Assembly (NCBI GenBank): GCA_963676565.1
Contig: OY781089.1
Coordinates: 2,080,001-2,144,000, forward strand
DNA length: 64,000 bases
Direction of reading: 5' to 3'
Source: Halarcobacter sp.
GTDB lineage: Bacteria; Campylobacterota; Campylobacteria; Campylobacterales; Arcobacteraceae
In this document: piece by piece, positions 1 to 64,000 of the stretch
How positions within the stretch are numbered: the stretch's first letter is position 1
Layout of the letters: each line of letters starts with the position of its first letter
Notes under the pieces: generated by a model
Databases searched by the model: none
What the model was told of the DNA's origin: nothing
What the model saw: only the letters and a program-made list of their open reading frames with translations
Program-made: the position numbers and the translations under genes

Positions 1-1
1 T

Positions 2-499
2 CCAAGACCAATTGCATGGATTGTAACAGAAGATGAAGGTGTTATAAATGCAGCTCCTTTTTCATATTTTGTACCATTATCAAGTAATCCTGCTGTTGTT
101 ATTGTTTCTATTGGTGTAAAAGAAGAGGGCGTTCCAAAGGATTCTTTACATAATATTTTGAAAAATAAAAAAGCTACTATTTGTTTTGTAAATAAAGACA
201 ATACAGAGCAAGTTAAACTTTGTGCAAATATGCTTGATAAAGAAGAGAGTGAAATTGAAAAATTTGAGATTGATGTTCAAAAACCTTTAGATGATTTTCC
301 TCCAATGATAAGCTCAACTCAAACTGCTTTATTTTGTGAATTTTATCAAAAAGTAGATATCCCAGGTAAAACAACGCCAGTTATATTAGAAGTAAAAAAA
401 CAATACATTGAAGATGGAAGATTAGATGAAAGATCTCATGTTCATGTTGAAAATGTAGGTAGAAGTGGTGCTTTCTTTAAAGCAATGGTAGACTTATAA
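2..499 (+). CDS. Flavin reductase-like (DIM6/NTAB family) protein, 5'-truncated by window edge
   Basis: Frame is open from base 2 (PRPIAWIVTEDEGVINAAPFSYF...KDSLHNIL), in frame with the 158..499 ORF. PRPIAW / NAAPFSYF is the typical N-terminal motif of this family. Confidence 0.85.
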   Translation, partial: PRPIAWIVTEDEGVINAAPFSYFVPLSSNPAVVIVSIGVKEEGVPKDSLHNILKNKKATICFVNKDNTEQVKLCANMLDKEESEIEKFEIDVQKPLDDFPPMISSTQTALFCEFYQKVDIPGKTTPVILEVKKQYIEDGRLDERSHVHVENVGRSGAFFKAMVDL

Positions 500-525
500 A
501 ACTAAGAGTTAAACTCTTAGTTTTA
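497..525. terminator. Bidirectional intrinsic terminator-like hairpin
   Basis: Perfect inverted repeat TAAAACTAAGAGTT-A-AACTCTTAGTTTTA between convergent stop codons. Confidence 0.75.
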
Positions 526-2781
526 TTAAAATTTATTTTCAGATACTTTTTTAACAACATTTTGTGCAATGTTATTAGTTTTTATTGCAATTGTATTTGT
601 TACTTCAGCAATAGCTGCATTTTCTTGTGTAAATTTATCTAATTGACCAACAGCATCAGCTATTTGATTCATTCCTACACTTTGTTCTTTTGCTGCATTT
701 GCAACATCACTTATAAGATTACTTGTATCATGAATTTTTGATTCCAATTCATTAAAACCTTCAATCATCTTATTACTAATACTTTTTCCATTGTCAGCTT
801 TAGTTGTTGCATTTTCAACTAAATCTTTAATCTCTTTTGCTGCTTCTGCACTTCTTGCTGCAAGATTTCTTACTTCTTGGGCTACAACTGCAAACCCTTT
901 TCCTGCTTCTCCTGCTGTTGCTGCTTCAACTGCTGCATTTAATGATAAAATATTTGTTTGGAAGGCAATTTGGTCAATTACTGAAATCGCTTCATTGATA
1001 TTTAGAACTGTTGTATTAATATCTTCCATCGCATTTACAGTGTTTGTTGCTAAGTTTTTACCTTCCGTAGCAGAACTTCTTGTCTCGTTTGATATTATAA
1101 GCATCTCTTGAGCTTTTTGACTTGTACTATTAATGTTACTTGTGATTTCATCAATTGATGCAGCCGTTTCTTCTAAAGATGCAGCTTGAGAAGTTGCATT
1201 ATTAGATAAAGTATTAACATTTGATGTTAATTCATTTGCATCATTTTGAAGTTCTATACCATCATTATGACTTGTTTTAAGCATCTCAATAATCATCTCA
1301 TTCATATTTGATATTTCATTTCCAATTTTACCTGAAGAAGCTTTATCTAGTTTTGCTGTAAAGTCTCTTTTTGAATAGCTTTCTAATACCATGCTTATAG
1401 TATTTAAATCTTTTCCTAAAATTGATTGAAGATTATCTAGCATTTGATTAAGTAAATCTCTTAATTCATTTAATGAATCTGTAGATGTTGTTTTATTGAT
1501 TCGTTTACTTAAATAACCTTGGCTCACATCATTTGCTATAGTTTTCACCTCTTCAATAATCATATTATCTTCAATTATTGAAGTTTTTATTTTGTCTATA
1601 TTTTCATTAATATTTTTAGCCATTAGTCCAAATTCATCATTTGAAGATATATTTATGGTGTCAACATCAGATGATTGTTTATTTAAAAATTTGAAAAATG
1701 ATTCCATTCCACTTGAAATAAAAGAAAGATTAGATTTTAATACTGTTATTGAAAGATAAACTACTATAGCTATAATTATTATTCCAATTAATGAGAAAAT
1801 AATTGAAATATTTCTAATGAAGTTTGCATCTGCTAAATATTCATTTTTTGGGGCATTCACAAAAATTGACCAATTAGTTTCTTCTGCACCTACTTTAAAA
1901 GGTTTAACAACATATTGTGAATCAAATCCATTTCCAAAAGATTCTTTTTCAAAAGAGTATGTTTTTAATTCTTTTACATTTTTTAACGCTTTGATGTAAT
2001 CTGGGTCATTTTTAGCAACTTCTAAAAGTTTTTTGTTGATAACTTCTTTTTTTGGATGTCCTACAATAATTCCATAATTATCAACAATAAAAAAATATCC
2101 ATTTTCATATATTTTTGTTTTTTTTGTCATCTGCAAAAATTTATTTAAATCAATTTCTGCACCTACTGCACCAGCAAACTCCCCATCTTTGTATAAAGGC
2201 ATTGCAATGGTTGTCATTAGGGTATCAACTCCAGCTACAGGGTAGACATAAGGTTTTGTAATAAAAAGTTTTCCAGCATCTTTAGGACCTTTTATCCAAC
2301 CATTTTCTTCATTATAAGATGAGCCTGAATCAACAATAATACCATCTTTCCCCCTTGTGATATATGGAGAGAAACTACCATCTTTTGCATACCAGTTTTT
2401 TGGATATTTACCATCTTTTACTGTAGTTTCATATAAGATATTAGCTTCTTTTGTAGACCACCATATTCCAAGCAATTGTTCATTATCCTTTAGCATAGAT
2501 TTGAACATTTGGATTGATTCTTTTTCCTTAAGAATAGTATTATGGTTTATAGCTTCTTGAAATTTAGCCCATATTGTCTTAACTAAACTAATTGATAAGT
2601 TAACATCACCTTGAACTTTTGATGCATTATTATTTGAAACTTCATTAAGGTAAGTTTCTGCACCTTTTTGTGCTGTATCAAAAGAATACTTTCCTAAGAT
2701 AAACATAGTCAAAGCGAATACAATCGTAGTTGTACCTAGTACTCTAAGTAATAACTTATTACCAAAACTAGAATTTTTCAT
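526..2781 (-). CDS. Methyl-accepting chemotaxis protein with periplasmic dCache-type sensor
   Basis: Two TM segments; Cache-like motif (ITKPYVY...[21 protein letters not shown]); signalling hairpin [34 protein letters not shown]. Confidence 0.93.
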
Positions 2782-2848
2782 ACCCTCACCTTTTATTATT
2801 TTTTTATATTATATAATAAAAAAGTACGAGAAGAGTATTATTTTTTAA

Positions 2849-4096
2849 CTAGTTATCAAAATTCTCATCTTGTCTTGGATCCATTTCAGGTAATTCAGCC
2901 CCTGATGCAACAGGCATATTTACAAAGACACTCATATCTTTTGCTGGGACTTTATCTTTAGTAAGAGCATAAATACTTAAAAATAAACCTAAAACTGCAA
3001 AACTAAAAAATAAAAAATTAGGTTTAAAATAACTAATACCAAAACCTATAAGTAATGGTGAAATAAATGAACCAATCCCATATGTAAAAAGAAGTGTTCT
3101 ACTAATCTCAATCACGTCCTTATTTTCATCAACAACGTCATTTGCCCTTGCAACTGATAATGGATACATCGAAAATATTGTTAATCCCAATAAAAAACCT
3201 AGGATATATAAATATTCATTAATATCGGAAAATATAATAAACAAAATAGAGGTTATTGCAGTTAAAAAAGCAGTAATTGATATAAGTTTTCTTCTTCCAT
3301 ATTTATCTGATAGTAAACCTATTGGCCATTGAGCTAATAATCCCCCAATTAAACCTATAATCATAAAATTAGAAACTATTTCAAGGGAATCACTTTTTAA
3401 TAAAATATAAACTGGAATCATAGCAAAAAATCCACCAACAAAATATCCACTAATAAAACTTGATACGGTTGCAAGTGGTACCACTGAATAAATTTTGGGG
3501 AAACTATATCTTTCAAAGGGTTTTAATACTGGCTCTTTTATTTTTGTTAAAGATATAAATATAACTGAAAATAGAACTAAAACAGAACCAATTGCAAATA
3601 TAAATTGTTTAAAATGTTCATCAATATTTAAAAACAATTGTCCAATTGCTGTTGAAAGATAAAAGATGATTGTATAAATTGCCAAAATTTTACTTCTGTC
3701 CTCTTCGCTACTTTTTTCATTTAGCCAGCTTTCAAGTATTATCAATAGTGCATAAAAAGAAAATCCAGAGATTACTCTAAGAATTGTCCATAAAATAACA
3801 TCAAAAAACAAAGAGTGTATTAAGAATGTTATTACCATAAGTGAAGTAAAAGCAGAAAAACTTCTTATATGTCCAACTGTTGAGATAATTTTTTGACTAA
3901 ATATTGAAGATAAAACTGCACCTAAAAAGAAAGAACCGTTAATTAGTCCAATAAGGGAACTACTTATACCCATCTCTTTTAAATATACACCTATAAACGT
4001 AAGTATCATCCCATAACCAATTGCTAAAAAAGCAATTGCAAAAAACATAGAAGAGATAGGAAAAACAATTTTTTTTAAACTCATATTGTGACTCAT
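2849..4096 (-). CDS. MFS transporter (YcaD-like)
   Basis: About 12 hydrophobic segments; VGHIRSF, ESWLN and GLLSDKYGRR motifs. Confidence 0.85.
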   Translation of the reverse strand: MSHNMSLKKIVFPISSMFFAIAFLAIGYGMILTFIGVYLKEMGISSSLIGLINGSFFLGAVLSSIFSQKIISTVGHIRSFSAFTSLMVITFLIHSLFFDVILWTILRVISGFSFYALLIILESWLNEKSSEEDRSKILAIYTIIFYLSTAIGQLFLNIDEHFKQFIFAIGSVLVLFSVIFISLTKIKEPVLKPFERYSFPKIYSVVPLATVSSFISGYFVGGFFAMIPVYILLKSDSLEIVSNFMIIGLIGGLLAQWPIGLLSDKYGRRKLISITAFLTAITSILFIIFSDINEYLYILGFLLGLTIFSMYPLSVARANDVVDENKDVIEISRTLLFTYGIGSFISPLLIGFGISYFKPNFLFFSFAVLGLFLSIYALTKDKVPAKDMSVFVNMPVASGAELPEMDPRQDENFDN

Positions 4097-4289
4097 TGTA
4101 GAAAATATTTAATTTAGTAATAAATTTTCGTATTATAAAACAATAGAGATTAAACTCCATTATGTTTATTCAACAATTCTTTTAAGTTTGAATATTTACT
4201 TATAAAAGTGTTTGTTTTCAATGGTTTTTCAAGGAATATTTTATTTCATTTTGTTATAACAATTTGAACTAATTTTAAGTTTATTAATG

Positions 4290-4295
4290 TATAAT
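4290..4295 (+). promoter_or_regulatory. Putative sigma70 -10 element of the small HTH-like gene
   Basis: TATAAT 30 nt upstream of the ATG at 4326; GAGGAG Shine-Dalgarno before the ATG. Confidence 0.55.
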
Positions 4296-4325
4296 CCTCC
4301 TCCCAAATCACTACAGAGGAGATAA

Positions 4326-4640
4326 ATGCGAATTACAATTACAGAAGCTGAGTTTGAGGCTATTCAAAAAATATTAGTTCAAAATGATACAATGTTATAT
4401 AATAGGTTTAATGAGGAGTTTAAAAAATCAATTTTATCATGTACTCCAAAAAAAATAAAAGCAACAAAAAAAGCTAATAATGTAAAAAGAAAGAGAAGTA
4501 GAACAGCAATAACTAATGCTGTTAATATGTTAAGATTTGAAAATAAAAAAATTACTATATATAATGTAGCTAAAACAGCTGAAATTAGTTATAACACGGC
4601 AAAACAATATAAAGACTTTATAATGGCTCAATCAGCTTAA
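4326..4640 (+). CDS. Small basic protein with C-terminal helix-turn-helix-like segment
   Basis: Strong SD; Lys/Arg-rich linker then ITIYNVAKTAEISYNTAKQY, an HTH-like pattern. Confidence 0.65.
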   Translation: MRITITEAEFEAIQKILVQNDTMLYNRFNEEFKKSILSCTPKKIKATKKANNVKRKRSRTAITNAVNMLRFENKKITIYNVAKTAEISYNTAKQYKDFIMAQSA

Positions 4641-4676
4641 ACTCAAATATTTTATAATATTTATTTTGATAGTTTC

Positions 4677-4946
4677 TTCAAAATGATAAAACAAAATGAA
4701 ACAAGAACACCTTTTTTTCTTATTAAAAAATTAAAATATTTTGGTGCAATTTATTTCAAAATGATATATCGTAAATAAAAAAAGAAAAAAGTCTTTATTA
4801 AAGCTATCATGGAGTAGTTTTATATATTTTTCAAAATGTTTTATCAATGTGAAAGAGTATTGTGAAGTTAAATTAATGCAAAAGAATAATGGTTTTAAGA
4901 AATTGAAAACTAATTATTTCAAAATGATAAAATATTTTATCATTTT
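4677..4946 (+). repeat. Four spaced TTCAAAATG(ATA) direct repeats ending in a 26-bp palindrome
   Basis: TTCAAAATGATA at 4677, 4755 and 4918; TTCAAAATGTTT at 4830; palindrome AAAATGATAAAATATTTTATCATTTT at 4921-4946. Confidence 0.6.
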
Positions 4947-4963
4947 AAGTAAGGCATTTAGCC

Positions 4964-5812
4964 TTACTCTACAATTTGATGTAATTTAGAACATCTACTT
5001 AGAAAAGTATCCATCCCACACATATCATTGTACATATCATCAAAAGAATGAAAGTGTGCATCATATATGTATACAAAGATTTCATCACCTTTTTCTAAAA
5101 AGTGTTTTTTACCAAATTCTGCGTAAGCTGTTGCCCCAGCGGCAATTAATAAGCCCTTTGCATCTTTTGCATTTTTTGTAAATTGTGTTAACTCTTCTAA
5201 TGGTCCCATATCCTCTTGGGTATTTAGTTTTTCAATCATCCAGTCTTTTAATTGTGTGAAAAAATAGCTATATGAATTAACCGCAGAAGTGGTACCATAA
5301 TCATGAACAACACCATTTCTTTTTATAAAAGAAGCAATATGATATCTATTTAATATCCCTTCTTCTGTGAAATTATCAATCTTAATTGCATCTCTTGAGA
5401 TACCCTTTGTATTCTTTCCCCAGTTTTTTTTAGTACTTAATTTATTTCCATCTTGTATTCTTATTGAAAAGTCATTAAAAGCAGAAAAGTATTTTGGAAT
5501 AATATCAACAACTTTTTCATTTTCATAAATAAAGTCACAAATTAATGCAACTTCAGCTTCAACTTGTAAATTGTCCTCTTCTCTTCCATGGGTTTTAATA
5601 GTTTCATCACATATAGGAAATGTACCTAAAAATGAATCATGCCCTGGAATATAAAAGGGGAACATACCTTTTGGAGCATCTTTTTCTTTTGTTTGTATAA
5701 CTGCAAATTCATCAGCTTCACCAGCTTCTCCTAAATGATTTGCAAAGTTTCCTGCAACACCAAACCCTAAATAATCTTTTAATTCTTCTAAATCTATATA
5801 TTTTTTTTCCAT
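4964..5812 (-). CDS. Conserved hypothetical protein (DUF5718-like)
   Basis: N-terminal GFGVAGNFANHLGEAGE and KLSTKKNWG motifs, recalled as DUF5718-type; SD AAGG upstream. Confidence 0.6.
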   Translation of the reverse strand: MEKKYIDLEELKDYLGFGVAGNFANHLGEAGEADEFAVIQTKEKDAPKGMFPFYIPGHDSFLGTFPICDETIKTHGREEDNLQVEAEVALICDFIYENEKVVDIIPKYFSAFNDFSIRIQDGNKLSTKKNWGKNTKGISRDAIKIDNFTEEGILNRYHIASFIKRNGVVHDYGTTSAVNSYSYFFTQLKDWMIEKLNTQEDMGPLEELTQFTKNAKDAKGLLIAAGATAYAEFGKKHFLEKGDEIFVYIYDAHFHSFDDMYNDMCGMDTFLSRCSKLHQIVE

Positions 5813-5911
5813 TTTATTACCTTTAATATTTTTCTTTAACAGTAAGTTTTTTTTGTATGTGATTATTTAAAATTGTGAGGTTTGTGGTTAGTTTACGTTA
5901 GATTTTTGTTT

Positions 5912-6025
5912 TTATCTTTGACGTGTACAGCGACTCTCACAATTTTTTACTTTTGCTTTCTTGACTTCGACGAGCCCAAGGGCAATAGCAAGTTTTGTTG
6001 TGACAGTGACAATTAAGTTTTTCAT
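5912..6025 (-). CDS. Unannotated 37-aa peptide MKNLIVTVTTKLAIALGLVEVKKAKVKNCESRCTRQR
   Basis: Read manually: AAAGGA SD, ATG at 6025, TAA at 5914-5912. Locally GC-richer than flanking intergenic DNA. Confidence 0.6.
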   Translation of the reverse strand: MKNLIVTVTTKLAIALGLVEVKKAKVKNCESRCTRQR

Positions 6026-6044
6026 TATCAATCCTTTTAATAAA

Positions 6045-6075
6045 TATAGATAAGAAGTTTAACTTCTTATCTATA
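6045..6075 (-). terminator. Hairpin downstream of the CitE/Mch operon
   Basis: TATAGATAAGAAGTT-T-AACTTCTTATCTATA perfect 15-bp inverted repeat about 20 nt after the stop at 6097. Confidence 0.7.
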
Positions 6076-6096
6076 ATTTAATCTTAATCTTTAAAA

Positions 6097-7080
6097 TTAA
6101 GAGAAAAATCTAGTGTTTACTTCATCCATTAATTTAGCACCAGAAAAATGTGCTCTTTGAACTAATTCCCAGAAATATCTATATGTAGCTCTATCGTGTA
6201 ATTCACCATCATATTGAATTGGTCCCCACTCAGCATCTTGTGCATTTAATAAAATATTTTGTGCAGCTTCTAATTCTGTAAAGTCTGGTTTCATAGCATC
6301 TACAATTGCTTGTACTTGTGTTGGGTAAATTGACCACATTCTCATAAATCCAAACTCATTTCTTGCTCTTTCCGCATCTTTATAAGTTTGATATGGGTTT
6401 TTAAGATCAAGTGTTACATTGTGACAAGGAATAACATGGTTTTGAATAGCCGCTTGCGCAACTTTTGCTTTAGCTGCACCAATTAGTCTATGATCAAATT
6501 GACCAGGACTTCTCATATTAGATGCAGGAATCGCCCCTTGATAACCAGAAACAAAGTCCATTAATCCAAAGTCTAAAACTTGAAGCCATGGTAAAGTTGC
6601 AATTTTTTCAACATCTTGTAATGCTCCGTGAGTTTCAATTAAGATATGAATTGGAATCTCTCTTGTAATACCAGATTTTTTAGCTACCTCTTGAATATAC
6701 TCAATTTGAGTTTTAACATCTTCATAAGAAGTTGATTTTGGTAATGTAATATATGCTAATTTTTCTCCAGCACCTGGAACTAGAATATCAACATCTTGTC
6801 TCCAATCTGGATGTGAGAAATCGTGAATTCTTGTACCAGCCATTGCATATGGGTTAGCATCAGAGTTAACAACTCTAACAATCATTTCAGCGTGTTCAAC
6901 TTCTTTTCCAGTTTCTGCTCCATCTTCGCAGTCACAAGTAATATCAAATACAGGTCCAAGTTTCTTTTGCATTTCGAAACCTTTTAAAATTAGTTTCTCG
7001 CTTCCTGCAAAGTGCTCACAAGTTGGGATAATTGGTAAAGATTTACCAGATTCAAATAGTGCTTCGTTTGGATGTGTCAT
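6097..7080 (-). CDS. CitE/HpcH-HpaI superfamily CoA-ester lyase
   Basis: DCEDGA, TRIHD, LIETHG, FGLMDF and GELHDRA motifs of the CitE/malyl-CoA lyase TIM barrel. Confidence 0.85.
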   Translation of the reverse strand: MTHPNEALFESGKSLPIIPTCEHFAGSEKLILKGFEMQKKLGPVFDITCDCEDGAETGKEVEHAEMIVRVVNSDANPYAMAGTRIHDFSHPDWRQDVDILVPGAGEKLAYITLPKSTSYEDVKTQIEYIQEVAKKSGITREIPIHILIETHGALQDVEKIATLPWLQVLDFGLMDFVSGYQGAIPASNMRSPGQFDHRLIGAAKAKVAQAAIQNHVIPCHNVTLDLKNPYQTYKDAERARNEFGFMRMWSIYPTQVQAIVDAMKPDFTELEAAQNILLNAQDAEWGPIQYDGELHDRATYRYFWELVQRAHFSGAKLMDEVNTRFFS

Positions 7081-7107
7081 AATAATTTCCTCTCTTTAAA
7101 TTTATTT

Positions 7108-8181
7108 TTATTTCTTTTTTGTTTTTTTCTTTGGAATGATTACAGTGTAATCTAAATCAAGTACTACATTTTTTAAGTACTTACCATCTTCACCTTTTGG
7201 ATTTTCAATTTCTGAACTTTTTTGATTTTTAACAGCAACTGTTCTTAATCTTAATAATCCTAAGTCATCTCTTTTGTGATCAATTACATCTAAAACCTCA
7301 GTATATGCATATATTGTATCACCAGCATATGTTGGGTTACAGTGAGCTCCACTATTAATTGCATAAACCCATTGAGCGTTTTGTAAACCATTAAATGAAA
7401 TTGCCCTTGCAATTGATATTACAATACCACCATACATCAATCTCTCTCCCATAGGAGTAGACTTCATCATATGGTCATTGAAGTGTACCTTTGCATTGTT
7501 TTGGTATAACTTTGTTGCTAAAGTATGGTCACTATCATCAATTGTAATGCCCTCAGGGTGATTAAGTCTTTCTCCAACTTCATAATCTTCGAAGAAATAC
7601 TCCCCACCGGTTGCATTAGTATCAACCATGTCAATCTCTGGGATATTGATATCTTCAACTATTGGTGTTGATTCAGCAAATGTTGGAACATCATTGATAC
7701 CAAGCATAGTTTCTTTGTCTTTTTTGTGAACCATAACCCATCTTTTGAAGTTTAACACCTCTTTATCTTGCTCGTTGTATCCAATTGAATGAACATAAAC
7801 AACTCCAGATTTTCCATTTGAATTCTCTTTTAATCCAATTACGGTTGATTCCATTCTAACTGTATCCCCAATAAATACTGGGTTAGGAAAAGAGATTTCA
7901 GCATAACCTAAATTTGCAATTGCATTTAAAGATATATCTTGAACCGATTTCCCAAATGTTAAATGGAACATTAAAATATCATCAATTGGTCTTTCGTTGT
8001 ATCCAATCTCTTGTGCTAATTCATCAGATGAATGTAAAGCAAATCTAGAACCAGTGAAGGCGATGTATAAAGATACTTCACCTTCTGTTATAGTTCTTGG
8101 AAGAGGGTGGATAATTTTTTGTCCAATTGAAAAATCTTCAAAAAAGTTACCAACATTTATTTTTGTACTAATTTTAGACAT
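7108..8181 (-). CDS. mch: Mesaconyl-CoA hydratase (beta-methylmalyl-CoA dehydratase)-like double hot-dog MaoC protein
   Basis: GNFFEDF, FGKSVQDISLNAIANLGYAE, VIGLKENSNGKSGVVYV, RWVMVHKKD and YQNNAKVHFN closely match Mch-type enzymes. Confidence 0.8.
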   Translation of the reverse strand: MSKISTKINVGNFFEDFSIGQKIIHPLPRTITEGEVSLYIAFTGSRFALHSSDELAQEIGYNERPIDDILMFHLTFGKSVQDISLNAIANLGYAEISFPNPVFIGDTVRMESTVIGLKENSNGKSGVVYVHSIGYNEQDKEVLNFKRWVMVHKKDKETMLGINDVPTFAESTPIVEDINIPEIDMVDTNATGGEYFFEDYEVGERLNHPEGITIDDSDHTLATKLYQNNAKVHFNDHMMKSTPMGERLMYGGIVISIARAISFNGLQNAQWVYAINSGAHCNPTYAGDTIYAYTEVLDVIDHKRDDLGLLRLRTVAVKNQKSSEIENPKGEDGKYLKNVVLDLDYTVIIPKKKTKKK

Positions 8182-8190
8182 TTACCTTCC

Positions 8191-10710
8191 TTATTTTCCA
8201 AATAGGTTTTGACCTAAAGATTTATATGTATCATAAAGTGTAATCATCTTTTTAGCCCATTTAATTCTACACTTGTCAACAAGTTTATCTTTAAATTGAA
8301 TAACCTCTTTACCATCTTTTTCAGCTTCTTCGTATTTAGAAATCATCTCTTCATACTCTTGAACCTCTTTTTGAGTTGGAGTAAAGATATCATTGATGTA
8401 CTCAACTTGAACTGGGTGGATTAATGCTTTACCATCAAATCCTAAATTAAATGCATCTTTTGTTGAATCTTCACAAGCAAATTCATCATGAACATCATTA
8501 TGTGGTCCATCAATAACTGTTTTACCATATGCTTTTGCTGATAATGCAATACGTGCTAGGTAATTAAACATAGCTTTAGAACCTTTTTTAATATCAATTT
8601 GAAGTCTATTTGCTAAGCTATTTGAACCAACAACAATAACCTCAGTTTTCTTTGAAGCTTCACAAATATCAGGTGAATTTAAAATTGCCAATGGAGTTTC
8701 AATCATCACCATCATTGTTAAGTCAGGATTAACTTCATTAATTAATCTTTCTGCTTCTAAAACTTGCTCAACTGTTTCAATTTGTGAAAATAAAATTGCA
8801 TCAATTTCAATCTCTCGTGCAAGTTCTAAATCTTTTGTTAATTCTTCAGTTCCAATGTTATTAACTCTTAAAACTCTTTCTGATTCACCAAATTTAGAAC
8901 CCTCTTCAGCATAAACTTCTCTAATTGTATTTCTTGCAATCTCTTTTTGTTCATGTAAAATAGCTTCAATATCAAATACAACAGAATCTGCTAAAACAGT
9001 TTTTGCTTTTTTTACATACTTTTTATTATAAGCTGGAACAAACATCATTGATCTTCTAGCTTTATATTCAACAATCTCTTCACCTGTTTCTTGCGAATGG
9101 TATTGTTCATGTAATTGTTTAACAAGTTGTTTTCTTAAAACTTTTCCATTTTTAGTTCTTGGATAATCTTTCATCCCAAAAATAACTTTTGGAGCTTTAT
9201 ATTTAGCAAGATTTGTTTGAGAAAATGCAAGAATCTCTTGCTCTTGCTCTTCTGTTAAATCTTCATGTCCAATAACTGCAATAGCAACTAAAGTTTTATC
9301 TTTTTCTAAATCAAGACCAAAGGCAACACAATCAGCTACTAAATCGTGAGTTTTTACAACTCTTTCAATCTCATGTGGAGATACTCTAAATCCAAACGTG
9401 TTAATGATGTCATCTTTTCTACCAATGAACCAAATATATCCATCTTTATCTCTTTTTGCATAATCACCTGTAAAGAAATATCCATCATGTCTAGCTTTAG
9501 CTGTTTCTTCTTCTAATTGCCAGTATTCTAAGAATAAACCTGGATCATCTTCACCTATACAGATCATCCCTTCTTCTTCTAATCCAACTTCTTCTAAAGT
9601 ATCTGGATCAAGTAGTTTTACAATGTGTCCTGGCTGAACAAATCCTGCACTTCCAGGTCTAATTGGATTGTTTTTAGAGTGTGAAATATAATATGAACAC
9701 TCAGACATACCAATTGCTTCAAAGATATCTTGATTAAATCTTTCTCTCCATAAACCTAACATCTCATCAGATAAATGCTCACCAGCAGACATACAGTATC
9801 TTAATGATGGACAATCTTTAATTGAGAAATCAGTTTTTTGAATGATTTGTCTATAAATTGTTGGAACCCCAATGAAAATTGTACATTGGTGTTTTTTAAT
9901 TAAATCAATCCATGTTGAAGCATCATTTGCTCCTTCATATGCAATTACTGTATGACCATTAAATAATGGATCCATAAGTGCAGAACCTAATACATAAGTC
10001 CAGTTAAATTTACCAGAGTGCATGATTCTATCATTCTCTTTAAAATCAAACCAATATTCAGTTGCAGGAGTTCTACCAACTAATGATCTATGAGAGTGTA
10101 AAACTCCCTTTGGATAACCAGTTGTTCCTGATGTATATACTAAATATGCAGGCTCACCAGATTTTGATGGATAATGATTAGGTGTTTTATCTGTATTTGC
10201 TAAAATCTCATTTAAAGCATATACTTTCATACCCTTTGGCACTTTATAATCTGCAACACTATCTACACCAGCAACAATAATTGTTTTTAGATTATCAACA
10301 TTTTCTAAATATGGAACTAGATTTTCAAACATAGTTGCACTCATAACAATTGCACTAGCTTGTGAATCTTCAGCAAGATATTTAACCTCTGAACCACTTA
10401 AAAGTGTAGACGTTGGTACTGCAATAATTCCAGCTTTAATCGCACCAAAAAATGAGATTGGATATGCTAAAGAGTTTTTTAAACAAACTAAAACTCTATC
10501 TCTAGCTCCAATTCCAATTGATGTTAGGAAGTTACAAACCTGGTCTGATTTTTCTGATAACTCTTTATATGTAATCTCATCAGTACCAAGTTTATCATCT
10601 TCAATGATCATTGCAGTACTATTTTCTTTTGCTGTTCCTAAATGACTTGATGTACAAGCTACACCAATATTTAAAAATTCAGGTACTTCAATTTTTACAT
10701 TTGAACTCAT
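8191..10710 (-). CDS. Acyl-CoA synthetase (AMP-forming) fused to a C-terminal CitE/Mcl2-like domain
   Basis: ANL motifs YTSGTTGYPKG, GMSE, TGD, GRKDD and PRTKNGK in the first ~535 aa; then RRSMMFVP, LRVN, MIETP and GFDGKALIHPVQ (CitE fold). Confidence 0.85.
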   Translation of the reverse strand: MSSNVKIEVPEFLNIGVACTSSHLGTAKENSTAMIIEDDKLGTDEITYKELSEKSDQVCNFLTSIGIGARDRVLVCLKNSLAYPISFFGAIKAGIIAVPTSTLLSGSEVKYLAEDSQASAIVMSATMFENLVPYLENVDNLKTIIVAGVDSVADYKVPKGMKVYALNEILANTDKTPNHYPSKSGEPAYLVYTSGTTGYPKGVLHSHRSLVGRTPATEYWFDFKENDRIMHSGKFNWTYVLGSALMDPLFNGHTVIAYEGANDASTWIDLIKKHQCTIFIGVPTIYRQIIQKTDFSIKDCPSLRYCMSAGEHLSDEMLGLWRERFNQDIFEAIGMSECSYYISHSKNNPIRPGSAGFVQPGHIVKLLDPDTLEEVGLEEEGMICIGEDDPGLFLEYWQLEEETAKARHDGYFFTGDYAKRDKDGYIWFIGRKDDIINTFGFRVSPHEIERVVKTHDLVADCVAFGLDLEKDKTLVAIAVIGHEDLTEEQEQEILAFSQTNLAKYKAPKVIFGMKDYPRTKNGKVLRKQLVKQLHEQYHSQETGEEIVEYKARRSMMFVPAYNKKYVKKAKTVLADSVVFDIEAILHEQKEIARNTIREVYAEEGSKFGESERVLRVNNIGTEELTKDLELAREIEIDAILFSQIETVEQVLEAERLINEVNPDLTMMVMIETPLAILNSPDICEASKKTEVIVVGSNSLANRLQIDIKKGSKAMFNYLARIALSAKAYGKTVIDGPHNDVHDEFACEDSTKDAFNLGFDGKALIHPVQVEYINDIFTPTQKEVQEYEEMISKYEEAEKDGKEVIQFKDKLVDKCRIKWAKKMITLYDTYKSLGQNLFGK

Positions 10711-10726
10711 AATTTCAACTCCCTAA

Positions 10727-11860
10727 TTAGATTTGACCATAAGGCCAGTTTTCTTTAAATGTATGTAATGGCATTTTATTTAATACTGTTACAGCAAACT
10801 CATAATCTTCTTTACTTAAACTATTAAGTGCATTTGCTCTTAAGATATTTTGTAAAGATTTACCAAACATTGGTGGATCTAACATTTCACCTTCATATCT
10901 AATAGCTCCACTTAATAAAGCATCTGTTTCAATAGCTGCTTTTAAAATATCTACATCTTTTGCAATTTCTTTTGGAGATGGAGTAAATGCTACTTTACAA
11001 ACATTGATATGATTAGGAGTAATAACTTGTTTACCTGTTAATCCCATTGCATATTCTCTTTGTGCATGTGCATAAACATGTCTTGATGCATCATCACCAT
11101 GCAAATCTAACCATCTTCTAATATCTTTTTTCTCAACGCAAGAATCTGGTAATGAATTTGGAGTAAGTAAAACTTCAACCCCACCAATTACACCTTTACC
11201 TTGTATTCTAGCTTCCATAGTAAGCATATTAAAAAATGTTTCTAATTCATCAATCCAACCCTCAGGAGTGATTTTGTATGACATAGCTTTTGAAAAGTCA
11301 TGGATACCAAATACTAAGTGTTGTACAGTTGAAAATTGCATTAACTTATCAGCAATCTTAAGTGATTTTGGGTGTTCAATAATTGGTTGAATTTGTAAAT
11401 TCGATCCAATTGAAATTAACCAAGATGATAAATCTCTAATCTCAGCTGCTCCATATACTTCACCAGCTTTTGCTAAAACAATTGCATCAATATATTTGTG
11501 AATTTGTTTTAACATTTTTAAATCTTCTTCGTATTCAGCTGTTCTAAATGGATTAATTCTTACAGCAATTTGAAAATCTCTTTCAGGAAACTTTGGAAGT
11601 TCTTGAATTAGTAATTCCCTTGACATCTCTTTTTGTCTACATCCATCTTCTAAGTCAAATAAAACTGTATGAGCTTTTGTTTTGTAAGCATGTTTTTGTA
11701 ATCTATATTTAGCTTGCTCCATAGTTTCATAAGTTCCATCAAGTGGATTAAACTTAATTGGTGGATAATAAATTTGAATACCTGGCCATTTTCCCCCTAG
11801 CACAGGTGATAAATCGTCATTTGCAGTTAATTTTGATAAATCTACGAAAGATGAATTCAT
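10727..11860 (-). CDS. CitE superfamily CoA-ester lyase (malyl/methylmalyl/citramalyl-CoA lyase-like)
   Basis: FDLEDG, VRINP, IIEHP, FGIHDF, GLTGKQVITP and GEMLDPP motifs. Confidence 0.8.
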   Translation of the reverse strand: MNSSFVDLSKLTANDDLSPVLGGKWPGIQIYYPPIKFNPLDGTYETMEQAKYRLQKHAYKTKAHTVLFDLEDGCRQKEMSRELLIQELPKFPERDFQIAVRINPFRTAEYEEDLKMLKQIHKYIDAIVLAKAGEVYGAAEIRDLSSWLISIGSNLQIQPIIEHPKSLKIADKLMQFSTVQHLVFGIHDFSKAMSYKITPEGWIDELETFFNMLTMEARIQGKGVIGGVEVLLTPNSLPDSCVEKKDIRRWLDLHGDDASRHVYAHAQREYAMGLTGKQVITPNHINVCKVAFTPSPKEIAKDVDILKAAIETDALLSGAIRYEGEMLDPPMFGKSLQNILRANALNSLSKEDYEFAVTVLNKMPLHTFKENWPYGQI

Positions 11861-12194
11861 AATTTTTCCCTCTTTTCCTAATAATTTCTGTTAAAAATCT
11901 TATTCAGATTGATTTCTGATAGACGAATTAATCCATATATAAAATAAACTGAATCATACTTTTAAAAATTAATTTAAATTTTAAGAAAATTTTTATTATT
12001 GTTGTAGGCACCATAAAATAGGGCTTTTTTAAAGTGAGAATATGATAGTTTCACAATGTGAGAAAATTTTTTTCAAAACTCTTATAATGTAAAAAATTTT
12101 TTTCAAAATTTGTACAATTTTGTAGCTTATTTAGGAACAAAATATTTTTTATAGTTCAAAAAGGAGATAAATTCTTTATACATTTATTGAAAAA

Positions 12195-12962
12195 ATGATA
12201 AAATCAAAAAAAATTAATAGAAGAGATAAATTGCAAAATAGTCCAAACAAGTCTTTTAAAAAAGGGCTTCAAGTCTTAAAAGAGATTATGAAAGCCAATA
12301 AACCAGTTACAGCTAATACTTTATGTCAAAAACTTGAAATAGATAAAAGTACTATGTCTAGATTAGTTACAACTTTGATGAGTGAAGATTTTATTGAATA
12401 TAAAGGTGATTCAAAAGAGATTATTTTAAGTGACATATTAAGAAAAATTGTATTTAAAAATGATAGAGAAAAAATTATAGAAAAAACTGCTGCTCTTTTA
12501 GATCAGATTTTTCATCTAACCAATGAAGCGGCATATATCTACATATTGGATAATAACTTAGCTTTAAATCTAAATCAAATAGATATGTCAACTCGGGTTT
12601 TAAAAACTAGAGATTCAATTGGATTACATTCACCTTTACATGCTAATGCTTTTGGAAAAGTTCTTATTGCTTTTACCCCTGAAGTAAAAATAGATTCTTT
12701 AGAATTAACAAAATATACATCTTATACAATAACATGTAAAACAAAATTACAAAAAGAGTTAGATCTAATCAAAGAAAGAGGTTATTCAATTGGTACTGAA
12801 GAGTATGAATTTGGATTGAAATCTGTTGCTGTTCCTTATTTTGATAAGCAAAATAAATTCATAGGTGCAGTTGGAATATCTGGATTATCAGTTAGACTTG
12901 AAGATGAAAAACTTCATAAATTTGGGCAAGAGATTTTTAAATTAGTTAATAGTTACAACTAA
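12195..12962 (+). CDS. IclR family transcriptional regulator (start may be the TTG at 12231)
   Basis: N-terminal HTH (LEIDKSTMSRLVTTL); PLHANAFGKVLIA and GYSIGTEEYEFGLKSVAVP effector-domain motifs; divergent from the CitE operon. Confidence 0.9.
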   Translation: MIKSKKINRRDKLQNSPNKSFKKGLQVLKEIMKANKPVTANTLCQKLEIDKSTMSRLVTTLMSEDFIEYKGDSKEIILSDILRKIVFKNDREKIIEKTAALLDQIFHLTNEAAYIYILDNNLALNLNQIDMSTRVLKTRDSIGLHSPLHANAFGKVLIAFTPEVKIDSLELTKYTSYTITCKTKLQKELDLIKERGYSIGTEEYEFGLKSVAVPYFDKQNKFIGAVGISGLSVRLEDEKLHKFGQEIFKLVNSYN

Positions 12963-12971
12963 AGGTAAGTC

Positions 12972-13868
12972 TTATAGACTTCCTTTGTTGTTTGATAAAT
13001 ATTCATGTGCTAAATAAGAACTTCTAGCATATGGTGTTGAGTGAACAAAAGAGAACCCTAACTCTTTTGCTAATTTTTTATATCTATCGAATTGATCTGG
13101 ATGAACAAACTCTTTTACCTTTGCATAGTCTCCACTTGGTGCTAAATATTGACCAATACTTAAAAAATCACATCCTACAGCTCTTAAGTCTTTAAATACT
13201 TGAACCATCTCTTCTTCAGTTTCGCCAAGACCAACCATAAGTGCAGATTTTGTTTTTATTTTATTACCACCAAGTTCTTTTAATCTTTGTAGAACATCTA
13301 ATGATCTTTGATATGTAGCACCTTTTCTAATTTTATACATTGATGGTACTGTCTCAATATTATGTCCAATAATTACAGCACCTGAATCAACAACTTTTTT
13401 TAAAGAATCATCATCTGCTTGAAAATCAGGAATAAGAATTTCAACTTGAGTATCTTCTGTATTTTCTAAAATACTTTTTGTAACTTCATAAAAATGATTT
13501 GCACCACCATCTTTTAAATCGTCTCTTGCAGGACTAGTTATAACAACAAATTTTAATCCAAGCTTTTGAACAGATGTTGTAATTTCTTGAACTTCTTTTT
13601 CATTAACATAACCGTTTGGATTCCCAGTTTTAACATTACAATATTGACATCTTCTTGTACATAAGTCACCTAAAATCATAAATGTAGCATTTTTCTTAGC
13701 AAAACATTCACTAATATTAGGACATTTGGCTTCTTGACAAATCGTATGTAATCCATGTTCTCCTAATAAAGCTTCCATCTCTTTTTGTGCAGTTGGAACT
13801 AGTTTCTTTCTTAACCATTCAGGTTTTTTAAAATCAACTTTTTTAAATTGATTTACTGCTTGTGTCAT
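12972..13868 (-). CDS. lipA: Lipoyl synthase
   Basis: CQEAKCPNISEC (CX4CX5C) and CTRRCQYC radical-SAM motifs; C-terminal RSSY. Confidence 0.97.
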   Translation of the reverse strand: MTQAVNQFKKVDFKKPEWLRKKLVPTAQKEMEALLGEHGLHTICQEAKCPNISECFAKKNATFMILGDLCTRRCQYCNVKTGNPNGYVNEKEVQEITTSVQKLGLKFVVITSPARDDLKDGGANHFYEVTKSILENTEDTQVEILIPDFQADDDSLKKVVDSGAVIIGHNIETVPSMYKIRKGATYQRSLDVLQRLKELGGNKIKTKSALMVGLGETEEEMVQVFKDLRAVGCDFLSIGQYLAPSGDYAKVKEFVHPDQFDRYKKLAKELGFSFVHSTPYARSSYLAHEYLSNNKGSL

Positions 13869-14592
13869 ATTTTTCCTTTAACAAGTTATTTTTTAAATCT
13901 ATTTCATCATTTGTCAGTTTTTCTTCTTTTAAAGTAACATTAAAAGTAGTTCTAAATGCATCAATAATTTGATTGATTGCATCTTGTGAATTTAATTTTA
14001 TTCCAATATCTTCAAGACTAATACCTAATTTCTCATCAAAACCGTTACTTTTTGTAGCAACTAATGGAATTGAACCATGTTGAAAAATTGCTTTTTTTGT
14101 TCGTCTTTGTGCATTTCCACCAATTTTTTTTCCATTTACAAGGATATCATATGCTTCAAATCCAACTTGACAAAACTCACTTTTAGATAATTGAATCTTT
14201 TCATTGTCTTTTGCGTAGCAAACATCTAGACCTAAATTTTTGTAAAAATTCAGTAGAAATTGACATATATATTCATAAGATTTTTTTATACTTAGTGTTG
14301 ATAAAATATGTGTTGGTATTATTAATGAATATGAAATATCATGTCCATGAAATAAAATTCCACCACCTGTTATTCTTTTAGCAACTTTTTCTTTTTGATT
14401 TTCTAGAAAATCGTAAGATTCGATATTTTGGGAAATTCCAATGGTTGAACTATTTTCATCCCAAGTATATAATCTTATTATTGGCAAATCATCATTCTCA
14501 AAATTTTTTAACAATGATTCATCTGTTGCCATATTCTCTTTTGAAGAACCTTGATTTGATACAATTAATCTAAATGTTTTTTTATTAAACAA
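13843..14592 (-). CDS. Lipoate/octanoate-protein ligase (LplA/LipM family)
   Basis: NMATDE, RITGGG, KKIGGNAQRR and QHGSI motifs; overlaps the lipA start. Confidence 0.88.
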   Translation of the reverse strand: MFNKKTFRLIVSNQGSSKENMATDESLLKNFENDDLPIIRLYTWDENSSTIGISQNIESYDFLENQKEKVAKRITGGGILFHGHDISYSLIIPTHILSTLSIKKSYEYICQFLLNFYKNLGLDVCYAKDNEKIQLSKSEFCQVGFEAYDILVNGKKIGGNAQRRTKKAIFQHGSIPLVATKSNGFDEKLGISLEDIGIKLNSQDAINQIIDAFRTTFNVTLKEEKLTNDEIDLKNNLLKEKYDTSSKSI

Positions 14593-14812
14593 AATGTATA
14601 ATCTACCTTTAATTAAAATTCAAAAAAAACTAAAACTTTTTTTAGAAAATAGTAAATTTTCATCACCTTTTTTTCATTATAATTTCATTTATATATAAGA
14701 TATCTTAAAAAATAAATTAATATTTTAGATTCAGTTTACATTAAAATAAGATAAGTATCATATGTTCAGAATTCGGATTTATGGTGCGAATTGATACATA
14801 ATTTTTACATAA

Positions 14813-14826
14813 TGAACATATGTTCA
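14813..14826. promoter_or_regulatory. 14-bp palindrome upstream of aceE, candidate operator
   Basis: TGAACATATGTTCA in the divergent lipoyl ligase/aceE intergenic region. Confidence 0.4.
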
Positions 14827-14883
14827 ATCTTTAAAGTAAAAATTATCTTTAAAATTAAGAAAAAATTAAGTAAGGAAGTATGA

Positions 14884-17556
14884 ATGTCAGAAATAAACTT
14901 AAACGACATTGATCCAGAAGAAACACTGGAGTGGATTGATGCCCTAGATGCAGTTTTAGAGAAGGAAGGTCCAAAGAGAGCCCACTACCTTTTAGAACAA
15001 CTAATTGATAAAGCTAGAAGAAGTGGAACATACCTACCGTTCAAAGCTACAACTGCATATTTAAATAGTATTGATGTTGATAATGAACCAAAAATGCCAG
15101 GTGACAGAGATATTGAAAGAAAAATCAGATCTGCAATTAGATGGAATGCTGCTATTATGGTTCAAAGAGGTTCTAAAAAGAACTTAGAGTTAGGTGGTCA
15201 TATTGCATCTTTCCAATCTTCTGCAACTTTATATGATGTAGGGTTTAATCACTTTTTTAGAGCACCCAATGAAAAAGATGGTGGAGATTTAATTTTTTAT
15301 CAAGGACATATTGCTCCAGGTATTTATGCACGAAGTTTTGTTGAAGGAAGAATAACTGAAGCTCAAATGGATAATTTTAGACAAGAAGCTTTAGAAGATG
15401 GATTATCTTCATATCCACATCCAAAACTTATGCCTAATTATTGGCAATTCCCAACTGTTTCTATGGGACTTGGACCAATTCAAGCAATTTATCAAGCAAG
15501 ATTTTTAAAATATTTAACTGATAGAGGAATTAAAGATTGTTCTGAACAAAAAGTATATTGTTATATGGGTGATGGTGAGTGTGACGAACCAGAATCATTA
15601 GGGGCAATTGGACTTGCTGGTAGAGAAGGGTTAGATAACTTAGTATTTGTTATTAACTGTAACCTGCAAAGACTTGATGGACCTGTAAGAGGAAATGGAA
15701 AAATCATTCAAGAGCTTGAAGGTAACTTCAGAGGTAATGGATGGAGAGTTCTTAAAGTTATCTGGGGTAGACACTGGGATGCCTTACTTAAAAAAGACAA
15801 ATCTGGAAAACTTCTTAAACTAATGGAAGAGACTGTTGATGGTGAGTACCAAAACTTTAAGCAAAAAGGTGGAGCTTACACAAGAGAACACTTCTTTAAT
15901 AAATACCCTGAAACTGCTAAATTAGTTGAAAATATGTCTGATGCTGAAATTTTCGCACTAAATAGAGGTGGACACGATCCATTAAAAGTATATGCAGCAT
16001 ACAAAGCAGCAAATGAAACTAAAGATAGACCAACTGTAATTTTAGCAAAAACTGTAAAAGGTTACGGAATGGGTGAAGCTGCTGAAGGTAAAAATATCGC
16101 TCACGGTGTTAAAAAAGTTGATACTGACTCATTAAGAAAATTTAGAGATAGATTTAGAATTCCTGTAACTGATGAAGAACTAGAATCTTATCCATATTAT
16201 ACATTCCCAGAAGATTCTGAAGAATACAAATATATGAAAGCTAGAAGAGAAGAGTTAGGTGGATATTTACCACAAAGAAGACCAAAATTCTCAGAAAAAT
16301 TAGAGATTCCTGAACTTGAAAAATTTAAAGCTGTTTTAGATGGTAGTGGTGATAGAGAAATCTCAACTACTATGGCATTTGTAAGAGTACTTAATGTTTT
16401 AGTTAAAGATAAAAAACTTGGAAAAAGAATTGTTCCAATTGTTCCAGATGAAGCTAGAACATTTGGTATGGAAGGGATGTTTAGACAATTAGGTATCTAT
16501 TCTTCTGAAGGTCAAAAATATATTCCACAAGATAGAGATCAAGTTGCATATTATAAAGAAGATAAAAAAGGTCAAGTGCTTCAAGAAGGTATTAATGAAC
16601 TTGGAGCAATGGGTTCTTGGATTGCAGCAGCAACTTCTTACTCAATAAATGATTGTCCAATGATTCCATTTTATATTTTCTACTCAATGTTTGGATTCCA
16701 AAGAACAGGTGATATTACTTGGGCAGCGGGAGATCAAATGGCAAGAGGTTTCTTAGTAGGTGGTACTTCAGGTAGAACTACACTAAATGGTGAGGGATTA
16801 CAACACGAAGATGGTCATTCACATATTATTGCAAATACAGTTCCAAATTGTGTTACTTATGACCCAACATTTGGATATGAAGTTGCAGTAGTAGTTCAAA
16901 ATGGTATCGAAAGAATGTATGGTGAGAATCAAGAAGATATTTTCTATTACATTACTACATTAAATGAAAACTATCAACAACCAGCTATGCCAGAAGGTGT
17001 AGAAGAGGGTATCTTAAAAGGTATTTATAAATACAAAACTGTTGAAGCTAAAAATGACTTTAAAGTTAAATTATTAGGATCAGGTTCAATCTTCCAACAA
17101 GTACTTAAAGCTTCTGAAGTTTTAGCAGGTGAATATGGAATTGCAACTGAGCTTTATTCTGTTACTTCTTATAATGAATTAACTAGACAAGCACAAGATG
17201 TTGAAAGAAATAATTTATTAAATATAGATGGTGAAGATGAGATTGCATATGTTGATCAAGTTCTAGGGTCAGATGATGAAAATATTATCATCTCTACAAC
17301 AGATTATATGAAATCATACTCAGAACAAATAGCACCATTTGTAAAAGGTTCTTTTAAAGCACTAGGTACTGATGGTTTTGGTAGATCTGATTCAAGAGCA
17401 AATTTGAGAAAATTCTTTGAAGTTGATACTGATTTTATTGTGTTTACAACTTTAGCACAACTTGCTGACGCTGGAAAAATAGAAAAATCAGTGGTTAAAG
17501 ATGCAATGGCTAAATATGGTATTGATGCATCAAAAATTAATCCAGTGAAACTATAA
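14884..17556 (+). CDS. aceE: Pyruvate dehydrogenase E1 (homodimeric type)
   Basis: LGGHIASFQS, LSSYPHPKLMP, TVSMGLGP, ThDP motif GDGE...NCNLQRLDG, GEGLQHEDG. Confidence 0.97.
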   Translation: MSEINLNDIDPEETLEWIDALDAVLEKEGPKRAHYLLEQLIDKARRSGTYLPFKATTAYLNSIDVDNEPKMPGDRDIERKIRSAIRWNAAIMVQRGSKKNLELGGHIASFQSSATLYDVGFNHFFRAPNEKDGGDLIFYQGHIAPGIYARSFVEGRITEAQMDNFRQEALEDGLSSYPHPKLMPNYWQFPTVSMGLGPIQAIYQARFLKYLTDRGIKDCSEQKVYCYMGDGECDEPESLGAIGLAGREGLDNLVFVINCNLQRLDGPVRGNGKIIQELEGNFRGNGWRVLKVIWGRHWDALLKKDKSGKLLKLMEETVDGEYQNFKQKGGAYTREHFFNKYPETAKLVENMSDAEIFALNRGGHDPLKVYAAYKAANETKDRPTVILAKTVKGYGMGEAAEGKNIAHGVKKVDTDSLRKFRDRFRIPVTDEELESYPYYTFPEDSEEYKYMKARREELGGYLPQRRPKFSEKLEIPELEKFKAVLDGSGDREISTTMAFVRVLNVLVKDKKLGKRIVPIVPDEARTFGMEGMFRQLGIYSSEGQKYIPQDRDQVAYYKEDKKGQVLQEGINELGAMGSWIAAATSYSINDCPMIPFYIFYSMFGFQRTGDITWAAGDQMARGFLVGGTSGRTTLNGEGLQHEDGHSHIIANTVPNCVTYDPTFGYEVAVVVQNGIERMYGENQEDIFYYITTLNENYQQPAMPEGVEEGILKGIYKYKTVEAKNDFKVKLLGSGSIFQQVLKASEVLAGEYGIATELYSVTSYNELTRQAQDVERNNLLNIDGEDEIAYVDQVLGSDDENIIISTTDYMKSYSEQIAPFVKGSFKALGTDGFGRSDSRANLRKFFEVDTDFIVFTTLAQLADAGKIEKSVVKDAMAKYGIDASKINPVKL

Positions 17557-17566
17557 GGAGTAAAAA

Positions 17567-19300
17567 ATGGGTAAACTAGTAGATATTTTTATTCCTGATT
17601 TAGGCGCAGACAAAGATGTAGACTTAATTGAAGTTATGGTTGAAGTTGGAGATAGTGTTGAAGAAGAAGATGGACTTATAACACTTGAAACAGAAAAAGC
17701 ATCAATGGATGTACCAACAACACATAGTGGAATTGTAAAAGAGATTTTAGTAAAAGTTGGAGATAAGATGAACTCTGGCGATTTAATTGCTAGAGTTGAA
17801 GTTGAAGAGGAGGGTGCTTCTGAAGCTCCTGCTGCTCCTCTTACTGAAACAAAAGAGGAGACTCCTGTAGCAGAAACTAAAAAGGAACCAGCTTATGAAG
17901 ATGGTTCTGGTTCTGTAATGGGAATTGAAGAAGCTGAAGCTGAATTAAAAGCAATTTCTGCAAGTGGTGCAGAGATTTCTTGCCAATTTGTAAATGAGCA
18001 AACTATTTGTTCAGTTATTGAAGAGGTTCATGTTCCAGATTTAGGCGCTGATAAAGATGTAGATTTAATTGATGTTATGGTTTCAGTTGGAGATACTGTT
18101 GAGTTTGAAGATGGTTTAATTACACTTGAAACAGAAAAAGCATCTATGGATGTACCAGCTCCATTTGCAGGTGAAATTTTAGAATTATTTGTTGAACCAG
18201 GAATGAAAGCAAATTCTGGTGATTTAATTGCAAAAATGGTTAAAACAGTAGTTATGGAATCAAAAGTTCCAACACCAGCTAAAAAACAAGAAGAGCCTAA
18301 AAAAGAAGAACCTAAAAAATCAGCTACTGTTCAAGAAGTAGCAGCTACTTCTGCTCCTGTTGCAAATGCAGTATTAACTGAAAAAGCTTCAAAAGTTTAT
18401 GCTTCTCCTTCAGTTAGAAAAGTCGCAAGAGAGTTTGGAGTTGACTTAGGTTTTGTTAAAGGATCTGGTAGAAAAGGAAGAATTCTTAAAGATGATATTA
18501 AAGCTTATGTAAAAGAACAATTATCTAAACCAGCTGTTGCGGCTGCTGGAACTGGAACTGGTCTTGGATTTAACTTCCCTGAGCTTAAAGAGATTGACTT
18601 TAGCCAATTTGGTGAAACTGAAACTGTTGAGTTAAACAGAATTCAAAAAATCTCTGGACCATCTTTACATAGAAATGCTGTATCAATGCCACATGTTACA
18701 CAATTTGATGAGGCAGACATTACAGAGATGGAAAGCTTTAGAAAAGCACAAAATGCAGTTGCTGAAGGGTATAAATTATCACCATTAGTATTTGTATTAA
18801 AAGCTGTTGCAAAAGCATTAGAGATTCATCCTAAATTTAATACATCATTAACTCCTGATGGACAAAGTTTAGTTTATAAAAAATATTTCCATATTGCTGT
18901 TGCAGTTGATACTCCTAACGGATTAGTTGTTCCAGTAATTAAAGATGTTGATAAAAAAGGTTTCAAACAAATAGCTGAAGAGTTAAAAGAGATTTCAGCA
19001 AAAGCTAGAGATGGAAAACTTAAATCAACTGATATGCAAGGTGCTTGTTTTACTATTTCATCATTAGGTGGAATTGGTGGAACTAAATTTACTCCAATCA
19101 TCAATGCTCCTGAAGTTGCAATTTTAGGATTATCAAAATCTGAAATGAAACCTGTATGGAATGGTGAAGAGTTTGTTCCAAAATTAATGTTACCATTATC
19201 TTTATCTTATGACCACAAGGTTATAGATGGTGCAGATGGTGCGAGATTTACTACAACTTTATCTAAGCTTTTAAGCGATATTAGATTATTAAGTCTATAA
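17567..19300 (+). CDS. aceF: Dihydrolipoamide acetyltransferase E2 with two lipoyl domains
   Basis: Two ETEKASMDV lipoyl motifs; ASPSVRK subunit-binding domain; catalytic DHKVIDG. Confidence 0.95.
   Translation: MGKLVDIFIPDLGADKDVDLIEVMVEVGDSVEEEDGLITLETEKASMDVPTTHSGIVKEILVKVGDKMNSGDLIARVEVEEEGASEAPAAPLTETKEETPVAETKKEPAYEDGSGSVMGIEEAEAELKAISASGAEISCQFVNEQTICSVIEEVHVPDLGADKDVDLIDVMVSVGDTVEFEDGLITLETEKASMDVPAPFAGEILELFVEPGMKANSGDLIAKMVKTVVMESKVPTPAKKQEEPKKEEPKKSATVQEVAATSAPVANAVLTEKASKVYASPSVRKVAREFGVDLGFVKGSGRKGRILKDDIKAYVKEQLSKPAVAAAGTGTGLGFNFPELKEIDFSQFGETETVELNRIQKISGPSLHRNAVSMPHVTQFDEADITEMESFRKAQNAVAEGYKLSPLVFVLKAVAKALEIHPKFNTSLTPDGQSLVYKKYFHIAVAVDTPNGLVVPVIKDVDKKGFKQIAEELKEISAKARDGKLKSTDMQGACFTISSLGGIGGTKFTPIINAPEVAILGLSKSEMKPVWNGEEFVPKLMLPLSLSYDHKVIDGADGARFTTTLSKLLSDIRLLSL
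17624..17854 (+). repeat. 231-bp direct repeat, copy 1 (aceF lipoyl domain 1)
   Basis: Identical by manual comparison to 19367-19597. Confidence 0.9.
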
Positions 19301-19309
19301 GGAATAAAC

Positions 19310-21085
19310 ATGGGTAAAATTATAGATATACTTATTCCTGATTTAGGTGCAGACAAAGATGTAGATTTAATTGAAGTTATGGTTGAAGTTGGAGATAGTG
19401 TTGAAGAAGAAGATGGACTTATAACACTTGAAACAGAAAAAGCATCAATGGATGTACCAACAACACATAGTGGAATTGTAAAAGAGATTTTAGTAAAAGT
19501 TGGAGATAAGATGAACTCTGGCGATTTAATTGCTAGAGTTGAAGTTGAAGAGGAGGGTGCTTCTGAAGCTCCTGCTGCTCCTCTTACTGAAACAAAAACA
19601 GAAACTTCAACAGCAAAACCACAAGCAACAGAAGTATCAGTATCTTCTGATGCAAGTGAAATAAAAGGTGAAGTTCTAGTTATCGGTGCAGGACCTGGTG
19701 GATATTCGGCTGCATTTAGATGTGCTGACTTAGGTTTAAAAACTGTTTTAGTTGAAAGACACCCAACTTTAGGTGGAGTTTGTTTAAATGTTGGTTGTAT
19801 TCCTTCTAAAGCTTTACTTCATGTTGCAAAAGTTATTGAAGAAGCAGAGCATATTGAACATGCTGGAATTAAATTTCCTAAACCAGAAATTGATTTACCT
19901 AGTGTTGCTGCATATAAATCAGGAGTTGTAAAAAGACTTACTGATGGTTTAACAGCAATGGCTAAAATGAGAAATGTAACAGTTGTTCAAGGAAATGCGA
20001 AATTTATCGATGAGAACAATGTTATTGTTGAACATACTGATGTTGAGGGTAAACAAACTAAAGTTAGTTTTGATAATTGTATTATTGCAGCAGGTTCTCA
20101 AAGTTCTAAAATGTCATTTATCCCACATGAAGATCCAAGAATTTGGGATTCTACAAATGCTTTAGAAGTAAAAGAAGTACCAAAAAGACTACTTGTAATG
20201 GGTGGTGGAATTATTGGTCTTGAAATGGGAACTGTTTATGAAAAATTAGGTTCTAAAGTTGATGTTGTAGTAAGAGGTCCTCAAGTTATGACAGGAACTG
20301 ATAAAGATATTGTTAAAATCTATACTAAAGCAAATGAAAAGAGATTTAACTTTATGTTTAAAACCCAAACACAAGCAATCATTCCTAAAAAGGATGGAAT
20401 CTATGTTGAGTTTAAAGGTGAAAATGCTCCTGAACCTCAAATGTATGATGCAGTACTTGTAGCAATGGGTAGAACTCCAAATGGATTAAAAATTGGTCTT
20501 GAAAATACTGGTGTTGAAGTTGATGACCATGGATTTATTTCAGTTGATAAACAAATGAGAACAAAGGTATCTAATATCTTTGCAATTGGAGATATTATTG
20601 GTGGTCCTATGCTTGCACATAAAGCTGTTCATGAAGGTCATGTTGCTGCTGAAGTTATTGCTGGACACAAAGTATTCTTTGAACCTAAACAAATTCCAGG
20701 AATTGCATATACTTTCCCTGAAATTGCAACTGCAGGTTTAAGTGAAATTGAAGCAAAAGAGCAAGGGATTAATTATGAAGTTGCTACTTTCCCTTGGAGT
20801 GCTTCAGGACGTGCGATAGCTTCTGATGTTTCACACGCTGGTATGACAAAGCTAATTTTTGATAAAGACACAGACCAAATTATTGGTGGAGCTATTGTTG
20901 GAGATAATGCTGGTGAATTACTTGGTGAAATCTCACTTGCCCTTGAAATGGATTGTGATGCAGAAGATATAGGTCTTACAATTCATGCTCATCCAACATT
21001 ACATGAATCTGTTGGAATGGCAGCGGAAATTTTCCATGGTAGTATTACAGACTTGCCAAATGCAAAAGCTGTAAAAAAGAAATAA
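19310..21085 (+). CDS. lpdA: Dihydrolipoamide dehydrogenase E3 with N-terminal lipoyl domain
   Basis: Lipoyl domain, GAGPGG, GGVCLNVGCIPSK, GGGIIG and HAHPTLHE motifs. Confidence 0.96.
   Translation: MGKIIDILIPDLGADKDVDLIEVMVEVGDSVEEEDGLITLETEKASMDVPTTHSGIVKEILVKVGDKMNSGDLIARVEVEEEGASEAPAAPLTETKTETSTAKPQATEVSVSSDASEIKGEVLVIGAGPGGYSAAFRCADLGLKTVLVERHPTLGGVCLNVGCIPSKALLHVAKVIEEAEHIEHAGIKFPKPEIDLPSVAAYKSGVVKRLTDGLTAMAKMRNVTVVQGNAKFIDENNVIVEHTDVEGKQTKVSFDNCIIAAGSQSSKMSFIPHEDPRIWDSTNALEVKEVPKRLLVMGGGIIGLEMGTVYEKLGSKVDVVVRGPQVMTGTDKDIVKIYTKANEKRFNFMFKTQTQAIIPKKDGIYVEFKGENAPEPQMYDAVLVAMGRTPNGLKIGLENTGVEVDDHGFISVDKQMRTKVSNIFAIGDIIGGPMLAHKAVHEGHVAAEVIAGHKVFFEPKQIPGIAYTFPEIATAGLSEIEAKEQGINYEVATFPWSASGRAIASDVSHAGMTKLIFDKDTDQIIGGAIVGDNAGELLGEISLALEMDCDAEDIGLTIHAHPTLHESVGMAAEIFHGSITDLPNAKAVKKK
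19367..19597 (+). repeat. 231-bp direct repeat, copy 2 (lpdA lipoyl domain)
   Basis: Identical to 17624-17854; offset 1743 bp. Confidence 0.9.
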
Positions 21086-21097
21086 ATTAATTATATA

Positions 21098-21121
21098 CCA
21101 CAAAGAGATTTCTCTTTGTGG
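21098..21121 (+). terminator. Hairpin after lpdA
   Basis: CCACAAAGAGA-TT-TCTCTTTGTGG 12 nt after the stop; no clear U-tract. Confidence 0.6.
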
Positions 21122-21140
21122 CAAATATTGGGATTAGAGA

Positions 21141-21530
21141 ATGCCTTTATTTACTAATAGATATCAAAAGACTTCATTTGTATATTCATTTATGTTGTCT
21201 TTATTGTATATTCCATTTTTGTTAAGTTTATTAGATATGAATCTTTTTATAAAAAATGAATTTTGGAATGTTTTTGTTTTTGTTACCTTTACTGTAGTTT
21301 TTATAACTACAATAAACTATAAGATAATGCTTTGTATGAAAAAAAGAGGTGTAAGATTTAACAATAGAGTTATATTTATACCTATTAATTTAATACTAAT
21401 GTATATAGTTTCCCTAGCTGTACCTTTTGAATATTCAAAAGATATTTTTTGTTTAACTTTATTATTAATATTAATACCATGGTTAATCTTTTTTAGAAGA
21501 GTTTACAGACTACATCAACTGACTTTATAG
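21141..21530 (+). CDS. Hypothetical membrane protein (about 4 TM)
   Basis: Four hydrophobic stretches; no recognised motif. Confidence 0.55.
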   Translation: MPLFTNRYQKTSFVYSFMLSLLYIPFLLSLLDMNLFIKNEFWNVFVFVTFTVVFITTINYKIMLCMKKRGVRFNNRVIFIPINLILMYIVSLAVPFEYSKDIFCLTLLLILIPWLIFFRRVYRLHQLTL

Positions 21531-21531
21531 A

Positions 21532-22506
21532 TTATTCAATTAAGAAAGTCTGGTTTTTACCGTTTCTTTTTGCTTGATATAATGCATAATCAGCTTTTTG
21601 GATTATAGTTGATAGGGTATCATTATGTTTGCAAGTTGTTATACCAAAACTTGATGTTAAATGTAAATCTCTACAAAAAGTATGTTCTTCAATAATATTT
21701 TTAAGTTTGTTTGCAATTTCAGCAGTTTTTTCCAAAGAATTTTCACTAATTATAATAAACTCTTCACCTCCCCATCTTCCAAAAATATCTCCTGTTCTAA
21801 TATTATATTTTATAATCTCACTAAATTCTACTAATACTTTATCTCCTTTTACGTGACCATAAGTATCATTAATTTTTTTAAAATCGTCAATATCAATAAA
21901 AACAATGCTTAATTTATTTTGAGGGTTTTTATTAAACTCTTCAATTTTTTCAAGCAAGAAACTATCAATATATCTTCTATTATATACTGAGGTTAATTTA
22001 TCTGTAATTGCTAATTGATTTAAGATAACATTATTGTTTCTGATTGATTTAACTTCTGACTTTAATTGCTTAAAAGATTTTCTACTTTTAAGTTTTTCCG
22101 AAATAGAAGTAATGGTTGATAATAAATCTCTATAATCTACTGGTTTTTGTAAAAATTTGTAAATACCTATATCAATAAGTTTCATTAATTTTTCTGACTC
22201 TGTATGTGCAGAAATTACTAAAATAGTTTGTTCTTCATTTATTTTTGAAATCTCTTTACATAAGCTAATTCCATCAAACCTAGGCATACTTAAATCGGTA
22301 ATTATCAAATCATAATAAGTTCCATTAGAACTATAATATTCTTTAAATCTTTTTAGACCTTCTTCTCCATCAACTTCAACATCTATATCTGAAAAAAAGT
22401 TTTCTAGAAGTTTCATAAGCTGGATTCTTACATCAAAATTGTCCTCAATAAACAGGACACTTAAAGTTTGTGTATGTTCTAATAGTTCTTTTAAGTTAGC
22501 TGACAT
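21532..22506 (-). CDS. Response regulator-diguanylate cyclase (REC-GGDEF)
   Basis: REC motifs (IEDN, ITDLSMP, ISAH, QKP); DIDDFKKIND, RTGD I-site and GGEEF. Confidence 0.92.
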   Translation of the reverse strand: MSANLKELLEHTQTLSVLFIEDNFDVRIQLMKLLENFFSDIDVEVDGEEGLKRFKEYYSSNGTYYDLIITDLSMPRFDGISLCKEISKINEEQTILVISAHTESEKLMKLIDIGIYKFLQKPVDYRDLLSTITSISEKLKSRKSFKQLKSEVKSIRNNNVILNQLAITDKLTSVYNRRYIDSFLLEKIEEFNKNPQNKLSIVFIDIDDFKKINDTYGHVKGDKVLVEFSEIIKYNIRTGDIFGRWGGEEFIIISENSLEKTAEIANKLKNIIEEHTFCRDLHLTSSFGITTCKHNDTLSTIIQKADYALYQAKRNGKNQTFLIE

Positions 22507-22508
22507 AT

Positions 22509-25346
22509 TTATACCTTTTTATCTAGTGGTAGTTCAATTTGGAAATTCGCACCATCTTCTGCATTTGATACTAGAAGTTTTCCATTACAATGTTCATTTA
22601 TTATGATTTTACTCATATAAAGGCCAAGACCAGTTCCATCCTTTTTTGTTTTTGTGGAGAAATATGGATCAAAAATCTTTTCTTTAACTGATTTATTAAT
22701 CCCCCCAGCATTGTCAATAATTTCTATAATTGCCTTTGAATTATTTTTTTTGTAGGTTTTCACTGTTATTTGTTTAGTTTTTATATTGTCATTTTCATTT
22801 AATGCATCTTCTGCATTTTTTAATATATTTAAAATAACTTGTTGTAATTCAGAAGGGTATGAGTATATCTCTATTGTTTCGTCTAATTGTTTTTCTAATC
22901 TTATTCCATTTGAGTCAAGGGCAGTATTAATTAGATACAAAGACTTATTGATAACTTGATTTAATTTAAAACAAACCTTTTCTTTATCTGTTTTAAAGAA
23001 GTTTCTAAAGTCATCAATTGTAGATGAAAGATGTTGTGAATATTCAGTAATAAGTTTTAGTTCATTATCGAAATATTTCTTATCAATATTATCACTTAAC
23101 ATCATTTTCAATATTAGATTATTTGTTGTTGCCGAAATAGCTGATAGGGGTTGTCTCCATTGATGTGCAATCATAGAAATCATTTCACCCATTTGAGCTA
23201 ATCTACTTTGTTGAACTAATCTTTGAGTATTTATCTCATTCTTTTTTATCTCTTCATTAACTCTTTTTTCTAGATTTGAATTTAAATCTTCAAGTTTTTG
23301 TTCAAGATTCTTTCTACTAGTAATATCTCTTAATACAGTATGTAAAAAAAGTTTACTTTCAATCTCAATTGAAGTAAATACAATTTCTGCCCATATATCT
23401 GATTGAGCAGCATCTGTTAAAACTAACTCAAAACTTACAACCCCATCATTTAATGCTTCATTCATATGTTTTTTTATGATTGTTTCTGAGATTTGGGAAT
23501 ATGGTTGCATAACAGGAGCTAAATTCTCAAGGGTATTATTGATTATTTCTGATTCATTAAACTTTAAAATCTTTAATGTAGCTTCATTACAGCTTGTAAT
23601 AATCCCATCTCTAATTAAAATAACACCATCTGCTGATTTTGTATATAAAGTTTCAAAAAGAAGTTTTTGTTTTTCTAATTCTTTTGTCTTTTTTTCAATC
23701 TCTTCATTTGCCAAGGTAAGATTCTTATTTAATTTATCTAACACATAGTGTCTATATGAAAAAATTAAAATCAAGAATAAAAGTGTAGATACAATTTCCC
23801 AAAAATATTCATAATCAACAATCGATTTATAATTTATAGATGAAGCTGTCCATTTACTAAATATCTCTCTTCTTTCTATTTGTGAAATATTATTTATAGA
23901 TTTATTTAAAATAGATAGTAGTAGTTTATTATCTTTTGAAACTGCCATATGAACTGTAAAAGGCATATTTGTGTATCTTGATATGTATAAATTTTTCAGT
24001 GCATAATTAGAGATATAATATGAAGCAATAGGTAATGGTTCTAAGGCAAAGTAAGCATTTCCTTTACTAACTGCTTCCAAAGATTCTCTATTTGTGTTAG
24101 TTTCAATTACTTTTAAATCAGGATGGGATGATTTTAAAACTTGGATTATTTTAGAGTCTTTTCTTTTGGCTATAGTTTTATCTAGAAGATCTTCTAAACT
24201 TGCTGCTACAGGTTTGTTTTTTTGAGTTATTATTGCTAGTTTATAACTTAAAAAAGGTTTTGTTACAGTTGCAAAATCAATTAAATCTTCACTTCTTGTA
24301 ACCGAAGAAATAAGATCACATTTGCCCCTTTTTAAAAAACTCTTAGCTTCTTCCCAAGACTTAGTTTTAACTGGCAGAAACCTCATATTAGTTTTATCAG
24401 TAATGTTTTTTAGTATATCAATTGAAATTCCCTGAAATTTACTATTTTCAAGAAATTCAATAGGTTTTAAATCTGCTATATTACACATTTTAAAGATTTT
24501 TCTTGAATTAATATATTTAATCTCATTGCTATTTAAAAAGTTTGAAGAGTTATTACTATTAAGTATATCTTTTACTCCAAACCATTTTCTTTTTAAAGCT
24601 AAAATCTCTTCATCAGTAACACTTTTTTGAGCCTTCTCCAAAATATCTCTTAATATAGTTTTATCTTTTGAGGTACCTATTCTAATTAAACTCACCATTC
24701 TATTATCATCAACATAGTTTGTAGGCACAACCCCTGAGATATTATTTAGGGTTATTACATAATCAATTACATTTTTCTTCCCAATAGTTGCATCTGCATT
24801 ACCTAAAGATAGAACTTTCAAACATTCTAATGTATCTTTAACTAATATTTGTTTTATTTTGGGATAATATTTTGCAATAGCTTTTTGTGCAAAAAAACCT
24901 TTAGGCATAACTAAAGTTTTACCCTCTAACTTTTCAAGACTATCTAAATATTCATTTCCTCTTTTTACATATATTGCATTTGCTGCTGTATGAAAAATTG
25001 AGGTAAAGGCTATTGTTTTTGCTCTTTGTTCATTTTTTGAGATATTAATTATTGCATCTATTTTATCTTCTTGCAACATATTCATAAACTCATCCCATGA
25101 AGGTCCAGTAATATATTTAACATCTATATTTAGCTTTTTAGCTAAAAGATTCATATAATCAATTGAAAAACCTTTCGGTTGGCCGTTTTCATTGAAGTTA
25201 TAAGGGGGCCAGTTAAGTTCATTGTGTAATCTTATTGGTGAATTGTTTTTTAAAAAATCTTTTTCTTCAGGAGTTAGATTTATCTCTTGTGAGAATAAAA
25301 AAATATTAGTTAATATTAGTATAAAGATAAGTCTTAAAAATTTCAT
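22509..25346 (-). CDS. Sensor histidine kinase with two periplasmic solute-binding (BvgS/EvgS-like) domains and PAS
   Basis: Signal/TM; NWPPYNF...GFSID SBP repeats; PAS; H-box IAHQWRQPL; NAEDA, DNAGG and GTGLGL motifs. Confidence 0.9.
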   Translation of the reverse strand: MKFLRLIFILILTNIFLFSQEINLTPEEKDFLKNNSPIRLHNELNWPPYNFNENGQPKGFSIDYMNLLAKKLNIDVKYITGPSWDEFMNMLQEDKIDAIINISKNEQRAKTIAFTSIFHTAANAIYVKRGNEYLDSLEKLEGKTLVMPKGFFAQKAIAKYYPKIKQILVKDTLECLKVLSLGNADATIGKKNVIDYVITLNNISGVVPTNYVDDNRMVSLIRIGTSKDKTILRDILEKAQKSVTDEEILALKRKWFGVKDILNSNNSSNFLNSNEIKYINSRKIFKMCNIADLKPIEFLENSKFQGISIDILKNITDKTNMRFLPVKTKSWEEAKSFLKRGKCDLISSVTRSEDLIDFATVTKPFLSYKLAIITQKNKPVAASLEDLLDKTIAKRKDSKIIQVLKSSHPDLKVIETNTNRESLEAVSKGNAYFALEPLPIASYYISNYALKNLYISRYTNMPFTVHMAVSKDNKLLLSILNKSINNISQIERREIFSKWTASSINYKSIVDYEYFWEIVSTLLFLILIFSYRHYVLDKLNKNLTLANEEIEKKTKELEKQKLLFETLYTKSADGVILIRDGIITSCNEATLKILKFNESEIINNTLENLAPVMQPYSQISETIIKKHMNEALNDGVVSFELVLTDAAQSDIWAEIVFTSIEIESKLFLHTVLRDITSRKNLEQKLEDLNSNLEKRVNEEIKKNEINTQRLVQQSRLAQMGEMISMIAHQWRQPLSAISATTNNLILKMMLSDNIDKKYFDNELKLITEYSQHLSSTIDDFRNFFKTDKEKVCFKLNQVINKSLYLINTALDSNGIRLEKQLDETIEIYSYPSELQQVILNILKNAEDALNENDNIKTKQITVKTYKKNNSKAIIEIIDNAGGINKSVKEKIFDPYFSTKTKKDGTGLGLYMSKIIINEHCNGKLLVSNAEDGANFQIELPLDKKV

Positions 25347-25411
25347 AGTTCACTTTTGATTTAATTTTTAATTATTGTAACAAAAAATAGTCTCTTAACT
25401 GTCTCATTGAA

Positions 25412-26149
25412 CTATAGAATTTTTTTATATTTTAACTTATATCCATGTCCATAAATTGATTCAAATAATTCATAATCAAGTTTTTGTTTTAATCTTGACA
25501 TTAGGTTTCTTACTCTTTTAGAGCTTGTTGAGTATTCATCAAAAATATAGTTTTCAATCTCATCATAAGTTTTTAATGACCCCTTAGTTGATATAAATAG
25601 GGTAAATAGCTTAATTTCTGATTTTGTTAATTTTATCTCTTCTTCATCTTTAAATAATAAAGAATCTTCTGTATTCCATAAAAAGTCATTTTCAAGATTG
25701 ATAATATGATTGTTTATTGTTTTTAGTTTGTTCTTTTCAATTATTTTAGATAAAGAGTTAGATATCTGATCTATTGAATATGGTTTTAATATATACCCAT
25801 CAATTCCAGCATTAATTGTTTGTAGAAAATACTCAGTATTACTATGGGCAGAAAAAATTAAAATAGGTATATCTTTATCAAGTTCTCTAATTTGATTAAT
25901 CATAGTTATACCATCTTTTACAGGCATCTCAATATCAGTAATAATTAAATCAAAAGAAGAAGATTCAAATTTGTTTTTTGATTTAAATAAATTAAGGCCT
26001 TCATTACCATTTGTAGCAATTACAATATTATCAAAAAATACATCAAGCATTTTTAATGTTTGATTTCTAACATCATTGTTATCTTCTATATAAAGGGTAT
26101 TTAGACTTTTTGTGATATCAATTATTTTCTTTAAATTATCATGGTTCAT
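25412..26149 (-). CDS. OmpR-family response regulator
   Basis: REC (ITDIEMP, LKP) plus winged-helix C-terminus (LTKSE...RLKQKL...YGHGYKL). Confidence 0.92.
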   Translation of the reverse strand: MNHDNLKKIIDITKSLNTLYIEDNNDVRNQTLKMLDVFFDNIVIATNGNEGLNLFKSKNKFESSSFDLIITDIEMPVKDGITMINQIRELDKDIPILIFSAHSNTEYFLQTINAGIDGYILKPYSIDQISNSLSKIIEKNKLKTINNHIINLENDFLWNTEDSLLFKDEEEIKLTKSEIKLFTLFISTKGSLKTYDEIENYIFDEYSTSSKRVRNLMSRLKQKLDYELFESIYGHGYKLKYKKIL

Positions 26150-26229
26150 ATTAATCCTCTTTATTTATATAATTATACTAAAAAAAAGTTAAATTATCTG
26201 AAAGATTATTATATTTTTGAAAAGAGGAG

Positions 26230-26255
26230 ATAACTAGGTCAAGAGACCTAGTTAT
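26230..26255 (-). terminator. Hairpin after ccsBA
   Basis: ATAACTAGGTC-AAGA-GACCTAGTTAT at the stop codon. Confidence 0.65.
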
Positions 26256-29062
26256 TATTTTGTTTTATTTAAGTTATCTTTTAAATCTTGATTCTTATAT
26301 GCAAGAGCAATTGTAACGAATACACCAGCTGTAACATAATATACCCACATTGGAATAGGAACTGGATCTCCCGTTGCATATGAGTGTAGTCCTGAAAGAT
26401 AGAAGTTTACACCAAAATAAGTCATAAGAATACTACTAAATGCTAGTAATGAAGCTACTGCAAAAACAAACGGAGTATTTAATCCTTTAACAAATCTTAA
26501 GTGTACAACTAAAGCATAAATCACAATTGAAACATATGCCCATGTTTCTTTTGGATCCCATCCCCAATATCTACCCCAAGATTCATTTGCCCAAACTCCA
26601 CCTAAGAAGTTACCTATAGTAATGGCACTTAATCCAACAATTAGTGCAATTTCATTAATTGCTGTAATGTGCTTAATTGTTTCATCTAAGTGAGGTCTAC
26701 CTTTTCTAAAGATAAATAAAACTAAGGCTAAGAAACCTAAAATTGCACCAAGTCCAAAGAAACCATATGAAGCAGTTAAAATAGATACGTGAATTGTTAA
26801 CCAATATGATTTAAGAACAGGAACTAAATTTGTAATTTGTGGGTCAATAGTTGTTAAGTGAGCAGTAAACATAAAGATTGCTGCAACAATTACACCTGCA
26901 CTTAATGCAAGTAAAGATTTTCTAAAGAAAACAACTGCTGCAAAAACTGCTGACCATGAAATATACAACAATGATTCATATGTATCTGACCAAGGTGCGT
27001 GTCCTGATATAATCCATCTAAATCCCATCCCAAATGTGTGAGCTGCAAATAAAAGTCCTAAAATAATAAAGAAAAATAAAGTTGTTTTTCTAGGTTTGAT
27101 TTTTGGGTTAAATACCACAATAAAGGCAGCAATTAATATAATGAATCCTAAGAAAAGGTAAGCTAGTGTTAATTTAGGAAAAATATTTAATTTATTAAAC
27201 ATAATCTCATTATCAATTTCACTTTGTTTTGGCATTACTTCAGAGCCAACTTGTGACTGGTAATCAATTATCATACTAATAAACTTATTAGCTAACTCAA
27301 AATTTTCAGAACCAACTGAGTTAACAAAACCTCTTATTAAAGATTCAATTGCTTTTTGATTATCACCTTTGAATGTTCTAATTGCATCAAGTGGTGAATA
27401 CCATGTGTTATTATCATTTGCTCCTACTTGTGGGAACATTTTAAATAATGTACCATTATAAACCATATATGCAATATTTAATTTTTCATCTAGTTTAATA
27501 ATATCTTTTTCAAAAGTTCCCCTTTGATTTGGAGATAACATAGCTGCTTTTTGTGCATGTTCTGTTAATATATATTTACCATCTTTAAATACTTGAGAAA
27601 AAGATATATATTTTTGATTAGCATCAATTCCCAAAATCTTTTTTAGTTTTGGTGTTTTAATTTTAATCATAGCAATATTTCTCCAAACCTCAGGTCTTGT
27701 CAACATACCTAAAACAATTTGGTCTGAATTCATACCAAATAAAGAGCTTTTTCCAGAAAGTTTATTTAAAATATCATGATTTAATGTATTAAGTGGTTTC
27801 ATTCTACCACCATTACTTTGTACTACAATTCTTGAAAACTTCTCAGCTGTTACTTCAGTTTTATTTTTAAAATTTTCTAAATAAGTGGCAACATTATTTT
27901 GAGAATTTTTAATATCTAAGCCGTGGTTATTTGTTTCTTCTGCCATAAGGTTTTGAGAAGAAAAAGTAAAGAATAGTGCAGTAAGAATTGCAGCTACATT
28001 TTTACTACTTACATATTTAGTTAGTTTCCAGAATCTTGATTTTTTATCAAAAAGGTTTAAAACTAATCCAAGTGTTAATAAAAAGTATCCTAAATATGTA
28101 GGCCACTTTCCTGGGTCATTATTTACTGACAAAATTGTTCCTTGTTCATCTTGGTCATAAGAACTTTGGAAAAATAAAAAGTTTCCTTCATGTAAAGTTC
28201 TATTCATAAATATTCTATAATCATAAGACTTGTCATTTTTTATAACAGTAACTTCTGATGCGTAAGAAGAGGGTGCCATACTTCCAGGATATCTATCAAG
28301 TTGGAAGTCTCTAAGTTTGATTGAAAATGGTAGTTCTAGCGTTTTTGAACCATATTCTAAAGCAATAACTGTGTCTTTAAAACCTTCAATTTTCTCAACA
28401 CCTGTTTGACCTCTTTTCCCTGGTAATCTAACTGTTCTTGTTTCTCCATCTAAAGTAACATCAACAATTAAAATACCCATTTCAGCTCGGCCTTTTTTAC
28501 TTACAATGTAATCTACATATTTTATATTTAAGTTTTTACCATCAAATTTAATATCATGATTAAACTTATTAGCTAGTTGTCCTAATGTTGCTACAACTCC
28601 AACTGTTTCACCAGCTTCCATACCTTTTCTTAAGCTTGAAGCAGCAAATTCATGTTGGTATTCTTTGTAATAACTTTTATCTTTTTGTTTGATTTTTACT
28701 TGTAAATAAGGTTCTAATGAAATCATTCTATTTTCAGTTTGACCTTCTCTGATATGAACAATCCCTTCATAACCAATATATCTAGTAACAGCTGCACCTA
28801 TTAAAATAACTACAAACGATGCGTGAAAAATAAATCTTGGTGTATTTTTCCACATTTTAAATTTAATAATAATACATATTAAATTTACTGTCATTAAAAC
28901 TAAAGCAGTTTCGTACCAAATGTTGTTATATACAAGTACTCTTGCTGTAGAAGTACCATAATCATTCTCAATGAATGTTGCAACACCTGCCCCTACAGCG
29001 AGTATTGCGAATAAAATCAGTGTTGTCTTAAAGGAAAATAAGACATTTGTCAGCGCTTTCAA
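26255..29062 (-). CDS. ccsBA: Fused system II cytochrome c synthase CcsBA
   Basis: ResB-like N-terminal half (FHASF); WWD motif WANESWGRYWGWDPKETW; GVNFYLSGLHSY. Confidence 0.92.
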   Translation of the reverse strand: MKALTNVLFSFKTTLILFAILAVGAGVATFIENDYGTSTARVLVYNNIWYETALVLMTVNLICIIIKFKMWKNTPRFIFHASFVVILIGAAVTRYIGYEGIVHIREGQTENRMISLEPYLQVKIKQKDKSYYKEYQHEFAASSLRKGMEAGETVGVVATLGQLANKFNHDIKFDGKNLNIKYVDYIVSKKGRAEMGILIVDVTLDGETRTVRLPGKRGQTGVEKIEGFKDTVIALEYGSKTLELPFSIKLRDFQLDRYPGSMAPSSYASEVTVIKNDKSYDYRIFMNRTLHEGNFLFFQSSYDQDEQGTILSVNNDPGKWPTYLGYFLLTLGLVLNLFDKKSRFWKLTKYVSSKNVAAILTALFFTFSSQNLMAEETNNHGLDIKNSQNNVATYLENFKNKTEVTAEKFSRIVVQSNGGRMKPLNTLNHDILNKLSGKSSLFGMNSDQIVLGMLTRPEVWRNIAMIKIKTPKLKKILGIDANQKYISFSQVFKDGKYILTEHAQKAAMLSPNQRGTFEKDIIKLDEKLNIAYMVYNGTLFKMFPQVGANDNNTWYSPLDAIRTFKGDNQKAIESLIRGFVNSVGSENFELANKFISMIIDYQSQVGSEVMPKQSEIDNEIMFNKLNIFPKLTLAYLFLGFIILIAAFIVVFNPKIKPRKTTLFFFIILGLLFAAHTFGMGFRWIISGHAPWSDTYESLLYISWSAVFAAVVFFRKSLLALSAGVIVAAIFMFTAHLTTIDPQITNLVPVLKSYWLTIHVSILTASYGFFGLGAILGFLALVLFIFRKGRPHLDETIKHITAINEIALIVGLSAITIGNFLGGVWANESWGRYWGWDPKETWAYVSIVIYALVVHLRFVKGLNTPFVFAVASLLAFSSILMTYFGVNFYLSGLHSYATGDPVPIPMWVYYVTAGVFVTIALAYKNQDLKDNLNKTK

Positions 29063-29200
29063 TTGTTGTCCTTTGTGTTTGTAAAAAATTCATAAATTAT
29101 ACAGTTGTAACATGGACTTTACGTGTAGAGTTCTACATAAATGTAAGATAAAACCATTAAACTTAAGTGATTTAAATATTTACTTTACTATAATTCCCAA

Positions 29201-30115
29201 ATGGATTTAGATATATTAAAAAAGAAAAAAGACGAATGTCGAAAATGGAAAAATGTAGAACCTTGGTATAACCAACTTCTAAAAGTTTCTGATTTAGAGA
29301 TTAAAAACCCAAAAATTGATTATGGTGATTGGTTTACAGTAGGGAAAAGAGAAAACTTAACGGATACAGAGTTTGCCTTACTTGAAGAAACTGCCAAAAA
29401 ACTTATTCCTTGGAGAAAAGGACCTTTTAATCTATTTGGTTTAGAAATAGATAGTGAATGGCAAAGTAATATTAAATACAATCTTATAAGACCACATTTT
29501 AATTTAAAAGATAAAGTTGTAGCTGATATTGGGTGTAATAATGGTTATTATATGTTTAGAATGCTTGAAGATAAACCAAAAAGACTAATTGGTTTTGATC
29601 CTAGTGCTTTAACTTTACATCAATTTGAATTTATAAACCATTTTGTAAAATCAGATATAATTTATGAGATGTTGGGAGTTGAACATTTAGAATACTATAA
29701 TCATAAATTTGATTTTATTTTTATGCTTGGTGTTTTATACCATAGACCAGATCCCGTTGGAACATTAAAATCTCTTGCTAGGGGTTTAAATTCTAAAGGT
29801 GAAATTTTAATTGATACTTTTATGATTGATGGAGAAGATGAGATTTGTTTAACACCTAATAAGAGGTATTCAAAAATTCCTAATATCTATTTTATACCTA
29901 CAATTTCTGCTTTGACAAATTGGCTTAGTCGTGCTGGTTTTGAGAATATAGAAGTTATTGCTACAACTACTACAACTAGTGAAGAACAAAGAAAAACTTC
30001 ATGGTCTTTTGATCAAAGTTTAGAAGACTTTTTAGATCCAAATGATAGAAATAAAACAGTTGAAGGGTATCCAGCTCCAAAAAGAGTTTATATGAAAGCT
30101 AGAAAGATACAATAA
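29201..30115 (+). CDS. cmoB: tRNA U34 carboxymethyltransferase
   Basis: PWRKGPF, IDSEWQS, DIGCNNGY, GVLYHR and TVEGYPAPKR motifs. Confidence 0.93.
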   Translation: MDLDILKKKKDECRKWKNVEPWYNQLLKVSDLEIKNPKIDYGDWFTVGKRENLTDTEFALLEETAKKLIPWRKGPFNLFGLEIDSEWQSNIKYNLIRPHFNLKDKVVADIGCNNGYYMFRMLEDKPKRLIGFDPSALTLHQFEFINHFVKSDIIYEMLGVEHLEYYNHKFDFIFMLGVLYHRPDPVGTLKSLARGLNSKGEILIDTFMIDGEDEICLTPNKRYSKIPNIYFIPTISALTNWLSRAGFENIEVIATTTTTSEEQRKTSWSFDQSLEDFLDPNDRNKTVEGYPAPKRVYMKARKIQ

Positions 30116-30116
30116 T

Positions 30117-31091
30117 TTAGAATAAGTCTATTGTATCTTCAGGGCTTAAATCTTTATAGTTAAAATATTGACTTCTCCCTTTATTTTTTGCTTCATAAAG
30201 CGCAATATCAGCATTTTTTATTGTTTTATCAATGGTGTCATCAATTTGATCTCTTTTGAATACATCAACACCAACACAAACAGTTTTTTGTAAAAATTGT
30301 CCATTATCATGAACGGGTACTTTTACTTTACTAAAATCATCTATAATATTTTTACCAATTTTTTCAATATCATGTTCATTATTAGTACTTAACATTGATA
30401 TTAAAAATTCATCACCGGCAAGTCTTGCTACCATATCAAATTCAGAAATATTTGTGTGTATGATTTTTGCTAATTCAACTAAAACATGATCCCCTATATC
30501 GTGGTCAAATTCATCAATAATAGCTTTAAAATGGTCAACGCCAACCATAATAAAATAGATTTGTGTATAATCTTTTTTTGATAATTGAATTTGTTTGTTT
30601 AAGTTTTCAATCAAATAATGTCTATTGTAAACTTTTGTAACAGAATCTAAAGATAAAGTTTCTATAAAATTTTTCTTTATTATTCCATTTTGTAATATAG
30701 GGGAAATTTGAAATAATGCAGCTTCTATAACTTTATATTGTTGTGAAAGAACTTCGTGGTGTACTTTTGATGTAGCACTAAATGATACAATTGCATTTAA
30801 ATTAGTGTGAGTGTTTATTATAAAGAAGAAAGATAATTCATCATCTAAATAAAATTCATCACCTTCGATAAATATATTTTCTTTATTATTTCTTTCTATA
30901 TCAAACAATGAAAAGGTTACATTATCTACATTAAAATTTGTATGTAACCAAAGATATATATCCTCTGCCATTTGCTTTATATTTGAAGAATATTGAAGTT
31001 GATCATATAAATTATAAATTTTTTCAAGAGCTTCATATGAGTCTTTATTATTTGCCGCTTCTTTAATTAGTTCTAAAATATTATTTCTCAT
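30117..31091 (-). CDS. Degenerate GGDEF-domain protein (AGDEF)
   Basis: DSVTKVYNR, VGVDHFKAIIDEFDHDIGD, RLAGDEF and ADIALYEAK. Confidence 0.85.
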   Translation of the reverse strand: MRNNILELIKEAANNKDSYEALEKIYNLYDQLQYSSNIKQMAEDIYLWLHTNFNVDNVTFSLFDIERNNKENIFIEGDEFYLDDELSFFFIINTHTNLNAIVSFSATSKVHHEVLSQQYKVIEAALFQISPILQNGIIKKNFIETLSLDSVTKVYNRHYLIENLNKQIQLSKKDYTQIYFIMVGVDHFKAIIDEFDHDIGDHVLVELAKIIHTNISEFDMVARLAGDEFLISMLSTNNEHDIEKIGKNIIDDFSKVKVPVHDNGQFLQKTVCVGVDVFKRDQIDDTIDKTIKNADIALYEAKNKGRSQYFNYKDLSPEDTIDLF

Positions 31092-31099
31092 TTTCTTCC

Positions 31100-31969
31100 T
31101 TAAAATAACTCAATTGAATTATCGTTTTTCTTGAATTTGTAAAATTGACCTCTACCTAAGTTCTTCGCTTCATATAAAGCAATGTCTATAGACCTTAGTA
31201 TATCGCTGATTCTTTCTGCATCATCGGGGCAAATCAAAATACCTGTACATATTGTTTTCATTAAAGATTGTTTTGTATCTTCATTGATTATAACCTTTGC
31301 TTCCTTAAAATTATTTATTAACTTTTTAGCAATCATTATAGCATTATTTTCATTATGTATATTATGTAGTATAACTAAAAATTCATCAGAATCAAACCTT
31401 GCTATTAAATCTGACTCCCTAACACTATTTTTTAATATGTTAGAAAGTTCTTTTATAACTTCATCTCCAATTTCATAATCAAACTCATCTACAACAGCTT
31501 TGAAGTGATCTATTCCAATTTTTAAAAAAGCTAACTTTTTATTTTCTCTATTTACAAGGGGTAATATTGTTCTTAAATACTCATAAACATAATTTCTATT
31601 ATAAAGGCTTGTCAAAGGATCTTTCATAATAGTTTCTTCAAGTTTTTGTTCTAAAAACTTTGCATAAAGGGTTTGGGATAAAATACTAAAGATTTTTCTC
31701 AAATCATCATCATATTTAGTCTTTGATATATAATTGATTATTAAATCATCATCTTTATTTATTTTTACACTAATACAATTACTTTCTTTTTCTTCAACTA
31801 TATTTGTAAAGATGATTTTATTTTTTATTGCAATTGAAAAATTTTCTATTAAAAATAGATCTTTTAAAGCAATAGAGATATGATTGATTATTTCATCAAA
31901 ACTATTAATACAGATTAAATCTTCGTTTAATTTAATAAATGATTTTAAATTTTTATCTAAACTATTCAT
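31100..31969 (-). CDS. Degenerate GGDEF-domain protein (DSDEF) with RxxD site
   Basis: DPLTSLYNR, IGIDHFKAVVDEFDYEIGD, RESD and RFDSDEF. Confidence 0.85.
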   Translation of the reverse strand: MNSLDKNLKSFIKLNEDLICINSFDEIINHISIALKDLFLIENFSIAIKNKIIFTNIVEEKESNCISVKINKDDDLIINYISKTKYDDDLRKIFSILSQTLYAKFLEQKLEETIMKDPLTSLYNRNYVYEYLRTILPLVNRENKKLAFLKIGIDHFKAVVDEFDYEIGDEVIKELSNILKNSVRESDLIARFDSDEFLVILHNIHNENNAIMIAKKLINNFKEAKVIINEDTKQSLMKTICTGILICPDDAERISDILRSIDIALYEAKNLGRGQFYKFKKNDNSIELF

Positions 31970-31976
31970 ATTTCTC

Positions 31977-32570
31977 CTATAAATAGTTTTTCCAGTTTTC
32001 TAAAGAACTTCTTTCTGCATTTAATGATGTAGAAGAACCATGACCTGGGAAAATTCTAATATTTCTATCCCATTTTAAAACTTTATCAATACTCTCTTTC
32101 ATGCTTTGGGGACTTGAAAAAGGAAAATCTGTTCTGCCAATTGAATTTTGAAAAATAAAATCTCCAGAAAATAGATTATCATCAATCTCAATTGCAGAAC
32201 AACCTGGCGTGTGACCTGGGAAATGGTGAAATTTTACTTTAACTCCATCAAAATCAAACTCTTCATCGGGTTCAACTAATACATCTGCACTTGATGGTGT
32301 CATTCCAAATCCATAGGGATCTTTTTGTAACATAAAGTTATCATCTTTTGGAGTATAGATTTTTAAACCTAACTCTTCACTAACTTGCTTGTTAGACCAC
32401 ACATGATCAAAATGGCCATGTGTATTTAAAATCGCAACTGGATTTGTAACATTAGCCTTTACCCAATTAGTTGCTCCCACTCCTGGGTCTATAATAAAAT
32501 CTTTATTATCAACACTTATTATGTAACAATTAGTTTGGTAATCTCCCATAGGCTGTATTTTAATTCCCAT
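31977..32570 (-). CDS. Metallo-beta-lactamase-fold hydrolase (glyoxalase II/YcbL-like)
   Basis: THGHFDH, PGHTPG, SGD, GRTD and PGHG motifs. Confidence 0.9.
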   Translation of the reverse strand: MGIKIQPMGDYQTNCYIISVDNKDFIIDPGVGATNWVKANVTNPVAILNTHGHFDHVWSNKQVSEELGLKIYTPKDDNFMLQKDPYGFGMTPSSADVLVEPDEEFDFDGVKVKFHHFPGHTPGCSAIEIDDNLFSGDFIFQNSIGRTDFPFSSPQSMKESIDKVLKWDRNIRIFPGHGSSTSLNAERSSLENWKNYL

Positions 32571-32640
32571 ATTTTTCCCTATAAATTTTAACTTTCATTT
32601 TGTTATTATAGTATATATTATTAAGGCTGTAAGGAAGTTT

Positions 32641-33459
32641 ATGAATTATTATGAATCATTAGAAAAAGTGATATTATCAAAGAATCCTAAGGATAAGATT
32701 GATCTTTTTGAACAGTTTTATAAAAATTATAAAGAAAAAAAATTATATTTTGAAAATACATATGTACCATATGACTTAATTAAGCCTTCATACAATGATA
32801 TTTTAAAGATAGTTCTACCTAAAGAAGTTAAAAAAACTAAATATGTAAACACTAAAGAGGGTAAGATAATTTTACTTCATACCATTGCACATATAGAATA
32901 TTCTGCAATTGATATGGCCTTAGATGCTGCTCTAAGATTTAAAAATATGCCAATAGAGTATTATGAAGATTGGTTAGAAGTTGCTCAAGATGAGATAAGA
33001 CATTTTTTAATGCTAGAAAAATTATTAATTGAACTTGATTCATATTTTGGTGATTTAGAAGTTCATACGAATTTATTCGAAGCTCTTAAAAAAACTCCAG
33101 ATATTCTTTCGAGAATGGCAATTGTACCAAGGTATCTAGAAGCAAATGGTTTAGAACAGAATCCGAAAATTATGGAAAAATTAAAATCAAACCCCGATGA
33201 GTTTAATGAGAAAATAATTGATGCTTTAGAGATAATTTTAGAAGAAGAGGTTGATCATGTATCTAAAGGGGATAGATGGTTTAAATATCTTTGTAAAGAA
33301 AAGAATCTTGATGTTGAAACAAAATATTTTGAAATTTTAGAGAATATTTATCCAGGCTCAACAACAAAAAAATATGAATTAAATATTGAGGCTAGGAAAA
33401 AAGCAGGTTTTTCTTGCGATGAGTTGAAATTTTTATCTAAAAAAGATGATTGTAATTAA
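32641..33459 (+). CDS. Ferritin-like DUF455 family protein
   Basis: HTIAHIEYSAIDMA, DEIRHF, LEANGLE and EEVDHV diiron-type motifs. Confidence 0.85.
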   Translation: MNYYESLEKVILSKNPKDKIDLFEQFYKNYKEKKLYFENTYVPYDLIKPSYNDILKIVLPKEVKKTKYVNTKEGKIILLHTIAHIEYSAIDMALDAALRFKNMPIEYYEDWLEVAQDEIRHFLMLEKLLIELDSYFGDLEVHTNLFEALKKTPDILSRMAIVPRYLEANGLEQNPKIMEKLKSNPDEFNEKIIDALEIILEEEVDHVSKGDRWFKYLCKEKNLDVETKYFEILENIYPGSTTKKYELNIEARKKAGFSCDELKFLSKKDDCN

Positions 33460-33460
33460 T

Positions 33461-33489
33461 GATATAAAAGAGATAATCTCTTTTATATC
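33461..33489. terminator. Bidirectional terminator-like hairpin
   Basis: GATATAAAAGAGAT-A-ATCTCTTTTATATC between convergent genes. Confidence 0.7.
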
Positions 33490-33502
33490 TTAAGATTTGT
33501 AA

Positions 33503-34723
33503 TTAAAATTTTGCGTTTGGAATAGGGTGATTCTCAACTACAAAATCGATATCTTTATCTCCACGACCAGAAAGATTTATTAATATAGTTTTATCTTTTG
33601 GCAGTTGACGTGCAAGTTTCATTGCAAATCCAACTGCGTGTGCTGATTCAAGTGCAGGAATAATCCCTTCAAGTTGTGATAATTTATAAAAGGCATCAAT
33701 AGCTTCTTTATCATCACATAAACCAACTTTTGTTCTACCAATATCTTTTAAGTGGGCATGCTCAGGACCAACTGATGGGTAATCAATTCCAGAACCAATT
33801 GAATATACAGGAGCAGGCTCTCCATTTTCATCTTTAAGCATTATAGAGTTAAATCCATGCATAATTCCCTCTTCACCATAAGTTAAGGTAGCTGCATGAT
33901 CTCCAAGTTTTTCACCTCTTCCCATTGGCTCAACACCATATAAGTTTACAGAATCTTCATCAATAAAAGGTGCAAATATTCCCATGGCATTTGAACCCCC
34001 ACCTACACAAGCAACAATATTATCTGGCATTGCACCATTTTCATGTTCTGCAAATTGTTCTTTTGCCTCAATTCCAACTATACTTTGAAAATCTCTAACC
34101 ATCATAGGAAAAGGATGTGGTCCAACAACTGAGCCAATACAGTAAATGGCAGTATCAGCTTGTCCCACATAAGATTCAAAAGCAGAATCAACAGCCTCTT
34201 TTAAAGTTTTTAATCCATGGGTAGCTGGAATTACTTTAGCTCCTAGAATCTTCATTCTTACAACATTTGGATGCTCTTTTGCTATATCAACTTCACCCAT
34301 GTGTATTTCACATTCTAATCCAAAATAAGCTGCAGCTGTTGCAAGGGCAACTCCATGTTGTCCAGCTCCTGTTTCAGCAATAACTTTTTTAAAGCCCATA
34401 TGTTTTGCTAAAATAACTTCAGCCATACAATGGTTTAGTTTGTGTGCTCCAGAATGGTTTAAATCTTCTCTTTTTAAATAGATTTTTGCACCACCACAAT
34501 ATTCGGTTAAATTTTTTGCATATGAGATAGGAGTTGGTCTTCCTTGATAGTGTTTTCTAACATATTTAAGATCTTCAATAAATTTTGGATCATTTTTTAA
34601 TTCATTGTATGTTTGTGTAATTTTAGCAAAAGGTTCTTCTAGCATTGGAGGTATGAAAGATCCTCCGAATTTACCAAAAAAACCTTTTTCGTCAGGGTTA
34701 TTTTCTAGATAGTTTGATGACAT
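33503..34723 (-). CDS. trpB: Tryptophan synthase beta chain
   Basis: [12 protein letters not shown] (PLP lysine), [26 protein letters not shown] and LSGRGDKD motifs. Confidence 0.96.
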
Positions 34724-34814
34724 ATAATTTCCTTTTTTGTTCTTTTTAAGTGCAAAGAACTTTTAGTAAAGGAAATTATAGAAGATTATTTTTTAAATGT
34801 TACTTTTTCAGTTA

Positions 34815-35945
34815 CTATTTAAACCAGTTTTTAACTTTATCAAACATAGATTCAAAACTACTTTCGTGAGGTTTACTCTCCACACCAAAGCTTTCTTGTA
34901 GTTTTTCTAATAATTCTGTTTGTTCACTATTTAATGATTTTGGATAATTAATTTTAACTTGCACAATTAAATCCCCTTTACCATAACCTTGAACAGATTT
35001 AACCCCTTCACCATGGAATTTAAATTGCTCTTTATCTTTTGTTCCTGCAGGAATTTTTAAATCAAGTTCTCCCCTTAACCCAGGAATTTTTATCTCAGCC
35101 CCAAGGGCAACTTGTGTAAAGAAAATAGGTACTTCAAGATAGATATCATCATCATGTCTAACAAAATGAGAATCCTCTTTTACTCTAATTTGTAAGTATA
35201 AATCTCCCCTTGAACCATCTGGAGCTATATTACCTTTATTTGATACTCTGATTCTATTCCCGTCGTTTACACCTTCTGGAATATTAACTTCAAAAGTATC
35301 TTTTATTTCATCGTAACCTAAGCCATTACATGAGCTACATTTATCACCAACTGATTGGCCTGAACCATTACAGTGTGGACAAGTTTGAGCAAAGGTCATA
35401 AACCCTTGTCTCATATGAATTTGACCTTGACCTTGACAGTGTGGACATGTACTTAGTTTACCATCTTTTGCACCAGTACCCTTACAAGATTTACAGGCAT
35501 TTTTATAGCTATATTTAACCTCTTTTTGACAACCAAATACAGCTTCATTGAATTCTACTACTAATTCAACAGCAATATCTAAATTGTAGTTATAAGTTTT
35601 TCTTTCTCTTCTTCTTGAGCTTCCACCAAAGCCACCAAAACCAGAGCCACCAAACATCTCTTCAAAAATTGAACTAATATCTTCAAAGCCTCCAGAAAAG
35701 CCTCCACTACGACCATGACCTTCTAAACCAGCTTTACCATATCTATCGTAAATTTGTTTTTTCTCATCATCACTTAAAACTTGATAAGCTTCATTTACAG
35801 CCTTAAATTTTTCTTCAGCTTCAGTATCATCAGGGTTTTTGTCAGGATGATACTTCATTGCCATTTTTCTATATGCTTTTTTTATAGTACTTTTATCAGC
35901 ATCTTTAGTAACTTCTAATAATTCATAATAATCTACTTCAGTCAA
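34815..35945 (-). CDS. dnaJ: Chaperone DnaJ
   Basis: J domain with HPD; G/F-rich region; four CxxCxGxG repeats. Confidence 0.97.
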
Positions 35946-36020
35946 TTACTAACTCCTTATTTAATTTTTAAATTTCGCGATTTTATCTAAAAATCCATTA
36001 ATCTTTGATATAATTCGCCA

Positions 36021-36593
36021 ATGAAAAAAGGTTTAGAAAAATTTTATGATTTAGTTGATGCTTTTGAGTCTTTACCAACTATTGGGAAAAAATCAGCAAT
36101 TAGATTAGCTTATCATATTGTTATGAATGATTCTTATACGGGTATTAAAATAGCTCATTCTATAGAAAATGCTCTTAAAAATATACAAAGATGTATCAAA
36201 TGTGGCTCTATGAGTGAACATGAGATTTGTGAAGTGTGTTTGGATGATAGAAGACAAAAAAACTTAATGTGTATTGTTCAAAGTGCAAAAGACATTTTTA
36301 TTATTGAAGAGTCAAAACAATTTGATGGTTTATATTTTGTTATTGAAGATTTAGACCCTGATTCTATAGATAGACTTTTATCTTTTGTGGCTGAAAATGG
36401 TGTTAATGAGATACTTTTTGCTATTACCCCATCTTTGTCAAATGATGCATTTATTTTATTTATTGAGGATAAATTAAAAGATTTAAATATAAAATTTAAT
36501 AAAATTGCTCAAGGTGTACCAACTGGTGTAAGTTTAGAAAATGTTGATATTTTATCTTTATCAAAAGCAATTCAAAGTAAAGTAAATATTTAG
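36021..36593 (+). CDS. recR: Recombination mediator RecR
   Basis: LPTIGKKSAIRLA HhH; C4 zinc finger; Toprim ending IAQGVPTG. Confidence 0.95.
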   Translation: MKKGLEKFYDLVDAFESLPTIGKKSAIRLAYHIVMNDSYTGIKIAHSIENALKNIQRCIKCGSMSEHEICEVCLDDRRQKNLMCIVQSAKDIFIIEESKQFDGLYFVIEDLDPDSIDRLLSFVAENGVNEILFAITPSLSNDAFILFIEDKLKDLNIKFNKIAQGVPTGVSLENVDILSLSKAIQSKVNI

Positions 36594-36764
36594 ATGAACA
36601 AAATATATTGCCAAAAATGTATATATTATTATGTAACTTGGGATCAAAAAAAGCCCCATGGATGTAACGCTTATGGTTTCAAATCCCAAACAATTCCTTC
36701 TGTTGTAGTCAAAAGAAGTAGTGGAATGGACTGTTCTTTTTTTAAATTGAAGAACAATAAATGA
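36594..36764 (+). CDS. Unannotated 56-aa four-cysteine protein MNKIYCQKCIYYYVTWDQKKPHGCNAYGFKSQTIPSVVVKRSSGMDCSFFKLKNNK
   Basis: Read manually: starts directly after the recR TAG; its TGA overlaps the next ATG (ATGA at 36761-36764); CxxC...C...C pattern. Confidence 0.8.
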   Translation: MNKIYCQKCIYYYVTWDQKKPHGCNAYGFKSQTIPSVVVKRSSGMDCSFFKLKNNK

Positions 36765-38263
36765 CTCTAGTTTATACAAAAAAACATATAGAAATTTTTG
36801 AAAATAATATTATTACTATTATTAGATATTGGATAGGGAATGAAGAGGTTTTAAACCTACTTAGAAGATATGAAATTGATATAAAGTTTTTTGTAAAAGA
36901 GTTTGCTTTAGGAATTATTAGATATTTTCTTAAAATTTTTGAAAATACTACTTTTATTGGAGCTTGCCCAGTAATTGATAAATTAATAGTATATTTAAAA
37001 AATGAAGGTACAACCTCAAAAGATCTTTTTATTTTATGTAATGGCTTAAAAAACTCTTTTGAAAAAATAAGTTTCGAGTTTAATATTGCAAATAAGCAAT
37101 TGTTTGAAGAGTTTAATTATGTACATACCAAAAATTTTACTTCAATTTTAGATAAATATAATAACTCATTTTCAAGTATAAAAAGAAAACTTGATAAAAC
37201 AAGTGATATTATAGATAGATATGTAATCACTTCTAGAATATCTGCAAAGGGTAAAATCCTATATGCTTCTGAAGCCTTTTCTAATATTTCTGGTTTTTCT
37301 AAAGAGGAATTAACTGGGAAATATAATAATATATTAAAACATATTGATATGCCAAAAAAATTCTTTACAGAGTTTTATAATTTAATAAAAGAGAAAAGTA
37401 GTTTTTCTGGTGAAATTAAATGTTTGAAAAAAAATGGTAGCTTCTACTGGGTTGATGTTTTAATCTCTCCACATTATGATAATAACAACGAGTTTATGTA
37501 TTTTGATTTACTTTCTCACAACATCACTTCAAGAAAAAAACTTCAAGAGCAAAAGAAAATGTTGGTTGAACAATCAAAACTTGCTGTTATGGGAGAAATG
37601 ATCTCAATGATTGCCCACCAATGGAGACAACCTTTACAAGCTGTATCAATAATGTCCCAAAAAATATTGATAAATAAAAGCCTTGAGGGTGAAGTTAGTG
37701 AGGAGTTTTTAGAAGAAACCATAAATAATATAAATACTCAATTAGATTATATGAGTAAAACTATTGATGATTTTAGAGATTTCTTTTTGCCAAACAAAGT
37801 AAAAGAAAAAACTAGTATTGAGTTTATTATTAACAAGGCATTAGAATTTGTTTCTTACTTAATAAAGAATGACTCAATAGATATAAGTATTGAAAAAAGT
37901 ACTGATGCCCAAATAGAATTATTTGTTAATGAGATAGTTCAAGTGATTATAAATATTATAAAAAATGCCAGAGATGTTTTAGAAGAGAGAAATATTGAAA
38001 ATAAACAAATCAAAATAAGATATTTTCAAGAGGAAAATTTTTTAGTTATAGAAATCGAAGATAATGCTGGTGGAATAAGTGATGATGTAATTGAAAAAAT
38101 ATTTAATCCATATTTTTCAACAAAAGATAATAAAAATGGTACAGGTCTTGGTTTATATATGTCTAAAACAATAATAGAAAAACATAGTTCAGGTATTTTA
38201 GCTGTTCAGAATACTAAAAATGGAGCGATGTTTATAATAAAAATACCAATAAATAATCTTTAG
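36761..38263 (+). CDS. Cytoplasmic PAS sensor histidine kinase
   Basis: No TM; PAS (ISGFSKEELTGK...KKNGSFYWV); IAHQWRQPL, DNAGG and GTGLGL motifs. Confidence 0.9.
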   Translation: MTLVYTKKHIEIFENNIITIIRYWIGNEEVLNLLRRYEIDIKFFVKEFALGIIRYFLKIFENTTFIGACPVIDKLIVYLKNEGTTSKDLFILCNGLKNSFEKISFEFNIANKQLFEEFNYVHTKNFTSILDKYNNSFSSIKRKLDKTSDIIDRYVITSRISAKGKILYASEAFSNISGFSKEELTGKYNNILKHIDMPKKFFTEFYNLIKEKSSFSGEIKCLKKNGSFYWVDVLISPHYDNNNEFMYFDLLSHNITSRKKLQEQKKMLVEQSKLAVMGEMISMIAHQWRQPLQAVSIMSQKILINKSLEGEVSEEFLEETINNINTQLDYMSKTIDDFRDFFLPNKVKEKTSIEFIINKALEFVSYLIKNDSIDISIEKSTDAQIELFVNEIVQVIINIIKNARDVLEERNIENKQIKIRYFQEENFLVIEIEDNAGGISDDVIEKIFNPYFSTKDNKNGTGLGLYMSKTIIEKHSSGILAVQNTKNGAMFIIKIPINNL

Positions 38264-38346
38264 AAATACTATTTTTACGGGTTTTTGACTCCATTATAAT
38301 TTAATAAAAATATTGTATACTTATATAGACTATTTTTGGATATATA

Positions 38347-40968
38347 ATGAATATTAAAATTAAACTTGTACTCTTCTTTCTTTTGGTAAAAGTAATCCCT
38401 GTGCTTTTTATTTTTTATATTGCACTAAAAGGTGCTGAAGAATTAAATGTATATATAAAAGATCATATCTCACAAACCTCAAATACAAATAGTAAGATTT
38501 TAGAAGAAACTACAAATAGTGCCTTAACCGATACCATTAAATATTTAGATAAAAAATCACAAGAATCTTTAGAAAAAATGACATATCAAATATCTAATAA
38601 CATCGCTAACTTTCTTTATGAAAGGGATAAGGATTTACTTTTTTTATCATCATTACAACTAGATAACAATGTTTTAAAAAATTTTTATGATAGTAAATTT
38701 TTAAATGTTATAGCAACTCCAGAATATTTTTATGACGAAAAAAAATCTATTTGGATAGAAAAAAATGGATTAGAAAAAAAACTAAGAGATAAAAATGCTT
38801 CTAATTTAAAAGATAACCAAAAAGAATTTAATTTTGTTGATCCAATAAATTATAACTACACAAAAAAAGCAATATATAAAGAGATAAGTTTTTTTGATTT
38901 AGATGGTAATGAAAAATATAAATATTCAAAAATAAATCAAAATAAATTGAATGTTTTCAAGAAAGAGAATACATATTTAAAAGCAGAAAATTATAAAGAA
39001 GAGATTGAAAAATTAAATGAGGGTGAAATTTATGTTTCTGAAGTTATTGGAGAATACGTACCATCAAAGATAATTGGTACTTTCACAAAAGAAAAAGCTT
39101 TAAAAAACAATATTGAATTTAAACCTGAAACCCATGGTTTTGCTGGAAAAGAAAATCCTGTAGGGAAAAAGTTTGATGGTATTATTAGGTTTATCACTCC
39201 TGTTTTTAAGAATAATGAAAAAATAGGCTTTTTATCTTTTGCCTTAGATCATTATCATATTATGGAGTTTTCAGACAAGATAAACCCTGTATCTAAAGAA
39301 ATTAAACAAGTAATCGCAGATGCAAGTATTGGAAATTATGCTTTTATATGGGATAACCTTGGACGAAATATCTCTCACCCTAGAGATTATTTTATAGTTG
39401 GATTTGATAAGAATACAGGAAAAAGAGTAATGCCTTGGTTAGAGTTATCCCTTGCTCAAGAGTTTAAAAAGTCAGGAAAAGAGATAAATGATTTTTTAGA
39501 AAATTATACCTCTTTTAAAAATCAAAGTCTTAATAAAAAGCCAAATATCGAACAATTAAAACAGGATGGAAATGTTGGTCTTGATTGTAGATACTTAAAT
39601 TTTGCACCACAATGTGAAGGATGGATGCAATTAACAAAAAATGGTGGATATGGTTCATTTATAATATTTTGGAGCAATGTATGGAAATTAACTACAGCCT
39701 CTGCAATCCCTTATTATACAGGTAAATATGGAAAATCAAAGAGAGGTTTTGGATTTGTAACCATTGGTGCAAATGTTGATGAATTTCATGCCGCAGCAAA
39801 TAAAACAAAAGACAAGATTAAAACTATAGTTAATGAACAAAAAAATGTTTTAGAAGCTAATAAATCAAAGAGTGAAGAGATTATCTCATATTATTTAAAA
39901 GGATTGATTAATGAACTTTCAGTAAGTACAATAATTATGATAATAATTGTAATCTTTTTAGCAATTTGGATGTCAAATTTTATTAGTAGAAAAATAGATA
40001 ATTTATTGATTGGAACAAAATATTTTGCCCAAGGTAATTTAGATTATCAAATTGAAGAATCTTCTAATGATGAAATTGGACAATTGGAAAAATCATTTAA
40101 TAATATGAATAAAAAGATAAAATCATTAATTAATGAACAAAAAGAACTAAATGAAAGTTTAGAAAAAAAGGTTAAAGAGGAAGTTTTAAAAAACCTAGAA
40201 AAGGAACAAAAACTAGCACAACAATCAAAATTAGTTTCAATGGGCGAGATGATTGCAAATATTGCTCACCAGTGGAGACAGCCTTTAAGTGTTATTTCCA
40301 CAAGTATTAGTGGTGTTAAGTTAAACCTTGAATTTGATATGCTTGAAAAAGATCAAATAGAAAGGTGTATTTCAAATGTTGAAAAACAAACAAATTACCT
40401 TTCAAATACTATTGATAATTTTAGAAGTTTTATTAAAGGTGACAAAACCTCTAAAGAGATTAGTTTAAAAGAGATTTTTGATTATACAAACTCTTTATTA
40501 AGTGCAACACTATCAAATTCATATATAAATGTTGTTATGTCAATTGACGAAAATATTATTTTTATGGGAAATAAAAATGAAATTTCTGAAGCATTTATAA
40601 ATTTAATCAATAACTCAAAAGATGTATTAGTATCTAAATATAAAGAGGATGAAGAAAAAATCATTTTTATTAAGTCAAATATTATAAATGAAACAAGTTT
40701 GGAGATTAAATTTTATGATAATGGTTTGGGAATTGATGAGGGTATAATTGATAAAGTATTAGAACCATATTTTACTACAAAACACCAGTCAATTGGTACT
40801 GGCTTAGGTCTATCAATGGTTGAAAAAATTGTTAGAGAAAAATATCATGGGGAAGTACATGTTGAAAATAAAAAGTTTGAATATGATGGTAAAGAATATT
40901 TTGGTGCATGTTTTACATTGGTATTTAACAATGTAATAAAATCTAAAATAAATGATAATAAAAGTTAA
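38347..40968 (+). CDS. Membrane sensor histidine kinase with large periplasmic domain and HAMP
   Basis: Two TMs; HAMP (DEIGQLEKSFN); IAHQWRQPL, DNGLG and GTGLGL motifs. Confidence 0.9.
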   Translation: MNIKIKLVLFFLLVKVIPVLFIFYIALKGAEELNVYIKDHISQTSNTNSKILEETTNSALTDTIKYLDKKSQESLEKMTYQISNNIANFLYERDKDLLFLSSLQLDNNVLKNFYDSKFLNVIATPEYFYDEKKSIWIEKNGLEKKLRDKNASNLKDNQKEFNFVDPINYNYTKKAIYKEISFFDLDGNEKYKYSKINQNKLNVFKKENTYLKAENYKEEIEKLNEGEIYVSEVIGEYVPSKIIGTFTKEKALKNNIEFKPETHGFAGKENPVGKKFDGIIRFITPVFKNNEKIGFLSFALDHYHIMEFSDKINPVSKEIKQVIADASIGNYAFIWDNLGRNISHPRDYFIVGFDKNTGKRVMPWLELSLAQEFKKSGKEINDFLENYTSFKNQSLNKKPNIEQLKQDGNVGLDCRYLNFAPQCEGWMQLTKNGGYGSFIIFWSNVWKLTTASAIPYYTGKYGKSKRGFGFVTIGANVDEFHAAANKTKDKIKTIVNEQKNVLEANKSKSEEIISYYLKGLINELSVSTIIMIIIVIFLAIWMSNFISRKIDNLLIGTKYFAQGNLDYQIEESSNDEIGQLEKSFNNMNKKIKSLINEQKELNESLEKKVKEEVLKNLEKEQKLAQQSKLVSMGEMIANIAHQWRQPLSVISTSISGVKLNLEFDMLEKDQIERCISNVEKQTNYLSNTIDNFRSFIKGDKTSKEISLKEIFDYTNSLLSATLSNSYINVVMSIDENIIFMGNKNEISEAFINLINNSKDVLVSKYKEDEEKIIFIKSNIINETSLEIKFYDNGLGIDEGIIDKVLEPYFTTKHQSIGTGLGLSMVEKIVREKYHGEVHVENKKFEYDGKEYFGACFTLVFNNVIKSKINDNKS

Positions 40969-41031
40969 TTGCAGAAATAAAGTAATTTTTTTGTAAAATA
41001 AGCTTTCGCATACGAACTTTAGGAGTGATAA

Positions 41032-41955
41032 TTGTTATATAAAGAATTGAAAGAAAGTATTAGAACATTAGGTTTTTTAACAATAGAAGATTTTGTACAC
41101 TATATTGGAGTGACTCCAGCAGATATACTTGAATGGGAAGAAAAAGATGAAATCCCTTATACTGTTTCACTTATTATTCATCTTCTAAAAGGAGATGTTG
41201 ATTTACCAAATAATTCTGCACTTGATAACCTTGTAGAAGAGTGTTTACCTTTGGCTGAATTATTAGAAGAAGCATCATCTTTCCCTCATAAATTAGAAGA
41301 AATGTTTTTATTACAAAAACAATTGAATGATTCTACAAATGGTAAGAATTGGGAACTAGGGCAAAATAAATATGGAAAAGAGATTAATTGGCTTAGATGT
41401 ATCCATATGGAAGTTGCTGAATTAATTGAATCAACACCATGGAAACACTGGAAAAATATTAATGCAGCACCAGATATGAATAATATTCATGTTGAGCTTG
41501 TTGATATTTGGCACTTTTTAATGTCTTATATTTTACAAGAAACAAATGTACCAAAAGCTGTTTCTTTAGTAAATACTCATTGTATATATGAGGCTGTAGA
41601 AATAGAAGATATTGATGTAAAATTGATGGTAAAAGAGGCTGAAAAATTATCATATATCTCTTTAGCTATTGAAACTGGAAATATGCCTTCATTTAGTGGA
41701 GTTGAAAGATTTATTGATCAATTCTTTAGATGTTGTAAAATCTCTGGTTTATCTTTTATGTGGTTACAAAAACTATATATTGGTAAAAATTGTTTAAATA
41801 AATTTAGACAAGATCATGGATATAAAGAGGGTACTTATATAAAAGAATGGAATGGTGATGAAGATAATGTAGTTATGGTTTCTGTTTTAGAAGATATGGA
41901 AAATGTTAGCTTTGATGAACTTTATGAAGCATTAAATAAAAACTATCCTGGTTAA
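41032..41955 (+). CDS. Dimeric (all-alpha) dUTPase with N-terminal extension
   Basis: LQKQLND, CIHMEVAELIES, PWKHWK, VELVDIWHF and KNCLNKFRQDHGYKEG match Campylobacter-type dUTPase. Confidence 0.88.
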   Translation: MLYKELKESIRTLGFLTIEDFVHYIGVTPADILEWEEKDEIPYTVSLIIHLLKGDVDLPNNSALDNLVEECLPLAELLEEASSFPHKLEEMFLLQKQLNDSTNGKNWELGQNKYGKEINWLRCIHMEVAELIESTPWKHWKNINAAPDMNNIHVELVDIWHFLMSYILQETNVPKAVSLVNTHCIYEAVEIEDIDVKLMVKEAEKLSYISLAIETGNMPSFSGVERFIDQFFRCCKISGLSFMWLQKLYIGKNCLNKFRQDHGYKEGTYIKEWNGDEDNVVMVSVLEDMENVSFDELYEALNKNYPG

Positions 41956-41980
41956 TTAAGTAATAGTAAACTCTCAACTA

Positions 41981-42012
41981 AAGAAGTTAAGAAAAACTCT
42001 TCTTAACTTCTT
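41981..42012. terminator. Bidirectional terminator-like hairpin
   Basis: AAGAAGTTAAGAA-N6-TTCTTAACTTCTT between convergent genes. Confidence 0.7.
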
Positions 42013-42022
42013 AATCTTTTAA

Positions 42023-43186
42023 TTAAAAATCAAATTTTCTTTTCAATACAAAAAATACTTCTATAGTTTTATATTGTGAATAAATAAATGGAATCATTAG
42101 AAGAAAATATGCAATTGAATACTTATCAATTACATTATTATACGTTAATCCAAAATTAATAAAGAACATACCAAATACCATAAATGCAACACCTGGACAA
42201 ATCAATGCAAATGAGATTGATGATTTAGTATCATTACTATAAACATATTGTTCAAAGTAATTATTAATCTTCATAACTTTATACCCTAAAGCACCAAATA
42301 AAATCTGAATTGATAAAATAACTGAACTTAAGGTAAATAAAGATGATTTACTCATATGTGAATCAAAATTATGATCTAATCCAAATGAAACTCTAATCAT
42401 CATAATTCCAAGAAGTGTTAAAATTGGAATTAAAATCCATAATGATGGAGAAGCTTCAACTGAGATACCCTGTTCAAACATATTTTTAAATCCCATAGTA
42501 ATTTTAATAATTACAAGTAAAATTGCAACAGAACCAAAAAATAAAGCACCAAAAATACCAATAGCATTTATAACTAGATTATGACTCATTGCTCCAGGAG
42601 CTGCAAATCCAACAGAAACCATTGATAAAGAAAAGATTGATATCATTTGTGAAAGATTATTGTTTTTTGTAAAATCGAAATTACCATTTGTTAATATTCT
42701 AGAAAAATAGTTAAATAAAATTTTTAATGCATAATATCCACATGCCATAAAACCAATAATTGCAAAAGGAAACATATACTCAACTATACTCCATAATTTT
42801 GGTACAAAAACTGCACCTAAAACAAAACATACATTGATTGTCATTGCAAATGTTAAAGGAATCGTCATAAGAGTAATCTCTGAATTTGTTCCTATAAGAT
42901 TTTTATATGATTCTGTTTCTTTATATTTTTTAAATTGTTTTGTATTCCAAATAAGTAATTTAAAATGTAAATAAGCAAAGACAATGATAAAAACCAGTGA
43001 AAATACTATAACAAATGATAACCAAGTACCCTTTAATAGCTCTGGATATATAAAATCAAATGTAGCTAATGGAACACCTTTGTGGGGAACTAAAAACATT
43101 AAATACATAAAAAACGATACAGATAAACCACCAGCTCCTAATGCAGCTAGAAAACACATAGGATTGAACTTTTCCCTATATTCCAT
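42023..43186 (-). CDS. Polytopic membrane protein, possibly TsoY-like (Cys form)
   Basis: About 10 TM segments; FLAALGAGGLSVSFFMYL and ALICPGVA motifs. Family name recalled, not verified. Confidence 0.5.
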   Translation of the reverse strand: MEYREKFNPMCFLAALGAGGLSVSFFMYLMFLVPHKGVPLATFDFIYPELLKGTWLSFVIVFSLVFIIVFAYLHFKLLIWNTKQFKKYKETESYKNLIGTNSEITLMTIPLTFAMTINVCFVLGAVFVPKLWSIVEYMFPFAIIGFMACGYYALKILFNYFSRILTNGNFDFTKNNNLSQMISIFSLSMVSVGFAAPGAMSHNLVINAIGIFGALFFGSVAILLVIIKITMGFKNMFEQGISVEASPSLWILIPILTLLGIMMIRVSFGLDHNFDSHMSKSSLFTLSSVILSIQILFGALGYKVMKINNYFEQYVYSNDTKSSISFALICPGVAFMVFGMFFINFGLTYNNVIDKYSIAYFLLMIPFIYSQYKTIEVFFVLKRKFDF

Positions 43187-43275
43187 ATAAACCCTTTTAT
43201 TATAAATTTTTCCGAATAATACACAAAGAATTATTAAAAAAACATAAGTAAAAATAATAAGTTTAACTTATACTT

Positions 43276-44163
43276 ATGAAATATACAGAAAGATTTTTAA
43301 GAGCAATAAGGATAAAATTGCGAATGTATAAAATTTCAGTAGATAAAGAACTCTTTAAAAATATAAAATTTAAAAAAACGAAAATATTAGAAAAAGGAAC
43401 TTCTTTGTATTGGAAAAGAGAATTATTAGAACCAAGAATAGAAAATGACAAAATAAAATACACAATAAAACAACTTGATAAACTAAAAATCACTAATGGT
43501 TTAGGTGAAGATAAACCACAACTCATTATAGAGTGTGAAAGAGTTGACTACTCTTTTAAAAAAGATCTCTTTGAATTTCACCTTGGAAAAATACTAGAAC
43601 AAAAAAATACTGATATTCAAGAAGATTATAAAGATTCTTTAATAGAACAGTTATTAAGGGAAAAAGCTGCCCTAGAAGATAATATGAACAAAGATCATTT
43701 AACACAAGTTTATAATAGAAGAAAAATGGAAGCAGATTTAGACCTTTTTGTAAATCAAAATAATTCAGACTTACTATGTACCGTGTTTGTGGATGCAGAT
43801 AGATTTAAAGGTATTAATGATAATTTTGGTCATGATGCTGGTGATAGGGTTTTGATTTATCTTGCCAAAAAGTTAGAAAAATATGCAAGAATTTTAAATG
43901 GTGAAGTTTATAGATATGGTGGGGAAGAGTTTGTTATTTTATGTTTTATAAAAAAATCTGAGTTGATTTCAAAACTAAACGATTTAAGAGCAGAAATAAA
44001 AGCTCAAAGGATATATCATAAGATAAGAGACATATCTATTAGTGTTAGTATGGGAATCTCTTTTTATAGTGAATGTAACTCAAAAGATGAAATGATTATT
44101 AAAGCTGATAAAGGTGTTTATAAAGCAAAAAGTAATGGAAGAGATAGGGTAGAGTTTGGTTAG
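43276..44163 (+). CDS. Diguanylate cyclase (true start probably about 43318-43324)
   Basis: DHLTQVYNR, DADRFKGINDNFGHDAGD and RYGGEEF; AAGGA SD at 43307 precedes internal TTG/ATG. Confidence 0.88.
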   Translation: MKYTERFLRAIRIKLRMYKISVDKELFKNIKFKKTKILEKGTSLYWKRELLEPRIENDKIKYTIKQLDKLKITNGLGEDKPQLIIECERVDYSFKKDLFEFHLGKILEQKNTDIQEDYKDSLIEQLLREKAALEDNMNKDHLTQVYNRRKMEADLDLFVNQNNSDLLCTVFVDADRFKGINDNFGHDAGDRVLIYLAKKLEKYARILNGEVYRYGGEEFVILCFIKKSELISKLNDLRAEIKAQRIYHKIRDISISVSMGISFYSECNSKDEMIIKADKGVYKAKSNGRDRVEFG

Positions 44164-44189
44164 TATTGTAGAGATTCCTCTCTACCTTA

Positions 44190-44465
44190 CTATTTACCTA
44201 TTTTTTCTGCAATCGCTTGAATATCAGCGTCAGAAAGACCTGTAACTTGTGGTTTCATAATTGCTTTCATTGGACCACCATAAGTTCCATCTTGATACCC
44301 TTTTAATGAATCAATAATCTCTTGTTTAGTCATATCTTTCATTATTTTAGATTTTCCTAAAGCAACTTTTTCTCCATTGGCACCATGACATGCAACACAT
44401 TTAGCATAAGGGTTTGCAAAAGCAGCTCCAGCTAATATTGCAGTTAAAATTAAAACTTTCTTCAT
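44190..44465 (-). CDS. Cytochrome c553-type monoheme cytochrome
   Basis: Signal peptide, CVACH heme motif, YGGPMKAIM axial Met. Confidence 0.93.
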   Translation of the reverse strand: MKKVLILTAILAGAAFANPYAKCVACHGANGEKVALGKSKIMKDMTKQEIIDSLKGYQDGTYGGPMKAIMKPQVTGLSDADIQAIAEKIGK

Positions 44466-44584
44466 TATCTTCTCCTTAAATTTTATTTTTAAAATTATAA
44501 TTAAAAATTGTAGAATAAAAATGGACTTATGTCAAGAAAAAAATAATTATTTTTTAAAAAAGTATAGTATTTTTTTATACTATA

Positions 44585-46162
44585 CTATTTTAAAGAGTCT
44601 AATAATTCTGCTTTTAATTCCTCTTTATTGATTTTATTCTTATCACTTGGAATTAAAGGAAGTGATTTTTTATAAATTATTCTATTAGGAATCATATAAG
44701 AAGCTAGATGATTTTTAAGTTCAAAAGTTATCTCTTTTGGAGGGATTTCACTTCTAGAACTATAAACCATAACTATCTCTTCTTCAATTTCATCATTTGG
44801 AATTGAGAATATTGCACATTGCTCAATTTGTGGAAAATTCTTTTCAACAACTGATTCAACCTCAAAAGGACTTACTCTAAATCCTCTAGTTTTAATCATG
44901 TCATCTCTTCTACTTACAAAATAGAAATATCCCTCTTCATCTTTATAAACATAATCTCCTGTTGCAACAACAATTTCATCTCTTAATTGTCCATCTAAAT
45001 TGATTACATTTTTTAAAATTTGAATCGATTTAAATCTTTGAGCCGTTTCAATTGGAGCATTCCAAAAACCTTTGTAGATATATCCACCTCTGTGGATTAA
45101 TTCACCCACTTCTCTTGGTTTACACTCATATCCCTCTTCATTTATAACATATAATTCTACGTCTGGAATAGCTTTTCCAATCGATTCAGGTCTAATATTT
45201 ATTTGTGATGGTTCTAAATATGTAGATCTAAATGCCTCTGTTAAACCATGCATTGAATAAAAGTTAACTTGAGGAAAATATCTTTGGATATTTTTTACCA
45301 TTTTAGGTGTTACATTTCCACCTGAAGAGGTAATAGTTTTTACATTAGCTAATAATTCAGGACTTGGTATTCTATGTTCATCTTCATCAAACATTGCATT
45401 TATAGTCACAGGCATCATAGCTACAACTGTTACATTATCATTTATTAAATGGTTGAAAAAATCTCCTGGTAAAATAAATCTATGTAATGCTAATGTTGCT
45501 CTTTTGTAAAGTGAACAAAAAATTTGATTTAAACCATAATCTAGATTAAAAATTAAAATTCCAGAAAGGACATCATCCTCTTGTAAATCTAAATATGAAG
45601 AAACAACCCTTGCACTATCAATTAAGTTTCTATGAGATATTACAATACCTTTAGGTGTTCCTGTTAATCCAAAAGAATAAGTTATTACAGCATTATCATG
45701 ACCATTTACTGTAGTTTCATATGGTTTTTTATAGTATTTAAAAATCTCTTCAAAAGAAGGGATATCTTTATGGGCAGTTTCGTATGAGATAATATGTCCA
45801 TCAAAATTAATTGATTCAATAGATTCAAGTTTTAATTTATCAGTAATAATACATCTAATATCACAATCATTGATTATGTATTCCACCTGTTCACTTTTAA
45901 GTAACTTTGTAAGTGGTACAAGCACATAATTGGTAGATAATATAGCTAGTATTGCTATAACTTGGTCCATACCTTTATTTGAGTAGATACCAATTCTACT
46001 CCCTGCTGGTAAATCTAACTCTTTTAAATAAAAAGCAATTTGATTAACTTTTTTTAATAACTCTTCATAAGTAATAGATTTCTCATTGTGTTTTATTGCT
46101 ATTTTATCACTATGTGTTAACGCAGCACTTTCAATTAATGATCTTATACAATTTATTGACAT
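44585..46162 (-). CDS. AMP-dependent ligase (ANL family) with atypical A3 motif
   Basis: YSFGLTGTPKG, MHGLTEAFRSTYL, TGD and SRRDDMIKTRGFRVSP motifs. Confidence 0.85.
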   Translation of the reverse strand: MSINCIRSLIESAALTHSDKIAIKHNEKSITYEELLKKVNQIAFYLKELDLPAGSRIGIYSNKGMDQVIAILAILSTNYVLVPLTKLLKSEQVEYIINDCDIRCIITDKLKLESIESINFDGHIISYETAHKDIPSFEEIFKYYKKPYETTVNGHDNAVITYSFGLTGTPKGIVISHRNLIDSARVVSSYLDLQEDDVLSGILIFNLDYGLNQIFCSLYKRATLALHRFILPGDFFNHLINDNVTVVAMMPVTINAMFDEDEHRIPSPELLANVKTITSSGGNVTPKMVKNIQRYFPQVNFYSMHGLTEAFRSTYLEPSQINIRPESIGKAIPDVELYVINEEGYECKPREVGELIHRGGYIYKGFWNAPIETAQRFKSIQILKNVINLDGQLRDEIVVATGDYVYKDEEGYFYFVSRRDDMIKTRGFRVSPFEVESVVEKNFPQIEQCAIFSIPNDEIEEEIVMVYSSRSEIPPKEITFELKNHLASYMIPNRIIYKKSLPLIPSDKNKINKEELKAELLDSLK

Positions 46163-46174
46163 CTTATTGCTCCT

Positions 46175-47362
46175 TTATTTATTCATACCCAAAGTCCAAA
46201 TATCATAATTGTTATCCATTACAATAGTTGGGTTGTGGTTAGAGTTTAGAATCTTCTTATAGAAAAATGATACTATATCTTCTATTTCCTCTTGCTTGAG
46301 AACTTTTGTAATTCCACCTGTTAGTACAATAGAATTAAGTACATTTAGTTTTAAATTAACATAGGCTTTTCTAAAAGTTGAAACTTTACATAAAACTAAG
46401 AATATTGCTAATTGCATCAGAATTCTAGTGCTTTTTTCACTTTTCTCATCAAAAATATTTTCAGTAACTTTTAAATGTGCTAGTAATTCATAAACAAACT
46501 CATTGTTTTTTGCTGCAAAGATTAATGATTCCCTTGATTTATATACACCAAGTTTTTTAAATACTAATCTATCATATTCATTTTGAGTTACCATATTTTC
46601 ATCAACTAAGTCTTTTGAATAGTGGATATCAGTAGTTGCTCCACCAATATCTATCAAGATATAAGGATTAGCAACTTTAAATTTACCATCTATCATTGGT
46701 AAAGTTTTATTAACAATATATGGTGTTGAGTAGATTTGATTTGATGTAATATCATATAGACTTTTAATATCTTCTTTTCCCATAATATCAGCTTGATAAA
46801 GGTTTGTTAAATACTCTTTTAAATGTTCCTCTTCAACATGAAGTCTATTTGTAATAATATTTGGAAGAACAACAAGGTTTTTTATTTTTTCTTTTAAAGA
46901 AGGAGCTTCTTTTGAGCTTCCAACATATACAATATTTGAATATTTTATTTTCTCAAGGTATTCAAATAGTTTTTCATCAAAAATATTAGAAACAGAGTCG
47001 ATCCCCCCAACAATAATTACTACATCGATTAAATCACTTGGAATTGAAGTTTTTTCAATATCTTTATATAAAACAGTATCAATAATATTAATACCTGAAT
47101 TAAAGGCGATATTAGTAGCATATTTTAAAGAAAAAGAGTTTGTAACACCGATGATTAATGTACTTAAACCACCATTTGCCGATGAACAAATATATACATC
47201 ATCTTTTTTATAATTATGGATTGTATCACCACATTTATATGTTAAATCATCATAAATATCTTTATTAAAGTCTCTAAAATGTTGCTCAACTCCATGTACT
47301 GTACATACTTTAAAATATGTACTTCCCACATCAATTAATAATTTATCATTTATTTCACTCAT
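46175..47362 (-). CDS. glmL: Glutamate mutase reactivase GlmL/MutL-like
   Basis: IDVGSTYFK, CSSANGGL and IDIGGATTDIH ASKHA motifs; ATG at 47362 follows an AAGGA SD. Confidence 0.85.
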   Translation of the reverse strand: MSEINDKLLIDVGSTYFKVCTVHGVEQHFRDFNKDIYDDLTYKCGDTIHNYKKDDVYICSSANGGLSTLIIGVTNSFSLKYATNIAFNSGINIIDTVLYKDIEKTSIPSDLIDVVIIVGGIDSVSNIFDEKLFEYLEKIKYSNIVYVGSSKEAPSLKEKIKNLVVLPNIITNRLHVEEEHLKEYLTNLYQADIMGKEDIKSLYDITSNQIYSTPYIVNKTLPMIDGKFKVANPYILIDIGGATTDIHYSKDLVDENMVTQNEYDRLVFKKLGVYKSRESLIFAAKNNEFVYELLAHLKVTENIFDEKSEKSTRILMQLAIFLVLCKVSTFRKAYVNLKLNVLNSIVLTGGITKVLKQEEIEDIVSFFYKKILNSNHNPTIVMDNNYDIWTLGMNK

Positions 47363-47370
47363 ATTCATCC

Positions 47371-48738
47371 TTACCACTGCATAATACCGATATCATGGAT
47401 AATATCGTTTACAATTGATGTAGTATCTTTTTTCAAATCACATTGAGATTTTTCATATTCAAAACATCTGTCTGGAATTGGAACTTTACCTCTATCTATT
47501 ATTCTAATGTTTTTATTTTTATCTCTAATTGTAATCATGTTATTGTGATTAATAATATGTGGAGAGAATGGTACATCAATTGTTCCATTTTTGATTGAAT
47601 TAAATACTTTTCTCCATAAAGTGTCTGCAGGATCATTAAATACTGCTTCCATAATGGCCATAACTTCTGCTGTTAGGTTTTCCTCTTCCTCTTGGTCTAC
47701 AATATTTGGTAAACCATTTAAGATTCTAAGTAAGTATTGAGTATTTGCAACAGTTTCTGCATTTGCTTCTTTTGTTGGGATTCCTGAAGCTTCTTGTTTT
47801 GTTTTTGTAATAATTTTATCAGCTCCAACCATTGAAGCAATAACCGTACTCATAGAGATTAGTTGAGTTGCATAGTTTTGATCTTCCGGAAATGCACCCA
47901 TCCATTGGTGATAAACAAGGTGAATATCCGCATCTTCACACCCAATCTCATTAGCATAATATTTTGCCATTTTCTTTAAAACTGCAGCTGTTACAATATC
48001 TTGATTCATTGAACCTTGTTGTGAAAAAGAAACAGAAAATGATTTAACTCCCTCTTCAAGAGAAAGTAACATCTCTAAAAGTTGTATAACAATAGTAATA
48101 CAAGGTGGGACTAAAGTAGCAGTTAGTGGTCCAAATGATTCTCTATTTATTGGTTCATTTAGTTTTGAATATTGTGCACATACTCTTTCTACATATTTCC
48201 AGTATAAAAATGCTTTGTCTAATGGGAAATTTTTAGAGTAGGGTAAAAGGTAAGTTATTGGACCACCTTCAATCTCAAAAATACCAGAAGCTATTGCCGT
48301 TTCAATTAAAAGTCTTGCATCCGGAGTACCATGTCTTAATGAAATAGGCTTATTAAAGTGAGTCATCATTTTTCTAGTAGTTCTATATCCATGGTTAATT
48401 AAAGGATAACCATTTAACATATCAACTTCACTCTCTTCACTAAGTCTAAGCATCTTTTTAGAGGTTGCATAATCATTTAATCTTGTATTAGAATCGATTG
48501 TACAAGGAAGAACATCAACATCAGCATCATTAAAAAACTCATATAAAGCAAACATTTTATTGTATGTAGGAAAACCACCTCTTGGTTGTACTAACATTTT
48601 ATTTTTTGTTTTGAAATTATAAGAGATAAACAAATCTTTTGAAGCATTTTTAACAAAGTCTTCAACTTCTGCAAAATCAAAATTATCTACATATTCATTG
48701 TTTAAAATAATATTTCTTTCTTCTTGAAGTAAACTCAT
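47371..48738 (-). CDS. glmE: Glutamate (methylaspartate) mutase E subunit
   Basis: QPRGG, TIDSNTRLNDY, LNGYP, RHGTPDARLL, EGGPITY, NRESFGPLTATL and HQWMG motifs. Confidence 0.92.
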   Translation of the reverse strand: MSLLQEERNIILNNEYVDNFDFAEVEDFVKNASKDLFISYNFKTKNKMLVQPRGGFPTYNKMFALYEFFNDADVDVLPCTIDSNTRLNDYATSKKMLRLSEESEVDMLNGYPLINHGYRTTRKMMTHFNKPISLRHGTPDARLLIETAIASGIFEIEGGPITYLLPYSKNFPLDKAFLYWKYVERVCAQYSKLNEPINRESFGPLTATLVPPCITIVIQLLEMLLSLEEGVKSFSVSFSQQGSMNQDIVTAAVLKKMAKYYANEIGCEDADIHLVYHQWMGAFPEDQNYATQLISMSTVIASMVGADKIITKTKQEASGIPTKEANAETVANTQYLLRILNGLPNIVDQEEEENLTAEVMAIMEAVFNDPADTLWRKVFNSIKNGTIDVPFSPHIINHNNMITIRDKNKNIRIIDRGKVPIPDRCFEYEKSQCDLKKDTTSIVNDIIHDIGIMQW

Positions 48739-49148
48739 TATTTTCTTCCTTCCATGAATTTTTCAAGTTCATCTAAACCAGTATTTAAATCTACTTGGTG
48801 AAATACTAAATCAAAACCATAATTTTTAAATTTTGGAACAATATCATCAGCATACCCTGTACCAACTACTAAGTTACCACCAATCATGAATACAACATTA
48901 TCCAATAAGTTACCATATTGAGCTTTTAAGATTCTAAGCTCTCTTGCCCAACCCTCTGCTTCACCATTAAGTGATGAAATTAATAAAATATCAGCATTTG
49001 TTTCAATCACTGCATCAATAAACTCTTCTAAGTAAGTATTTACACCTAAGTTGAATACTTCGAATCCTCTTGCTTGCAGTGAAAGTTCTATAAGTCTATT
49101 TGCTACTACGTGGATATCATTTCCCACTACGCCAGTTACTACTTTCAT
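48738..49148 (-). CDS. Glutamate mutase S subunit (B12-binding; MamA/MutS-type)
   Basis: DIHVVA (DxHxx base-off/His-on), SSLNG and IGGNL motifs; stop overlaps the glmE start. Confidence 0.9.
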   Translation of the reverse strand: MKVVTGVVGNDIHVVANRLIELSLQARGFEVFNLGVNTYLEEFIDAVIETNADILLISSLNGEAEGWARELRILKAQYGNLLDNVVFMIGGNLVVGTGYADDIVPKFKNYGFDLVFHQVDLNTGLDELEKFMEGRK

Positions 49149-49210
49149 GTACTTTACCTGTTATTATAATTGTTAAAAAGGTGATTATGTTATCTAAAAA
49201 AGAGTAAAAA

Positions 49211-50434
49211 TTAGATTAAGGTATTTACTTGGTTTCTTCCGTTGTTTTTTGATTTATAAAGGGCATTGTCAGCTCTATTTAAAACATCATCAACATTGTC
49301 ACCTTTTTTATATTGGCTAACTCCAAAACTTGCAGTTATATTTTGGAATATTTTAAAGTCATGTTTTTCAATATGGCTTTTAAGTTTTAGTGCCACACTT
49401 TCGCCAACAGTTAAGTTTGAATTAGGGCATATAATTAAAAATTCTTCGCCACCCCACCTTCCTACATAATCAACTTTTCTTGTTTGTTGTTTCAGAATTT
49501 TTGAAATCTCTACAAGGATTTTATCCCCTGTTAAATGACCAAACTGATCATTAATATTTTTAAAATAATCAACATCTAAAATTATCAATGAGAATTCAAT
49601 ATTATATCTTTGGGCATAAGAAAGCTCTTTTTCCAATAGATTATCTAGTTGCCGTCTATTGAAAACATTTGTTAATGTATCTTTGATAGATAGGTTTTCA
49701 ATAATTTTTTTATCTGTAATATCTTGATTTATTGTGGTATAGCATTTGACATTTCCTAATTCATCAAATGTAGGTGAAATAAGAAGTTTTATCCAAAATT
49801 CACTTCCATCTTTTCTAAGGTTTTTAATCTCACCATCCCATCTTTTACCTGAAGTTACAGTTTTCCACATATCTCTATATAAAGTTCGTGGTGTATCAGG
49901 GTGCTTTAGAATACTGTGTTTTTTTCCTATTAACTCATTTTTTTGATAACCAGTTATATTGCAGTAAGCAGTAGAAATACTTGTTATAATTCCCCGTGTA
50001 TCTGTTGTTGAGATAATTACATTTTTATCGATAATATCAACATATTCATTAACACTATTTTTGTTTTTTACTTCTTTTGTTATATTTTCAATAAAACCAT
50101 AAATATATTCAATATTTCCATCATCATCTTTTTTAAGTATTTTTGCTCTAGATGAAAAATATTTTATTTCATCTCTTTTTTTATCTAAAAATGGAAAGAT
50201 TTTAGAATATTCATAATCTTTAGATTTTAAACAATCTTTAAAATCATCAAAGAAATCACAGGAGTTGATAGGGTGTTTATTTTTGTTATTTGCTAAATTG
50301 AAATTTTCTGACATTAGTTTATTGCAATAGAAATACTCAGGGTCATTTTTACAGTCAATCAACCACCAAGCTATATCAGAAAAGTTAAGGATTTGTTGAA
50401 TATTTTCAAGGTATGCATCAAGCAAATTTTTCAT
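49211..50434 (-). CDS. PAS-domain diguanylate cyclase
   Basis: PAS (ILKHPD...WDGEIKNLRKDG); DVDYFKNIND, RKVD I-site and GGEEF. Confidence 0.9.
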   Translation of the reverse strand: MKNLLDAYLENIQQILNFSDIAWWLIDCKNDPEYFYCNKLMSENFNLANNKNKHPINSCDFFDDFKDCLKSKDYEYSKIFPFLDKKRDEIKYFSSRAKILKKDDDGNIEYIYGFIENITKEVKNKNSVNEYVDIIDKNVIISTTDTRGIITSISTAYCNITGYQKNELIGKKHSILKHPDTPRTLYRDMWKTVTSGKRWDGEIKNLRKDGSEFWIKLLISPTFDELGNVKCYTTINQDITDKKIIENLSIKDTLTNVFNRRQLDNLLEKELSYAQRYNIEFSLIILDVDYFKNINDQFGHLTGDKILVEISKILKQQTRKVDYVGRWGGEEFLIICPNSNLTVGESVALKLKSHIEKHDFKIFQNITASFGVSQYKKGDNVDDVLNRADNALYKSKNNGRNQVNTLI

Positions 50435-50510
50435 GAAGAGCAGTATACAATAATTATTATTACTTTTATATAACTTTTAAATAATTTTTTTAAAAATAAA
50501 GAAAAACTTT

Positions 50511-51548
50511 TTAAATAAATTTATTTATTATGATTTTAAAGGTGGTATTTTGTTTATCTGACTTAACTTTTAATTCCCCTTTAAAATGTTTTTCTATGAT
50601 GGTTTTACACATATAAAGTCCTAAACCTGTACCATTCCTCTTTTCTTTTGTTGTAAAATATGGATCAAATATCTTATCAATTATATCTTTTGGAATTCCA
50701 CCAGCATTATCTTTTATAATAATTATTTGGGCATTGTGATTTTCTTTATAACTAATATTAATGCTTGGATTTTTTATCTCATTTTCATTAAAAGCGTCAT
50801 TTGAGTTATTTAGTATATTTAATATAACTTGTAAGAGTTCATTTTTGTAAATATGTAGTTTGTTTAATTTAGTATTTTTAGTATTTGTAATTTTTACATT
50901 TGATAAGGGTTTGTTTAACATTTCTAAAGAGACATCAACTACATAATCTAGAGAAACATACATTTTTTCTTTATCTTTTTTGAAGAAATTTCTAAAATCA
51001 TCAATTGTTTCAGACATATAAATAATATATTTATCCATATCAACTAGTTTATTTTGTAAACTCTCTTTATCTACTTTGTCAATTTCAAGTCTAAATTTTA
51101 AGTTTGAAATTGCAGCTGCAATTGAAGCTAAGGGTTGTTTCCATTGGTGCGCAATCATGGAAATCATTTCACCCATTGCTGCCATTCTAGATTGTTCTAT
51201 TAGTAAACTTTCATTTTGTTTTAATTCAGTTAAGTTAAGTACATATAAAATTTTGTAAGATCTATTTTCATATTCAAAATCTTTAATTTTTATAATAGCT
51301 GGAACAATTTCTGCATTTTTTGAAAATAATGAAACCTCTTCATAAACATCATTATTAAATTCTAAATATTTCTTATTTATATTTGGGATTAAAATACCAG
51401 TAGCTAATTTATTTATTAATTCCTCTTTTGTCTCATACTTTAATATATCGAGCATGGCATTATTTATATTTTTAATAAAACCATCTTCTATTATAATAAT
51501 TCCTTCGATTGTATTATTAAATAAAGTATTTAAATATTTATTATTCAT
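50511..51548 (-). CDS. Cytoplasmic PAS histidine kinase
   Basis: PAS-like N-terminus; IAHQWKQPL, DNAGG and GTGLGL motifs. Confidence 0.9.
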   Translation of the reverse strand: MNNKYLNTLFNNTIEGIIIIEDGFIKNINNAMLDILKYETKEELINKLATGILIPNINKKYLEFNNDVYEEVSLFSKNAEIVPAIIKIKDFEYENRSYKILYVLNLTELKQNESLLIEQSRMAAMGEMISMIAHQWKQPLASIAAAISNLKFRLEIDKVDKESLQNKLVDMDKYIIYMSETIDDFRNFFKKDKEKMYVSLDYVVDVSLEMLNKPLSNVKITNTKNTKLNKLHIYKNELLQVILNILNNSNDAFNENEIKNPSINISYKENHNAQIIIIKDNAGGIPKDIIDKIFDPYFTTKEKRNGTGLGLYMCKTIIEKHFKGELKVKSDKQNTTFKIIINKFI

Positions 51549-51612
51549 TATATTTATACCTTTTATAAATTATTTTTGTAGTATAATTTAATAATTCTTT
51601 TTGGGAGATAAA

Positions 51613-52362
51613 ATGGTCGATTATATAATGCTTGAAAAGTACGCAAAAAATAAAAGTGTTCTTTTAGTTGAAGATGATGATAACATCATAAAAGAGACTA
51701 AAGAGTTACTTGAACTTATTTTTTCAAATGTTATAGTTGCAAAAGATGGTGATGAGGGTATTAAAAAATATCTAAATTACAAAAAAGAGAATGATAAATA
51801 TATCGATTTAGTAATTACAGACATTCAAATGCCAAAAATGGATGGTATTGAACTTACTAAACTAATCTACAAAGAGAATAATGAACAACTCTTAATAGTA
51901 TTATCTGCCCACAGTGAAAGCCATTATTTACTTGAATTAGTTAATATAGGAATCTCACATTTTATAACAAAACCATTAAATTATGATTCTTTTGTACATG
52001 TTTTATATACAAAACTTAAAGAAGTACATGATAATAAAAATGAAGAGCTTAATACCTCAATAGTTGTAATTGATGAAGAATTAAAATGGGATAAAGAGTT
52101 AAAACAAATATATCAAAATGATCAGATTGTTAAACTTACTAAAAAAGAAACTAAACTTTTAGAGTTGCTTTTAAAATATGCAGAGAAGACACTAAGTGTT
52201 GAAGGTATATTAAATTACTTATGGTCAGATGATGATAATAATGCCCCTGATATTGCTAATCTAAAAAATATTATTTCAAGATTAAGAAAGAAAATACCAA
52301 CTATAGATATTGAAAATGTTTATGGTTTTGGCTACAGAGTTAACTTAAAATACACAAAATGA
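51613..52362 (+). CDS. OmpR-family response regulator
   Basis: VEDD, ITDIQMP and TKP; winged helix ending YGFGYR; GGAG SD before the ATG at 51613. Confidence 0.9.
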   Translation: MVDYIMLEKYAKNKSVLLVEDDDNIIKETKELLELIFSNVIVAKDGDEGIKKYLNYKKENDKYIDLVITDIQMPKMDGIELTKLIYKENNEQLLIVLSAHSESHYLLELVNIGISHFITKPLNYDSFVHVLYTKLKEVHDNKNEELNTSIVVIDEELKWDKELKQIYQNDQIVKLTKKETKLLELLLKYAEKTLSVEGILNYLWSDDDNNAPDIANLKNIISRLRKKIPTIDIENVYGFGYRVNLKYTK

Positions 52363-52416
52363 TACCTTTTTAATACACTGTTTGTATATACTTACTGTAT
52401 GTGCAGGAGGTGCATT

Positions 52417-52800
52417 ATGACTCAATTAGAAAGTTTAAAAAAATATACTATACTTTATGTAGAGGATGAAACTTTTATTAGAAGTAATGTAGAGGGTTGC
52501 CTGAAATATTTTTTTAATGTAATAGTAGCAAAAGATGGGCAAGATGGATTAAAAAGATTTGTTAATGATAAGATTGATTTGATTATTACTGATATTAATA
52601 TGCCTAATAAAAATGGATTAGAGATGTTAAATGATATTAAATCAATCAATCCTTCAATTCCATGTATTGTAACATCTGCTTATGATATAAATAGTGTAAG
52701 TAAAGCAAAAAATTTAGGTGTTTGTCATTATATTACAAAACCTTTTGATATAAAAGATTTATTAAATGATTCATTGGAAATTTTGAAAAAGAACGTATAA
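52417..52800 (+). CDS. Single-domain response regulator
   Basis: VEDE, ITDINMP, TSA and TKPF; AGGAGG SD before the ATG at 52417. Confidence 0.88.
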   Translation: MTQLESLKKYTILYVEDETFIRSNVEGCLKYFFNVIVAKDGQDGLKRFVNDKIDLIITDINMPNKNGLEMLNDIKSINPSIPCIVTSAYDINSVSKAKNLGVCHYITKPFDIKDLLNDSLEILKKNV

Positions 52801-52823
52801 AAAGGTTTTAAAGCCTTCTTATA

Positions 52824-53324
52824 CTAAGAATATTCATTTTTATAATCAACATAATGGCCAGCATGTTTTATTAATTTTTCAACATCTTCATCGCTTAATG
52901 TTTTTACAACCTTAGCGGGGCTTCCCATTATTAAACTTTTTGGTGGAAATATTTTTCCTGAGGTAACTAAAGAGTTAGCACCTACAATTGAACCTTCTCC
53001 AATTACAGCATGGTCTAATATTGTTGCACTCATTCCTATTAAACAATTGTTTTCAATGGTACAACCATGAAGCATAACTTTATGTCCAATAGTTACATTG
53101 TCACCTAAGACTGTTTTTGAATCTGTATCCATGTGAATCATTGATAAATCTTGAACATTTGTATTTTTACCAATAATAATCTCATTTACATCACCCCTTA
53201 AAACACATCCAAACCAAATTGATGAGTTTTCTCCAATAGAAACTTTTCCTATTACATCTGCACTAGGTGCGATCCATGCACTAGAATCTATTTTTGGATA
53301 ATGTTCTTTAAATTTTAATACCAT
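52824..53324 (-). CDS. Gamma-carbonic anhydrase family (YrdA-like) protein
   Basis: Hexapeptide repeats; LRGD, NVQD, MIH and TIGHKVMLHGC motifs. Confidence 0.92.
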   Translation of the reverse strand: MVLKFKEHYPKIDSSAWIAPSADVIGKVSIGENSSIWFGCVLRGDVNEIIIGKNTNVQDLSMIHMDTDSKTVLGDNVTIGHKVMLHGCTIENNCLIGMSATILDHAVIGEGSIVGANSLVTSGKIFPPKSLIMGSPAKVVKTLSDEDVEKLIKHAGHYVDYKNEYS

Positions 53325-53396
53325 CTATTCCCCTTATATTTAAAGGAAATATTATATCTTGGAGAGTTTAAAAATGCAAGAAGCAAAATAGTTTAA

Positions 53397-55985
53397 CTAT
53401 TTTGCCTCATATTTAATAATTACTGGTTCTGAGTAGTTTGGAACTTCATCATATGTAAAGATTGCATAATACTTATCAATATCTTTAGCCCCAAAATCAT
53501 CATATGTATAGTTATCAGTCCCTGCATAAAGTTTTTGTCCATCATGGGTAGAATAGGGTTCCCTAAATGCATTTTTAATAACTTTAGTCCCTTTAAATCC
53601 TACATCTTTAGGGTTTTCCCAGCTGATTTTGATTTTACCATTTTCCAAAGATAGTGAGGTATTAGTAACTTTTGGAAGAGGGTATCTTCTTTTTGGAATA
53701 TGTTCAATAATTAATTTTGGAGAAAGTGCTTGGTTTTTAATCTCCCACGTAACACTTTTATTCTTTATACTCTTTTTAGAAGAGGTTGGTTTTAAAACAA
53801 AAGCAACATCAGATTTATTTTTTAGTTTCTCATTTAAAATAATCTCTGCAAAACTATCAAATAAGAAATATTGAGTTTGATTATTCTTTAATTCATTTGC
53901 ACTTACATCATAACCAATATTTTGAATAATTTCTCTATTTGCTATTGAATCATAATCTTGGTCGATATTTTCATCCACAAATTCAAGGTGAAATCGAATA
54001 TCATCTTTTATATAAATATTTGTAGAATTTAGCTCAAAGTAAGCTTTTGTAATCATCGTATCTTCATGAGGAGGCATTGATGATAAATTAAACTCAAAGG
54101 TAGAGTATATTTTCTTACCATTTTCATCGAATCCTGATGAAATACCATCTTGAGTAATACAATCTTTACAAACTGTAAACACTTTTTTTGGATATAGTTC
54201 TGTAATTGTTGGTTTTATTGTATATGTTAATTCTAATCTTGGTCTATATGTTAAACCATAACCAAATTTTCCATACCCAATATCCCATTGCATCATTTGT
54301 CTAGTACGACCAATTATCAACTCTTTTGGACCTTCAACTCTGAATACAACTTTTCCATATTTTTGACCCATTTCTTGAAGAGTTTTACACTCCATTCTTG
54401 AAAAACTCCATGTTCTCCATATACCTTGAGTTAATTGGTGAGATTCTGTAGGTCTTCCAACATATTGAAGAATTTGCATATTATCAACATCTTCATATTT
54501 GGTAATATCACCCATAGTTTCTTGATCTACAATACCAACATTCCATTCACCGTATTTTTCAATAGTTGTTGAAACTCTATTAATTGGGTAAAGGTTTATT
54601 GAGGCATCTTTTATGATTGCATTTTCTGGAACAGAATTTAAACCAACAGTAACAATAGCATAAGAGATACCCTTATTTTCATCAATTCCTACAAATAAAG
54701 AGTTTACACCAAAATGTGAAGCATTGTTGTTTAGGTTTTCAGCAACATAACCTGTTTCTTTTGCTGTTGCATAATAGGTTCTACTAAACTCATCATAATC
54801 ACAATCTGTTCTAAGTCTTATTTGAGGGTAAAATGGTGATTTTTCACCTGTTAATTTATTTACAACCCTAATATTGTAGAAATAATCTTTATTTGAAGTT
54901 AAATTAATATCACTAAATTCTAAAGTTTGTGTTCTTGCAATTAAGTTTGAACTATTACAAAAGTGTTTATCTTTTTGGGCTCTATAAATCTCAAAGAATA
55001 TATTTTCATTTGTTTCATATTCCCATTTTAAATTTACATGATGTGATCCTATTTCTGTAATCTCAAAGCTATTAACCCTTTTTACTGAATTATTTTTTGA
55101 ATAGTTTGGAACTTCGTTTACCGCAGAAAGTAATGCAGGAATATGTTCCCGCAAATTTTCATTCATATCATCCATATAATCACTTATATTTCTAGTTCCA
55201 ACTTCCACAACAGTTGAGATGATTCCTAAAGAATGATAAAACTCTCTACCACTTCCTGAAATCAATTTAATAGGTGGTTTACCTTGATGGATACCATATT
55301 CTCTACCTGAAATTTTTCTAATCTCTTCAGCCATATTTGCACATAAAGTGTTCATATCAGTTGTATCAATTGTATCTTCATGTCTAAAGTCGTGTGCAGG
55401 GAAAAATACATTTCCTTGTGAGTGGTAGTCTAAAGCAATAGTAATATTCTTATGGGCTTCAACAAAATCTCTTAATGCTCTAGTCTCAGGTTCAGAAAAT
55501 GGTTCTGGACCACCATAAACATTAGATGTTGTTTTGGTTGATTTTACATATCCAATTGGAAAATTTCTGTTTAAATCAACACCATAAGAACCATCTATAT
55601 TTGGTCTTCTATTTTTTCTCCAAAAAGAGAAGTGATTATAAGAATAATCAAAGCCATCTGGATTTGCACAAGGGACCATATAAATAGTAGTTCCTTTTAA
55701 ATATGATTGTATAGTTGTATCTGTATCTAATTTTTCTAATATATATTGTGCAAATTCTACTGCTAATTCATGTCCAATCCATTCTCTAGCATGGATAGTA
55801 CCAGTAAAAAATAGTGCTGGTTGTTCATCTGCTTTTTTAATATCCATAGAGATAGTAATTAGATTAATATCTCTTTTTTCCCAAGTTTGACCTATTGATT
55901 CTAACTTGAAATTATTAGGAAATTTTTTTTCTAAATCTTTAAAAATTTCAGTCGATTCATTATATGATCGATAAAGTTGTTTCAA
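53397..55985 (-). CDS. Large M14 zinc carboxypeptidase with C-terminal beta-rich (FN3-like and other) domains
   Basis: GTIHAREW (HxxE), WRKNRR, GVDLNRNF, PFSEPET, DYHSQG and VEVG; no signal peptide. Confidence 0.88.
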   Translation of the reverse strand: MKQLYRSYNESTEIFKDLEKKFPNNFKLESIGQTWEKRDINLITISMDIKKADEQPALFFTGTIHAREWIGHELAVEFAQYILEKLDTDTTIQSYLKGTTIYMVPCANPDGFDYSYNHFSFWRKNRRPNIDGSYGVDLNRNFPIGYVKSTKTTSNVYGGPEPFSEPETRALRDFVEAHKNITIALDYHSQGNVFFPAHDFRHEDTIDTTDMNTLCANMAEEIRKISGREYGIHQGKPPIKLISGSGREFYHSLGIISTVVEVGTRNISDYMDDMNENLREHIPALLSAVNEVPNYSKNNSVKRVNSFEITEIGSHHVNLKWEYETNENIFFEIYRAQKDKHFCNSSNLIARTQTLEFSDINLTSNKDYFYNIRVVNKLTGEKSPFYPQIRLRTDCDYDEFSRTYYATAKETGYVAENLNNNASHFGVNSLFVGIDENKGISYAIVTVGLNSVPENAIIKDASINLYPINRVSTTIEKYGEWNVGIVDQETMGDITKYEDVDNMQILQYVGRPTESHQLTQGIWRTWSFSRMECKTLQEMGQKYGKVVFRVEGPKELIIGRTRQMMQWDIGYGKFGYGLTYRPRLELTYTIKPTITELYPKKVFTVCKDCITQDGISSGFDENGKKIYSTFEFNLSSMPPHEDTMITKAYFELNSTNIYIKDDIRFHLEFVDENIDQDYDSIANREIIQNIGYDVSANELKNNQTQYFLFDSFAEIILNEKLKNKSDVAFVLKPTSSKKSIKNKSVTWEIKNQALSPKLIIEHIPKRRYPLPKVTNTSLSLENGKIKISWENPKDVGFKGTKVIKNAFREPYSTHDGQKLYAGTDNYTYDDFGAKDIDKYYAIFTYDEVPNYSEPVIIKYEAK

Positions 55986-55988
55986 AAA

Positions 55989-57491
55989 TTACTCTCCTAT
56001 TTTAAGTCTAGATTTTAATTGAGCTAATTTATTTTTCCCAATACCTTCAAGCTCTTTTAATTGATCTAAATCTTTTAAACCTTCATTTTTATTTCTGAAT
56101 TCAAAAATATTTTTTGCAAGTTTAGCACCAATACCTTTTATTTTCTTTAATATTGATTCGTCAGCTGTATTTATGTCAACTCTCATATCATCTAAATTCT
56201 CATCCCAAGTTTTTAGAACTTGTTCATCTATAGATTCTAACTCTAATAAATCACTTGAATCAGTAATAACATTGTTTTTTGCATATTCACTAATCTCTAA
56301 AGCTAAATCCTCTTCCATTCCATGTAAAGTCATTAAATCAGTTAATGATGCACAATTTAAATTTAATTTATTAATCTCTAAATTATCCCTAACTGCATTT
56401 TTTGATAACTCTTTTGCAATAGGTAATTTTTCAAAAGCAATTGAAGCTGGCACATCACTTGGTAAACTAGGTTCAGCCATTTCCATTTTAAATTTATCTT
56501 TTGGCTCATTAATAAAATATGTTCCATCACAAGATGGTTTGTATTTACTAAAACCAATATGTCTCATTGTTCTTAATAGTGATGAGTCAATTTTTCCAAG
56601 CTCTTCCCATGAGAATAATGGAACATGAGGCATAGGAAATTTACCATTTGAAAAATCCCACATTAAATATTGACAAATCCAATCTCTAATATAAGGGAAC
56701 GCTGCAAATGCAGTTGCACATTCTAGTATATAGGCTTTATCTGTTTTTGCATCAATTGCAATATCGCAAGCCCAATATTCAGCTTTTGCTGCTTTACTAG
56801 CTTCTACTGCTAATTCTAAAGCATTCATAGGAACATTTTCATATGACATAGAACCACCTTGAGATGTGTTAGTAATCCATTGTCCTTCCCCTGAAAATCT
56901 CCAAAAGGCGCAAACAGGTTTATGTCCAATTAACATAACTCTAATATCTCCAGAAAATTTTAAATCAATAGCATCTTGTGTATAAATGGGGTTATATTTT
57001 TCTTTTTCTAATAAAGCTTTAGCTTCTTTAAAATTATCAACTTTATGAACATAATATCCACCATAATTTGATGGTCCATAACTTCTTTTTATAATTTGTG
57101 GATACTTAGCTTTATTTTTTAGGTATTTAAATCCCTTTTCTTTATTGTAAAAAATCTTTGTATATGGTGCTGATAGATTATACTTTTCACAAAAAAGTGT
57201 AACATTCTCTTTTGATTTATTTGGAAATTGGGTTTCTAAAGATGGAACAAATCTTACATTTGGTAGTTCTTTTGAAATCTCTACAAATGTATCATATGCT
57301 GTTGCAGGGATATTTCCTATAAGTACATCGATTTTTTTTCTTTTAACTTCTTTTATAAATCTATTTTTATCATTTTTCCAATGATATGTAACAGACTCAA
57401 TCTTGTCTGGCCAACCTTTAAAGTTTGATTTGTCAAAGAATCTCAAAACATAATCTAAATACAAAAAACCTAACTTTGGTAATTTTTTCAT
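55989..57491 (-). CDS. ATP-grasp ligase-like protein fused to ComEA-like helix-hairpin-helix repeats
   Basis: IIKRSYG, DIRVMLIG, WITNTSQGG, ACDIA and ILEC; C-terminal DINTA...IKGIG...LEGIG. ATG at 57491 follows an AAGGAAG SD. Confidence 0.82.
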   Translation of the reverse strand: MKKLPKLGFLYLDYVLRFFDKSNFKGWPDKIESVTYHWKNDKNRFIKEVKRKKIDVLIGNIPATAYDTFVEISKELPNVRFVPSLETQFPNKSKENVTLFCEKYNLSAPYTKIFYNKEKGFKYLKNKAKYPQIIKRSYGPSNYGGYYVHKVDNFKEAKALLEKEKYNPIYTQDAIDLKFSGDIRVMLIGHKPVCAFWRFSGEGQWITNTSQGGSMSYENVPMNALELAVEASKAAKAEYWACDIAIDAKTDKAYILECATAFAAFPYIRDWICQYLMWDFSNGKFPMPHVPLFSWEELGKIDSSLLRTMRHIGFSKYKPSCDGTYFINEPKDKFKMEMAEPSLPSDVPASIAFEKLPIAKELSKNAVRDNLEINKLNLNCASLTDLMTLHGMEEDLALEISEYAKNNVITDSSDLLELESIDEQVLKTWDENLDDMRVDINTADESILKKIKGIGAKLAKNIFEFRNKNEGLKDLDQLKELEGIGKNKLAQLKSRLKIGE

Positions 57492-57517
57492 TCCTAACTT
57501 CCTTCTCAATTTATTAA

Positions 57518-58432
57518 TTATTTTTTAGTTTTTCTATCAATTAAATCAACAATTAAGTCAATTTTTTTATCATTATAATCTATACCAATTTTTTCTTGCT
57601 CTGGAGTTAAAAATGCAGGTATCCCATTAACCTCTAAAACAATATACTCTTCTTTTTTTCTATCATAGATAATATCAACTCCAGCGATATCTAGTCCCGT
57701 AACTTTAGCGGCATTTAGTGCCAATTCGATTACACTTTCTGGAATCTCTCTTTTAAAAACACTTCCCCCACTAGTAACATTTGTTCTCCAATCTGTTCCA
57801 CTAGCACGTCTACCATATCCACCAACATAAACACCATCTACAATATCTATTCTAAAGTCACTATTGTCATAATCAATAAATTTCTCTACGTAAAAAAATC
57901 TTAAATCCATTTGATTTAAAAATGGCAATAACATATCAAGGGTTTCTTCATTTTCAATTTTAGTTAATCCAACTCCACCCCAACCATCAGTTGGTTTATA
58001 AACCATTTTATCCCATTTTTTAATTATTTTTTTTAGTTGACCAGTATCATCTCGATGACAAAGTTTATAATCTGCAGTTTGTATTTTGTTTCTTCTTAAA
58101 ACAAATGATGTATGAAATTTATCTTCAGTTAATTCAAAAGATTCAAAAGAGTTAATCATAGGAATAACTTTACTTAAGGCCTTATATAGATACATTTGAT
58201 ATTGAGTTTGTTCCCCTGCATTGTATGAAAAGAATAAATCCAATTTATCTAACTTAATATTTTTGCCATCTCTTTCATATAAAATGTGACCATTTTTTGC
58301 TATAGCATCCCTAAGGTTAATATTAGAAATAACCTCAATTCCTTTTTCATTTAATCGTTCAATAATCTTTTCTTGAATTATATCACCACCACCATTTTGG
58401 TATAACCACATACCAATTGTTCTTGCTCCCAT
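57518..58432 (-). CDS. RimK/LysX-type ATP-grasp amide ligase
   Basis: DKFHT, YKPTDGWGGVG, VEKFI, DFRI, WRTNVTSGG, AGVDII and VLEVNGIP motifs. Confidence 0.88.
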   Translation of the reverse strand: MGARTIGMWLYQNGGGDIIQEKIIERLNEKGIEVISNINLRDAIAKNGHILYERDGKNIKLDKLDLFFSYNAGEQTQYQMYLYKALSKVIPMINSFESFELTEDKFHTSFVLRRNKIQTADYKLCHRDDTGQLKKIIKKWDKMVYKPTDGWGGVGLTKIENEETLDMLLPFLNQMDLRFFYVEKFIDYDNSDFRIDIVDGVYVGGYGRRASGTDWRTNVTSGGSVFKREIPESVIELALNAAKVTGLDIAGVDIIYDRKKEEYIVLEVNGIPAFLTPEQEKIGIDYNDKKIDLIVDLIDRKTKK

Positions 58433-58458
58433 AAGTTCTCCTAATTTATATATTCCTA

Positions 58459-59550
58459 CTATCTTTGTTGATAAAAACTTAAAATTTTTGTCATCATTTC
58501 GATTCGCTGTTCAAATGAACTTTTTAATGCTCTTTCTTTTTTTGTATGGTCACCGTCTCCAAAAGGACCAAAGCCATCAATTGTTGTTACTCCACAACTT
58601 GCAACAATATTGGCATCACTAACACCACCTCTTCTTTCTGTTTGAATTTTTTGATTAGTCAATTCTTCAAAAAATTTAATCAAATCTAACTGACTTTGGT
58701 TTTGCTCCATTACTCCTCTTTGGATTATACCCTCTGCGTGGGAAATGGTTCCTTCAACAAATGATTTATTAGTGATTTCTTCTACACTTTTCATAACTCT
58801 TTCTTGTTCACTAACTTTGTCAAATCGAAATTCCATATGCATCTCACAATGGGGCGATACAGTATTAATTCCAATACCACCTTCCATCTTGCCTACATTT
58901 ACAATAGTTCCTTCATCAAAGTTTATTAATTCATGAAATTTTTGAAGTTTAATAGCTCCTTCAAGATTTGCATTGATACCTTTTTTGTATGAAGTTCCTG
59001 CATGTGCAGCTTTTCCTTCAACTTTTATAATATATCTTCCAACACCTTTTCTTGCTGTAACTACTTCAAGCTCTTTGCCTGCTGCTTCAAATACAAAACA
59101 ATAATCATAATCCTTTGCAATTGATGCTGTAACTTCTTTTGAGTCATCACTTCCTGTCTCTTCGTCTGAAACCAATAAAAAATCAATATTGAAAATTTCT
59201 TTATTTTTCTTAAAAATGTTTCTAAGAGATTGTAAGGCTACAATATTACCACCTTTCATATCACATGCACCAGGACCATATATCCAATCTTCATCTTCAC
59301 TAAAACCTTCAAAATATCCCTTAGGAAAAACAGTATCGTTATGTCCTAATAAAAGTATTTTTTTCCCATCTTTTCTAGCAGATTGATATAGGATATGATC
59401 ACCAATTAATTCTCTTTTGAATATTTTTTTTGAAAAGCCAAGTTCTTCTAGCCATTTACTCATGTAACTACTAACTTCATCGACACCATGTTTGTTATGG
59501 GTGTATGAGTTAATATTAATGATTGTTTTTAAGTCTTTTAAGTAATTCAA
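58459..59550 (-). CDS. M20 metallopeptidase (carboxypeptidase G2-like)
   Basis: GHNDTV, GACDMKGG, SDEETG, FEAA, GKAAHAG, GGVSD and GDHT motifs. Confidence 0.9.
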   Translation of the reverse strand: MNYLKDLKTIININSYTHNKHGVDEVSSYMSKWLEELGFSKKIFKRELIGDHILYQSARKDGKKILLLGHNDTVFPKGYFEGFSEDEDWIYGPGACDMKGGNIVALQSLRNIFKKNKEIFNIDFLLVSDEETGSDDSKEVTASIAKDYDYCFVFEAAGKELEVVTARKGVGRYIIKVEGKAAHAGTSYKKGINANLEGAIKLQKFHELINFDEGTIVNVGKMEGGIGINTVSPHCEMHMEFRFDKVSEQERVMKSVEEITNKSFVEGTISHAEGIIQRGVMEQNQSQLDLIKFFEELTNQKIQTERRGGVSDANIVASCGVTTIDGFGPFGDGDHTKKERALKSSFEQRIEMMTKILSFYQQR

Positions 59551-59673
59551 GTTTACCCTTATTTTTTTAATAGGGCAGTCTCTAAAGTAAGAAAGCCAAG
59601 TAATTATATAACTACTTGACTTATATGTGTAGTTTAAGCTGGTTACTTTGTAACCATTTTGTAAATAAAATAA

Positions 59674-60912
59674 CTATTTGTTCTGTGTTTGACCAGCTAT
59701 GATAAATCTTAACGCATTAAGTCTAATAAACCCTTCTGCATCTTTTTGATTATAAACTTCATCTTCTTCAAAAGTTGAGTGTGCTTCTGAGAATAAAGAT
59801 TTTTCAGATTCTCTACCAACAACTATTACATTACCTTTATAAAGTTTTAATTTAACTCTACCTTCTACATTCTCTTGAGTTTTATCAATTGCAGCTTGTA
59901 GCATCTCTCTTTCAGGTGAGAACCAATAACCTTGATAAATTAGTTTAGCATATCTTGGCATCATCTCATCTTTTAAGTGAGCTTCTTCTCTATCTAAAGT
60001 AATAGATTCAATTGCTCTGTGAGCTTTTAGCATGATAGTTCCACCTGGAGTTTCATAACATCCTCTAGCTTTCATACCAACATATCTATTTTCAACAATA
60101 TCAATTCTTCCAATACCATGTTTATTTCCATATTGGTTTAATGTTTCAAGAATAGTTGCAGGAGACATAGCTTCACCATTAATTGCAATAGGGTCACCAT
60201 TTTTATAATCAATTGTGATGTATTCTGGTTCATCAGGAGCATTTTCTGGAGAATTAGTCCATAACCACATTGCTTCTTCTGGTTCTGCATTTGGATTTTC
60301 TAATAATAAACCTTCATATGAAATATGTAAAAGGTTTGCATCCATTGAATATGGACTTACAACCGGGTTTCCATTTTCATCAATATGTTTTTTATCAATT
60401 TGTATACCATTTTTCTTTGCATAAGCAAGTAGTTTTTCCCTTGAATTTAAATCCCATTCTCTCCAAGGTGCAATAACAGTAATATCTGGATTTAATCCTA
60501 AATATCCTAACTCAAATCTAACTTGGTCATTACCTTTACCTGTTGCTCCATGTGATACAGCATCTGCACCCATTTTATTTGCAATTTCAATTTGTTTTTT
60601 AGCAATTAAAGGTCTTGCAATTGAAGTACCTAGTAAATATTCACCCTCATAAATTGCATTTGCTCTAAACATTGGGAATACATAATCTTTTACAAATTCT
60701 TCTTTAATATCTAAAATAAAAATATTTTCTGGTTTAATTCCACATGCAAGTGCTTTTTCTCTTGCTGGTTCTACCTCTTCCCCTTGACCTAAGTCAGCTG
60801 TAAAAGTGATAACTTCTGCATTATACTCATCTTGTAGCCATTTTAATATTGTAGATGTATCAAGCCCACCACTGTAAGCAAGTACAACTTTTTTAACTTC
60901 TTTTTTGCTCAT
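59674..60912 (-). CDS. argG: Argininosuccinate synthase
   Basis: [21 protein letters not shown] and YETPGG motifs. Confidence 0.97.
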
Positions 60913-61014
60913 AATATATCCTATGAAATGGTTATTTTAAAGAACGCATTTTAACAAAAGAAAGCTATAAAATAGTTTATATAACTTTCTTCCTTTTATT
61001 ATGTTATTTTTTGT

Positions 61015-62451
61015 TTAAGCAGTATCTTTTCCAATAAATTCTTTTTCATTTGCTTCAGAAACAATAAATTTAGCTATTTCATCTGTTTGTTGAGCTATAA
61101 CTTTAGTTTCATTGGCAATTGAAGCGTTTTGTTGTGTTTGTTGGTCAAGATTATTGATGGCATCATTAATTTGAACAATTCCGGATTCTTGTTCTTTTGA
61201 CGCAGATTCGACATTTGAGATAAGTTCAATTGTTTTATTAATATTTTCATTTAGATAGTTATATCCCAAAATCATTTTATCTGAAATCATTTTCCCATTA
61301 TTTGCTTTAGTTGTTGCTTTTTCAACTAAATTTTTAATCTCTTTTGCTGCTTCAGCTGACCTAGAAGCTAAGTTTCTAACTTCTTGTGCAACTACTGCAA
61401 ATCCTTTTCCTGCTTCACCTGCTGTGGCTGCTTCTACAGCTGCATTTAGTGAAAGAATATTTGTTTGGAAGGCTATTTGGTCAATTACAGTAATTGCTTC
61501 ATTTATAGCATTAACTTCGTCATCAATTTCATTCATAGCAGTTGTTGTTTGTTGTGCTAAATCTTTTCCTTCATTTGCAGAGATGGTAACTTGATTTGCA
61601 AAGTCAGTCATTTTTATAACATTTTGTGTATTTGCTGAAATATTTGAGGTAATCTCTTCTAAAGCAGCAGCTGTCTCTTCTAATGATGCAGCAGCTTCAT
61701 TTGAATTTATATTTAAGTTATCAACATTTGATAAAAGAATATTTGAACTTTTTTCTAGTGTAAGTCCATTTTTTTTATTATCTAACAACATTTTATTAAT
61801 AACATCCGCTAAGTTATTTAGTCCAATTGCAGTTTCTCCTAGATTATTATCATCTGCTATTTTATATGTAAAATCAAGGTTTTGATAGGAGATTAAAGCT
61901 TTTGTAATATTGTTTAAATCCTTATTAACTTTAGAAGATACAATTTTAAACAGTTCATTGATTCCATTTTTAAGTTCTTCAATACCTGTGTTTGTTGTAC
62001 TTTCTTCTATTGTTTGGTTCATATTACCTTCTTTTGCAACATCAATAGCATCTTTTACTGAATTAATTACACTTTTTGAGTCTGTAATATCTTGAGCAAA
62101 TTTAACGACTCTTATCACAACACCTTTATTATCCCTTACAGGAGTATAAGAAGCTTGAATCCAAATTGAGCTACCATCTTTTTTAAATCTTTCAAACTCA
62201 TTGATATTAGATTTACCACTAGCTAAATCTTTCCAAAATTGAGAGTATTCAGAAGAATTTACATAAGTTTTATCACAAAATATTCTATGGTGTTTACCTT
62301 CAATCTCATTTAAAGAGTATCCTAACGCATTTAAAAAATTATCATTGGCATGAATGATTGTACCATCAGGCTTAAAAGAAATAATTGCATAGTTTTCTTC
62401 CATTGCAAGTAATCTCCCTGATTCTTCCTGTGTCTTCCCAAAATTAAACAT
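61015..62451 (-). CDS. Soluble PAS-containing chemoreceptor
   Basis: PAS ([19 protein letters not shown]); no TM; MCP signalling hairpin. Confidence 0.92.
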
Positions 62452-62593
62452 AATAAGTGCCTCCTATTATTTACTTATATTTCAACTGTTGAAAAAATTA
62501 TAGTAAAACATAGTATTGTGAAAGTATTATTTTTTCTTATTCTTATATTTTTAAAAAAAGTGTTTTTAAAAAGTTTTAGATATAATTTAAACT

Positions 62594-62845
62594 ATGAGAA
62601 TAGATAAATTTTTAAATGCAGTTAATATTACAAAAAGAAGAGCGGTTGCTGAGGATATGCTTGAGCATAAGGTTGTTTTCATAAATAATCAAGCTGTAAA
62701 GAAGGCAAAAGAGGTAAAAGTTGGTGATTTAATTGAAATTAAATATCTTGAAAGAAGTGATAAATTTAAGGTATTACAGATACCAACTACAAAATCTACA
62801 CCAAAATCTAAAATGGCAGAATATGTCGAAAAAATAGAAGGATAA
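62594..62845 (+). CDS. S4-domain RNA-binding protein (Hsp15/RqcP-like)
   Basis: MRIDKFL...KRRAVA...KEVKVGD. Confidence 0.9.
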   Translation: MRIDKFLNAVNITKRRAVAEDMLEHKVVFINNQAVKKAKEVKVGDLIEIKYLERSDKFKVLQIPTTKSTPKSKMAEYVEKIEG

Positions 62846-62848
62846 TAG

Positions 62849-63832
62849 ATGTTCAATATGGCTAAATTAAAATTTGATGATATATTTGAAAATAAACTTC
62901 CTGAGGACGAGGTTAGAGAATATTTAATTGAATTATATAATAGAGGTGAAACTGCAGCTGAAATTGCAGGAGCAGCAAGTGCTATGAGAGACCATTTAAT
63001 TCCTTTGCCAGTCCATTATGATTTAAAAGAAAAATTAATTGATAATTGTGGTACAGGTGGTGATAAATCTAATTCATTTAATATTTCAACTACTGTTTCG
63101 ATTCTTTTAGCCGCTTGCGGATGTTATGTTGCAAAACATGGTAATAGAAGTATTACGAGTAAGAGTGGTAGTGCAGATATGTTAGAAGCACTGGGATTAA
63201 ATTTAAATCTTTCTTTAGAAAATACAGCAAAAATGTTGGAAGATACAGGTTTTTGTTTTATGTTTGCACAAAATCACCATCCAGCTATGAAATATGTTAT
63301 GCCTATAAGAAAATCAATCCCACATAGAACTATATTTAATATTTTAGGGCCTTTAGCTAATCCTGCTACTGTATCAAAACAACTAATTGGTGTATTTAGT
63401 GATTCCTATATTAATAAAATGATTACTGCACTCACTTTATTAGATACAAATAGAGCAATGGTAGTAAGTTCAAAAGATGGCATGGATGAAATATCTATAA
63501 GTGATATAAGTTATGCAACTAGTTTAATTAATGAAAGGACTAGTGATTTTATTATAGATCCACAAGAGTATGGAATGAAACTATCTCCTAAAGAAGCAAT
63601 ATTAGGCGGAGATGCCACATATAATGCAAAAATTACAAAAGCAATATTATCTAATGAAGAAGAGGGTGCAAAACTTGACATTGTATTAATTAATGCTGCA
63701 GCAGCATTAATTGTTGATGAAAAAGCAAATGATTTTAAAGAGGGTATTGAAATAGCAAGAGATGCTATAAAAAGTTTAAAAGCAAAAGAAAAATTAGAAG
63801 AGTTAATTGCAGTTTCTTCAAAATTAAATTAG
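62849..63832 (+). CDS. trpD: Anthranilate phosphoribosyltransferase
   Basis: CGTGGD, FNISTT, KHGNRS, SGSAD and GMDE motifs. Confidence 0.96.
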   Translation: MFNMAKLKFDDIFENKLPEDEVREYLIELYNRGETAAEIAGAASAMRDHLIPLPVHYDLKEKLIDNCGTGGDKSNSFNISTTVSILLAACGCYVAKHGNRSITSKSGSADMLEALGLNLNLSLENTAKMLEDTGFCFMFAQNHHPAMKYVMPIRKSIPHRTIFNILGPLANPATVSKQLIGVFSDSYINKMITALTLLDTNRAMVVSSKDGMDEISISDISYATSLINERTSDFIIDPQEYGMKLSPKEAILGGDATYNAKITKAILSNEEEGAKLDIVLINAAAALIVDEKANDFKEGIEIARDAIKSLKAKEKLEELIAVSSKLN

Positions 63833-63840
63833 GCTATTCC

Positions 63841-64000
63841 TTGTTTACAAAAATTTTAGCTTTAGATGAAATAAATGTTGTTGTTGAGGAATTAAAAAAG
63901 TTATTAGAAAACTTTAATAATGAAGCTATTGTTATTTTACGAGGAGATTTAGCAAGTGGAAAAACTACATTTGTAAAAAACTTTGTAAAATCATCAGGAA
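63841..64000 (+). CDS. tsaE: tRNA t6A biosynthesis ATPase TsaE, 3'-truncated by window edge
   Basis: Read manually from TTG: MFTKILALDEI...VILRGDLASGKTTFVK (TsaE-type P-loop). Confidence 0.85.
   Translation, partial: MFTKILALDEINVVVEELKKLLENFNNEAIVILRGDLASGKTTFVKNFVKSSG

Follow-up and report, generated by a model that had tools for sequence, protein, structure and literature searches.

A conserved operon of CitE-like, ligase and Mch-family genes in Halarcobacter sp., plausibly acting around mesaconyl-CoA

The closest described system is the cluster ab1917 to ab1921 of A. butzleri RM4018, for which Miller et al. (2007, PLoS One, PMC2147049) proposed in silico a mesaconyl-CoA synthetase, an Mch hydratase and beta-methylmalyl/malyl-CoA lyases, with an interconversion of glyoxylate plus propionyl-CoA and pyruvate plus acetyl-CoA. 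In Methylotenera, a “methylcitric acid cycle” cluster, mmol_0748 to mmol_0766, is reported to be highly transcribed in situ (PMC3728764). Burkholderia xenovorans uses mesaconate by way of a mesaconase, a citramalate CoA-transferase and a citramalyl-CoA lyase (PMC4682846). No assay of any enzyme of the operon was found in the literature. According to the first-pass annotation of the Halarcobacter locus, no such module is known to be characterized in Campylobacterota; the cluster and the idea of a mesaconyl-CoA synthetase were, however, published for A. butzleri in 2007, so that the interpretation from sequence is plausible, yet not new.

Layout and conservation of the locus

The window is a stretch of 64,000 nucleotides of the Halarcobacter sp. 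genome. It contains four co-oriented minus-strand genes for CitE-A, a ligase::CitE-C fusion protein, an Mch-family hydratase and CitE-B, separated by gaps of 16, 9 and 27 bp and divergent from an IclR gene across an intergenic region of 334 bp. The coordinates of the open reading frames agreed exactly with this arrangement as annotated before.

12195..12962, plus strand: IclR-family transcriptional regulator, 255 aa (Pfam HTH_IclR 32 bits, IclR_C 113 bits)
11861..12194, no strand: AT-rich divergent promoter region, 334 bp (sequence reading)
10727..11860, minus strand: CitE-A, 377 aa (Pfam HpcH_HpaI 32 bits)
8191..10710, minus strand: ligase::CitE-C fusion protein, 839 aa (Pfam AMP-binding, AMP-binding_C, HpcH_HpaI)
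9091..10710, minus strand: AMP-forming acyl-CoA ligase domain, residues ~1 to 540 (AMP-binding 248 bits, AMP-binding_C 39 bits)
8191..9090, minus strand: CitE-C domain of the fusion, residues ~541 to 839 (HpcH_HpaI 107 bits, residues 553 to 766)
7108..8181, minus strand: Mch/MeaC-family double hot-dog hydratase, 357 aa (Pfam MC_hydratase, MaoC)
6097..7080, minus strand: CitE-B, 327 aa (Pfam HpcH_HpaI 33 bits)
6045..6075, minus strand: terminator-like hairpin, 14-bp stem (consensus scan), 22 nt past the CitE-B stop codon
4964..5812, minus strand: DUF5718 protein, predicted FAH fold (Pfam DUF5718 315 bits)

All three HpcH_HpaI domains of the genome (3.34 Mb, single contig; Pfam cut-off 25 bits) are located in this operon. 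Since the gene order was kept in 14 of 14 loci of the same genus and in 12 of 12 loci of other genera of the family, a chance arrangement could be dismissed. The operon is real and conserved, and its sequence predicts that it handles C5 acids as CoA esters around mesaconyl-CoA and glyoxylate. Genes for PDH adjoin it in all 14 same-genus loci, and no dicarboxylate transporter was conserved in the cluster among the 14 plus 12 loci.

The IclR gene adjoins CitE-A in 14/14 same-genus and 7/12 other-genus loci, and its product may control the four-gene transcript. It scored below the cut-off of all NCBIfam equivalogs, the best being BhcR with 114 bits versus a cut-off of 350. The 16-nt word AAAATTTTTTTCAAAA is present twice in the divergent promoter region but was not conserved in relatives, and no operator is therefore claimed. 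Terminator-like sites such as that behind CitE-B numbered four in the consensus scan versus 2.9 expected. A DUF5718 gene follows CitE-B in 26 of 26 family loci. Its AF2 model (pLDDT 66, pTM 0.73) gave 48 Foldseek matches at an E value of 1e-3 or below, with FAH-superfamily structures throughout among the matches listed (VIA: Z 13.4; next unrelated chain, 4.4), which indicates a conserved downstream accessory gene with a predicted FAH fold.

Family membership and catalytic residues of the proteins

The hydratase aligned over its full length with Mch of Chloroflexus (PDB 4E3E, 371 bits, 6e-110) and with MeaC of M. extorquens (PDB 8HGN, 345 bits, 4e-102), to which it is about half identical as read off the alignment. 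It keeps the catalytic Asn and His named in PMC10164722, and the motif YQNNAKVHF is conserved. The Mch-like identity assigned before was thus borne out: the protein belongs over its full length to the bacterial Mch/MeaC family and is predicted to act on mesaconyl-C1-CoA and beta-methylmalyl-CoA. Degradation of itaconate, with the ligase replacing Ict and a sequence from itaconate via itaconyl-CoA and (S)-citramalyl-CoA to acetyl-CoA plus pyruvate, is very improbable. It could draw on the 110 bits between the N-terminal half of the hydratase and NCBIfam RipB/Ich and the 38 to 113 bits between the CitE domains and RipC/Ccl, but the curated cut-offs of 340 and 375 are much higher than any of these scores, the hydratase, a double hot-dog protein, matches Chloroflexus Mch over its whole length, the three CitE domains would be without a role, and the link to the methylcitrate cycle would be unexplained.

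CitE-B matched PDB 3QQW with 3e-138, compared to 3e-13 for Mcl (4L9Y), and all seven catalytic residues, with the malyl-CoA lyase of PMC3832036 as reference, were invariant in 53 of 53 orthologues. Its gene adjoins mch in Arcobacteraceae, in Beta- and Gammaproteobacteria and on a Sphingobium plasmid, where the pair is located beside a family III CoA-transferase. This constant neighborhood and the complete set of lyase residues agree with its earlier designation as a lyase; CitE-B belongs to the canonical CitE-like lyases, in the 3QQW/3R4I family, and is a candidate beta-methylmalyl-CoA/malyl-CoA lyase. In CitE-A, the seven residues (D69, E71, D72, R101, E162, D188, D328) were invariant in 104 of 104 orthologues, which predicts a divergent yet catalytically complete CitE-like acyl-CoA lyase. 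The CitE proteins score far below the curated cut-offs of models for characterized lyases, and each of the three CitE groups formed one side of a branch in a quick tree.

The fused CitE-C is the odd one. Its metal site is altered, with Ala583 at the position equivalent to Asp45 and Ser698 at that of Asp168; among 122 orthologues the latter position was occupied by K (86), N (25), S (8), T (2) or Q (1), and the Mg-binding Asp was present in none. In the quick tree, it grouped with the stand-alone CitE-C of Betaproteobacteria (support 97), 57 of 57 of which carry at the lid position a Glu, a substitution reported only for the malyl-CoA thioesterase clade (PMC3832036). The protein of the present genome keeps Asp812 there instead of the thioesterase-type Glu, which counts against a thioesterase role. 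CitE-C may nevertheless be regarded as a candidate thioesterase, and the suggested condensation of glyoxylate to malate fits this third, more thioesterase-like CitE.

The ligase domain reached the cut-off of none of the NCBIfam equivalogs, and no substrate-specific model matched. It is 58% identical to a stand-alone homologue, P0122, and A. butzleri entries share 82% identity with the fusion protein as a whole.

Direction of the pathway and its carbon sources

We consider it about an even chance that the locus is a CoA-ester module centered on mesaconyl-C1-CoA and run toward propionyl-CoA plus glyoxylate; the data show the gene structure, the family memberships, the patterns of catalytic residues, the synteny and the co-occurrence, whereas each substrate, the direction of flux and the assignment of the CitE proteins to steps are what we infer in this scheme. 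The ligase domain would load mesaconate, or less probably another free branched C5 dicarboxylate, with CoA in an ATP-dependent manner, the mesaconate coming from uptake or from (S)-citramalate via a class I fumarase, whose gene is part of the cluster in 6 of the 12 other-genus loci. The hydratase would convert mesaconyl-C1-CoA into beta-methylmalyl-CoA, and CitE-B would cleave this into propionyl-CoA, to be consumed by the AcnD/PrpF methylcitrate cycle of the genome, and glyoxylate. A canonical lyase, CitE-A or CitE-B, may condense glyoxylate with acetyl-CoA to malyl-CoA, which the altered CitE-C domain would hydrolyze to malate; malate synthase G could do the same job where present.

Co-occurrence agrees with this scheme. 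A PrpB-like gene was found in 74 of the 75 family genomes with CitE-B, representing the operon, and in 9 genomes without it, and prpB, prpC, acnD and prpF of the present genome are all above the NCBIfam cut-offs. In Beta- and Gammaproteobacteria, the CitE-C/Mch/CitE-B operon continues into prpB and prpC in every case with a flank long enough to include them (5 to 6 of 80 loci). A dependence of the operon on the methylcitrate cycle for disposal of propionyl-CoA is thus supported by gene content. Malate synthase G is encoded in 11 family genomes, 11 of which also carry CitE-B. The check for aceA, proposed before, revealed no isocitrate lyase in the present genome and only PrpB-like matches of ~297 aa in 121 family genomes.

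Other observations count against the preferred scheme. The conserved neighbor of the ligase is CitE-A, directly upstream in 80 of 80 beta- and gammaproteobacterial loci, and not Mch; the activation of citramalate or malate fits this gene pair equally well. Such an order suits activation of an acid to its acyl-CoA followed by cleavage, and hence a pathway run in reverse, similar to the second cycle of the 3-hydroxypropionate bi-cycle and not far from the wording of Miller et al. CitE-B would join propionyl-CoA and glyoxylate, Mch would dehydrate the product to mesaconyl-C1-CoA, CitE-C would hydrolyze this to mesaconate, the class I fumarase would form (S)-citramalate, and the ligase would re-activate it for cleavage of (S)-citramalyl-CoA by CitE-A into acetyl-CoA plus pyruvate, with hydrolysis and ATP-driven re-ligation in place of an intramolecular CoA transferase. 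The order of reactions would be the gene order in both proteobacterial sub-operons, CitE-A/ligase/(FumI) (80 of 80 loci) and CitE-C/Mch/CitE-B (57 and 30 of 80), and each enzyme would have exactly one role, requiring two canonical lyases and one thioesterase-like CitE as found; the adjoining PDH genes and the interconversion proposed in PMC2147049 point the same way. There is, however, no evident source of glyoxylate, as the search of 121 family genomes revealed no isocitrate lyase, the pathway would compete with the methylcitrate cycle despite the PrpB co-occurrence and the linkage to prpBC elsewhere, and the 11 genomes with malate synthase G fit glyoxylate production better than its consumption. 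We regard the reverse direction as unlikely.

The presence of the module in restricted methylotrophs and in iron-oxidizing, lithoautotrophic lineages argues against a simple catabolism of external C5 acids, and the fumarase context, the missing conserved transporter and the reported lack of growth of A. butzleri RM4018 on acetate or propionate (data not shown in PMC2147049) also count against the preferred scheme. A central role would be likelier in such lineages. Another reading, of low probability, is a closed cycle that makes its own C5 compounds. CitE-A and a thioesterase activity would form (S)-citramalate from acetyl-CoA and pyruvate, the fumarase, ligase, Mch and CitE-B would yield propionyl-CoA plus glyoxylate, and the methylcitrate cycle would return pyruvate, with a net conversion of acetyl-CoA plus oxaloacetate into glyoxylate plus succinate, which equals an isocitrate-lyase bypass. 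All evidence for the preferred scheme applies equally here, and added to it are the negative search for isocitrate lyase, the joint operons with prpBC and, in the case of Methylophilaceae, also with genes for sdhCDAB, malic enzyme, a class I fumarase and acnB, and the reported transcription of the Methylotenera cluster. The reported failure of A. butzleri to grow on acetate speaks against it, formation and hydrolysis of citramalyl-CoA by the operon proteins is purely conjectural, each turn would cost one thioester and ATP to AMP, and uptake of external mesaconate or citramalate accounts for the same data.

Class I fumarases of this kind are documented mesaconases (PMC4682846), and such a gene is downstream of the ligase in 46 to 48 of 80 proteobacterial loci. 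That of the present genome is ~13 kb from the operon beside fumC, and the Methylophilaceae gene is found next to sdhCDAB and the gene for malic enzyme; because of these neighbors it may be a plain fumarase.

A bacterial methylaspartate route, leading from glutamate via methylaspartate to mesaconate and into the operon, could be suspected from a glutamate mutase-like cluster at 44585 to 49148 of the window (GlmS 153 bits, above the cut-off; GlmE 382 bits versus a cut-off of 390). The search for mal revealed no methylaspartate ammonia-lyase domain in the complete genome, and the cluster is not co-distributed with the operon: the counts of genomes with GlmE versus the operon were 1/11 versus 11/11 in genus g27, 11/11 versus 1/11 in g28 and 5/5 versus 0/5 in g31. 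This route is disfavored by both results and is extremely improbable. Altogether, the original interpretation is supported in part, by the hydratase, CitE-B, CitE-C and the co-occurrence; no support was obtained for its novelty, for mal, or for a particular ligase substrate and direction of flux.

Comparison with known systems

The A. butzleri cluster encodes a CitE, a ligase::CitE fusion, an enoyl-CoA hydratase and a CitE in an order identical to that of Halarcobacter. It ends with the class I fumarase AB1921, whereas the Halarcobacter operon is flanked by the IclR and PDH genes. DUF5718 and the changed metal site of the CitE-C domain come from the present analysis and are not mentioned in the part of PMC2147049 considered here; also added are the CitE residue patterns, the split proteobacterial module, the co-occurrence with PrpB and malate synthase G, the FAH fold of DUF5718 and the absence of methylaspartase.

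The Methylophilaceae cluster of PMC3728764 and the related clusters of Gallionellaceae and Methylophagaceae contain, like Halarcobacter, orthologues of all five catalytic parts, with identities of 59 to 64% for CitE-A, 56 to 60% for the ligase, 31 to 36% for CitE-C, 49 to 59% for Mch and 65 to 72% for CitE-B. They differ by separate ligase and CitE-C proteins, a Glu at the CitE-C lid, a module divided between two divergent operons (Methylophilaceae and Gallionellaceae), prpB/prpC after CitE-B, a GntR instead of an IclR regulator, and DUF5718 in 0 of 80 loci.

The ethylmalonyl-CoA pathway of Rhodobacter and Methylorubrum, with its Mcl1, Mcl2 and Mch, and the lower part of the haloarchaeal methylaspartate cycle share the chemistry proposed here, from mesaconyl-C1-CoA via beta-methylmalyl-CoA to propionyl-CoA plus glyoxylate, with formation and hydrolysis of malyl-CoA. 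Mesaconyl-CoA comes from methylsuccinyl-CoA or a CoA-transferase in these systems, whereas in Halarcobacter it would arise from the free acid via an AMP-forming ligase. The route of Burkholderia xenovorans resembles the present one in the association of a class I fumarase with CitE-like lyases and the activation of a C5 acid, but it proceeds without Mch and yields acetyl-CoA plus pyruvate, while in the Halarcobacter operon the Mch-family hydratase and the connection with the methylcitrate cycle take the central place.

Layout, conservation and earlier description of the operon

The four co-oriented genes with three CitE-fold domains among them and the divergent IclR gene were found just as the first-pass annotation had described them, judged by ORFs, gaps and Pfam matches. 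CitE-A, CitE-B and CitE-C designate the three CitE-fold (HpcH_HpaI) domains, CitE-C being the C-terminal part of the fusion protein.

Features of the operon and its flanks in the window
12195..12962, plus strand: IclR-family regulator, Pfam HTH_IclR and IclR_C (both family domains present)
10727..11860, minus strand: CitE-A, 377 aa, Pfam HpcH_HpaI 32 bits
8191..10710, minus strand: ligase::CitE-C fusion, 839 aa, Pfam AMP-binding, AMP-binding_C and HpcH_HpaI
7108..8181, minus strand: hydratase, 357 aa, Pfam MC_hydratase and MaoC
6097..7080, minus strand: CitE-B, 327 aa, Pfam HpcH_HpaI 33 bits
4964..5812, minus strand: DUF5718 protein, downstream of CitE-B

The intergenic gaps within the operon are 16, 9, and 27 bp, and an AT-rich spacer of 334 bp separates the IclR gene from CitE-A. 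A 16-nt word present twice in this spacer was considered as an IclR operator and discarded, since comparison with 21 related intergenic regions showed no conservation. None of the five proteins, the regulator included, reached an NCBIfam equivalog cut-off, and the complete 3.34-Mb genome contains no HpcH_HpaI domains beyond the three of the operon.

The earlier statement that no such module had been characterized in Campylobacterota is literally correct, but the module had already been published as a prediction. Miller et al. 2007 (PMC2147049) propose a mesaconyl-CoA synthetase, Mch, and beta-methylmalyl-CoA and malyl-CoA lyases for A. butzleri, all in silico, with glyoxylate plus propionyl-CoA being interconverted with pyruvate plus acetyl-CoA. 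Beyond that publication, the literature searched (supplements excluded) contained neither enzymology nor a paper that ties Arcobacter to citramalate, mesaconate, itaconate, or methylmalyl-CoA. The operon is real and conserved, its interpretation is reasonable yet published before, and it should be regarded as a moderately interesting target for enzymology and not as a new discovery.

The fusion gene was full length in 22 of 24 genomes of the same genus, broken in one more, and not found in 16 genomes from other families of the order. Its best 120 database matches were all at least 81% identical and carried the names Arcobacter, Halarcobacter, Malaciobacter, Aliarcobacter, Poseidonibacter, and, once, Sulfurovum. 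In a related genome that is 81% complete (G005:C1:299481-301998), a TAA codon at about residue 500 interrupts the fusion near the ligase/CitE boundary; the pieces overlap, and a natural split, a pseudogene, and an assembly error are all conceivable. CitE-B was present in 75 of the 121 sampled genomes of the Arcobacteraceae, representing 15 of 22 genera. The gene order AceE-LplA-LipA-IclR-CitE-A-fusion-Mch-CitE-B-DUF5718 was maintained in 14/14 same-genus loci, and CitE-A-fusion-Mch-CitE-B followed at some point by DUF5718 in 12/12 loci of other genera. A class I fumarase gene was situated between CitE-B and DUF5718 in 6 of these 12, and it likewise follows CitE-B in A. butzleri. In the window, lipA, an lplA-like gene, and the pyruvate dehydrogenase genes aceE-aceF-lpd (12972-21085) abut the IclR gene, a neighborhood kept in all 14 same-genus loci and not seen in the 12 others.

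Outside the family, a search with P0122, a stand-alone ligase homolog (58% identical), returned 406 relatives, and 80 loci were retained, which belonged to the Methylophilaceae, Gallionellaceae, Sulfuricellaceae, and Methylophagaceae. The ligase gene was directly preceded by CitE-A in 80/80 of them. Many of these loci end at contig or flank limits, so that the lower counts are minima: a class I fumarase after the ligase in 46 to 48, a divergent operon with stand-alone CitE-C as its first gene and Mch next in 57, CitE-B after Mch in 30, and prpB plus prpC after CitE-B in 5 to 6 loci with a flank of sufficient length. The ligase operon of the Methylophilaceae additionally contained GntR, malic enzyme, sdhCDAB, and acnB, and that of one Methylophagaceae genome contained malic enzyme and PEP synthase. 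In these 80 loci, ligase and CitE-C are encoded by individual genes on opposite strands, which weakens the view that their fusion reflects consecutive reactions. The Arcobacter fusion looks instead like a by-product of the merging of two ancestral sub-operons.

Contigs from a wastewater metatranscriptome (X1, X2, and X5; at least 90% likeness) gave heavy coverage of the four genes and almost none of the IclR region, although these contigs come from relatives, their depth tracks sequence conservation, and DNA carry-over is possible. This coverage, obtained from organisms other than this strain, gives a faint hint of transcription of the four genes; the raw reads of a further RNA run, X23, yielded 0 reads. 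Elsewhere in the window (21532-33459 and 36761-51548), signaling genes are unusually dense, with five GGDEF proteins, several PAS/HAMP histidine kinases, and response regulators.

Assignment of the individual proteins

The hydratase aligned end to end with the Chloroflexus enzyme 4E3E (residues 5-352 to 2-351, 371 bits) and with MeaC from M. extorquens, 8HGN (residues 7-351 to 2-348, 345 bits), and it has the full-length double hot-dog architecture of about 350 aa of the characterized Mch/MeaC proteins. The catalytic residues of MeMeaC are Asn226 and His231 (PMC10164722), and both are kept in the hydratase, which possesses the motif YQNNAKVHF compared to FQNTAKVHF in 8HGN. Judged from these alignments, the protein is a member of the bacterial Mch/MeaC family with a putative activity toward mesaconyl-C1-CoA/beta-methylmalyl-CoA. 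Degradation of itaconate by Ich/RipB and Ccl/RipC would be another use for such a set of proteins, but the NCBIfam scores were far below the respective cut-offs (RipB/Ich, 110 versus 340; RipC/Ccl, 38, 54, and 113 versus 375), and this reading is disfavored as very improbable.

Seven residues are conserved throughout the malyl-CoA lyase superfamily, in the numbering of MCL_R Asp42, Glu44, Asp45, Arg76, Glu141, Asp168, and the lid residue Asp299 (Zarzycki and Kerfeld, PMC3832036). All seven were present in CitE-A and invariant in 104/104 orthologs from Arcobacteraceae and Proteobacteria, and the same was true for CitE-B and its 53/53 orthologs, which places both among the canonical CitE-like lyases. 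CitE-B belongs to the family of 3QQW and 3R4I (3e-138 and 1e-99), for which structures have been solved and which is biochemically uncharacterized; the next best structures were malyl-CoA lyases. Plasmid-borne homologs of CitE-B occurred in mixed contexts, beside pyruvate carboxylase in Cupriavidus, isolated in Azoarcus, and with a CoA-transferase and a second CitE in Variovorax. On plasmid p2 of Cupriavidus pinatubonensis (locus L012, 5291-9987), the homolog, of the 3QQW family and 60% identical, is located directly downstream of pyruvate carboxylase with two CoA-transferases and another CoA-ester lyase nearby, a different and uncharacterized context of this family. No close plasmid homolog of CitE-A was found. 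A quick tree, which was calculated without characterized reference enzymes such as Mcl2 and indicates orthology groups only, separated each of the three CitE groups by one branch (support 89, 100, and 97).

CitE-C lacks the canonical set. Among 122 orthologs of the fused form, the Asp45 equivalent was Ala in 120 and Gly in 2, and the equivalent of the Mg-binding Asp168 was never Asp (K86/N25/S8/T2/Q1; Ser698 in the window). The lid position was Asp in 120, including Asp812 in the window, and Glu in 2. A Glu at this position is reported only for the clade of the malyl-CoA thioesterase from R. sphaeroides (PMC3832036), so that the fused CitE-C does not carry the signature of these Mcl2-like thioesterases. 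The stand-alone CitE-C of Beta- and Gammaproteobacteria possessed the lid Glu in 57/57 cases and DLG[D/N]P in place of DLED. The altered residues in the fused form, together with lid Glu and DLG[D/N]P in the stand-alone forms, indicate that CitE-C is a fast-evolving, non-canonical paralog in both lineages, and on these residues it is read here as a candidate thioesterase.

The ligase domain (Pfam AMP-binding, 248 bits; AMP-binding_C, 39 bits) is a member of the ANL superfamily. The ANL core motifs YTSGTTGYPKG, GRKDD, and PRTKNGK are intact in the translated fusion. No substrate-specific NCBIfam equivalog reached its cut-off (among the best matches, for example, PRK06187, 306 versus 476; MbcS, 285 versus 850), and a protein search with the whole fusion was dominated by NRPS adenylation domains, with P0121, P0122, P0172, and a few ligases as the useful matches.

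The DUF5718 protein and adjacent genes

A DUF5718 gene was found in 26/26 loci of the family and was absent from the 80 proteobacterial loci. A hairpin 22 nt past the CitE-B stop codon and a gap of 284 bp between both genes suggest a transcript of its own, separate from that of the operon. The AlphaFold model had a pLDDT of only 66 and a pTM of 0.73. Foldseek returned 48 matches at E ≤ 1e-3, those listed all being structures of the fumarylacetoacetate hydrolase (FAH) superfamily, and VIA gave a Z of 13.4 (rmsd 3.5, 192 residues aligned), with 107 chains at Z ≥ 8; all matches listed above the next unrelated chain (Z 4.4) were from the FAH superfamily. On the basis of the model, DUF5718, a Pfam family to which no function has been assigned, has a predicted FAH fold. 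At the sequence level there was no Pfam FAA_hydrolase match, phmmer against PDB returned nothing meaningful, and hhalign with the FAH protein of the same genome gave a probability of 0.2, which leaves the fold comparison as the support for a link to FAH. The invariant E85-x-E87 and D114-x-S-x-R resemble EAE and DLTLR of that FAH protein by eye only. Possibilities for the chemistry of DUF5718 are a decarboxylase, a hydrolase, or a hydratase acting on a 2-oxo acid.

Further downstream are genes for a dCache-type methyl-accepting chemotaxis protein (526-2781, minus strand) and an MFS transporter (2849-4096, minus strand), which may sense or import a substrate of the pathway. The former was beside DUF5718 in many related loci, and the latter was seen in a single related locus. 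An ORF of 104 aa without a family match (4326-4640, plus strand) is conserved with 68-76% identity next to DUF5718 in 7/14 loci of the same genus.

Metabolic context and possible direction of the proposed pathway

The preferred reading, with a probability of about one-half, remains the direction of the first-pass annotation. Free mesaconate would be converted to mesaconyl-C1-CoA, this to beta-methylmalyl-CoA, and the latter to propionyl-CoA plus glyoxylate, followed by the formation of malyl-CoA and its hydrolysis to malate by CitE-C.

Two of the genes that had been suggested for a check were missing. The 99.97%-complete, single-contig genome contained no methylaspartate ammonia-lyase gene mal (PF07476, 0 matches) and no isocitrate lyase gene aceA, the sole match to the isocitrate lyase family being PrpB (58 bits over part of the Pfam ICL model, 515 bits versus the PrpB equivalog). 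A glutamate mutase-like cluster is present at 44585-49148 on the minus strand, composed of GlmS-like B12-binding (48738..49148), GlmE-like (47371..48738), and GlmL-like (46175..47377) proteins and an acyl-CoA/adenylate-forming ligase of the exosortase-A-associated type (44585..46162). Glutamate as a source of mesaconate via methylaspartate was rejected due to the missing methylaspartase and because the GlmE family, present in 81/121 family genomes, was not codistributed with the operon; a methylaspartate route feeding the operon is disfavored and hardly to be expected. The cluster may provide 3-methylaspartate for a noncatabolic purpose.

The methylcitrate cycle genes prpB-prpC-acnD-prpF all scored above curated cut-offs, and PrpD was not found. 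The genome also encodes one malate synthase G (731-aa ORF, G000:C1:939697-940419, outside the window) despite the missing isocitrate lyase. It has two class I fumarase genes, of which one adjoins fumC at a distance of about 13 kb from the operon. No true isocitrate lyase turned up among the 121 family genomes; the matches were PrpB-like ORFs, about 297 aa long and present in 83 genomes. PrpB was present in 74 of the 75 CitE-B genomes, the exception being an 85%-complete assembly, and in nine genomes without CitE-B, while malate synthase G occurred in 11/121 genomes, 11/11 of which carried CitE-B; related genomes are not independent, and these counts are descriptive. According to them, the operon depends on the methylcitrate cycle, whereas the cycle does not depend on the operon. 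Together with the confinement of malate synthase G, the only dedicated glyoxylate consumer, to operon genomes, this dependence favors a flux toward propionyl-CoA plus glyoxylate. As a general partner of the operon, malate synthase G was discarded (11 versus 75 of 121 genomes).

Several observations speak against the preferred direction. The ligase has no assigned substrate, its pairing with CitE-A is conserved, the fused CitE-C still has its lid Asp, the fumarase could be no more than a fumarase, and the cluster has no conserved transporter; A. butzleri is reported not to grow on acetate or propionate (PMC2147049). A flux in the opposite direction would agree neatly with the gene order of both sub-operons and is close to the wording of Miller et al. 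2007 (PMC2147049), but it has no source of glyoxylate and leaves the dependence on PrpB unexplained, which makes it an unlikely solution.

Within the preferred direction, the C5 acid may alternatively be made internally from acetyl-CoA and pyruvate, with the methylcitrate cycle closing a bypass of isocitrate lyase, a variant to be held only tentatively. Acetyl-CoA plus pyruvate would lead via (S)-citramalate, mesaconate, mesaconyl-CoA, and beta-methylmalyl-CoA to propionyl-CoA plus glyoxylate, and propionyl-CoA plus oxaloacetate would then be converted to succinate plus pyruvate. That the module and the AcnD/PrpF methylcitrate cycle form such a closed citramalate-mesaconate/methylcitrate bi-cycle in place of isocitrate lyase is doubtful. 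If true, bacteria that lack isocitrate lyase (Arcobacteraceae, Methylophilaceae, and Gallionellaceae) could, given a malate synthase activity as well as malic enzyme and pyruvate dehydrogenase, assimilate acetyl-CoA or oxidize it completely.

If the chemistry of the preferred reading is as proposed, a large bacterial group, in the samples searched most genera of the Arcobacter family plus Methylophilaceae and Gallionellaceae, would possess an ATP-driven pathway that links C5 dicarboxylates with glyoxylate plus propionyl-CoA and is wired to the methylcitrate cycle, in organisms lacking isocitrate lyase. This could explain how Arcobacter handles carbon derived from acetyl-CoA, and also the "methylcitric acid cycle" cluster that is highly expressed in lake methylotrophs; for the Methylotenera cluster, PMC3728764 reports strong transcription in situ and an unexplained role. 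The bi-cycle, if it exists, would amount to a functioning form of the "citramalate cycle," an idea long given up. Compared to the prediction of 2007, the advance is a sharper and testable assignment for each protein.

Follow-up and report, generated by a model that had tools for sequence, protein, structure and literature searches.

Which enzyme takes up 3-methylaspartate when a glutamate mutase is encoded without methylaspartate ammonia-lyase (Mal)? This question is raised by a four-gene operon found in a 64,000-nucleotide stretch of a Halarcobacter sp. genome (the window), where two mutase subunit genes (S and E) and an accessory ATPase gene (L) are followed by a gene for an adenylating ligase (Table 1). 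The earlier note on this DNA had found no Mal gene in the window, and this absence now extends to the whole 3.34-Mb, 99.97% complete genome, in which a profile search gave no match to MAAL_C (PF07476); the control search with this profile was positive in 11 genomes. MAAL_N (PF05034) also had no match in the same genome, but its control search was negative in every control genome, which leaves the MAAL_C negative as the one that counts.

All four ORFs lie on the minus strand, and their tight coupling, described previously, was borne out. S and E overlap by one base; between E and L there is an overlap of 7 nt if L starts at GTG, or a gap of 8 nt if it starts at ATG. The ATG at 47362 is the likelier start, because alignments of L with its relatives begin at residues 4-12. 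The gap between L and the ligase gene is 12 nt, with AAGGAG inside the spacer. The four genes are translationally coupled. A terminator-like hairpin directly 3' of the ligase stop was read by eye from the sequence; it was not listed by the hairpin scan because the scan demanded at least three G-C pairs. Beyond the hairpin, ahead of a cytochrome c gene, lies the region's top promoter-like match (11/12, at 44535-44507).

Table 1. Features of the glutamate mutase operon and of the IclR-controlled operon in the window.
Feature	Position	Strand	Size or details
Glutamate mutase S subunit, cobalamin-binding component	48738..49148	-	136 aa
Glutamate mutase E subunit, catalytic	47371..48738	-	455 aa
GlmL/MutL-like accessory ATPase (L)	46175..47377	-	400 aa counted from GTG 47377
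Stand-alone ANL-superfamily adenylating enzyme, VinN-like pocket	44585..46162	-	525 aa
Terminator-like hairpin	44555..44586	-	10-bp A/T-rich stem, A6 loop, T6 tail
Mesaconyl-CoA hydratase, IclR-controlled operon	7108-8181		
AMP-binding/HpcH-lyase fusion, IclR-controlled operon	8191-10710		

Based on profile searches, S belongs to PF02310 (47 bits) and exceeds the cut-off of NF002612, 'methylaspartate mutase subunit S', with 153 versus 110 bits. At the DxHxxG position, which we take to be the base-off/His-on motif of the cobalamin-binding S subunit, it reads D-I-H-V-V-A, with Ala in place of Gly. E matched PF06368 (396 bits, cut-off 26.6) and scored slightly below the cut-off of the TIGR01503 equivalog (381.9 versus 390.1 bits). 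Its best solved relatives were 6h9e_B and 1cb7_B (phmmer, E = 4e-82), and in the alignment with them R66, R100, R149, E171, Y177, Y181, K326 and E330 are all retained. R66, R100 and R149 are presumably the substrate-binding arginines, and K326 and E330 the adenosyl contacts (1CCW, 1I9C). The motifs QPR, TR, RHG and EGG, on which the earlier note had relied, align with R66, R100, R149 and E171 of the solved E chain from C. cochlearium. L matched PF13941 (99 bits, cut-off 27) and is a distant GlmL member, because it reached 74 bits with the GlmL equivalog NF040745, far below the required 475; TIGR01319 gave 54.6 bits versus 204. The locus shares S, E, L and the substrate-binding residues of E with the fermentative and haloarchaeal methylaspartate pathway (glmS-glmL-glmE-mal), but differs from it in the order S-E-L, in the divergence of L and in the ligase that replaces Mal.

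The ligase matched PF00501 (201 bits), and its best solved relatives were NRPS A domains (LgrA, 206 bits). It keeps the Asp that binds the amino group in amino-acid adenylation domains. The best-scoring curated family was TIGR03098, 'acyl-CoA ligase (AMP-forming), exosortase A system-associated', with 436.7 bits, which is below the cut-off of 592.35. The pocket motifs FD[YF]GLNQ and M[HY]GLTEAFRSTYL are common to both, but identity is only 30-34%, and the A3 motif of the TIGR03098 relatives is the canonical YTSGSTG. The A3 loop YSFGLTGTPKG, previously pointed out as atypical, is indeed present in the ligase and is a family trait, with Y162, S163 and F164 kept in 92-93 of 93 orthologs. The A5 (GLTE), A7 (GD) and A8 (RxDDMIKTRGFR) motifs are kept to the same extent, with R419, D421 and R426 of A8 varying. 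At the position of the canonical A10 lysine, the 93 ortholog rows listed have K (53), Q (24), R (9) or L/I/E/S/gap (7), and the residue changes even within genera. Since the A10 lysine is variable and the A3 loop atypical, the adenylation chemistry may be unusual.

A mutase paired with an adenylating enzyme has a precedent in vicenistatin biosynthesis. In Streptomyces halstedii, according to PMC11284099, glutamate mutase gives (2S,3S)-3-methylaspartate to a stand-alone adenylating enzyme. The system comprises the VinH/VinI mutase, the adenylation enzyme VinN, the ACP VinL and the decarboxylase VinO. A review (PMC11253843) lists a shortened loop, a bulky residue 231, S299 and K330/R331 as the VinN hallmarks for 3-methylaspartate bound as a beta-amino acid, places D230 on the substrate amino group and describes the VinN-type beta13-beta14 loop as one residue shorter. 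The cassette ligase has low identity and low overall similarity to VinN (3wv4/3wvn; 120 bits), but the alignment is gap-free, loop included, and in the beta13-beta14 loop the ligase has 1-2 residues fewer than two LgrA alpha-amino-acid domains. In the pocket, D208, Y209, S280 and R312 of the ligase correspond to D230, F231, S299 and R331 of VinN, and Met at GrsA position 322 is common to both. K330 of VinN is replaced by Phe, so that five of six VinN-type features are matched. Residues D208-Q213, S279-G281, M304 and E309-S313 are identical in 93/93 ligase orthologs; the AlphaFold model of the ligase is poor at the pocket loops (pLDDT <50, residues 305-335). The cassette also differs from the vicenistatin system in having no ACP, PLP decarboxylase, second ligase, acyltransferase or PKS, in possessing an RraA-like partner, and in its hosts, which are marine Campylobacterota and Gammaproteobacteria rather than actinomycetes.

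The neighbourhood, proposed earlier as a check, is conserved. S, E, L and the ligase gene form one block in 91/92 loci from Campylobacterota, Gammaproteobacteria and others, with L directly upstream of the ligase gene in 91/92. In a wider scan all four genes occurred in order in 73/80 loci, and the remaining 7 were cut by contig ends. Of 61 related genomes, 33 have both E and the ligase and none has just one of them, and co-occurrence with adjacency was seen in all sampled lineages but one (genome G047, where the ligase gene is not beside the mutase genes). The flanks beyond the module are unrelated from lineage to lineage. The operon is nearly unchanged across many marine bacteria, and the linkage of E and ligase is far beyond chance. 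Taken with the missing Mal domain, the amino-binding Asp and the VinN hallmarks, this linkage upholds the proposal that the ligase, not Mal, would take the mutase product, and the observation of the earlier note, a ligase-linked glutamate mutase operon without Mal, is confirmed.

Only two other genes travel with the cassette. A divergent, upstream RraA-like gene was found in 67/92 loci, and in 46 of these 67 it is no farther than 600 bp from S. Its product scores 146 bits against the RraA equivalog cut-off of 136 and, like other members of the RraA / HMG-CHA aldolase-oxaloacetate decarboxylase family (PF03737), retains G-[DE]-x20-R-D, in 67/67 copies; it differs from the family in that its clade accompanies a B12 mutase operon in different phyla, with identities of 60-87%. 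Orthologs of at least 60% identity occur in 26 genomes, every one cassette-bearing, and in none of 3 cassette-less genomes of the same genus. The Halarcobacter genome has four further RraA paralogs. The second gene, for an AspC/TyrB-type aminotransferase (NF006719, 567 bits), joins the cassette in 20/92 loci, but none of the Campylobacterota modules contains it; tblastn (1e-5) detected no homolog in this genome. These partners are either encoded beyond the 64-kb window or not encoded in this genome. The RraA-like protein, a member of the class II pyruvate aldolase / oxaloacetate decarboxylase family, and, in Gammaproteobacteria, the aminotransferase would belong to the same functional unit as the cassette, and they probably act on matching 2-oxo acids, oxaloacetate or 3-methyloxaloacetate.

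Based on the above results, we consider it fairly probable that the operon is a self-contained unit for the synthesis of 3-methylaspartate and its subsequent activation. S and E would act as an adenosylcobalamin glutamate mutase converting L-glutamate to (2S,3S)-3-methylaspartate, as the full conservation of substrate-binding and adenosyl-contact residues suggests. L, judging by family membership, would be an ATP-dependent mutase helper, probably a chaperone or reactivase. Pocket residues and loop length point to a ligase that would bind 3-methylaspartate in the VinN manner, as a beta-amino acid, and use ATP to form an acyl-adenylate on the C4 (beta) carboxyl. Since there is no dedicated carrier protein, the activated acyl group would most likely pass to a diffusible nucleophile; our guess is CoA or pantetheine first and a small amine second. 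The choice of acceptor is the weakest step, because relatives of the ligase are fused to carrier-like or decarboxylase modules and the cassette ligase is not.

It is also conceivable that glutamate carbon enters central metabolism as CoA esters by a Mal-independent catabolic route. The ligase would then form 3-methylaspartyl-C4-CoA, loss of ammonia would give mesaconyl-C1-CoA, and hydration and cleavage would yield propionyl-CoA and glyoxylate or, via citramalyl-CoA, acetyl-CoA and pyruvate. A beta-aminoacyl thioester readily undergoes beta-elimination, which favours this route, as do the name of the nearest NCBIfam model (acyl-CoA ligase), the absence of a carrier protein and the IclR-controlled operon in the same window, which holds two more HpcH-like lyases besides the hydratase and the lyase fusion. 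However, this operon has its own ligase, and in other genomes it occurs independently of the cassette: it was not found with this query in seven cassette-bearing genomes (G021, G036, G039, G041, G047, G058 and G059) and is present in four without the cassette (G018, G023, G028 and G034). Moreover, no ammonia-lyase candidate accompanies the cassette, and the RraA-like partner would be left unexplained. Such catabolism is, in our opinion, unlikely.

The two partner genes bring in another possibility, namely that 3-methylaspartate is transaminated to 3-methyloxaloacetate, which the RraA-like protein would decarboxylate to 2-oxobutyrate, the ligase being a side branch or regulatory. An old glutamate/beta-methylaspartate route to isoleucine was reportedly described by Abramsky and Shemin in 1965. 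An aminotransferase and an RraA-like protein, the sole other travelling genes, fit an aspartate analogue and an oxaloacetate analogue, and the invariable G-[DE]-x20-R-D motif agrees with this. We nevertheless find the scheme rather improbable, given that it leaves the ligase, the most conserved and always-linked gene, without a role, that the aminotransferase is lacking in the Campylobacterota modules, and that the genome apparently already has a threonine dehydratase (a 406-aa frame with a weak 20.6-bit Thr_dehydrat_C match).

Comparison with TIGR03098 and with the VinN/VinL pair suggests a third scheme, in which (methyl)aspartate is loaded on a phosphopantetheinyl carrier whose gene lies elsewhere, perhaps the ACP of fatty-acid synthesis, and then transferred to a lipid or surface polymer. 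The TIGR03098 relatives have the same pocket motifs and are found next to, or in one protein with, decarboxylase, carrier-like, acyltransferase or glycosyltransferase modules; the nearest longer relatives (31-34% identity) are fusions with a carrier-like LGGDSL segment and Acyl_transf_3, with an Orn/DAP-type PLP decarboxylase or with glycosyltransferases. No fused form of the cassette ligase itself was found among longer proteins. Since these motifs also occur in TIGR03098-type relatives from polysaccharide contexts without a mutase, the pocket may fit aspartate besides methylaspartate. Against carrier loading, no lineage (92 loci) has a carrier protein, decarboxylase, condensation enzyme or transferase as a conserved neighbour of the cassette. 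The TIGR03099-type decarboxylase that we assume to neighbour TIGR03098 genes is likewise absent beside the cassette, and the whole genome has a single, ACP-sized PP-binding domain. The chance of such a decoration pathway therefore seems small.

A bolder view, which we hold to be very improbable, is that the module, of five to six genes, produces a marine metabolite, widespread and as yet undescribed, via carrier-free C-C bond formation. The AspC-type aminotransferase would convert aspartate and 2-oxoglutarate to oxaloacetate and glutamate, the mutase would turn that glutamate into 3-methylaspartate, and the VinN-like ligase would activate its C4 carboxyl. The RraA-like class II aldolase/decarboxylase would decarboxylate oxaloacetate to a pyruvate enolate attacking the activated acyl group, and the resulting amino-diketo diacid would form a chelidamate-like ring, a methylated 4-oxo-dihydrodipicolinate. 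In this view, the Campylobacterota module would also operate with no known cobalamin adenosyltransferase, so that its hosts would have to scavenge intact adenosylcobalamin or possess an adenosyltransferase of a fourth family that has escaped recognition. Finally, a ligase substrate unrelated to the mutase product, with linkage reflecting co-regulation only, would accord with the atypical A3 and A10 motifs and with the one genome in which the genes lie apart, but is hardly credible in the face of perfect co-occurrence in 61 genomes, adjacency in 91/92 loci across phyla, translational coupling and the VinN-like pocket.

Besides the variable A10 lysine, a second oddity is that no known cobalamin adenosyltransferase is present in 32/33 cassette-bearing Campylobacterales. 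Returning to the favoured reading of synthesis followed by activation, if the mutase and ligase steps proceed as proposed, the consumer of methylaspartate is an ATP-driven activation and not a Mal-type deamination.

The four genes of the cassette follow one another in the same direction on the minus strand, as listed in the table below. S and E overlap by one base, E and L have 7 nt in common when GTG 47377 is taken as the start of L, and a 12-nt spacer with AAGGAG separates L from the ligase gene, which bears out the tight coupling of S, E, L and ligase described in the earlier note. Alignments of relatives begin only at residues 4–12 of L, which favors ATG 47362 as its start. The hairpin past the ligase stop was recognized by eye, being below the G–C rule of the terminator/promoter scan. 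The strongest promoter-like match in this region (11/12) was located between this hairpin and the cytochrome c gene downstream of the ligase, in a scan that returned about as many matches as shuffled sequence (40 vs. 35.7 expected). The succession of a hairpin at the ligase stop and a promoter-like match ahead of the cytochrome c gene indicates that the ligase is the last gene of the operon. No match to an Rfam family, riboswitches included, was obtained for the window. Four RNA runs of organism C gave no read on this stretch, which says nothing about its expression. The small cytochrome c gene follows the cassette only in Arcobacteraceae, where the relatives (loci L007–L013 and L043) have 1 to 3 tandem copies.

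Features of the cassette and of other operons in the window
Feature	Position	Strand	Size	Remark
S	48738–49148	minus	136 aa	
E	47371–48738	minus	455 aa	
L	46175–47377	minus	400 aa	
Ligase	44585–46162	minus	525 aa	
K510 of the ligase	44633–44635			canonical A10 lysine position
Hairpin	44555–44586			perfect 10-bp A/T-rich stem, T6 tail, directly past the ligase stop
Cytochrome c	44190–44465			small gene 3′ of the cassette, own promoter-like site
IclR regulator	12195–12962			
HpcH-like lyase	10727–11860			divergent from IclR
AMP-binding/HpcH-lyase fusion	8191–10710		839 aa	divergent from IclR
Mesaconyl-CoA hydratase (PF19315)	7108–8181			divergent from IclR
Second HpcH-like protein	6097–7080			divergent from IclR
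DUF5718	4964–5812			divergent from IclR
MFS transporter	2849–4096			divergent from IclR
RimK-like ATP-grasp protein and M14 carboxypeptidase	53397–57509		506 and 862 aa	RimK-like gene, with HhH repeats, directly upstream

Glutamate mutase has its known roles in the fermentation of glutamate, in the methylaspartate cycle of haloarchaea and in large PKS/NRPS assembly lines, which it provides with 3-methylaspartate. In the cassette, S contains a B12-binding domain and scored above the cut-off of the NCBIfam methylaspartate mutase S equivalog (153 bits vs. 110), and E matched Met_asp_mut_E with 396 bits and just missed the E equivalog (381.9 vs. 390.1). L exceeded the threshold of the broad MutL Pfam model only, being far under the GlmL equivalog (74 vs. 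475). Among solved structures, E was aligned with the epsilon chains of Clostridium glutamate mutase (E = 4e-82), and R66, R100, R149, E171, Y177, Y181, K326 and E330, counted along this alignment, were identical in both. In this enzyme, R66, R100 and R149 form the arginine claw, E171 is the catalytic Glu, and K326 and E330 contact the adenosyl group. The QPR, TR, RHG and EGG motifs, previously read as substrate and catalytic sites, coincide with these conserved residues. In S, the expected position of the DxHxxG motif reads D-I-H-V-V-A. Based on the family matches of S and E and the conserved residues, we concluded that these two proteins should be regarded as a real adenosylcobalamin glutamate mutase.

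The genome (G000) is a single contig of 3.34 Mb and is 99.97% complete. MAAL_C, which was positive as a control in 11 reference genomes, had no match in it, so that the lack of a methylaspartate ammonia-lyase (Mal) gene pointed out for the window extends to the whole genome. MAAL_N had no match either, which says little, since its control was positive in no genome.

The ligase is an AMP-binding enzyme whose top curated model was TIGR03098 (436.7 bits vs. a cut-off of 592). Its closest solved relatives were NRPS adenylation domains (LgrA, 206 bits), and VinN (3wvn) was found with 120 bits. In the LgrA alignments, the ligase segment FNLDYGLNQIF stands opposite the A4 motif, which marks D208 as the Asp binding the amino group, and the loop after GLTE is 1–2 residues shorter than that of LgrA. 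According to a 2024 review (PMC11253843), VinN (3WV4, 3WV5 and 3WVN) takes (2S,3S)-3-methylaspartate as a β-amino acid because its loop is one residue shorter, because bulkier residues, F231 and S299, replace the Ala residues of GrsA, and because K330/R331 lie within the shortened loop, while D230 holds the β-amino group. A pairwise alignment with VinN (3wv4, 3wvn) was obtained by searching ligase residues 180–350 alone; the VinN chain numbers in its output equal the published numbering plus 16. There were no gaps from A4 to the end of the β13–β14 loop, and the paired residues were D208 with D230, Y209 with F231, S280 with S299, M304 with the Met before YGQTE, F311 with K330, and R312 with R331. 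Five of the six β-amino-acid features of VinN named in the review are present in the ligase.

In a MAFFT alignment of 93 ligase orthologs, D208–Q213, S279–G281, M304 and E309–S313 were invariant, and the atypical A3 loop, first seen in the window's ligase, proved to be a property of the whole family. The position of K510 was occupied by K in 53, Q in 24 and R in 9 of the listed rows, with L, I, E, S or a gap in the others, and no other universal lysine was present near it in this alignment. It varies inside Colwellia and inside Sulfurimonas, whereas the pocket residues are invariant. The predicted model of the ligase is weak around the pocket, and a Foldseek search with it against the PDB was non-discriminating, returning generic ANL enzymes (CoA ligases, aryl-acid enzymes and NRPS A domains) at a TM-score of about 0.55.

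A fused form of the cassette ligase that would reveal the acceptor was not found among the longer proteins, which included only relatives 31–34% identical to it. The nearest of these are TIGR03098-type ligases whose fusion partner is an Orn/DAP-type PLP decarboxylase, an LGGDSL segment followed by Acyl_transf_3, or glycosyltransferases. Fusions with the decarboxylase or with the carrier-like LGGDSL segment and Acyl_transf_3 were observed in the longer relatives P0002, P0003, P0006, P0009 and P0012. The motifs FD[YF]GLNQ and M[HY]GLTEAFRSTYL are common to the TIGR03098-type relatives and the cassette ligase; thus, the whole clade is likely to accept aspartate-like substrates as VinN does, a hint that activation of aspartate-like acids in the β mode may be general in this unstudied family. 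Other members of the clade probably use carriers. These relatives support the proposed substrate class and at the same time weaken any firm statement on the acceptor of the cassette ligase.

The ligase and E were found in the identical 33 of 61 genomes (G000 and 60 relatives). In all 20 short loci the ligase is accompanied by the adjoining L and the 3′-terminal part of E, and the complete S-E-L-ligase order is present in 11 of the 12 longer stretches, the exception being genome G047. Its locus L030, on the 7-kb contig C52, is the sole one with the ligase away from L and E; the ligase neighbors there are a 162-aa asparaginase-N-like ORF or fragment and genes for 2-oxoacid:ferredoxin oxidoreductase, whereas contig C61 carries E.

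A wider scan with the ligase alignment, taking one genome per species, confirmed 259 relatives, of which the best 80 were analyzed. In 73 of these 80 all four genes occur in order, and the remaining 7 loci end at contig edges inside E or L. The conservation of the neighborhood, which the earlier note had proposed as a check, was thus evident both among the close relatives and in this wider set. The hosts of the best 80 are marine bacteria, sulfur-oxidizing and heterotrophic: Arcobacteraceae, Sulfurimonadaceae, many Gammaproteobacteria (including Colwellia, Thalassotalea, Amphritea, Neptuniibacter, Granulosicoccaceae, Halieaceae and Reinekea), one Parasphingorhabdus and one Rhodothermales MAG. 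Within this set, the cassette proteins are 73–93% identical across phyla, and those of Gammaproteobacteria share 73–78% (ligase) and 82–88% (E) identity with the window proteins.

In a quick FastTree phylogeny of the 93 ligases, rooted with three TIGR03098-type relatives, the gammaproteobacterial clade (39 rows, support 96) lies within a clade including Sulfurimonadaceae (52 rows, support 99), which is itself nested in Campylobacterota. This topology fits a movement of the cassette from Campylobacterota to marine Gammaproteobacteria. The lone Rhodothermales MAG copy (locus L102) nests in Granulosicoccaceae, which may be due to misbinning or to a transfer of recent date. L and the ligase are separated by an insertion of about 1.9 kb in one Oceanospirillaceae MAG (L111:8137-10000), and in two Halieaceae genomes (loci L081 and L105) ISL3 and IS91-type transposase genes adjoin the module.

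Partner genes were sought by clustering the ORFs of 92 loci and annotating the clusters with Pfam. An RraA-like protein (159 aa, PF03737) was encoded in 67 of the 92 loci, always divergently from the cassette and in 46 of the 67 at most 600 bp from S. It scored above the RraA equivalog (146 vs. 136), and all 67 copies keep G-[DE]-x20-R-D, the motif by which HMG/CHA aldolase-oxaloacetate decarboxylases bind the metal and the enolate. In G000 the ortholog, one of five RraA-like paralogs, lies outside the window, 213 kb away (G000:C1:2342078-2342554). Orthologs with at least 60% identity were present in 26 of the 61 genomes, every one cassette-bearing, and in none of the three cassette-less genomes of the same genus. 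Twenty gammaproteobacterial loci of the 92 also contain a class I/II aminotransferase (395 aa) above the AspC/TyrB-type model NF006719 (567 bits vs. 377), in the order aminotransferase, RraA-like gene (reversed), S, E, L, ligase. Beyond these genes the flanks vary by lineage; they include housekeeping and transporter genes and, in two cases, a transposase gene. No conserved carrier protein, condensation domain or decarboxylase accompanied the cassette among the clustered ORFs of the 92 loci, and the whole of G000 has one PP-binding domain. In the vicenistatin pathway, according to a second review (PMC11284099), the 3-methylaspartate produced by the glutamate mutase VinH/VinI is loaded by VinN onto VinL, an ACP, and is then decarboxylated by VinO.

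We suggest the following pathway. S and E would make 3-methylaspartate, and the ligase would adenylate its C4 carboxyl. Our first choice for the acceptor of the activated acyl group, as a guess, would be CoA. It is also possible, equally as a guess, that the RraA-like protein and the aminotransferase act on the matching 2-oxo acids.

A second operon, devoted to the CoA chemistry of C5 dicarboxylates, occupies 2849–12962 of the window and could take mesaconyl-CoA. Its mesaconyl-CoA hydratase occurs in 30 of the 61 genomes, and these 30 belong to a single family. This operon was rejected as the downstream route of the cassette, since 7 cassette-bearing genomes do not have the hydratase and 4 cassette-less ones do. 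The idea of an isoleucine route was weakened by a probable threonine dehydratase. Elsewhere in the window, the pairing of a RimK-like protein with an M14 carboxypeptidase suggests that glutamate tails may be added and removed.

The genome check for B12 genes that had been called for found no CbiC and no CobA/BtuR-type or PduO/EutT-type adenosyltransferase in G000, despite its adenosylcobalamin-type mutase; the sole other B12-binding domain of the genome is in a 1159-aa frame. PF01923 was present in none of the 61 genomes and PF02572 in two (G039 and G052), and 32 of the 33 cassette-bearing Campylobacterales genomes had no known adenosyltransferase in the search for these two families. PF02572 was also absent from two further Campylobacterota hosts and present in three gammaproteobacterial ones. 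Either adenosylcobalamin is scavenged intact, or the adenosyltransferase is of an unrecognized kind.

No description of this module was found in literature searches that covered the cassette and its hosts, VinN, the isoleucine route, ligases linked to exosortase and Campylobacterota adenosyltransferases. The cassette places glutamate mutase chemistry in a minimal unit without an assembly line, and its conservation across phyla together with its horizontal spread argues for a useful, so far unnamed product. It offers a testable entry to a new B12-dependent pathway, to a predicted carrier-independent β-amino-acid activating enzyme that tolerates loss of the A10 lysine, and to the source of adenosylcobalamin in Campylobacterota that have no known adenosyltransferase.

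Follow-up and report, generated by a model that had tools for sequence, protein, structure and literature searches.

The stretch of DNA analysed here, which we refer to as the window, is 64,000 nucleotides of Halarcobacter sp. (GCA_963676565.1, OY781089.1:2080001-2144000). It contains four adjacent genes encoding an M20 peptidase, a RimK-like ligase, a second ATP-grasp protein with a helix-hairpin-helix tail (ATP-grasp::HhH) and a large M14 carboxypeptidase. The questions raised by this locus are whether the four genes constitute a single system and, if so, on what substrate two ligases and two carboxypeptidases would act.

Organization of the cassette

An earlier note on this DNA described a co-oriented cluster with gaps of 3-26 bp, and all four minus-strand ORFs are present as described (Table 1). 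The M20 and RimK-like genes are 26 bp apart, and 3 bp separate the ATP-grasp::HhH and M14 genes. Two starts are available to the ATP-grasp::HhH gene, ATG at 57491 (500 aa, 26 bp from the RimK-like gene) and TTG at 57509 (506 aa, 8 bp from it), of which the orthologue alignment favours the former. The hairpin at the M14 stop codon is likely to be the end of the transcription unit; terminator-like sites numbered 10 against 2.3 expected. The hairpin between argG and the M20 gene overlaps a promoter-like sequence (TACACA-17-TATAAT) and likely corresponds to both the boundary and the start of the unit, although the promoter-like site is weak, since such matches are equally frequent in shuffled sequence. 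A small-ORF scan of the two flanking gaps yielded only two ORFs, one of 28 aa on the opposite strand and one of 23 aa that overlaps the neighbouring gene; neither gap holds a gene-like co-oriented small ORF, in keeping with the earlier observation that there is no precursor-peptide gene.

Table 1. Features of the four-gene cassette and its borders; positions are counted from the first nucleotide of the window
Feature	Position	Strand	Basis or remarks
M20 metallopeptidase, 363 aa, carboxypeptidase G2-like	58459..59550	-	Pfam Peptidase_M20 and M20_dimer
RimK-like ATP-grasp ligase, 304 aa	57518..58432	-	Pfam RimK, 82 bits; canonical E-V-N
ATP-grasp::HhH ligase (putative), 500 aa (ATG at 57491)	55989..57491	-	Pfam RimK and HHH_3
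ATP-grasp core, residues 1-335, very conserved	56487..57491	-	Invariant columns; motif alignment; charge
ComEA-type helix-hairpin-helix, C-terminal, pI 9.7	56004..56183	-	HHH_3; ComEA, EEPD1 and Tex structure matches
M14 metallocarboxypeptidase, 862 aa	53397..55985	-	Pfam Peptidase_M14, 196.7 bits
M14A-type catalytic domain, residues 1-295	55101..55985	-	Alignment to 5mrv and CPA4
First fibronectin type III domain, residues 299-396	54798..55091	-	VIA Z ~12-13, rmsd 1.7-2.7
Predicted CBM96-fold beta-sandwich, residues 393-589	54219..54809	-	VIA Z 17.8 to 8wab_B
DNRLRE-type domain, residues 596-760	53706..54200	-	NCBIfam NF033679, 35.3 bits (cut-off 34)
Second fibronectin type III domain, residues 768-861	53403..53684	-	VIA Z ~11.5-11.9
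Terminator-like hairpin, 13 pairs and T run	53380..53408	-	At M14 stop codon
Hairpin with T-rich tail	59593..59631	-	In 123-bp argG/M20 gap

Conservation and phyletic pattern

The four genes form one conserved unit, and this unit is a widely conserved, uncharacterised bacterial module. Whether the genes are syntenic elsewhere had been left by the earlier note as a check, and a neighbourhood search answers it: the order M20, RimK-like, ATP-grasp::HhH, M14 is kept at 69 of the 88 loci examined (10 more are cut by contig ends), within flanks that vary from locus to locus, including argG and gamma-CA, rimM-trmD-rplS and smpB, and TauE and DUF309, among others. Because the order recurs so often the cluster is not a chance association, although these counts overstate independence because the compared genomes are related. 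No conserved fifth gene was found across the cassette loci examined. The carriers, judged from the descriptions of the sequence records, are mostly marine or sediment bacteria.

Among 61 related genomes all four genes are found in 23 and none in 33, so that the proposal of a four-gene system stands to the extent that most of these relatives carry either the whole set or none of it. The system is not indivisible, however. One small genome, G032 (1.3 Mb, 99 % complete), has only ATP-grasp::HhH and M14 of the cassette; it has no match to the cassette RimK-like ligase, and PF08443 otherwise hits this genome only weakly, at 22.2 and 18.7 bits. In G045 only M20 and RimK-like were found, whereas G050 has M20, RimK-like and M14 together and the HhH ligase at another locus. 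G017 and G002 retain M20 alone and intact, indicating that this enzyme can work without the other three.

The ATP-grasp ligases

Both ligases belong to the RimK family by Pfam domain (PF08443; 82.1 bits for RimK-like and 49.7 bits for ATP-grasp::HhH, cut-off 21). The RimK-like ligase matches the RimK structures 5zct and 4iwx (E ~7e-13) and has the E-x-N magnesium motif (LEVNG), of which E267 and N269 do not vary among 23 orthologues.

The second protein is more unusual. Its RimK domain spans residues 110-263 and is followed by HHH_3 at 443-502 (88.8 bits, 2.4e-25), a tail that is kept even in the divergent family members P0122 and P0123. The model (pLDDT 81.9) has the three-domain ATP-grasp fold of the RimK/LysX branch, its top matches being ArgX with LysW (3vpb, Foldseek TM 0.75), RimK and LysX, with 3vpd and 5k2m also found, and a WITNT motif is common to this protein and LysX. 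The core is basic (pI 9.2, net charge +12, computed on 294 core residues), and only 25 representatives of it were recovered at E<=1e-30 among 1.84 billion. Residues K135, Q172, R184, R198, N208, D243 and E257 are invariant or nearly so. The E-x-N motif, however, reads E-C-A (LECAT) in every aligned family member, and the nearest relatives (P0132, P0200, P0225 and P0263) have Ala, Thr or Ser at the Asn position. Since alanine replaces the magnesium-binding asparagine, catalysis by ATP-grasp::HhH is only putative.

Neither ligase reaches the NCBIfam cut-off of a characterised family. The RimK equivalog NF007764 (cut-off 331) gives 53.9 bits with RimK-like and 19.1 bits with ATP-grasp::HhH, the LysX equivalog TIGR02144 (cut-off 275.6) gives 91.8 and 52.4 bits with the cassette ligases, and cyanophycin synthetase TIGR02068 (cut-off 850) gives 39.1 bits. 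A match to a known pathway, which the earlier note had named as fatal to its proposal, was thus looked for and not seen: all the equivalog cut-offs are missed, and the true RimK of this genome lies elsewhere.

The metallocarboxypeptidases

The M20 protein aligns with carboxypeptidase G2 (CPG2; 1cg2, E 3e-29) at all five metal-ligand motifs and has the two-zinc ligand set and the dimerisation domain (M20_dimer, 58.7 bits) of CPG2-type enzymes. Its score with the NCBIfam glutamate carboxypeptidase family NF004788 (183.6 bits) is below the cut-off of 349. The alignment begins at CPG2 residue 22, which argues that the cassette enzyme has no signal-peptide region.

The Peptidase_M14 domain (PF00246) covers residues 14-264 of the M14 protein. 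The motifs HAREW, WRKNRR, DLNRNF and DYHSQG are invariant in 74 orthologues, as are the E, V and G of VVEVG, in which the two leading valines are present in 86 % and 91 %. The protein accordingly has the complete set of the A/B/T enzymes: in carboxypeptidase A numbering, His69, Glu72 and His196 to bind zinc, and Arg127, Asn144, Arg145 and Glu270 for catalysis. Both peptidases thus keep their metal ligands, as had been claimed. The fold of the catalytic domain is closest to carboxypeptidases B and T (VIA Z 21-23) in a model of pLDDT 81.6, in which the active-site loops are of low confidence (pLDDT <50 at 111-161, 189-204 and 234-266).

The specificity pocket contains basic residues. R247, present in 73 of the 74 orthologues, aligns with an Arg of human carboxypeptidase O (SGSSRDW) at a position where CPA4 has Ile, and 69 of the 74 have K, H or R at position 240, the counterpart of Tyr248 in carboxypeptidase A. 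It is this Arg that, reportedly in work of Garcia-Guerrero et al. from 2018, determines the specificity of carboxypeptidase O. The alignment begins at about residue 5 of the mature carboxypeptidases and the reading frame is open for one codon upstream of the start, which argue against either a signal peptide or a prodomain. As far as such alignments can tell, the earlier reading that signal peptides are absent therefore appears sound for both peptidases.

Downstream of the catalytic domain, the modelled segment 393-589 has a predicted CBM96 fold, with 170 of 176 residues aligned to a chondroitin-sulfate-binding CBM (8wab_B; rmsd 3.0, Z 17.8) and Z 14.6 to an alginate-binding one (7vbo_A). Matches of this sandwich to CBM96 clusters in the Atlas (0.89-0.90) are a lead only, and by sequence no M14 match to Pfam CBM96 was found at E<=0.01. 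The DNRLRE-type domain is beta-rich with high pLDDT in the model and is scarcely covered by the fold search; it is probably a second sandwich of the CBM96-like kind. The CBM96-fold segment has a net charge of -3 and, since the CBM96-like domains are not basic, charge gives no hint of either polyanion or protein-tail binding.

Proposed function and alternatives

We propose, and give an even chance to, a cytoplasmic four-enzyme module that adds and then removes acidic (glutamate-type) residues at a substrate carboxyl. Acidic specificity is proposed because of R247 and the basic position 240 of M14, the CPG2-like nature of M20 and the RimK-family ligases; that the added amino acid is of the glutamate type we infer solely from the two peptidases and the family to which the ligases belong. 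The likeliest candidate for the substrate is a nucleic-acid-bound protein, modified at its C-terminal tail, a reading suggested by the ArgX/LysX/RimK fold, the WITNT motif, the basic core and the conserved basic HhH tail. ATP-grasp::HhH would recognise the target and attach the first residue, and the RimK-like ligase would lengthen the chain with alpha-linked glutamates. M14, held to the substrate via its fibronectin type III and CBM96-like domains, would trim C-terminal acidic residues, and the CPG2-like M20 would take off the last N-acyl-linked glutamate or recycle short products. ATP-grasp::HhH and M14 may constitute the core writer/eraser pair, with RimK-like and M20 as an accessory pair, because each pair occurs by itself, the first in G032 and the second in G045. 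We note that G050, with its HhH ligase elsewhere, and G017 and G002, with M20 alone, are exceptions to this pairing.

Unlikely, but deserving real weight, is a role of the module in building up and breaking down a free acidic polypeptide in the cytoplasm (e.g. poly-alpha-glutamate), a polymer for storage, osmotic or counter-ion purposes, with the ligases starting and extending it and M14 and M20 shortening it from the C-terminus. The RimK structure 5zct is titled 'poly-alpha-L-glutamate peptides synthetase', no substrate gene lies within or beside the cassette, the carriers are, by their record descriptions, mostly from marine or sediment settings, and M14 includes a domain sharing its fold with CBM96 modules, whose ligands, in the available text of PMC9971899, are long polycarboxylate chains (alginate and chondroitin sulfate, for instance). 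Such a polymer is itself hypothetical, however, and would leave the conserved HhH tail, of a nucleic-acid-binding type, without a role; protein tails are the substrates of the enzymes nearest in fold to the HhH ligase, and the CBM96-like domains are not basic.

We are doubtful that a small molecule or cofactor, folate- or pterin-like, is glutamylated and deglutamylated, as in capping by MptN or CofF and the action of carboxypeptidase G2 on folate. Among NCBIfam models the RimK-like ligase scores best with MptN (138 bits) and reaches 69 bits with CofF; of solved structures, carboxypeptidase G2 is the nearest to M20, and M20 stands alone and intact in two genomes. Yet these scores are far under the cut-offs (350 and 300), and the MptN match is generic, since that model gives more bits (160.7) with this genome's true RimK. 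An 862-aa multidomain M14 and an HhH tail better suit a macromolecular substrate, and a riboswitch search of the region found none. Just as doubtful is a role for ATP-grasp::HhH as an ATP-binding adaptor, bringing the target or M14 to nucleic acid and leaving RimK-like as the sole writer. The family-wide loss of the E-x-N asparagine, extending to the nearest relatives, would be explained, but the remaining positions that bind nucleotide and substrate vary little or not at all, and G032 would then have no writer.

It is very improbable that amino acids are amide-linked to the carboxyls of an acidic polysaccharide, or of a precursor to it, and then removed. The CBM96 fold resembles alginate- and chondroitin-sulfate-binding modules, and cleavage of N-acyl amino acids is within reach of carboxypeptidases from both families, as is established for carboxypeptidase G2. 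Against this, no glycosyltransferase or polysaccharide gene adjoins the cassette by Pfam in the window flanks and seven further loci, all four proteins appear to be without signal peptides, and the ligase folds match protein-tail ligases.

Hardly tenable is the idea that RimK-like catalyses the first step and M20 the last step of an amino-group carrier protein route (ArgX/LysX and LysK) tied to arginine synthesis. That route does employ a RimK-family ligase and an M20 hydrolase, argG is directly upstream of the cassette in Arcobacteraceae loci, and the scores with LysX_arch (as above) and [LysW]-lysine hydrolase (42 bits, cut-off 363) point the same way, but both are far under the cut-offs and argG is not adjacent in other families. 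LysW (TIGR01206) had no match at E<=0.1 in this 99.97 %-complete genome, whereas the control search matched 5 of 14 named genomes, and LysZ, LysY and LysJ are not in the cassette; absence of the carrier protein largely refutes this route. A graspetide or other ribosomal peptide natural-product cluster, brought to mind by two ATP-grasp enzymes adjoining peptidases, is scarcely credible and, as far as sequence can tell, refuted, since the flanking gaps hold no precursor gene, the maturase models MvdC (cut-off 425) and MvdD (cut-off 475) score 19.9 and 15.7 bits, and the folds match RimK, LysX and ArgX.

Comparison with known systems

A literature search found no description of the four-gene module, and none of the four proteins matched a PADLOC family at E<=0.001, giving no sign of a known anti-phage system. 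Among characterised systems, the proposed addition and removal of acidic residues is most readily set beside RimABK. In E. coli, the RimK substrate S6 carries a C-terminal glutamate tail. The S6 of this genome ends AAKKAN, with no such tail, and a separate true RimK operon (365.3 bits with NF007764, with a RimB-like retropepsin at that locus) excludes plain S6 glutamylation as the role of the cassette. RimABK (PMC11957791), a system for polyglutamylation of ribosomal protein S6 in E. coli and Pseudomonas, is similar in that a RimK-family ligase and a product-trimming protease work in the cytoplasm, and the ligase folds are similar. The cassette differs in having two ligases, one with an HhH tail, and metallocarboxypeptidases (M20 and M14) as erasers rather than a retropepsin; neither RimB nor RimA lies beside its ligases.

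The ArgX/LysX-LysW-LysK system supplies the structures that the HhH ligase matches best, shares the WITNT motif and likewise combines an M20 hydrolase with a ligase of the RimK family. Its intermediate enzymes are missing from the cassette, and it has no counterpart of M14 or of the HhH tail. Carboxypeptidase G2 of Pseudomonas matches M20 over its full length, including the dimerisation domain and aligned metal ligands, but the cassette enzyme differs in its apparent lack of an N-terminal signal region and in falling below the NF004788 cut-off. Human carboxypeptidase O (M14A) is the best solved match of M14 for the pocket segment (5mrv, E 3.9e-16), with its Arg in the same column. It prefers acidic C-terminal residues and has no prodomain, according to the available text of PMC6214572, but it is an animal enzyme, extracellular or at lipid droplets and of a single domain, whereas the cassette M14 is bacterial, predicted to be cytoplasmic and carries about 570 additional residues. 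CBM96 modules are comparable to M14 residues 393-589 in predicted fold, with the DNRLRE-type domain next to them; the alginate-binding module has a lysine-rich groove, as described in the accessible part of PMC9971899, and the cassette domain differs in being apparently cytoplasmic and fused to a peptidase.

The earlier note also drew a parallel with the TTLL and CCP enzymes of tubulin glutamylation, and of this the logic survives but the kinship of the eraser does not. M14 is of the A/B/T type, with lower Z scores to CCP enzymes (15.7 for CCP5, 16.7 for Pseudomonas CCP); its catalytic domain begins at residue 1, without the N-terminal beta-sandwich of subfamily D, and the Pfam families listed at E<=0.01 include no TTL match. 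The resemblance is best taken as an analogy and not a homology of systems, in which ATP-grasp writers, possibly an initiator and an elongator, would be opposed by acidic-specific M14 carboxypeptidases, and in which a writer bears a domain for a polymer lattice.

Organization of the cassette

The cassette extends from 53397 to 59550 and consists of four minus-strand ORFs separated by small gaps, as the earlier note had described, and Pfam and NCBIfam bear out the domain assignments (see the table). Judging from the alignment of orthologues, the third gene begins at the ATG at 57491, so that its product is 500 aa long and the successive intergenic gaps are 26, 26 and 3 bp. The M14 stop codon coincides with a hairpin of 13 pairs with a T run, and a second hairpin is located in the 123-bp gap after argG. 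The gaps flanking the cassette hold no plausible co-oriented small gene, which agrees with the earlier claim that a precursor-peptide gene is absent, and an Rfam scan of 52500-61200 found nothing beyond a chance miRNA match (E-value, 0.7).

Features of the cassette and of the separate RimK operon
Feature	Location	Length	Strand	Assignment
M20 gene		363 aa	minus	M20 with dimerisation domain (Pfam/NCBIfam)
RimK-like gene		304 aa	minus	RimK-type ATP-grasp domain (Pfam/NCBIfam)
ATP-grasp::HhH gene		506 aa ORF	minus	Second RimK-type ATP-grasp domain, then ComEA-type helix-hairpin-helix repeats (Pfam/NCBIfam)
M14 gene		862 aa	minus	N-terminal M14 domain, then about 570 residues including a DNRLRE domain (Pfam/NCBIfam)
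M14 FN3 domain 1	residues 299-396			From the full-length model
M14 CBM96-fold sandwich	residues 393-589			Z 17.8 to a chondroitin-sulfate-binding module, 14.6 to the alginate-binding founder
M14 DNRLRE domain	residues 596-760
M14 FN3 domain 2	residues 768-861			From the full-length model
Canonical RimK operon	G000:C1:2719153-2722636 (L120)			Outside the window

Signalling genes surround the cassette, with a PAS-MCP chemoreceptor upstream (61015-62451) and, downstream (49211-52800), a PAS-GGDEF cyclase, a PAS histidine kinase, an OmpR-type response regulator and a single-domain response regulator; this block is partly conserved inside the family and not outside it. Two host-type RNA runs (X12 and X24) contain no reads of the stretch and hence provide no test. 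Metatranscriptome contigs from the X1 and X2 runs, 92-99 % alike, span parts of the four cassette genes and argG, although DNA may occur in such libraries and the contigs cannot reveal transcription, strand or level. We note that 0.82 of the sampled words of 53300-60950 are present in runs labelled organism C, these being four runs of one study with unrecorded library type. Organism C is probably a eukaryote, to judge from its oligo-dT/polyA RNA libraries, and the bacterium or a near relative may thus live with it.

Conservation of gene order

The synteny of the four genes, on which the earlier proposal depended, extends well beyond this genome. Of 88 loci compared (an alignment of the ATP-grasp::HhH protein, hereafter the HhH ligase, led to 80 of them in species-representative genomes, and eight came from relatives; one contig, L028 = L059, is counted twice), 69 have the order M20, RimK-like, ATP-grasp::HhH, M14. 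Contig ends cut ten others, four have no HhH-ligase ORF after the ORF filter (one of these, L021, has all four genes by tblastn), and five are true exceptions. All four genes are also present in seven further loci of the same family (L029-L035), and at least 554 confirmed stretches among species-representative genomes matched the HhH ligase alignment. The carriers are mostly marine and sediment Campylobacterota; among the 80 loci fetched, those outside this phylum belong to one Thiomicrorhabdus (Gammaproteobacteria) and one MAG labelled Desulfuromonadales.

The flanks depend on the lineage: argG and a gamma-carbonic-anhydrase-like gene in Arcobacteraceae, rimM-trmD-rplS upstream with smpB and miaA downstream in Sulfurimonadaceae-type MAGs, and other genes in Sulfurospirillum, Hydrogenimonas, Thiomicrorhabdus heinhorstiae and the MAG labelled Desulfuromonadales. 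Neighbours such as rimM-trmD-rplS, and efp beside a lone HhH ligase in genome G050, might suggest a link to translation, but were rejected as evidence since they are confined to single lineages. A 106-110-aa protein considered as a conserved fifth member was likewise set aside, being present in eight loci of one lineage only (L081, L085, L088-L091, L094 and L096; for example L090:13480-13809). Its gene overlaps the M14 stop codon by 1-4 bases, no Pfam family was found in the two copies scanned (L090 and L085), and hydrophobic stretches at either end suggest two membrane helices.

Co-occurrence and loss

In a survey of 61 related genomes, all four genes are present in 23 and none in 33, counts that are not independent because the genomes are related. 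Strong matches to the HhH ligase (E-value <1e-150) occur in 24, M14 and RimK-like genes in 25 each and M20 in 27; at E-values up to 1e-5 the HhH-ligase tally rises to 33, which includes the paralogue and matches to the HhH repeats only. The incomplete cases are informative. In genome G032 (1.3 Mb, 99 % complete) the only members present are the HhH ligase and M14 genes, which are adjacent, and G045 has M20 and RimK-like genes on a 4156-bp contig, where the 590 bp after them are free of the HhH ligase. The complete genome G017 reads argG, M20, gamma-carbonic-anhydrase-like gene (L117, G017:C1:1424000-1438000), with the other three genes gone without trace and M20 intact (72 % identity, no stops); M20 is also alone in G002. 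In G050 the M20, RimK-like and M14 genes are together and the HhH ligase lies 0.84 Mb away between efp and dnaE, and in G037 (83 % complete) the HhH ligase is the sole gene lacking. These loss patterns suggest that the cassette comprises two pairs and that the HhH ligase and M14 make up its minimal unit.

Several rearrangements were also seen. In a complete-genome MAG (L053:7486-9501) the M20 and RimK-like genes form a single 671-aa ORF, the stop codon between them being absent beside a six-G run. Either this accessory pair is naturally fused here, or a homopolymer error in sequencing accounts for the joined frame. Local duplications account for an additional RimK-like gene and an HhH-ligase fragment after M14 (L050), an additional RimK-like gene ahead of M20 (L070), a tandem pair of RimK-like genes (L102) and two matches to the whole cassette on one contig (G020:C17, approximately 54-60 kb and 406-412 kb). 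In one MAG of the Sulfurimonadaceae the complete cassette is found on one contig (L105), and a different contig (L079:8992-11944) carries a second, lone ATP-grasp::HhH paralogue (62 % identity) with a gene for a SelO protein adenylyltransferase immediately after it.

The two ligases

The RimK-like ligase has every canonical motif, E-V-N included; in the HhH ligase another residue takes the place of the Asn in the E-x-N magnesium motif, the sequence being LECAT throughout the family. Between families, no part of the cassette is better conserved than residues 1-335 of the HhH ligase, with 68-73 % identity as against 48-52 % in M14. When 1.84 billion representatives were searched with this protein, only 25 proteins were found at E-values up to 1e-30, those bearing the core having at least 44 % identity, and below them a gap precedes generic RimK-like proteins at about 1e-16. 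The best matches to its structural model (pLDDT 81.9) are ArgX with LysW, RimK and LysX, all of which ligate onto the C-terminal tails of proteins; a WITNT motif is common to LysX and the HhH ligase. The core is basic (pI 9.2, net +12), the linker acidic (net -15) and the HhH tail basic, and the tail, which can consist of either two HHH_3 units or a single HHH_5 unit, is kept in divergent members. A predicted complex of the RimK-like ligase with the HhH-ligase core scored 0.00 in a prediction made without control runs and speaks neither for nor against an interaction. Fused forms of the core (876-2500 aa) were not found at E-values up to 1e-10, which is weak evidence.

The two peptidases

The M14 catalytic domain begins at residue 1 of the protein, equivalent to about residue 5 of mature carboxypeptidases, and there is thus neither a signal peptide nor a prodomain. 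Its zinc and catalytic motifs are invariant among 74 orthologues, and the domain is of the M14A type (Z 21-23 to carboxypeptidases B and T, versus 15.7-16.7 to CCP-type enzymes). The best solved match to the pocket segment is human carboxypeptidase O, whose Arg (SGSSRDW) aligns with R247, a residue conserved in 73 of the 74; CPA4 has Ile there. Garcia-Guerrero and colleagues are said to have reported in 2018 that this Arg determines carboxypeptidase O specificity. At position 240, which aligns with Tyr248 of carboxypeptidase A, 69 of the 74 have K, H or R. Carboxypeptidase O favours acidic C-terminal residues and lacks a prodomain (PMC6214572), and in a mosquito carboxypeptidase B the residue at the pocket bottom determines specificity (PMC8605224). 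The full-length M14 model has a pLDDT of 81.6 with low values in the active-site loops, and its C-terminal domains are not basic by computed charge. The M20 protein can be aligned from end to end with carboxypeptidase G2 (CPG2), from CPG2 residue 22, with all metal ligands matched.

Separation from known pathways

The possibility that the ligases belong to a characterized pathway, raised in the earlier note, finds no support: both score far under every curated cut-off (RimK, MptN, CofF, LysX, cyanophycin synthetase, glutathione synthase and MvdC/D), and the host has a true RimK elsewhere (365 bits against a cut-off of 331, at 2.72 Mb). That operon encodes a RimB-like retropepsin (147 aa), RimK (314 aa), an AstE/AspA-type deacylase-like protein (348 aa) and a fourth protein (347 aa) with no NCBIfam match. 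Despite this RimK, the host S6 ends in AAKKAN and not in glutamates. No LysW was found in the host genome and no PADLOC match among the cassette proteins. A full-text literature search found no description of the four-gene combination, although Iyer et al. (2009), on amidoligases, may treat related gene neighbourhoods.

Possible function

The two RimK-branch ligases, the basic-pocket carboxypeptidase and the CPG2-like enzyme point to acidic residues, most simply glutamate, as the common specificity. For the HhH ligase, still a putative enzyme in view of its E-C-A motif, the relatives by fold and the basic surface suggest an acidic macromolecule as acceptor, and its HhH tail points to nucleic acid as the site of action; the CBM96-like domains of M14 could equally be a sign of a polymer substrate. 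Host proteins with an acidic C-terminus include RecA, a rubredoxin, a TatC-like protein and others, named from readings of their N-termini without a family scan; the list could not be narrowed and nothing was drawn from it.

Among eukaryotes, reversible glutamylation ranks as one of the major regulatory modifications. Its occurrence in bacteria is, to our knowledge, known essentially for ribosomal protein S6 only, and the cassette is a second ligase and peptidase system, built differently from that of S6. With two predicted ATPases and two putative zinc peptidases of predictable specificity it offers clear enzymatic handles, so the substrate can be sought directly and, once found, would reveal either a new bacterial protein modification or a new cytoplasmic polymer.

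A bolder proposal, which we advance tentatively and consider less likely than not, is that the four enzymes constitute a bacterial 'glutamylation code', writing and erasing glutamate tails on a nucleoid- or ribosome-associated protein. The HhH ligase, tethered to nucleic acid, would write the tails and the RimK-like ligase would act as elongase; the multidomain, acid-specific M14 enzyme would erase them and the CPG2-like M20 enzyme would take off the last residue. Such machinery would have arisen independently of its eukaryotic counterpart, and its proposed division of labour would parallel that of the TTLL initiators and elongators and of CCP1 and CCP5.
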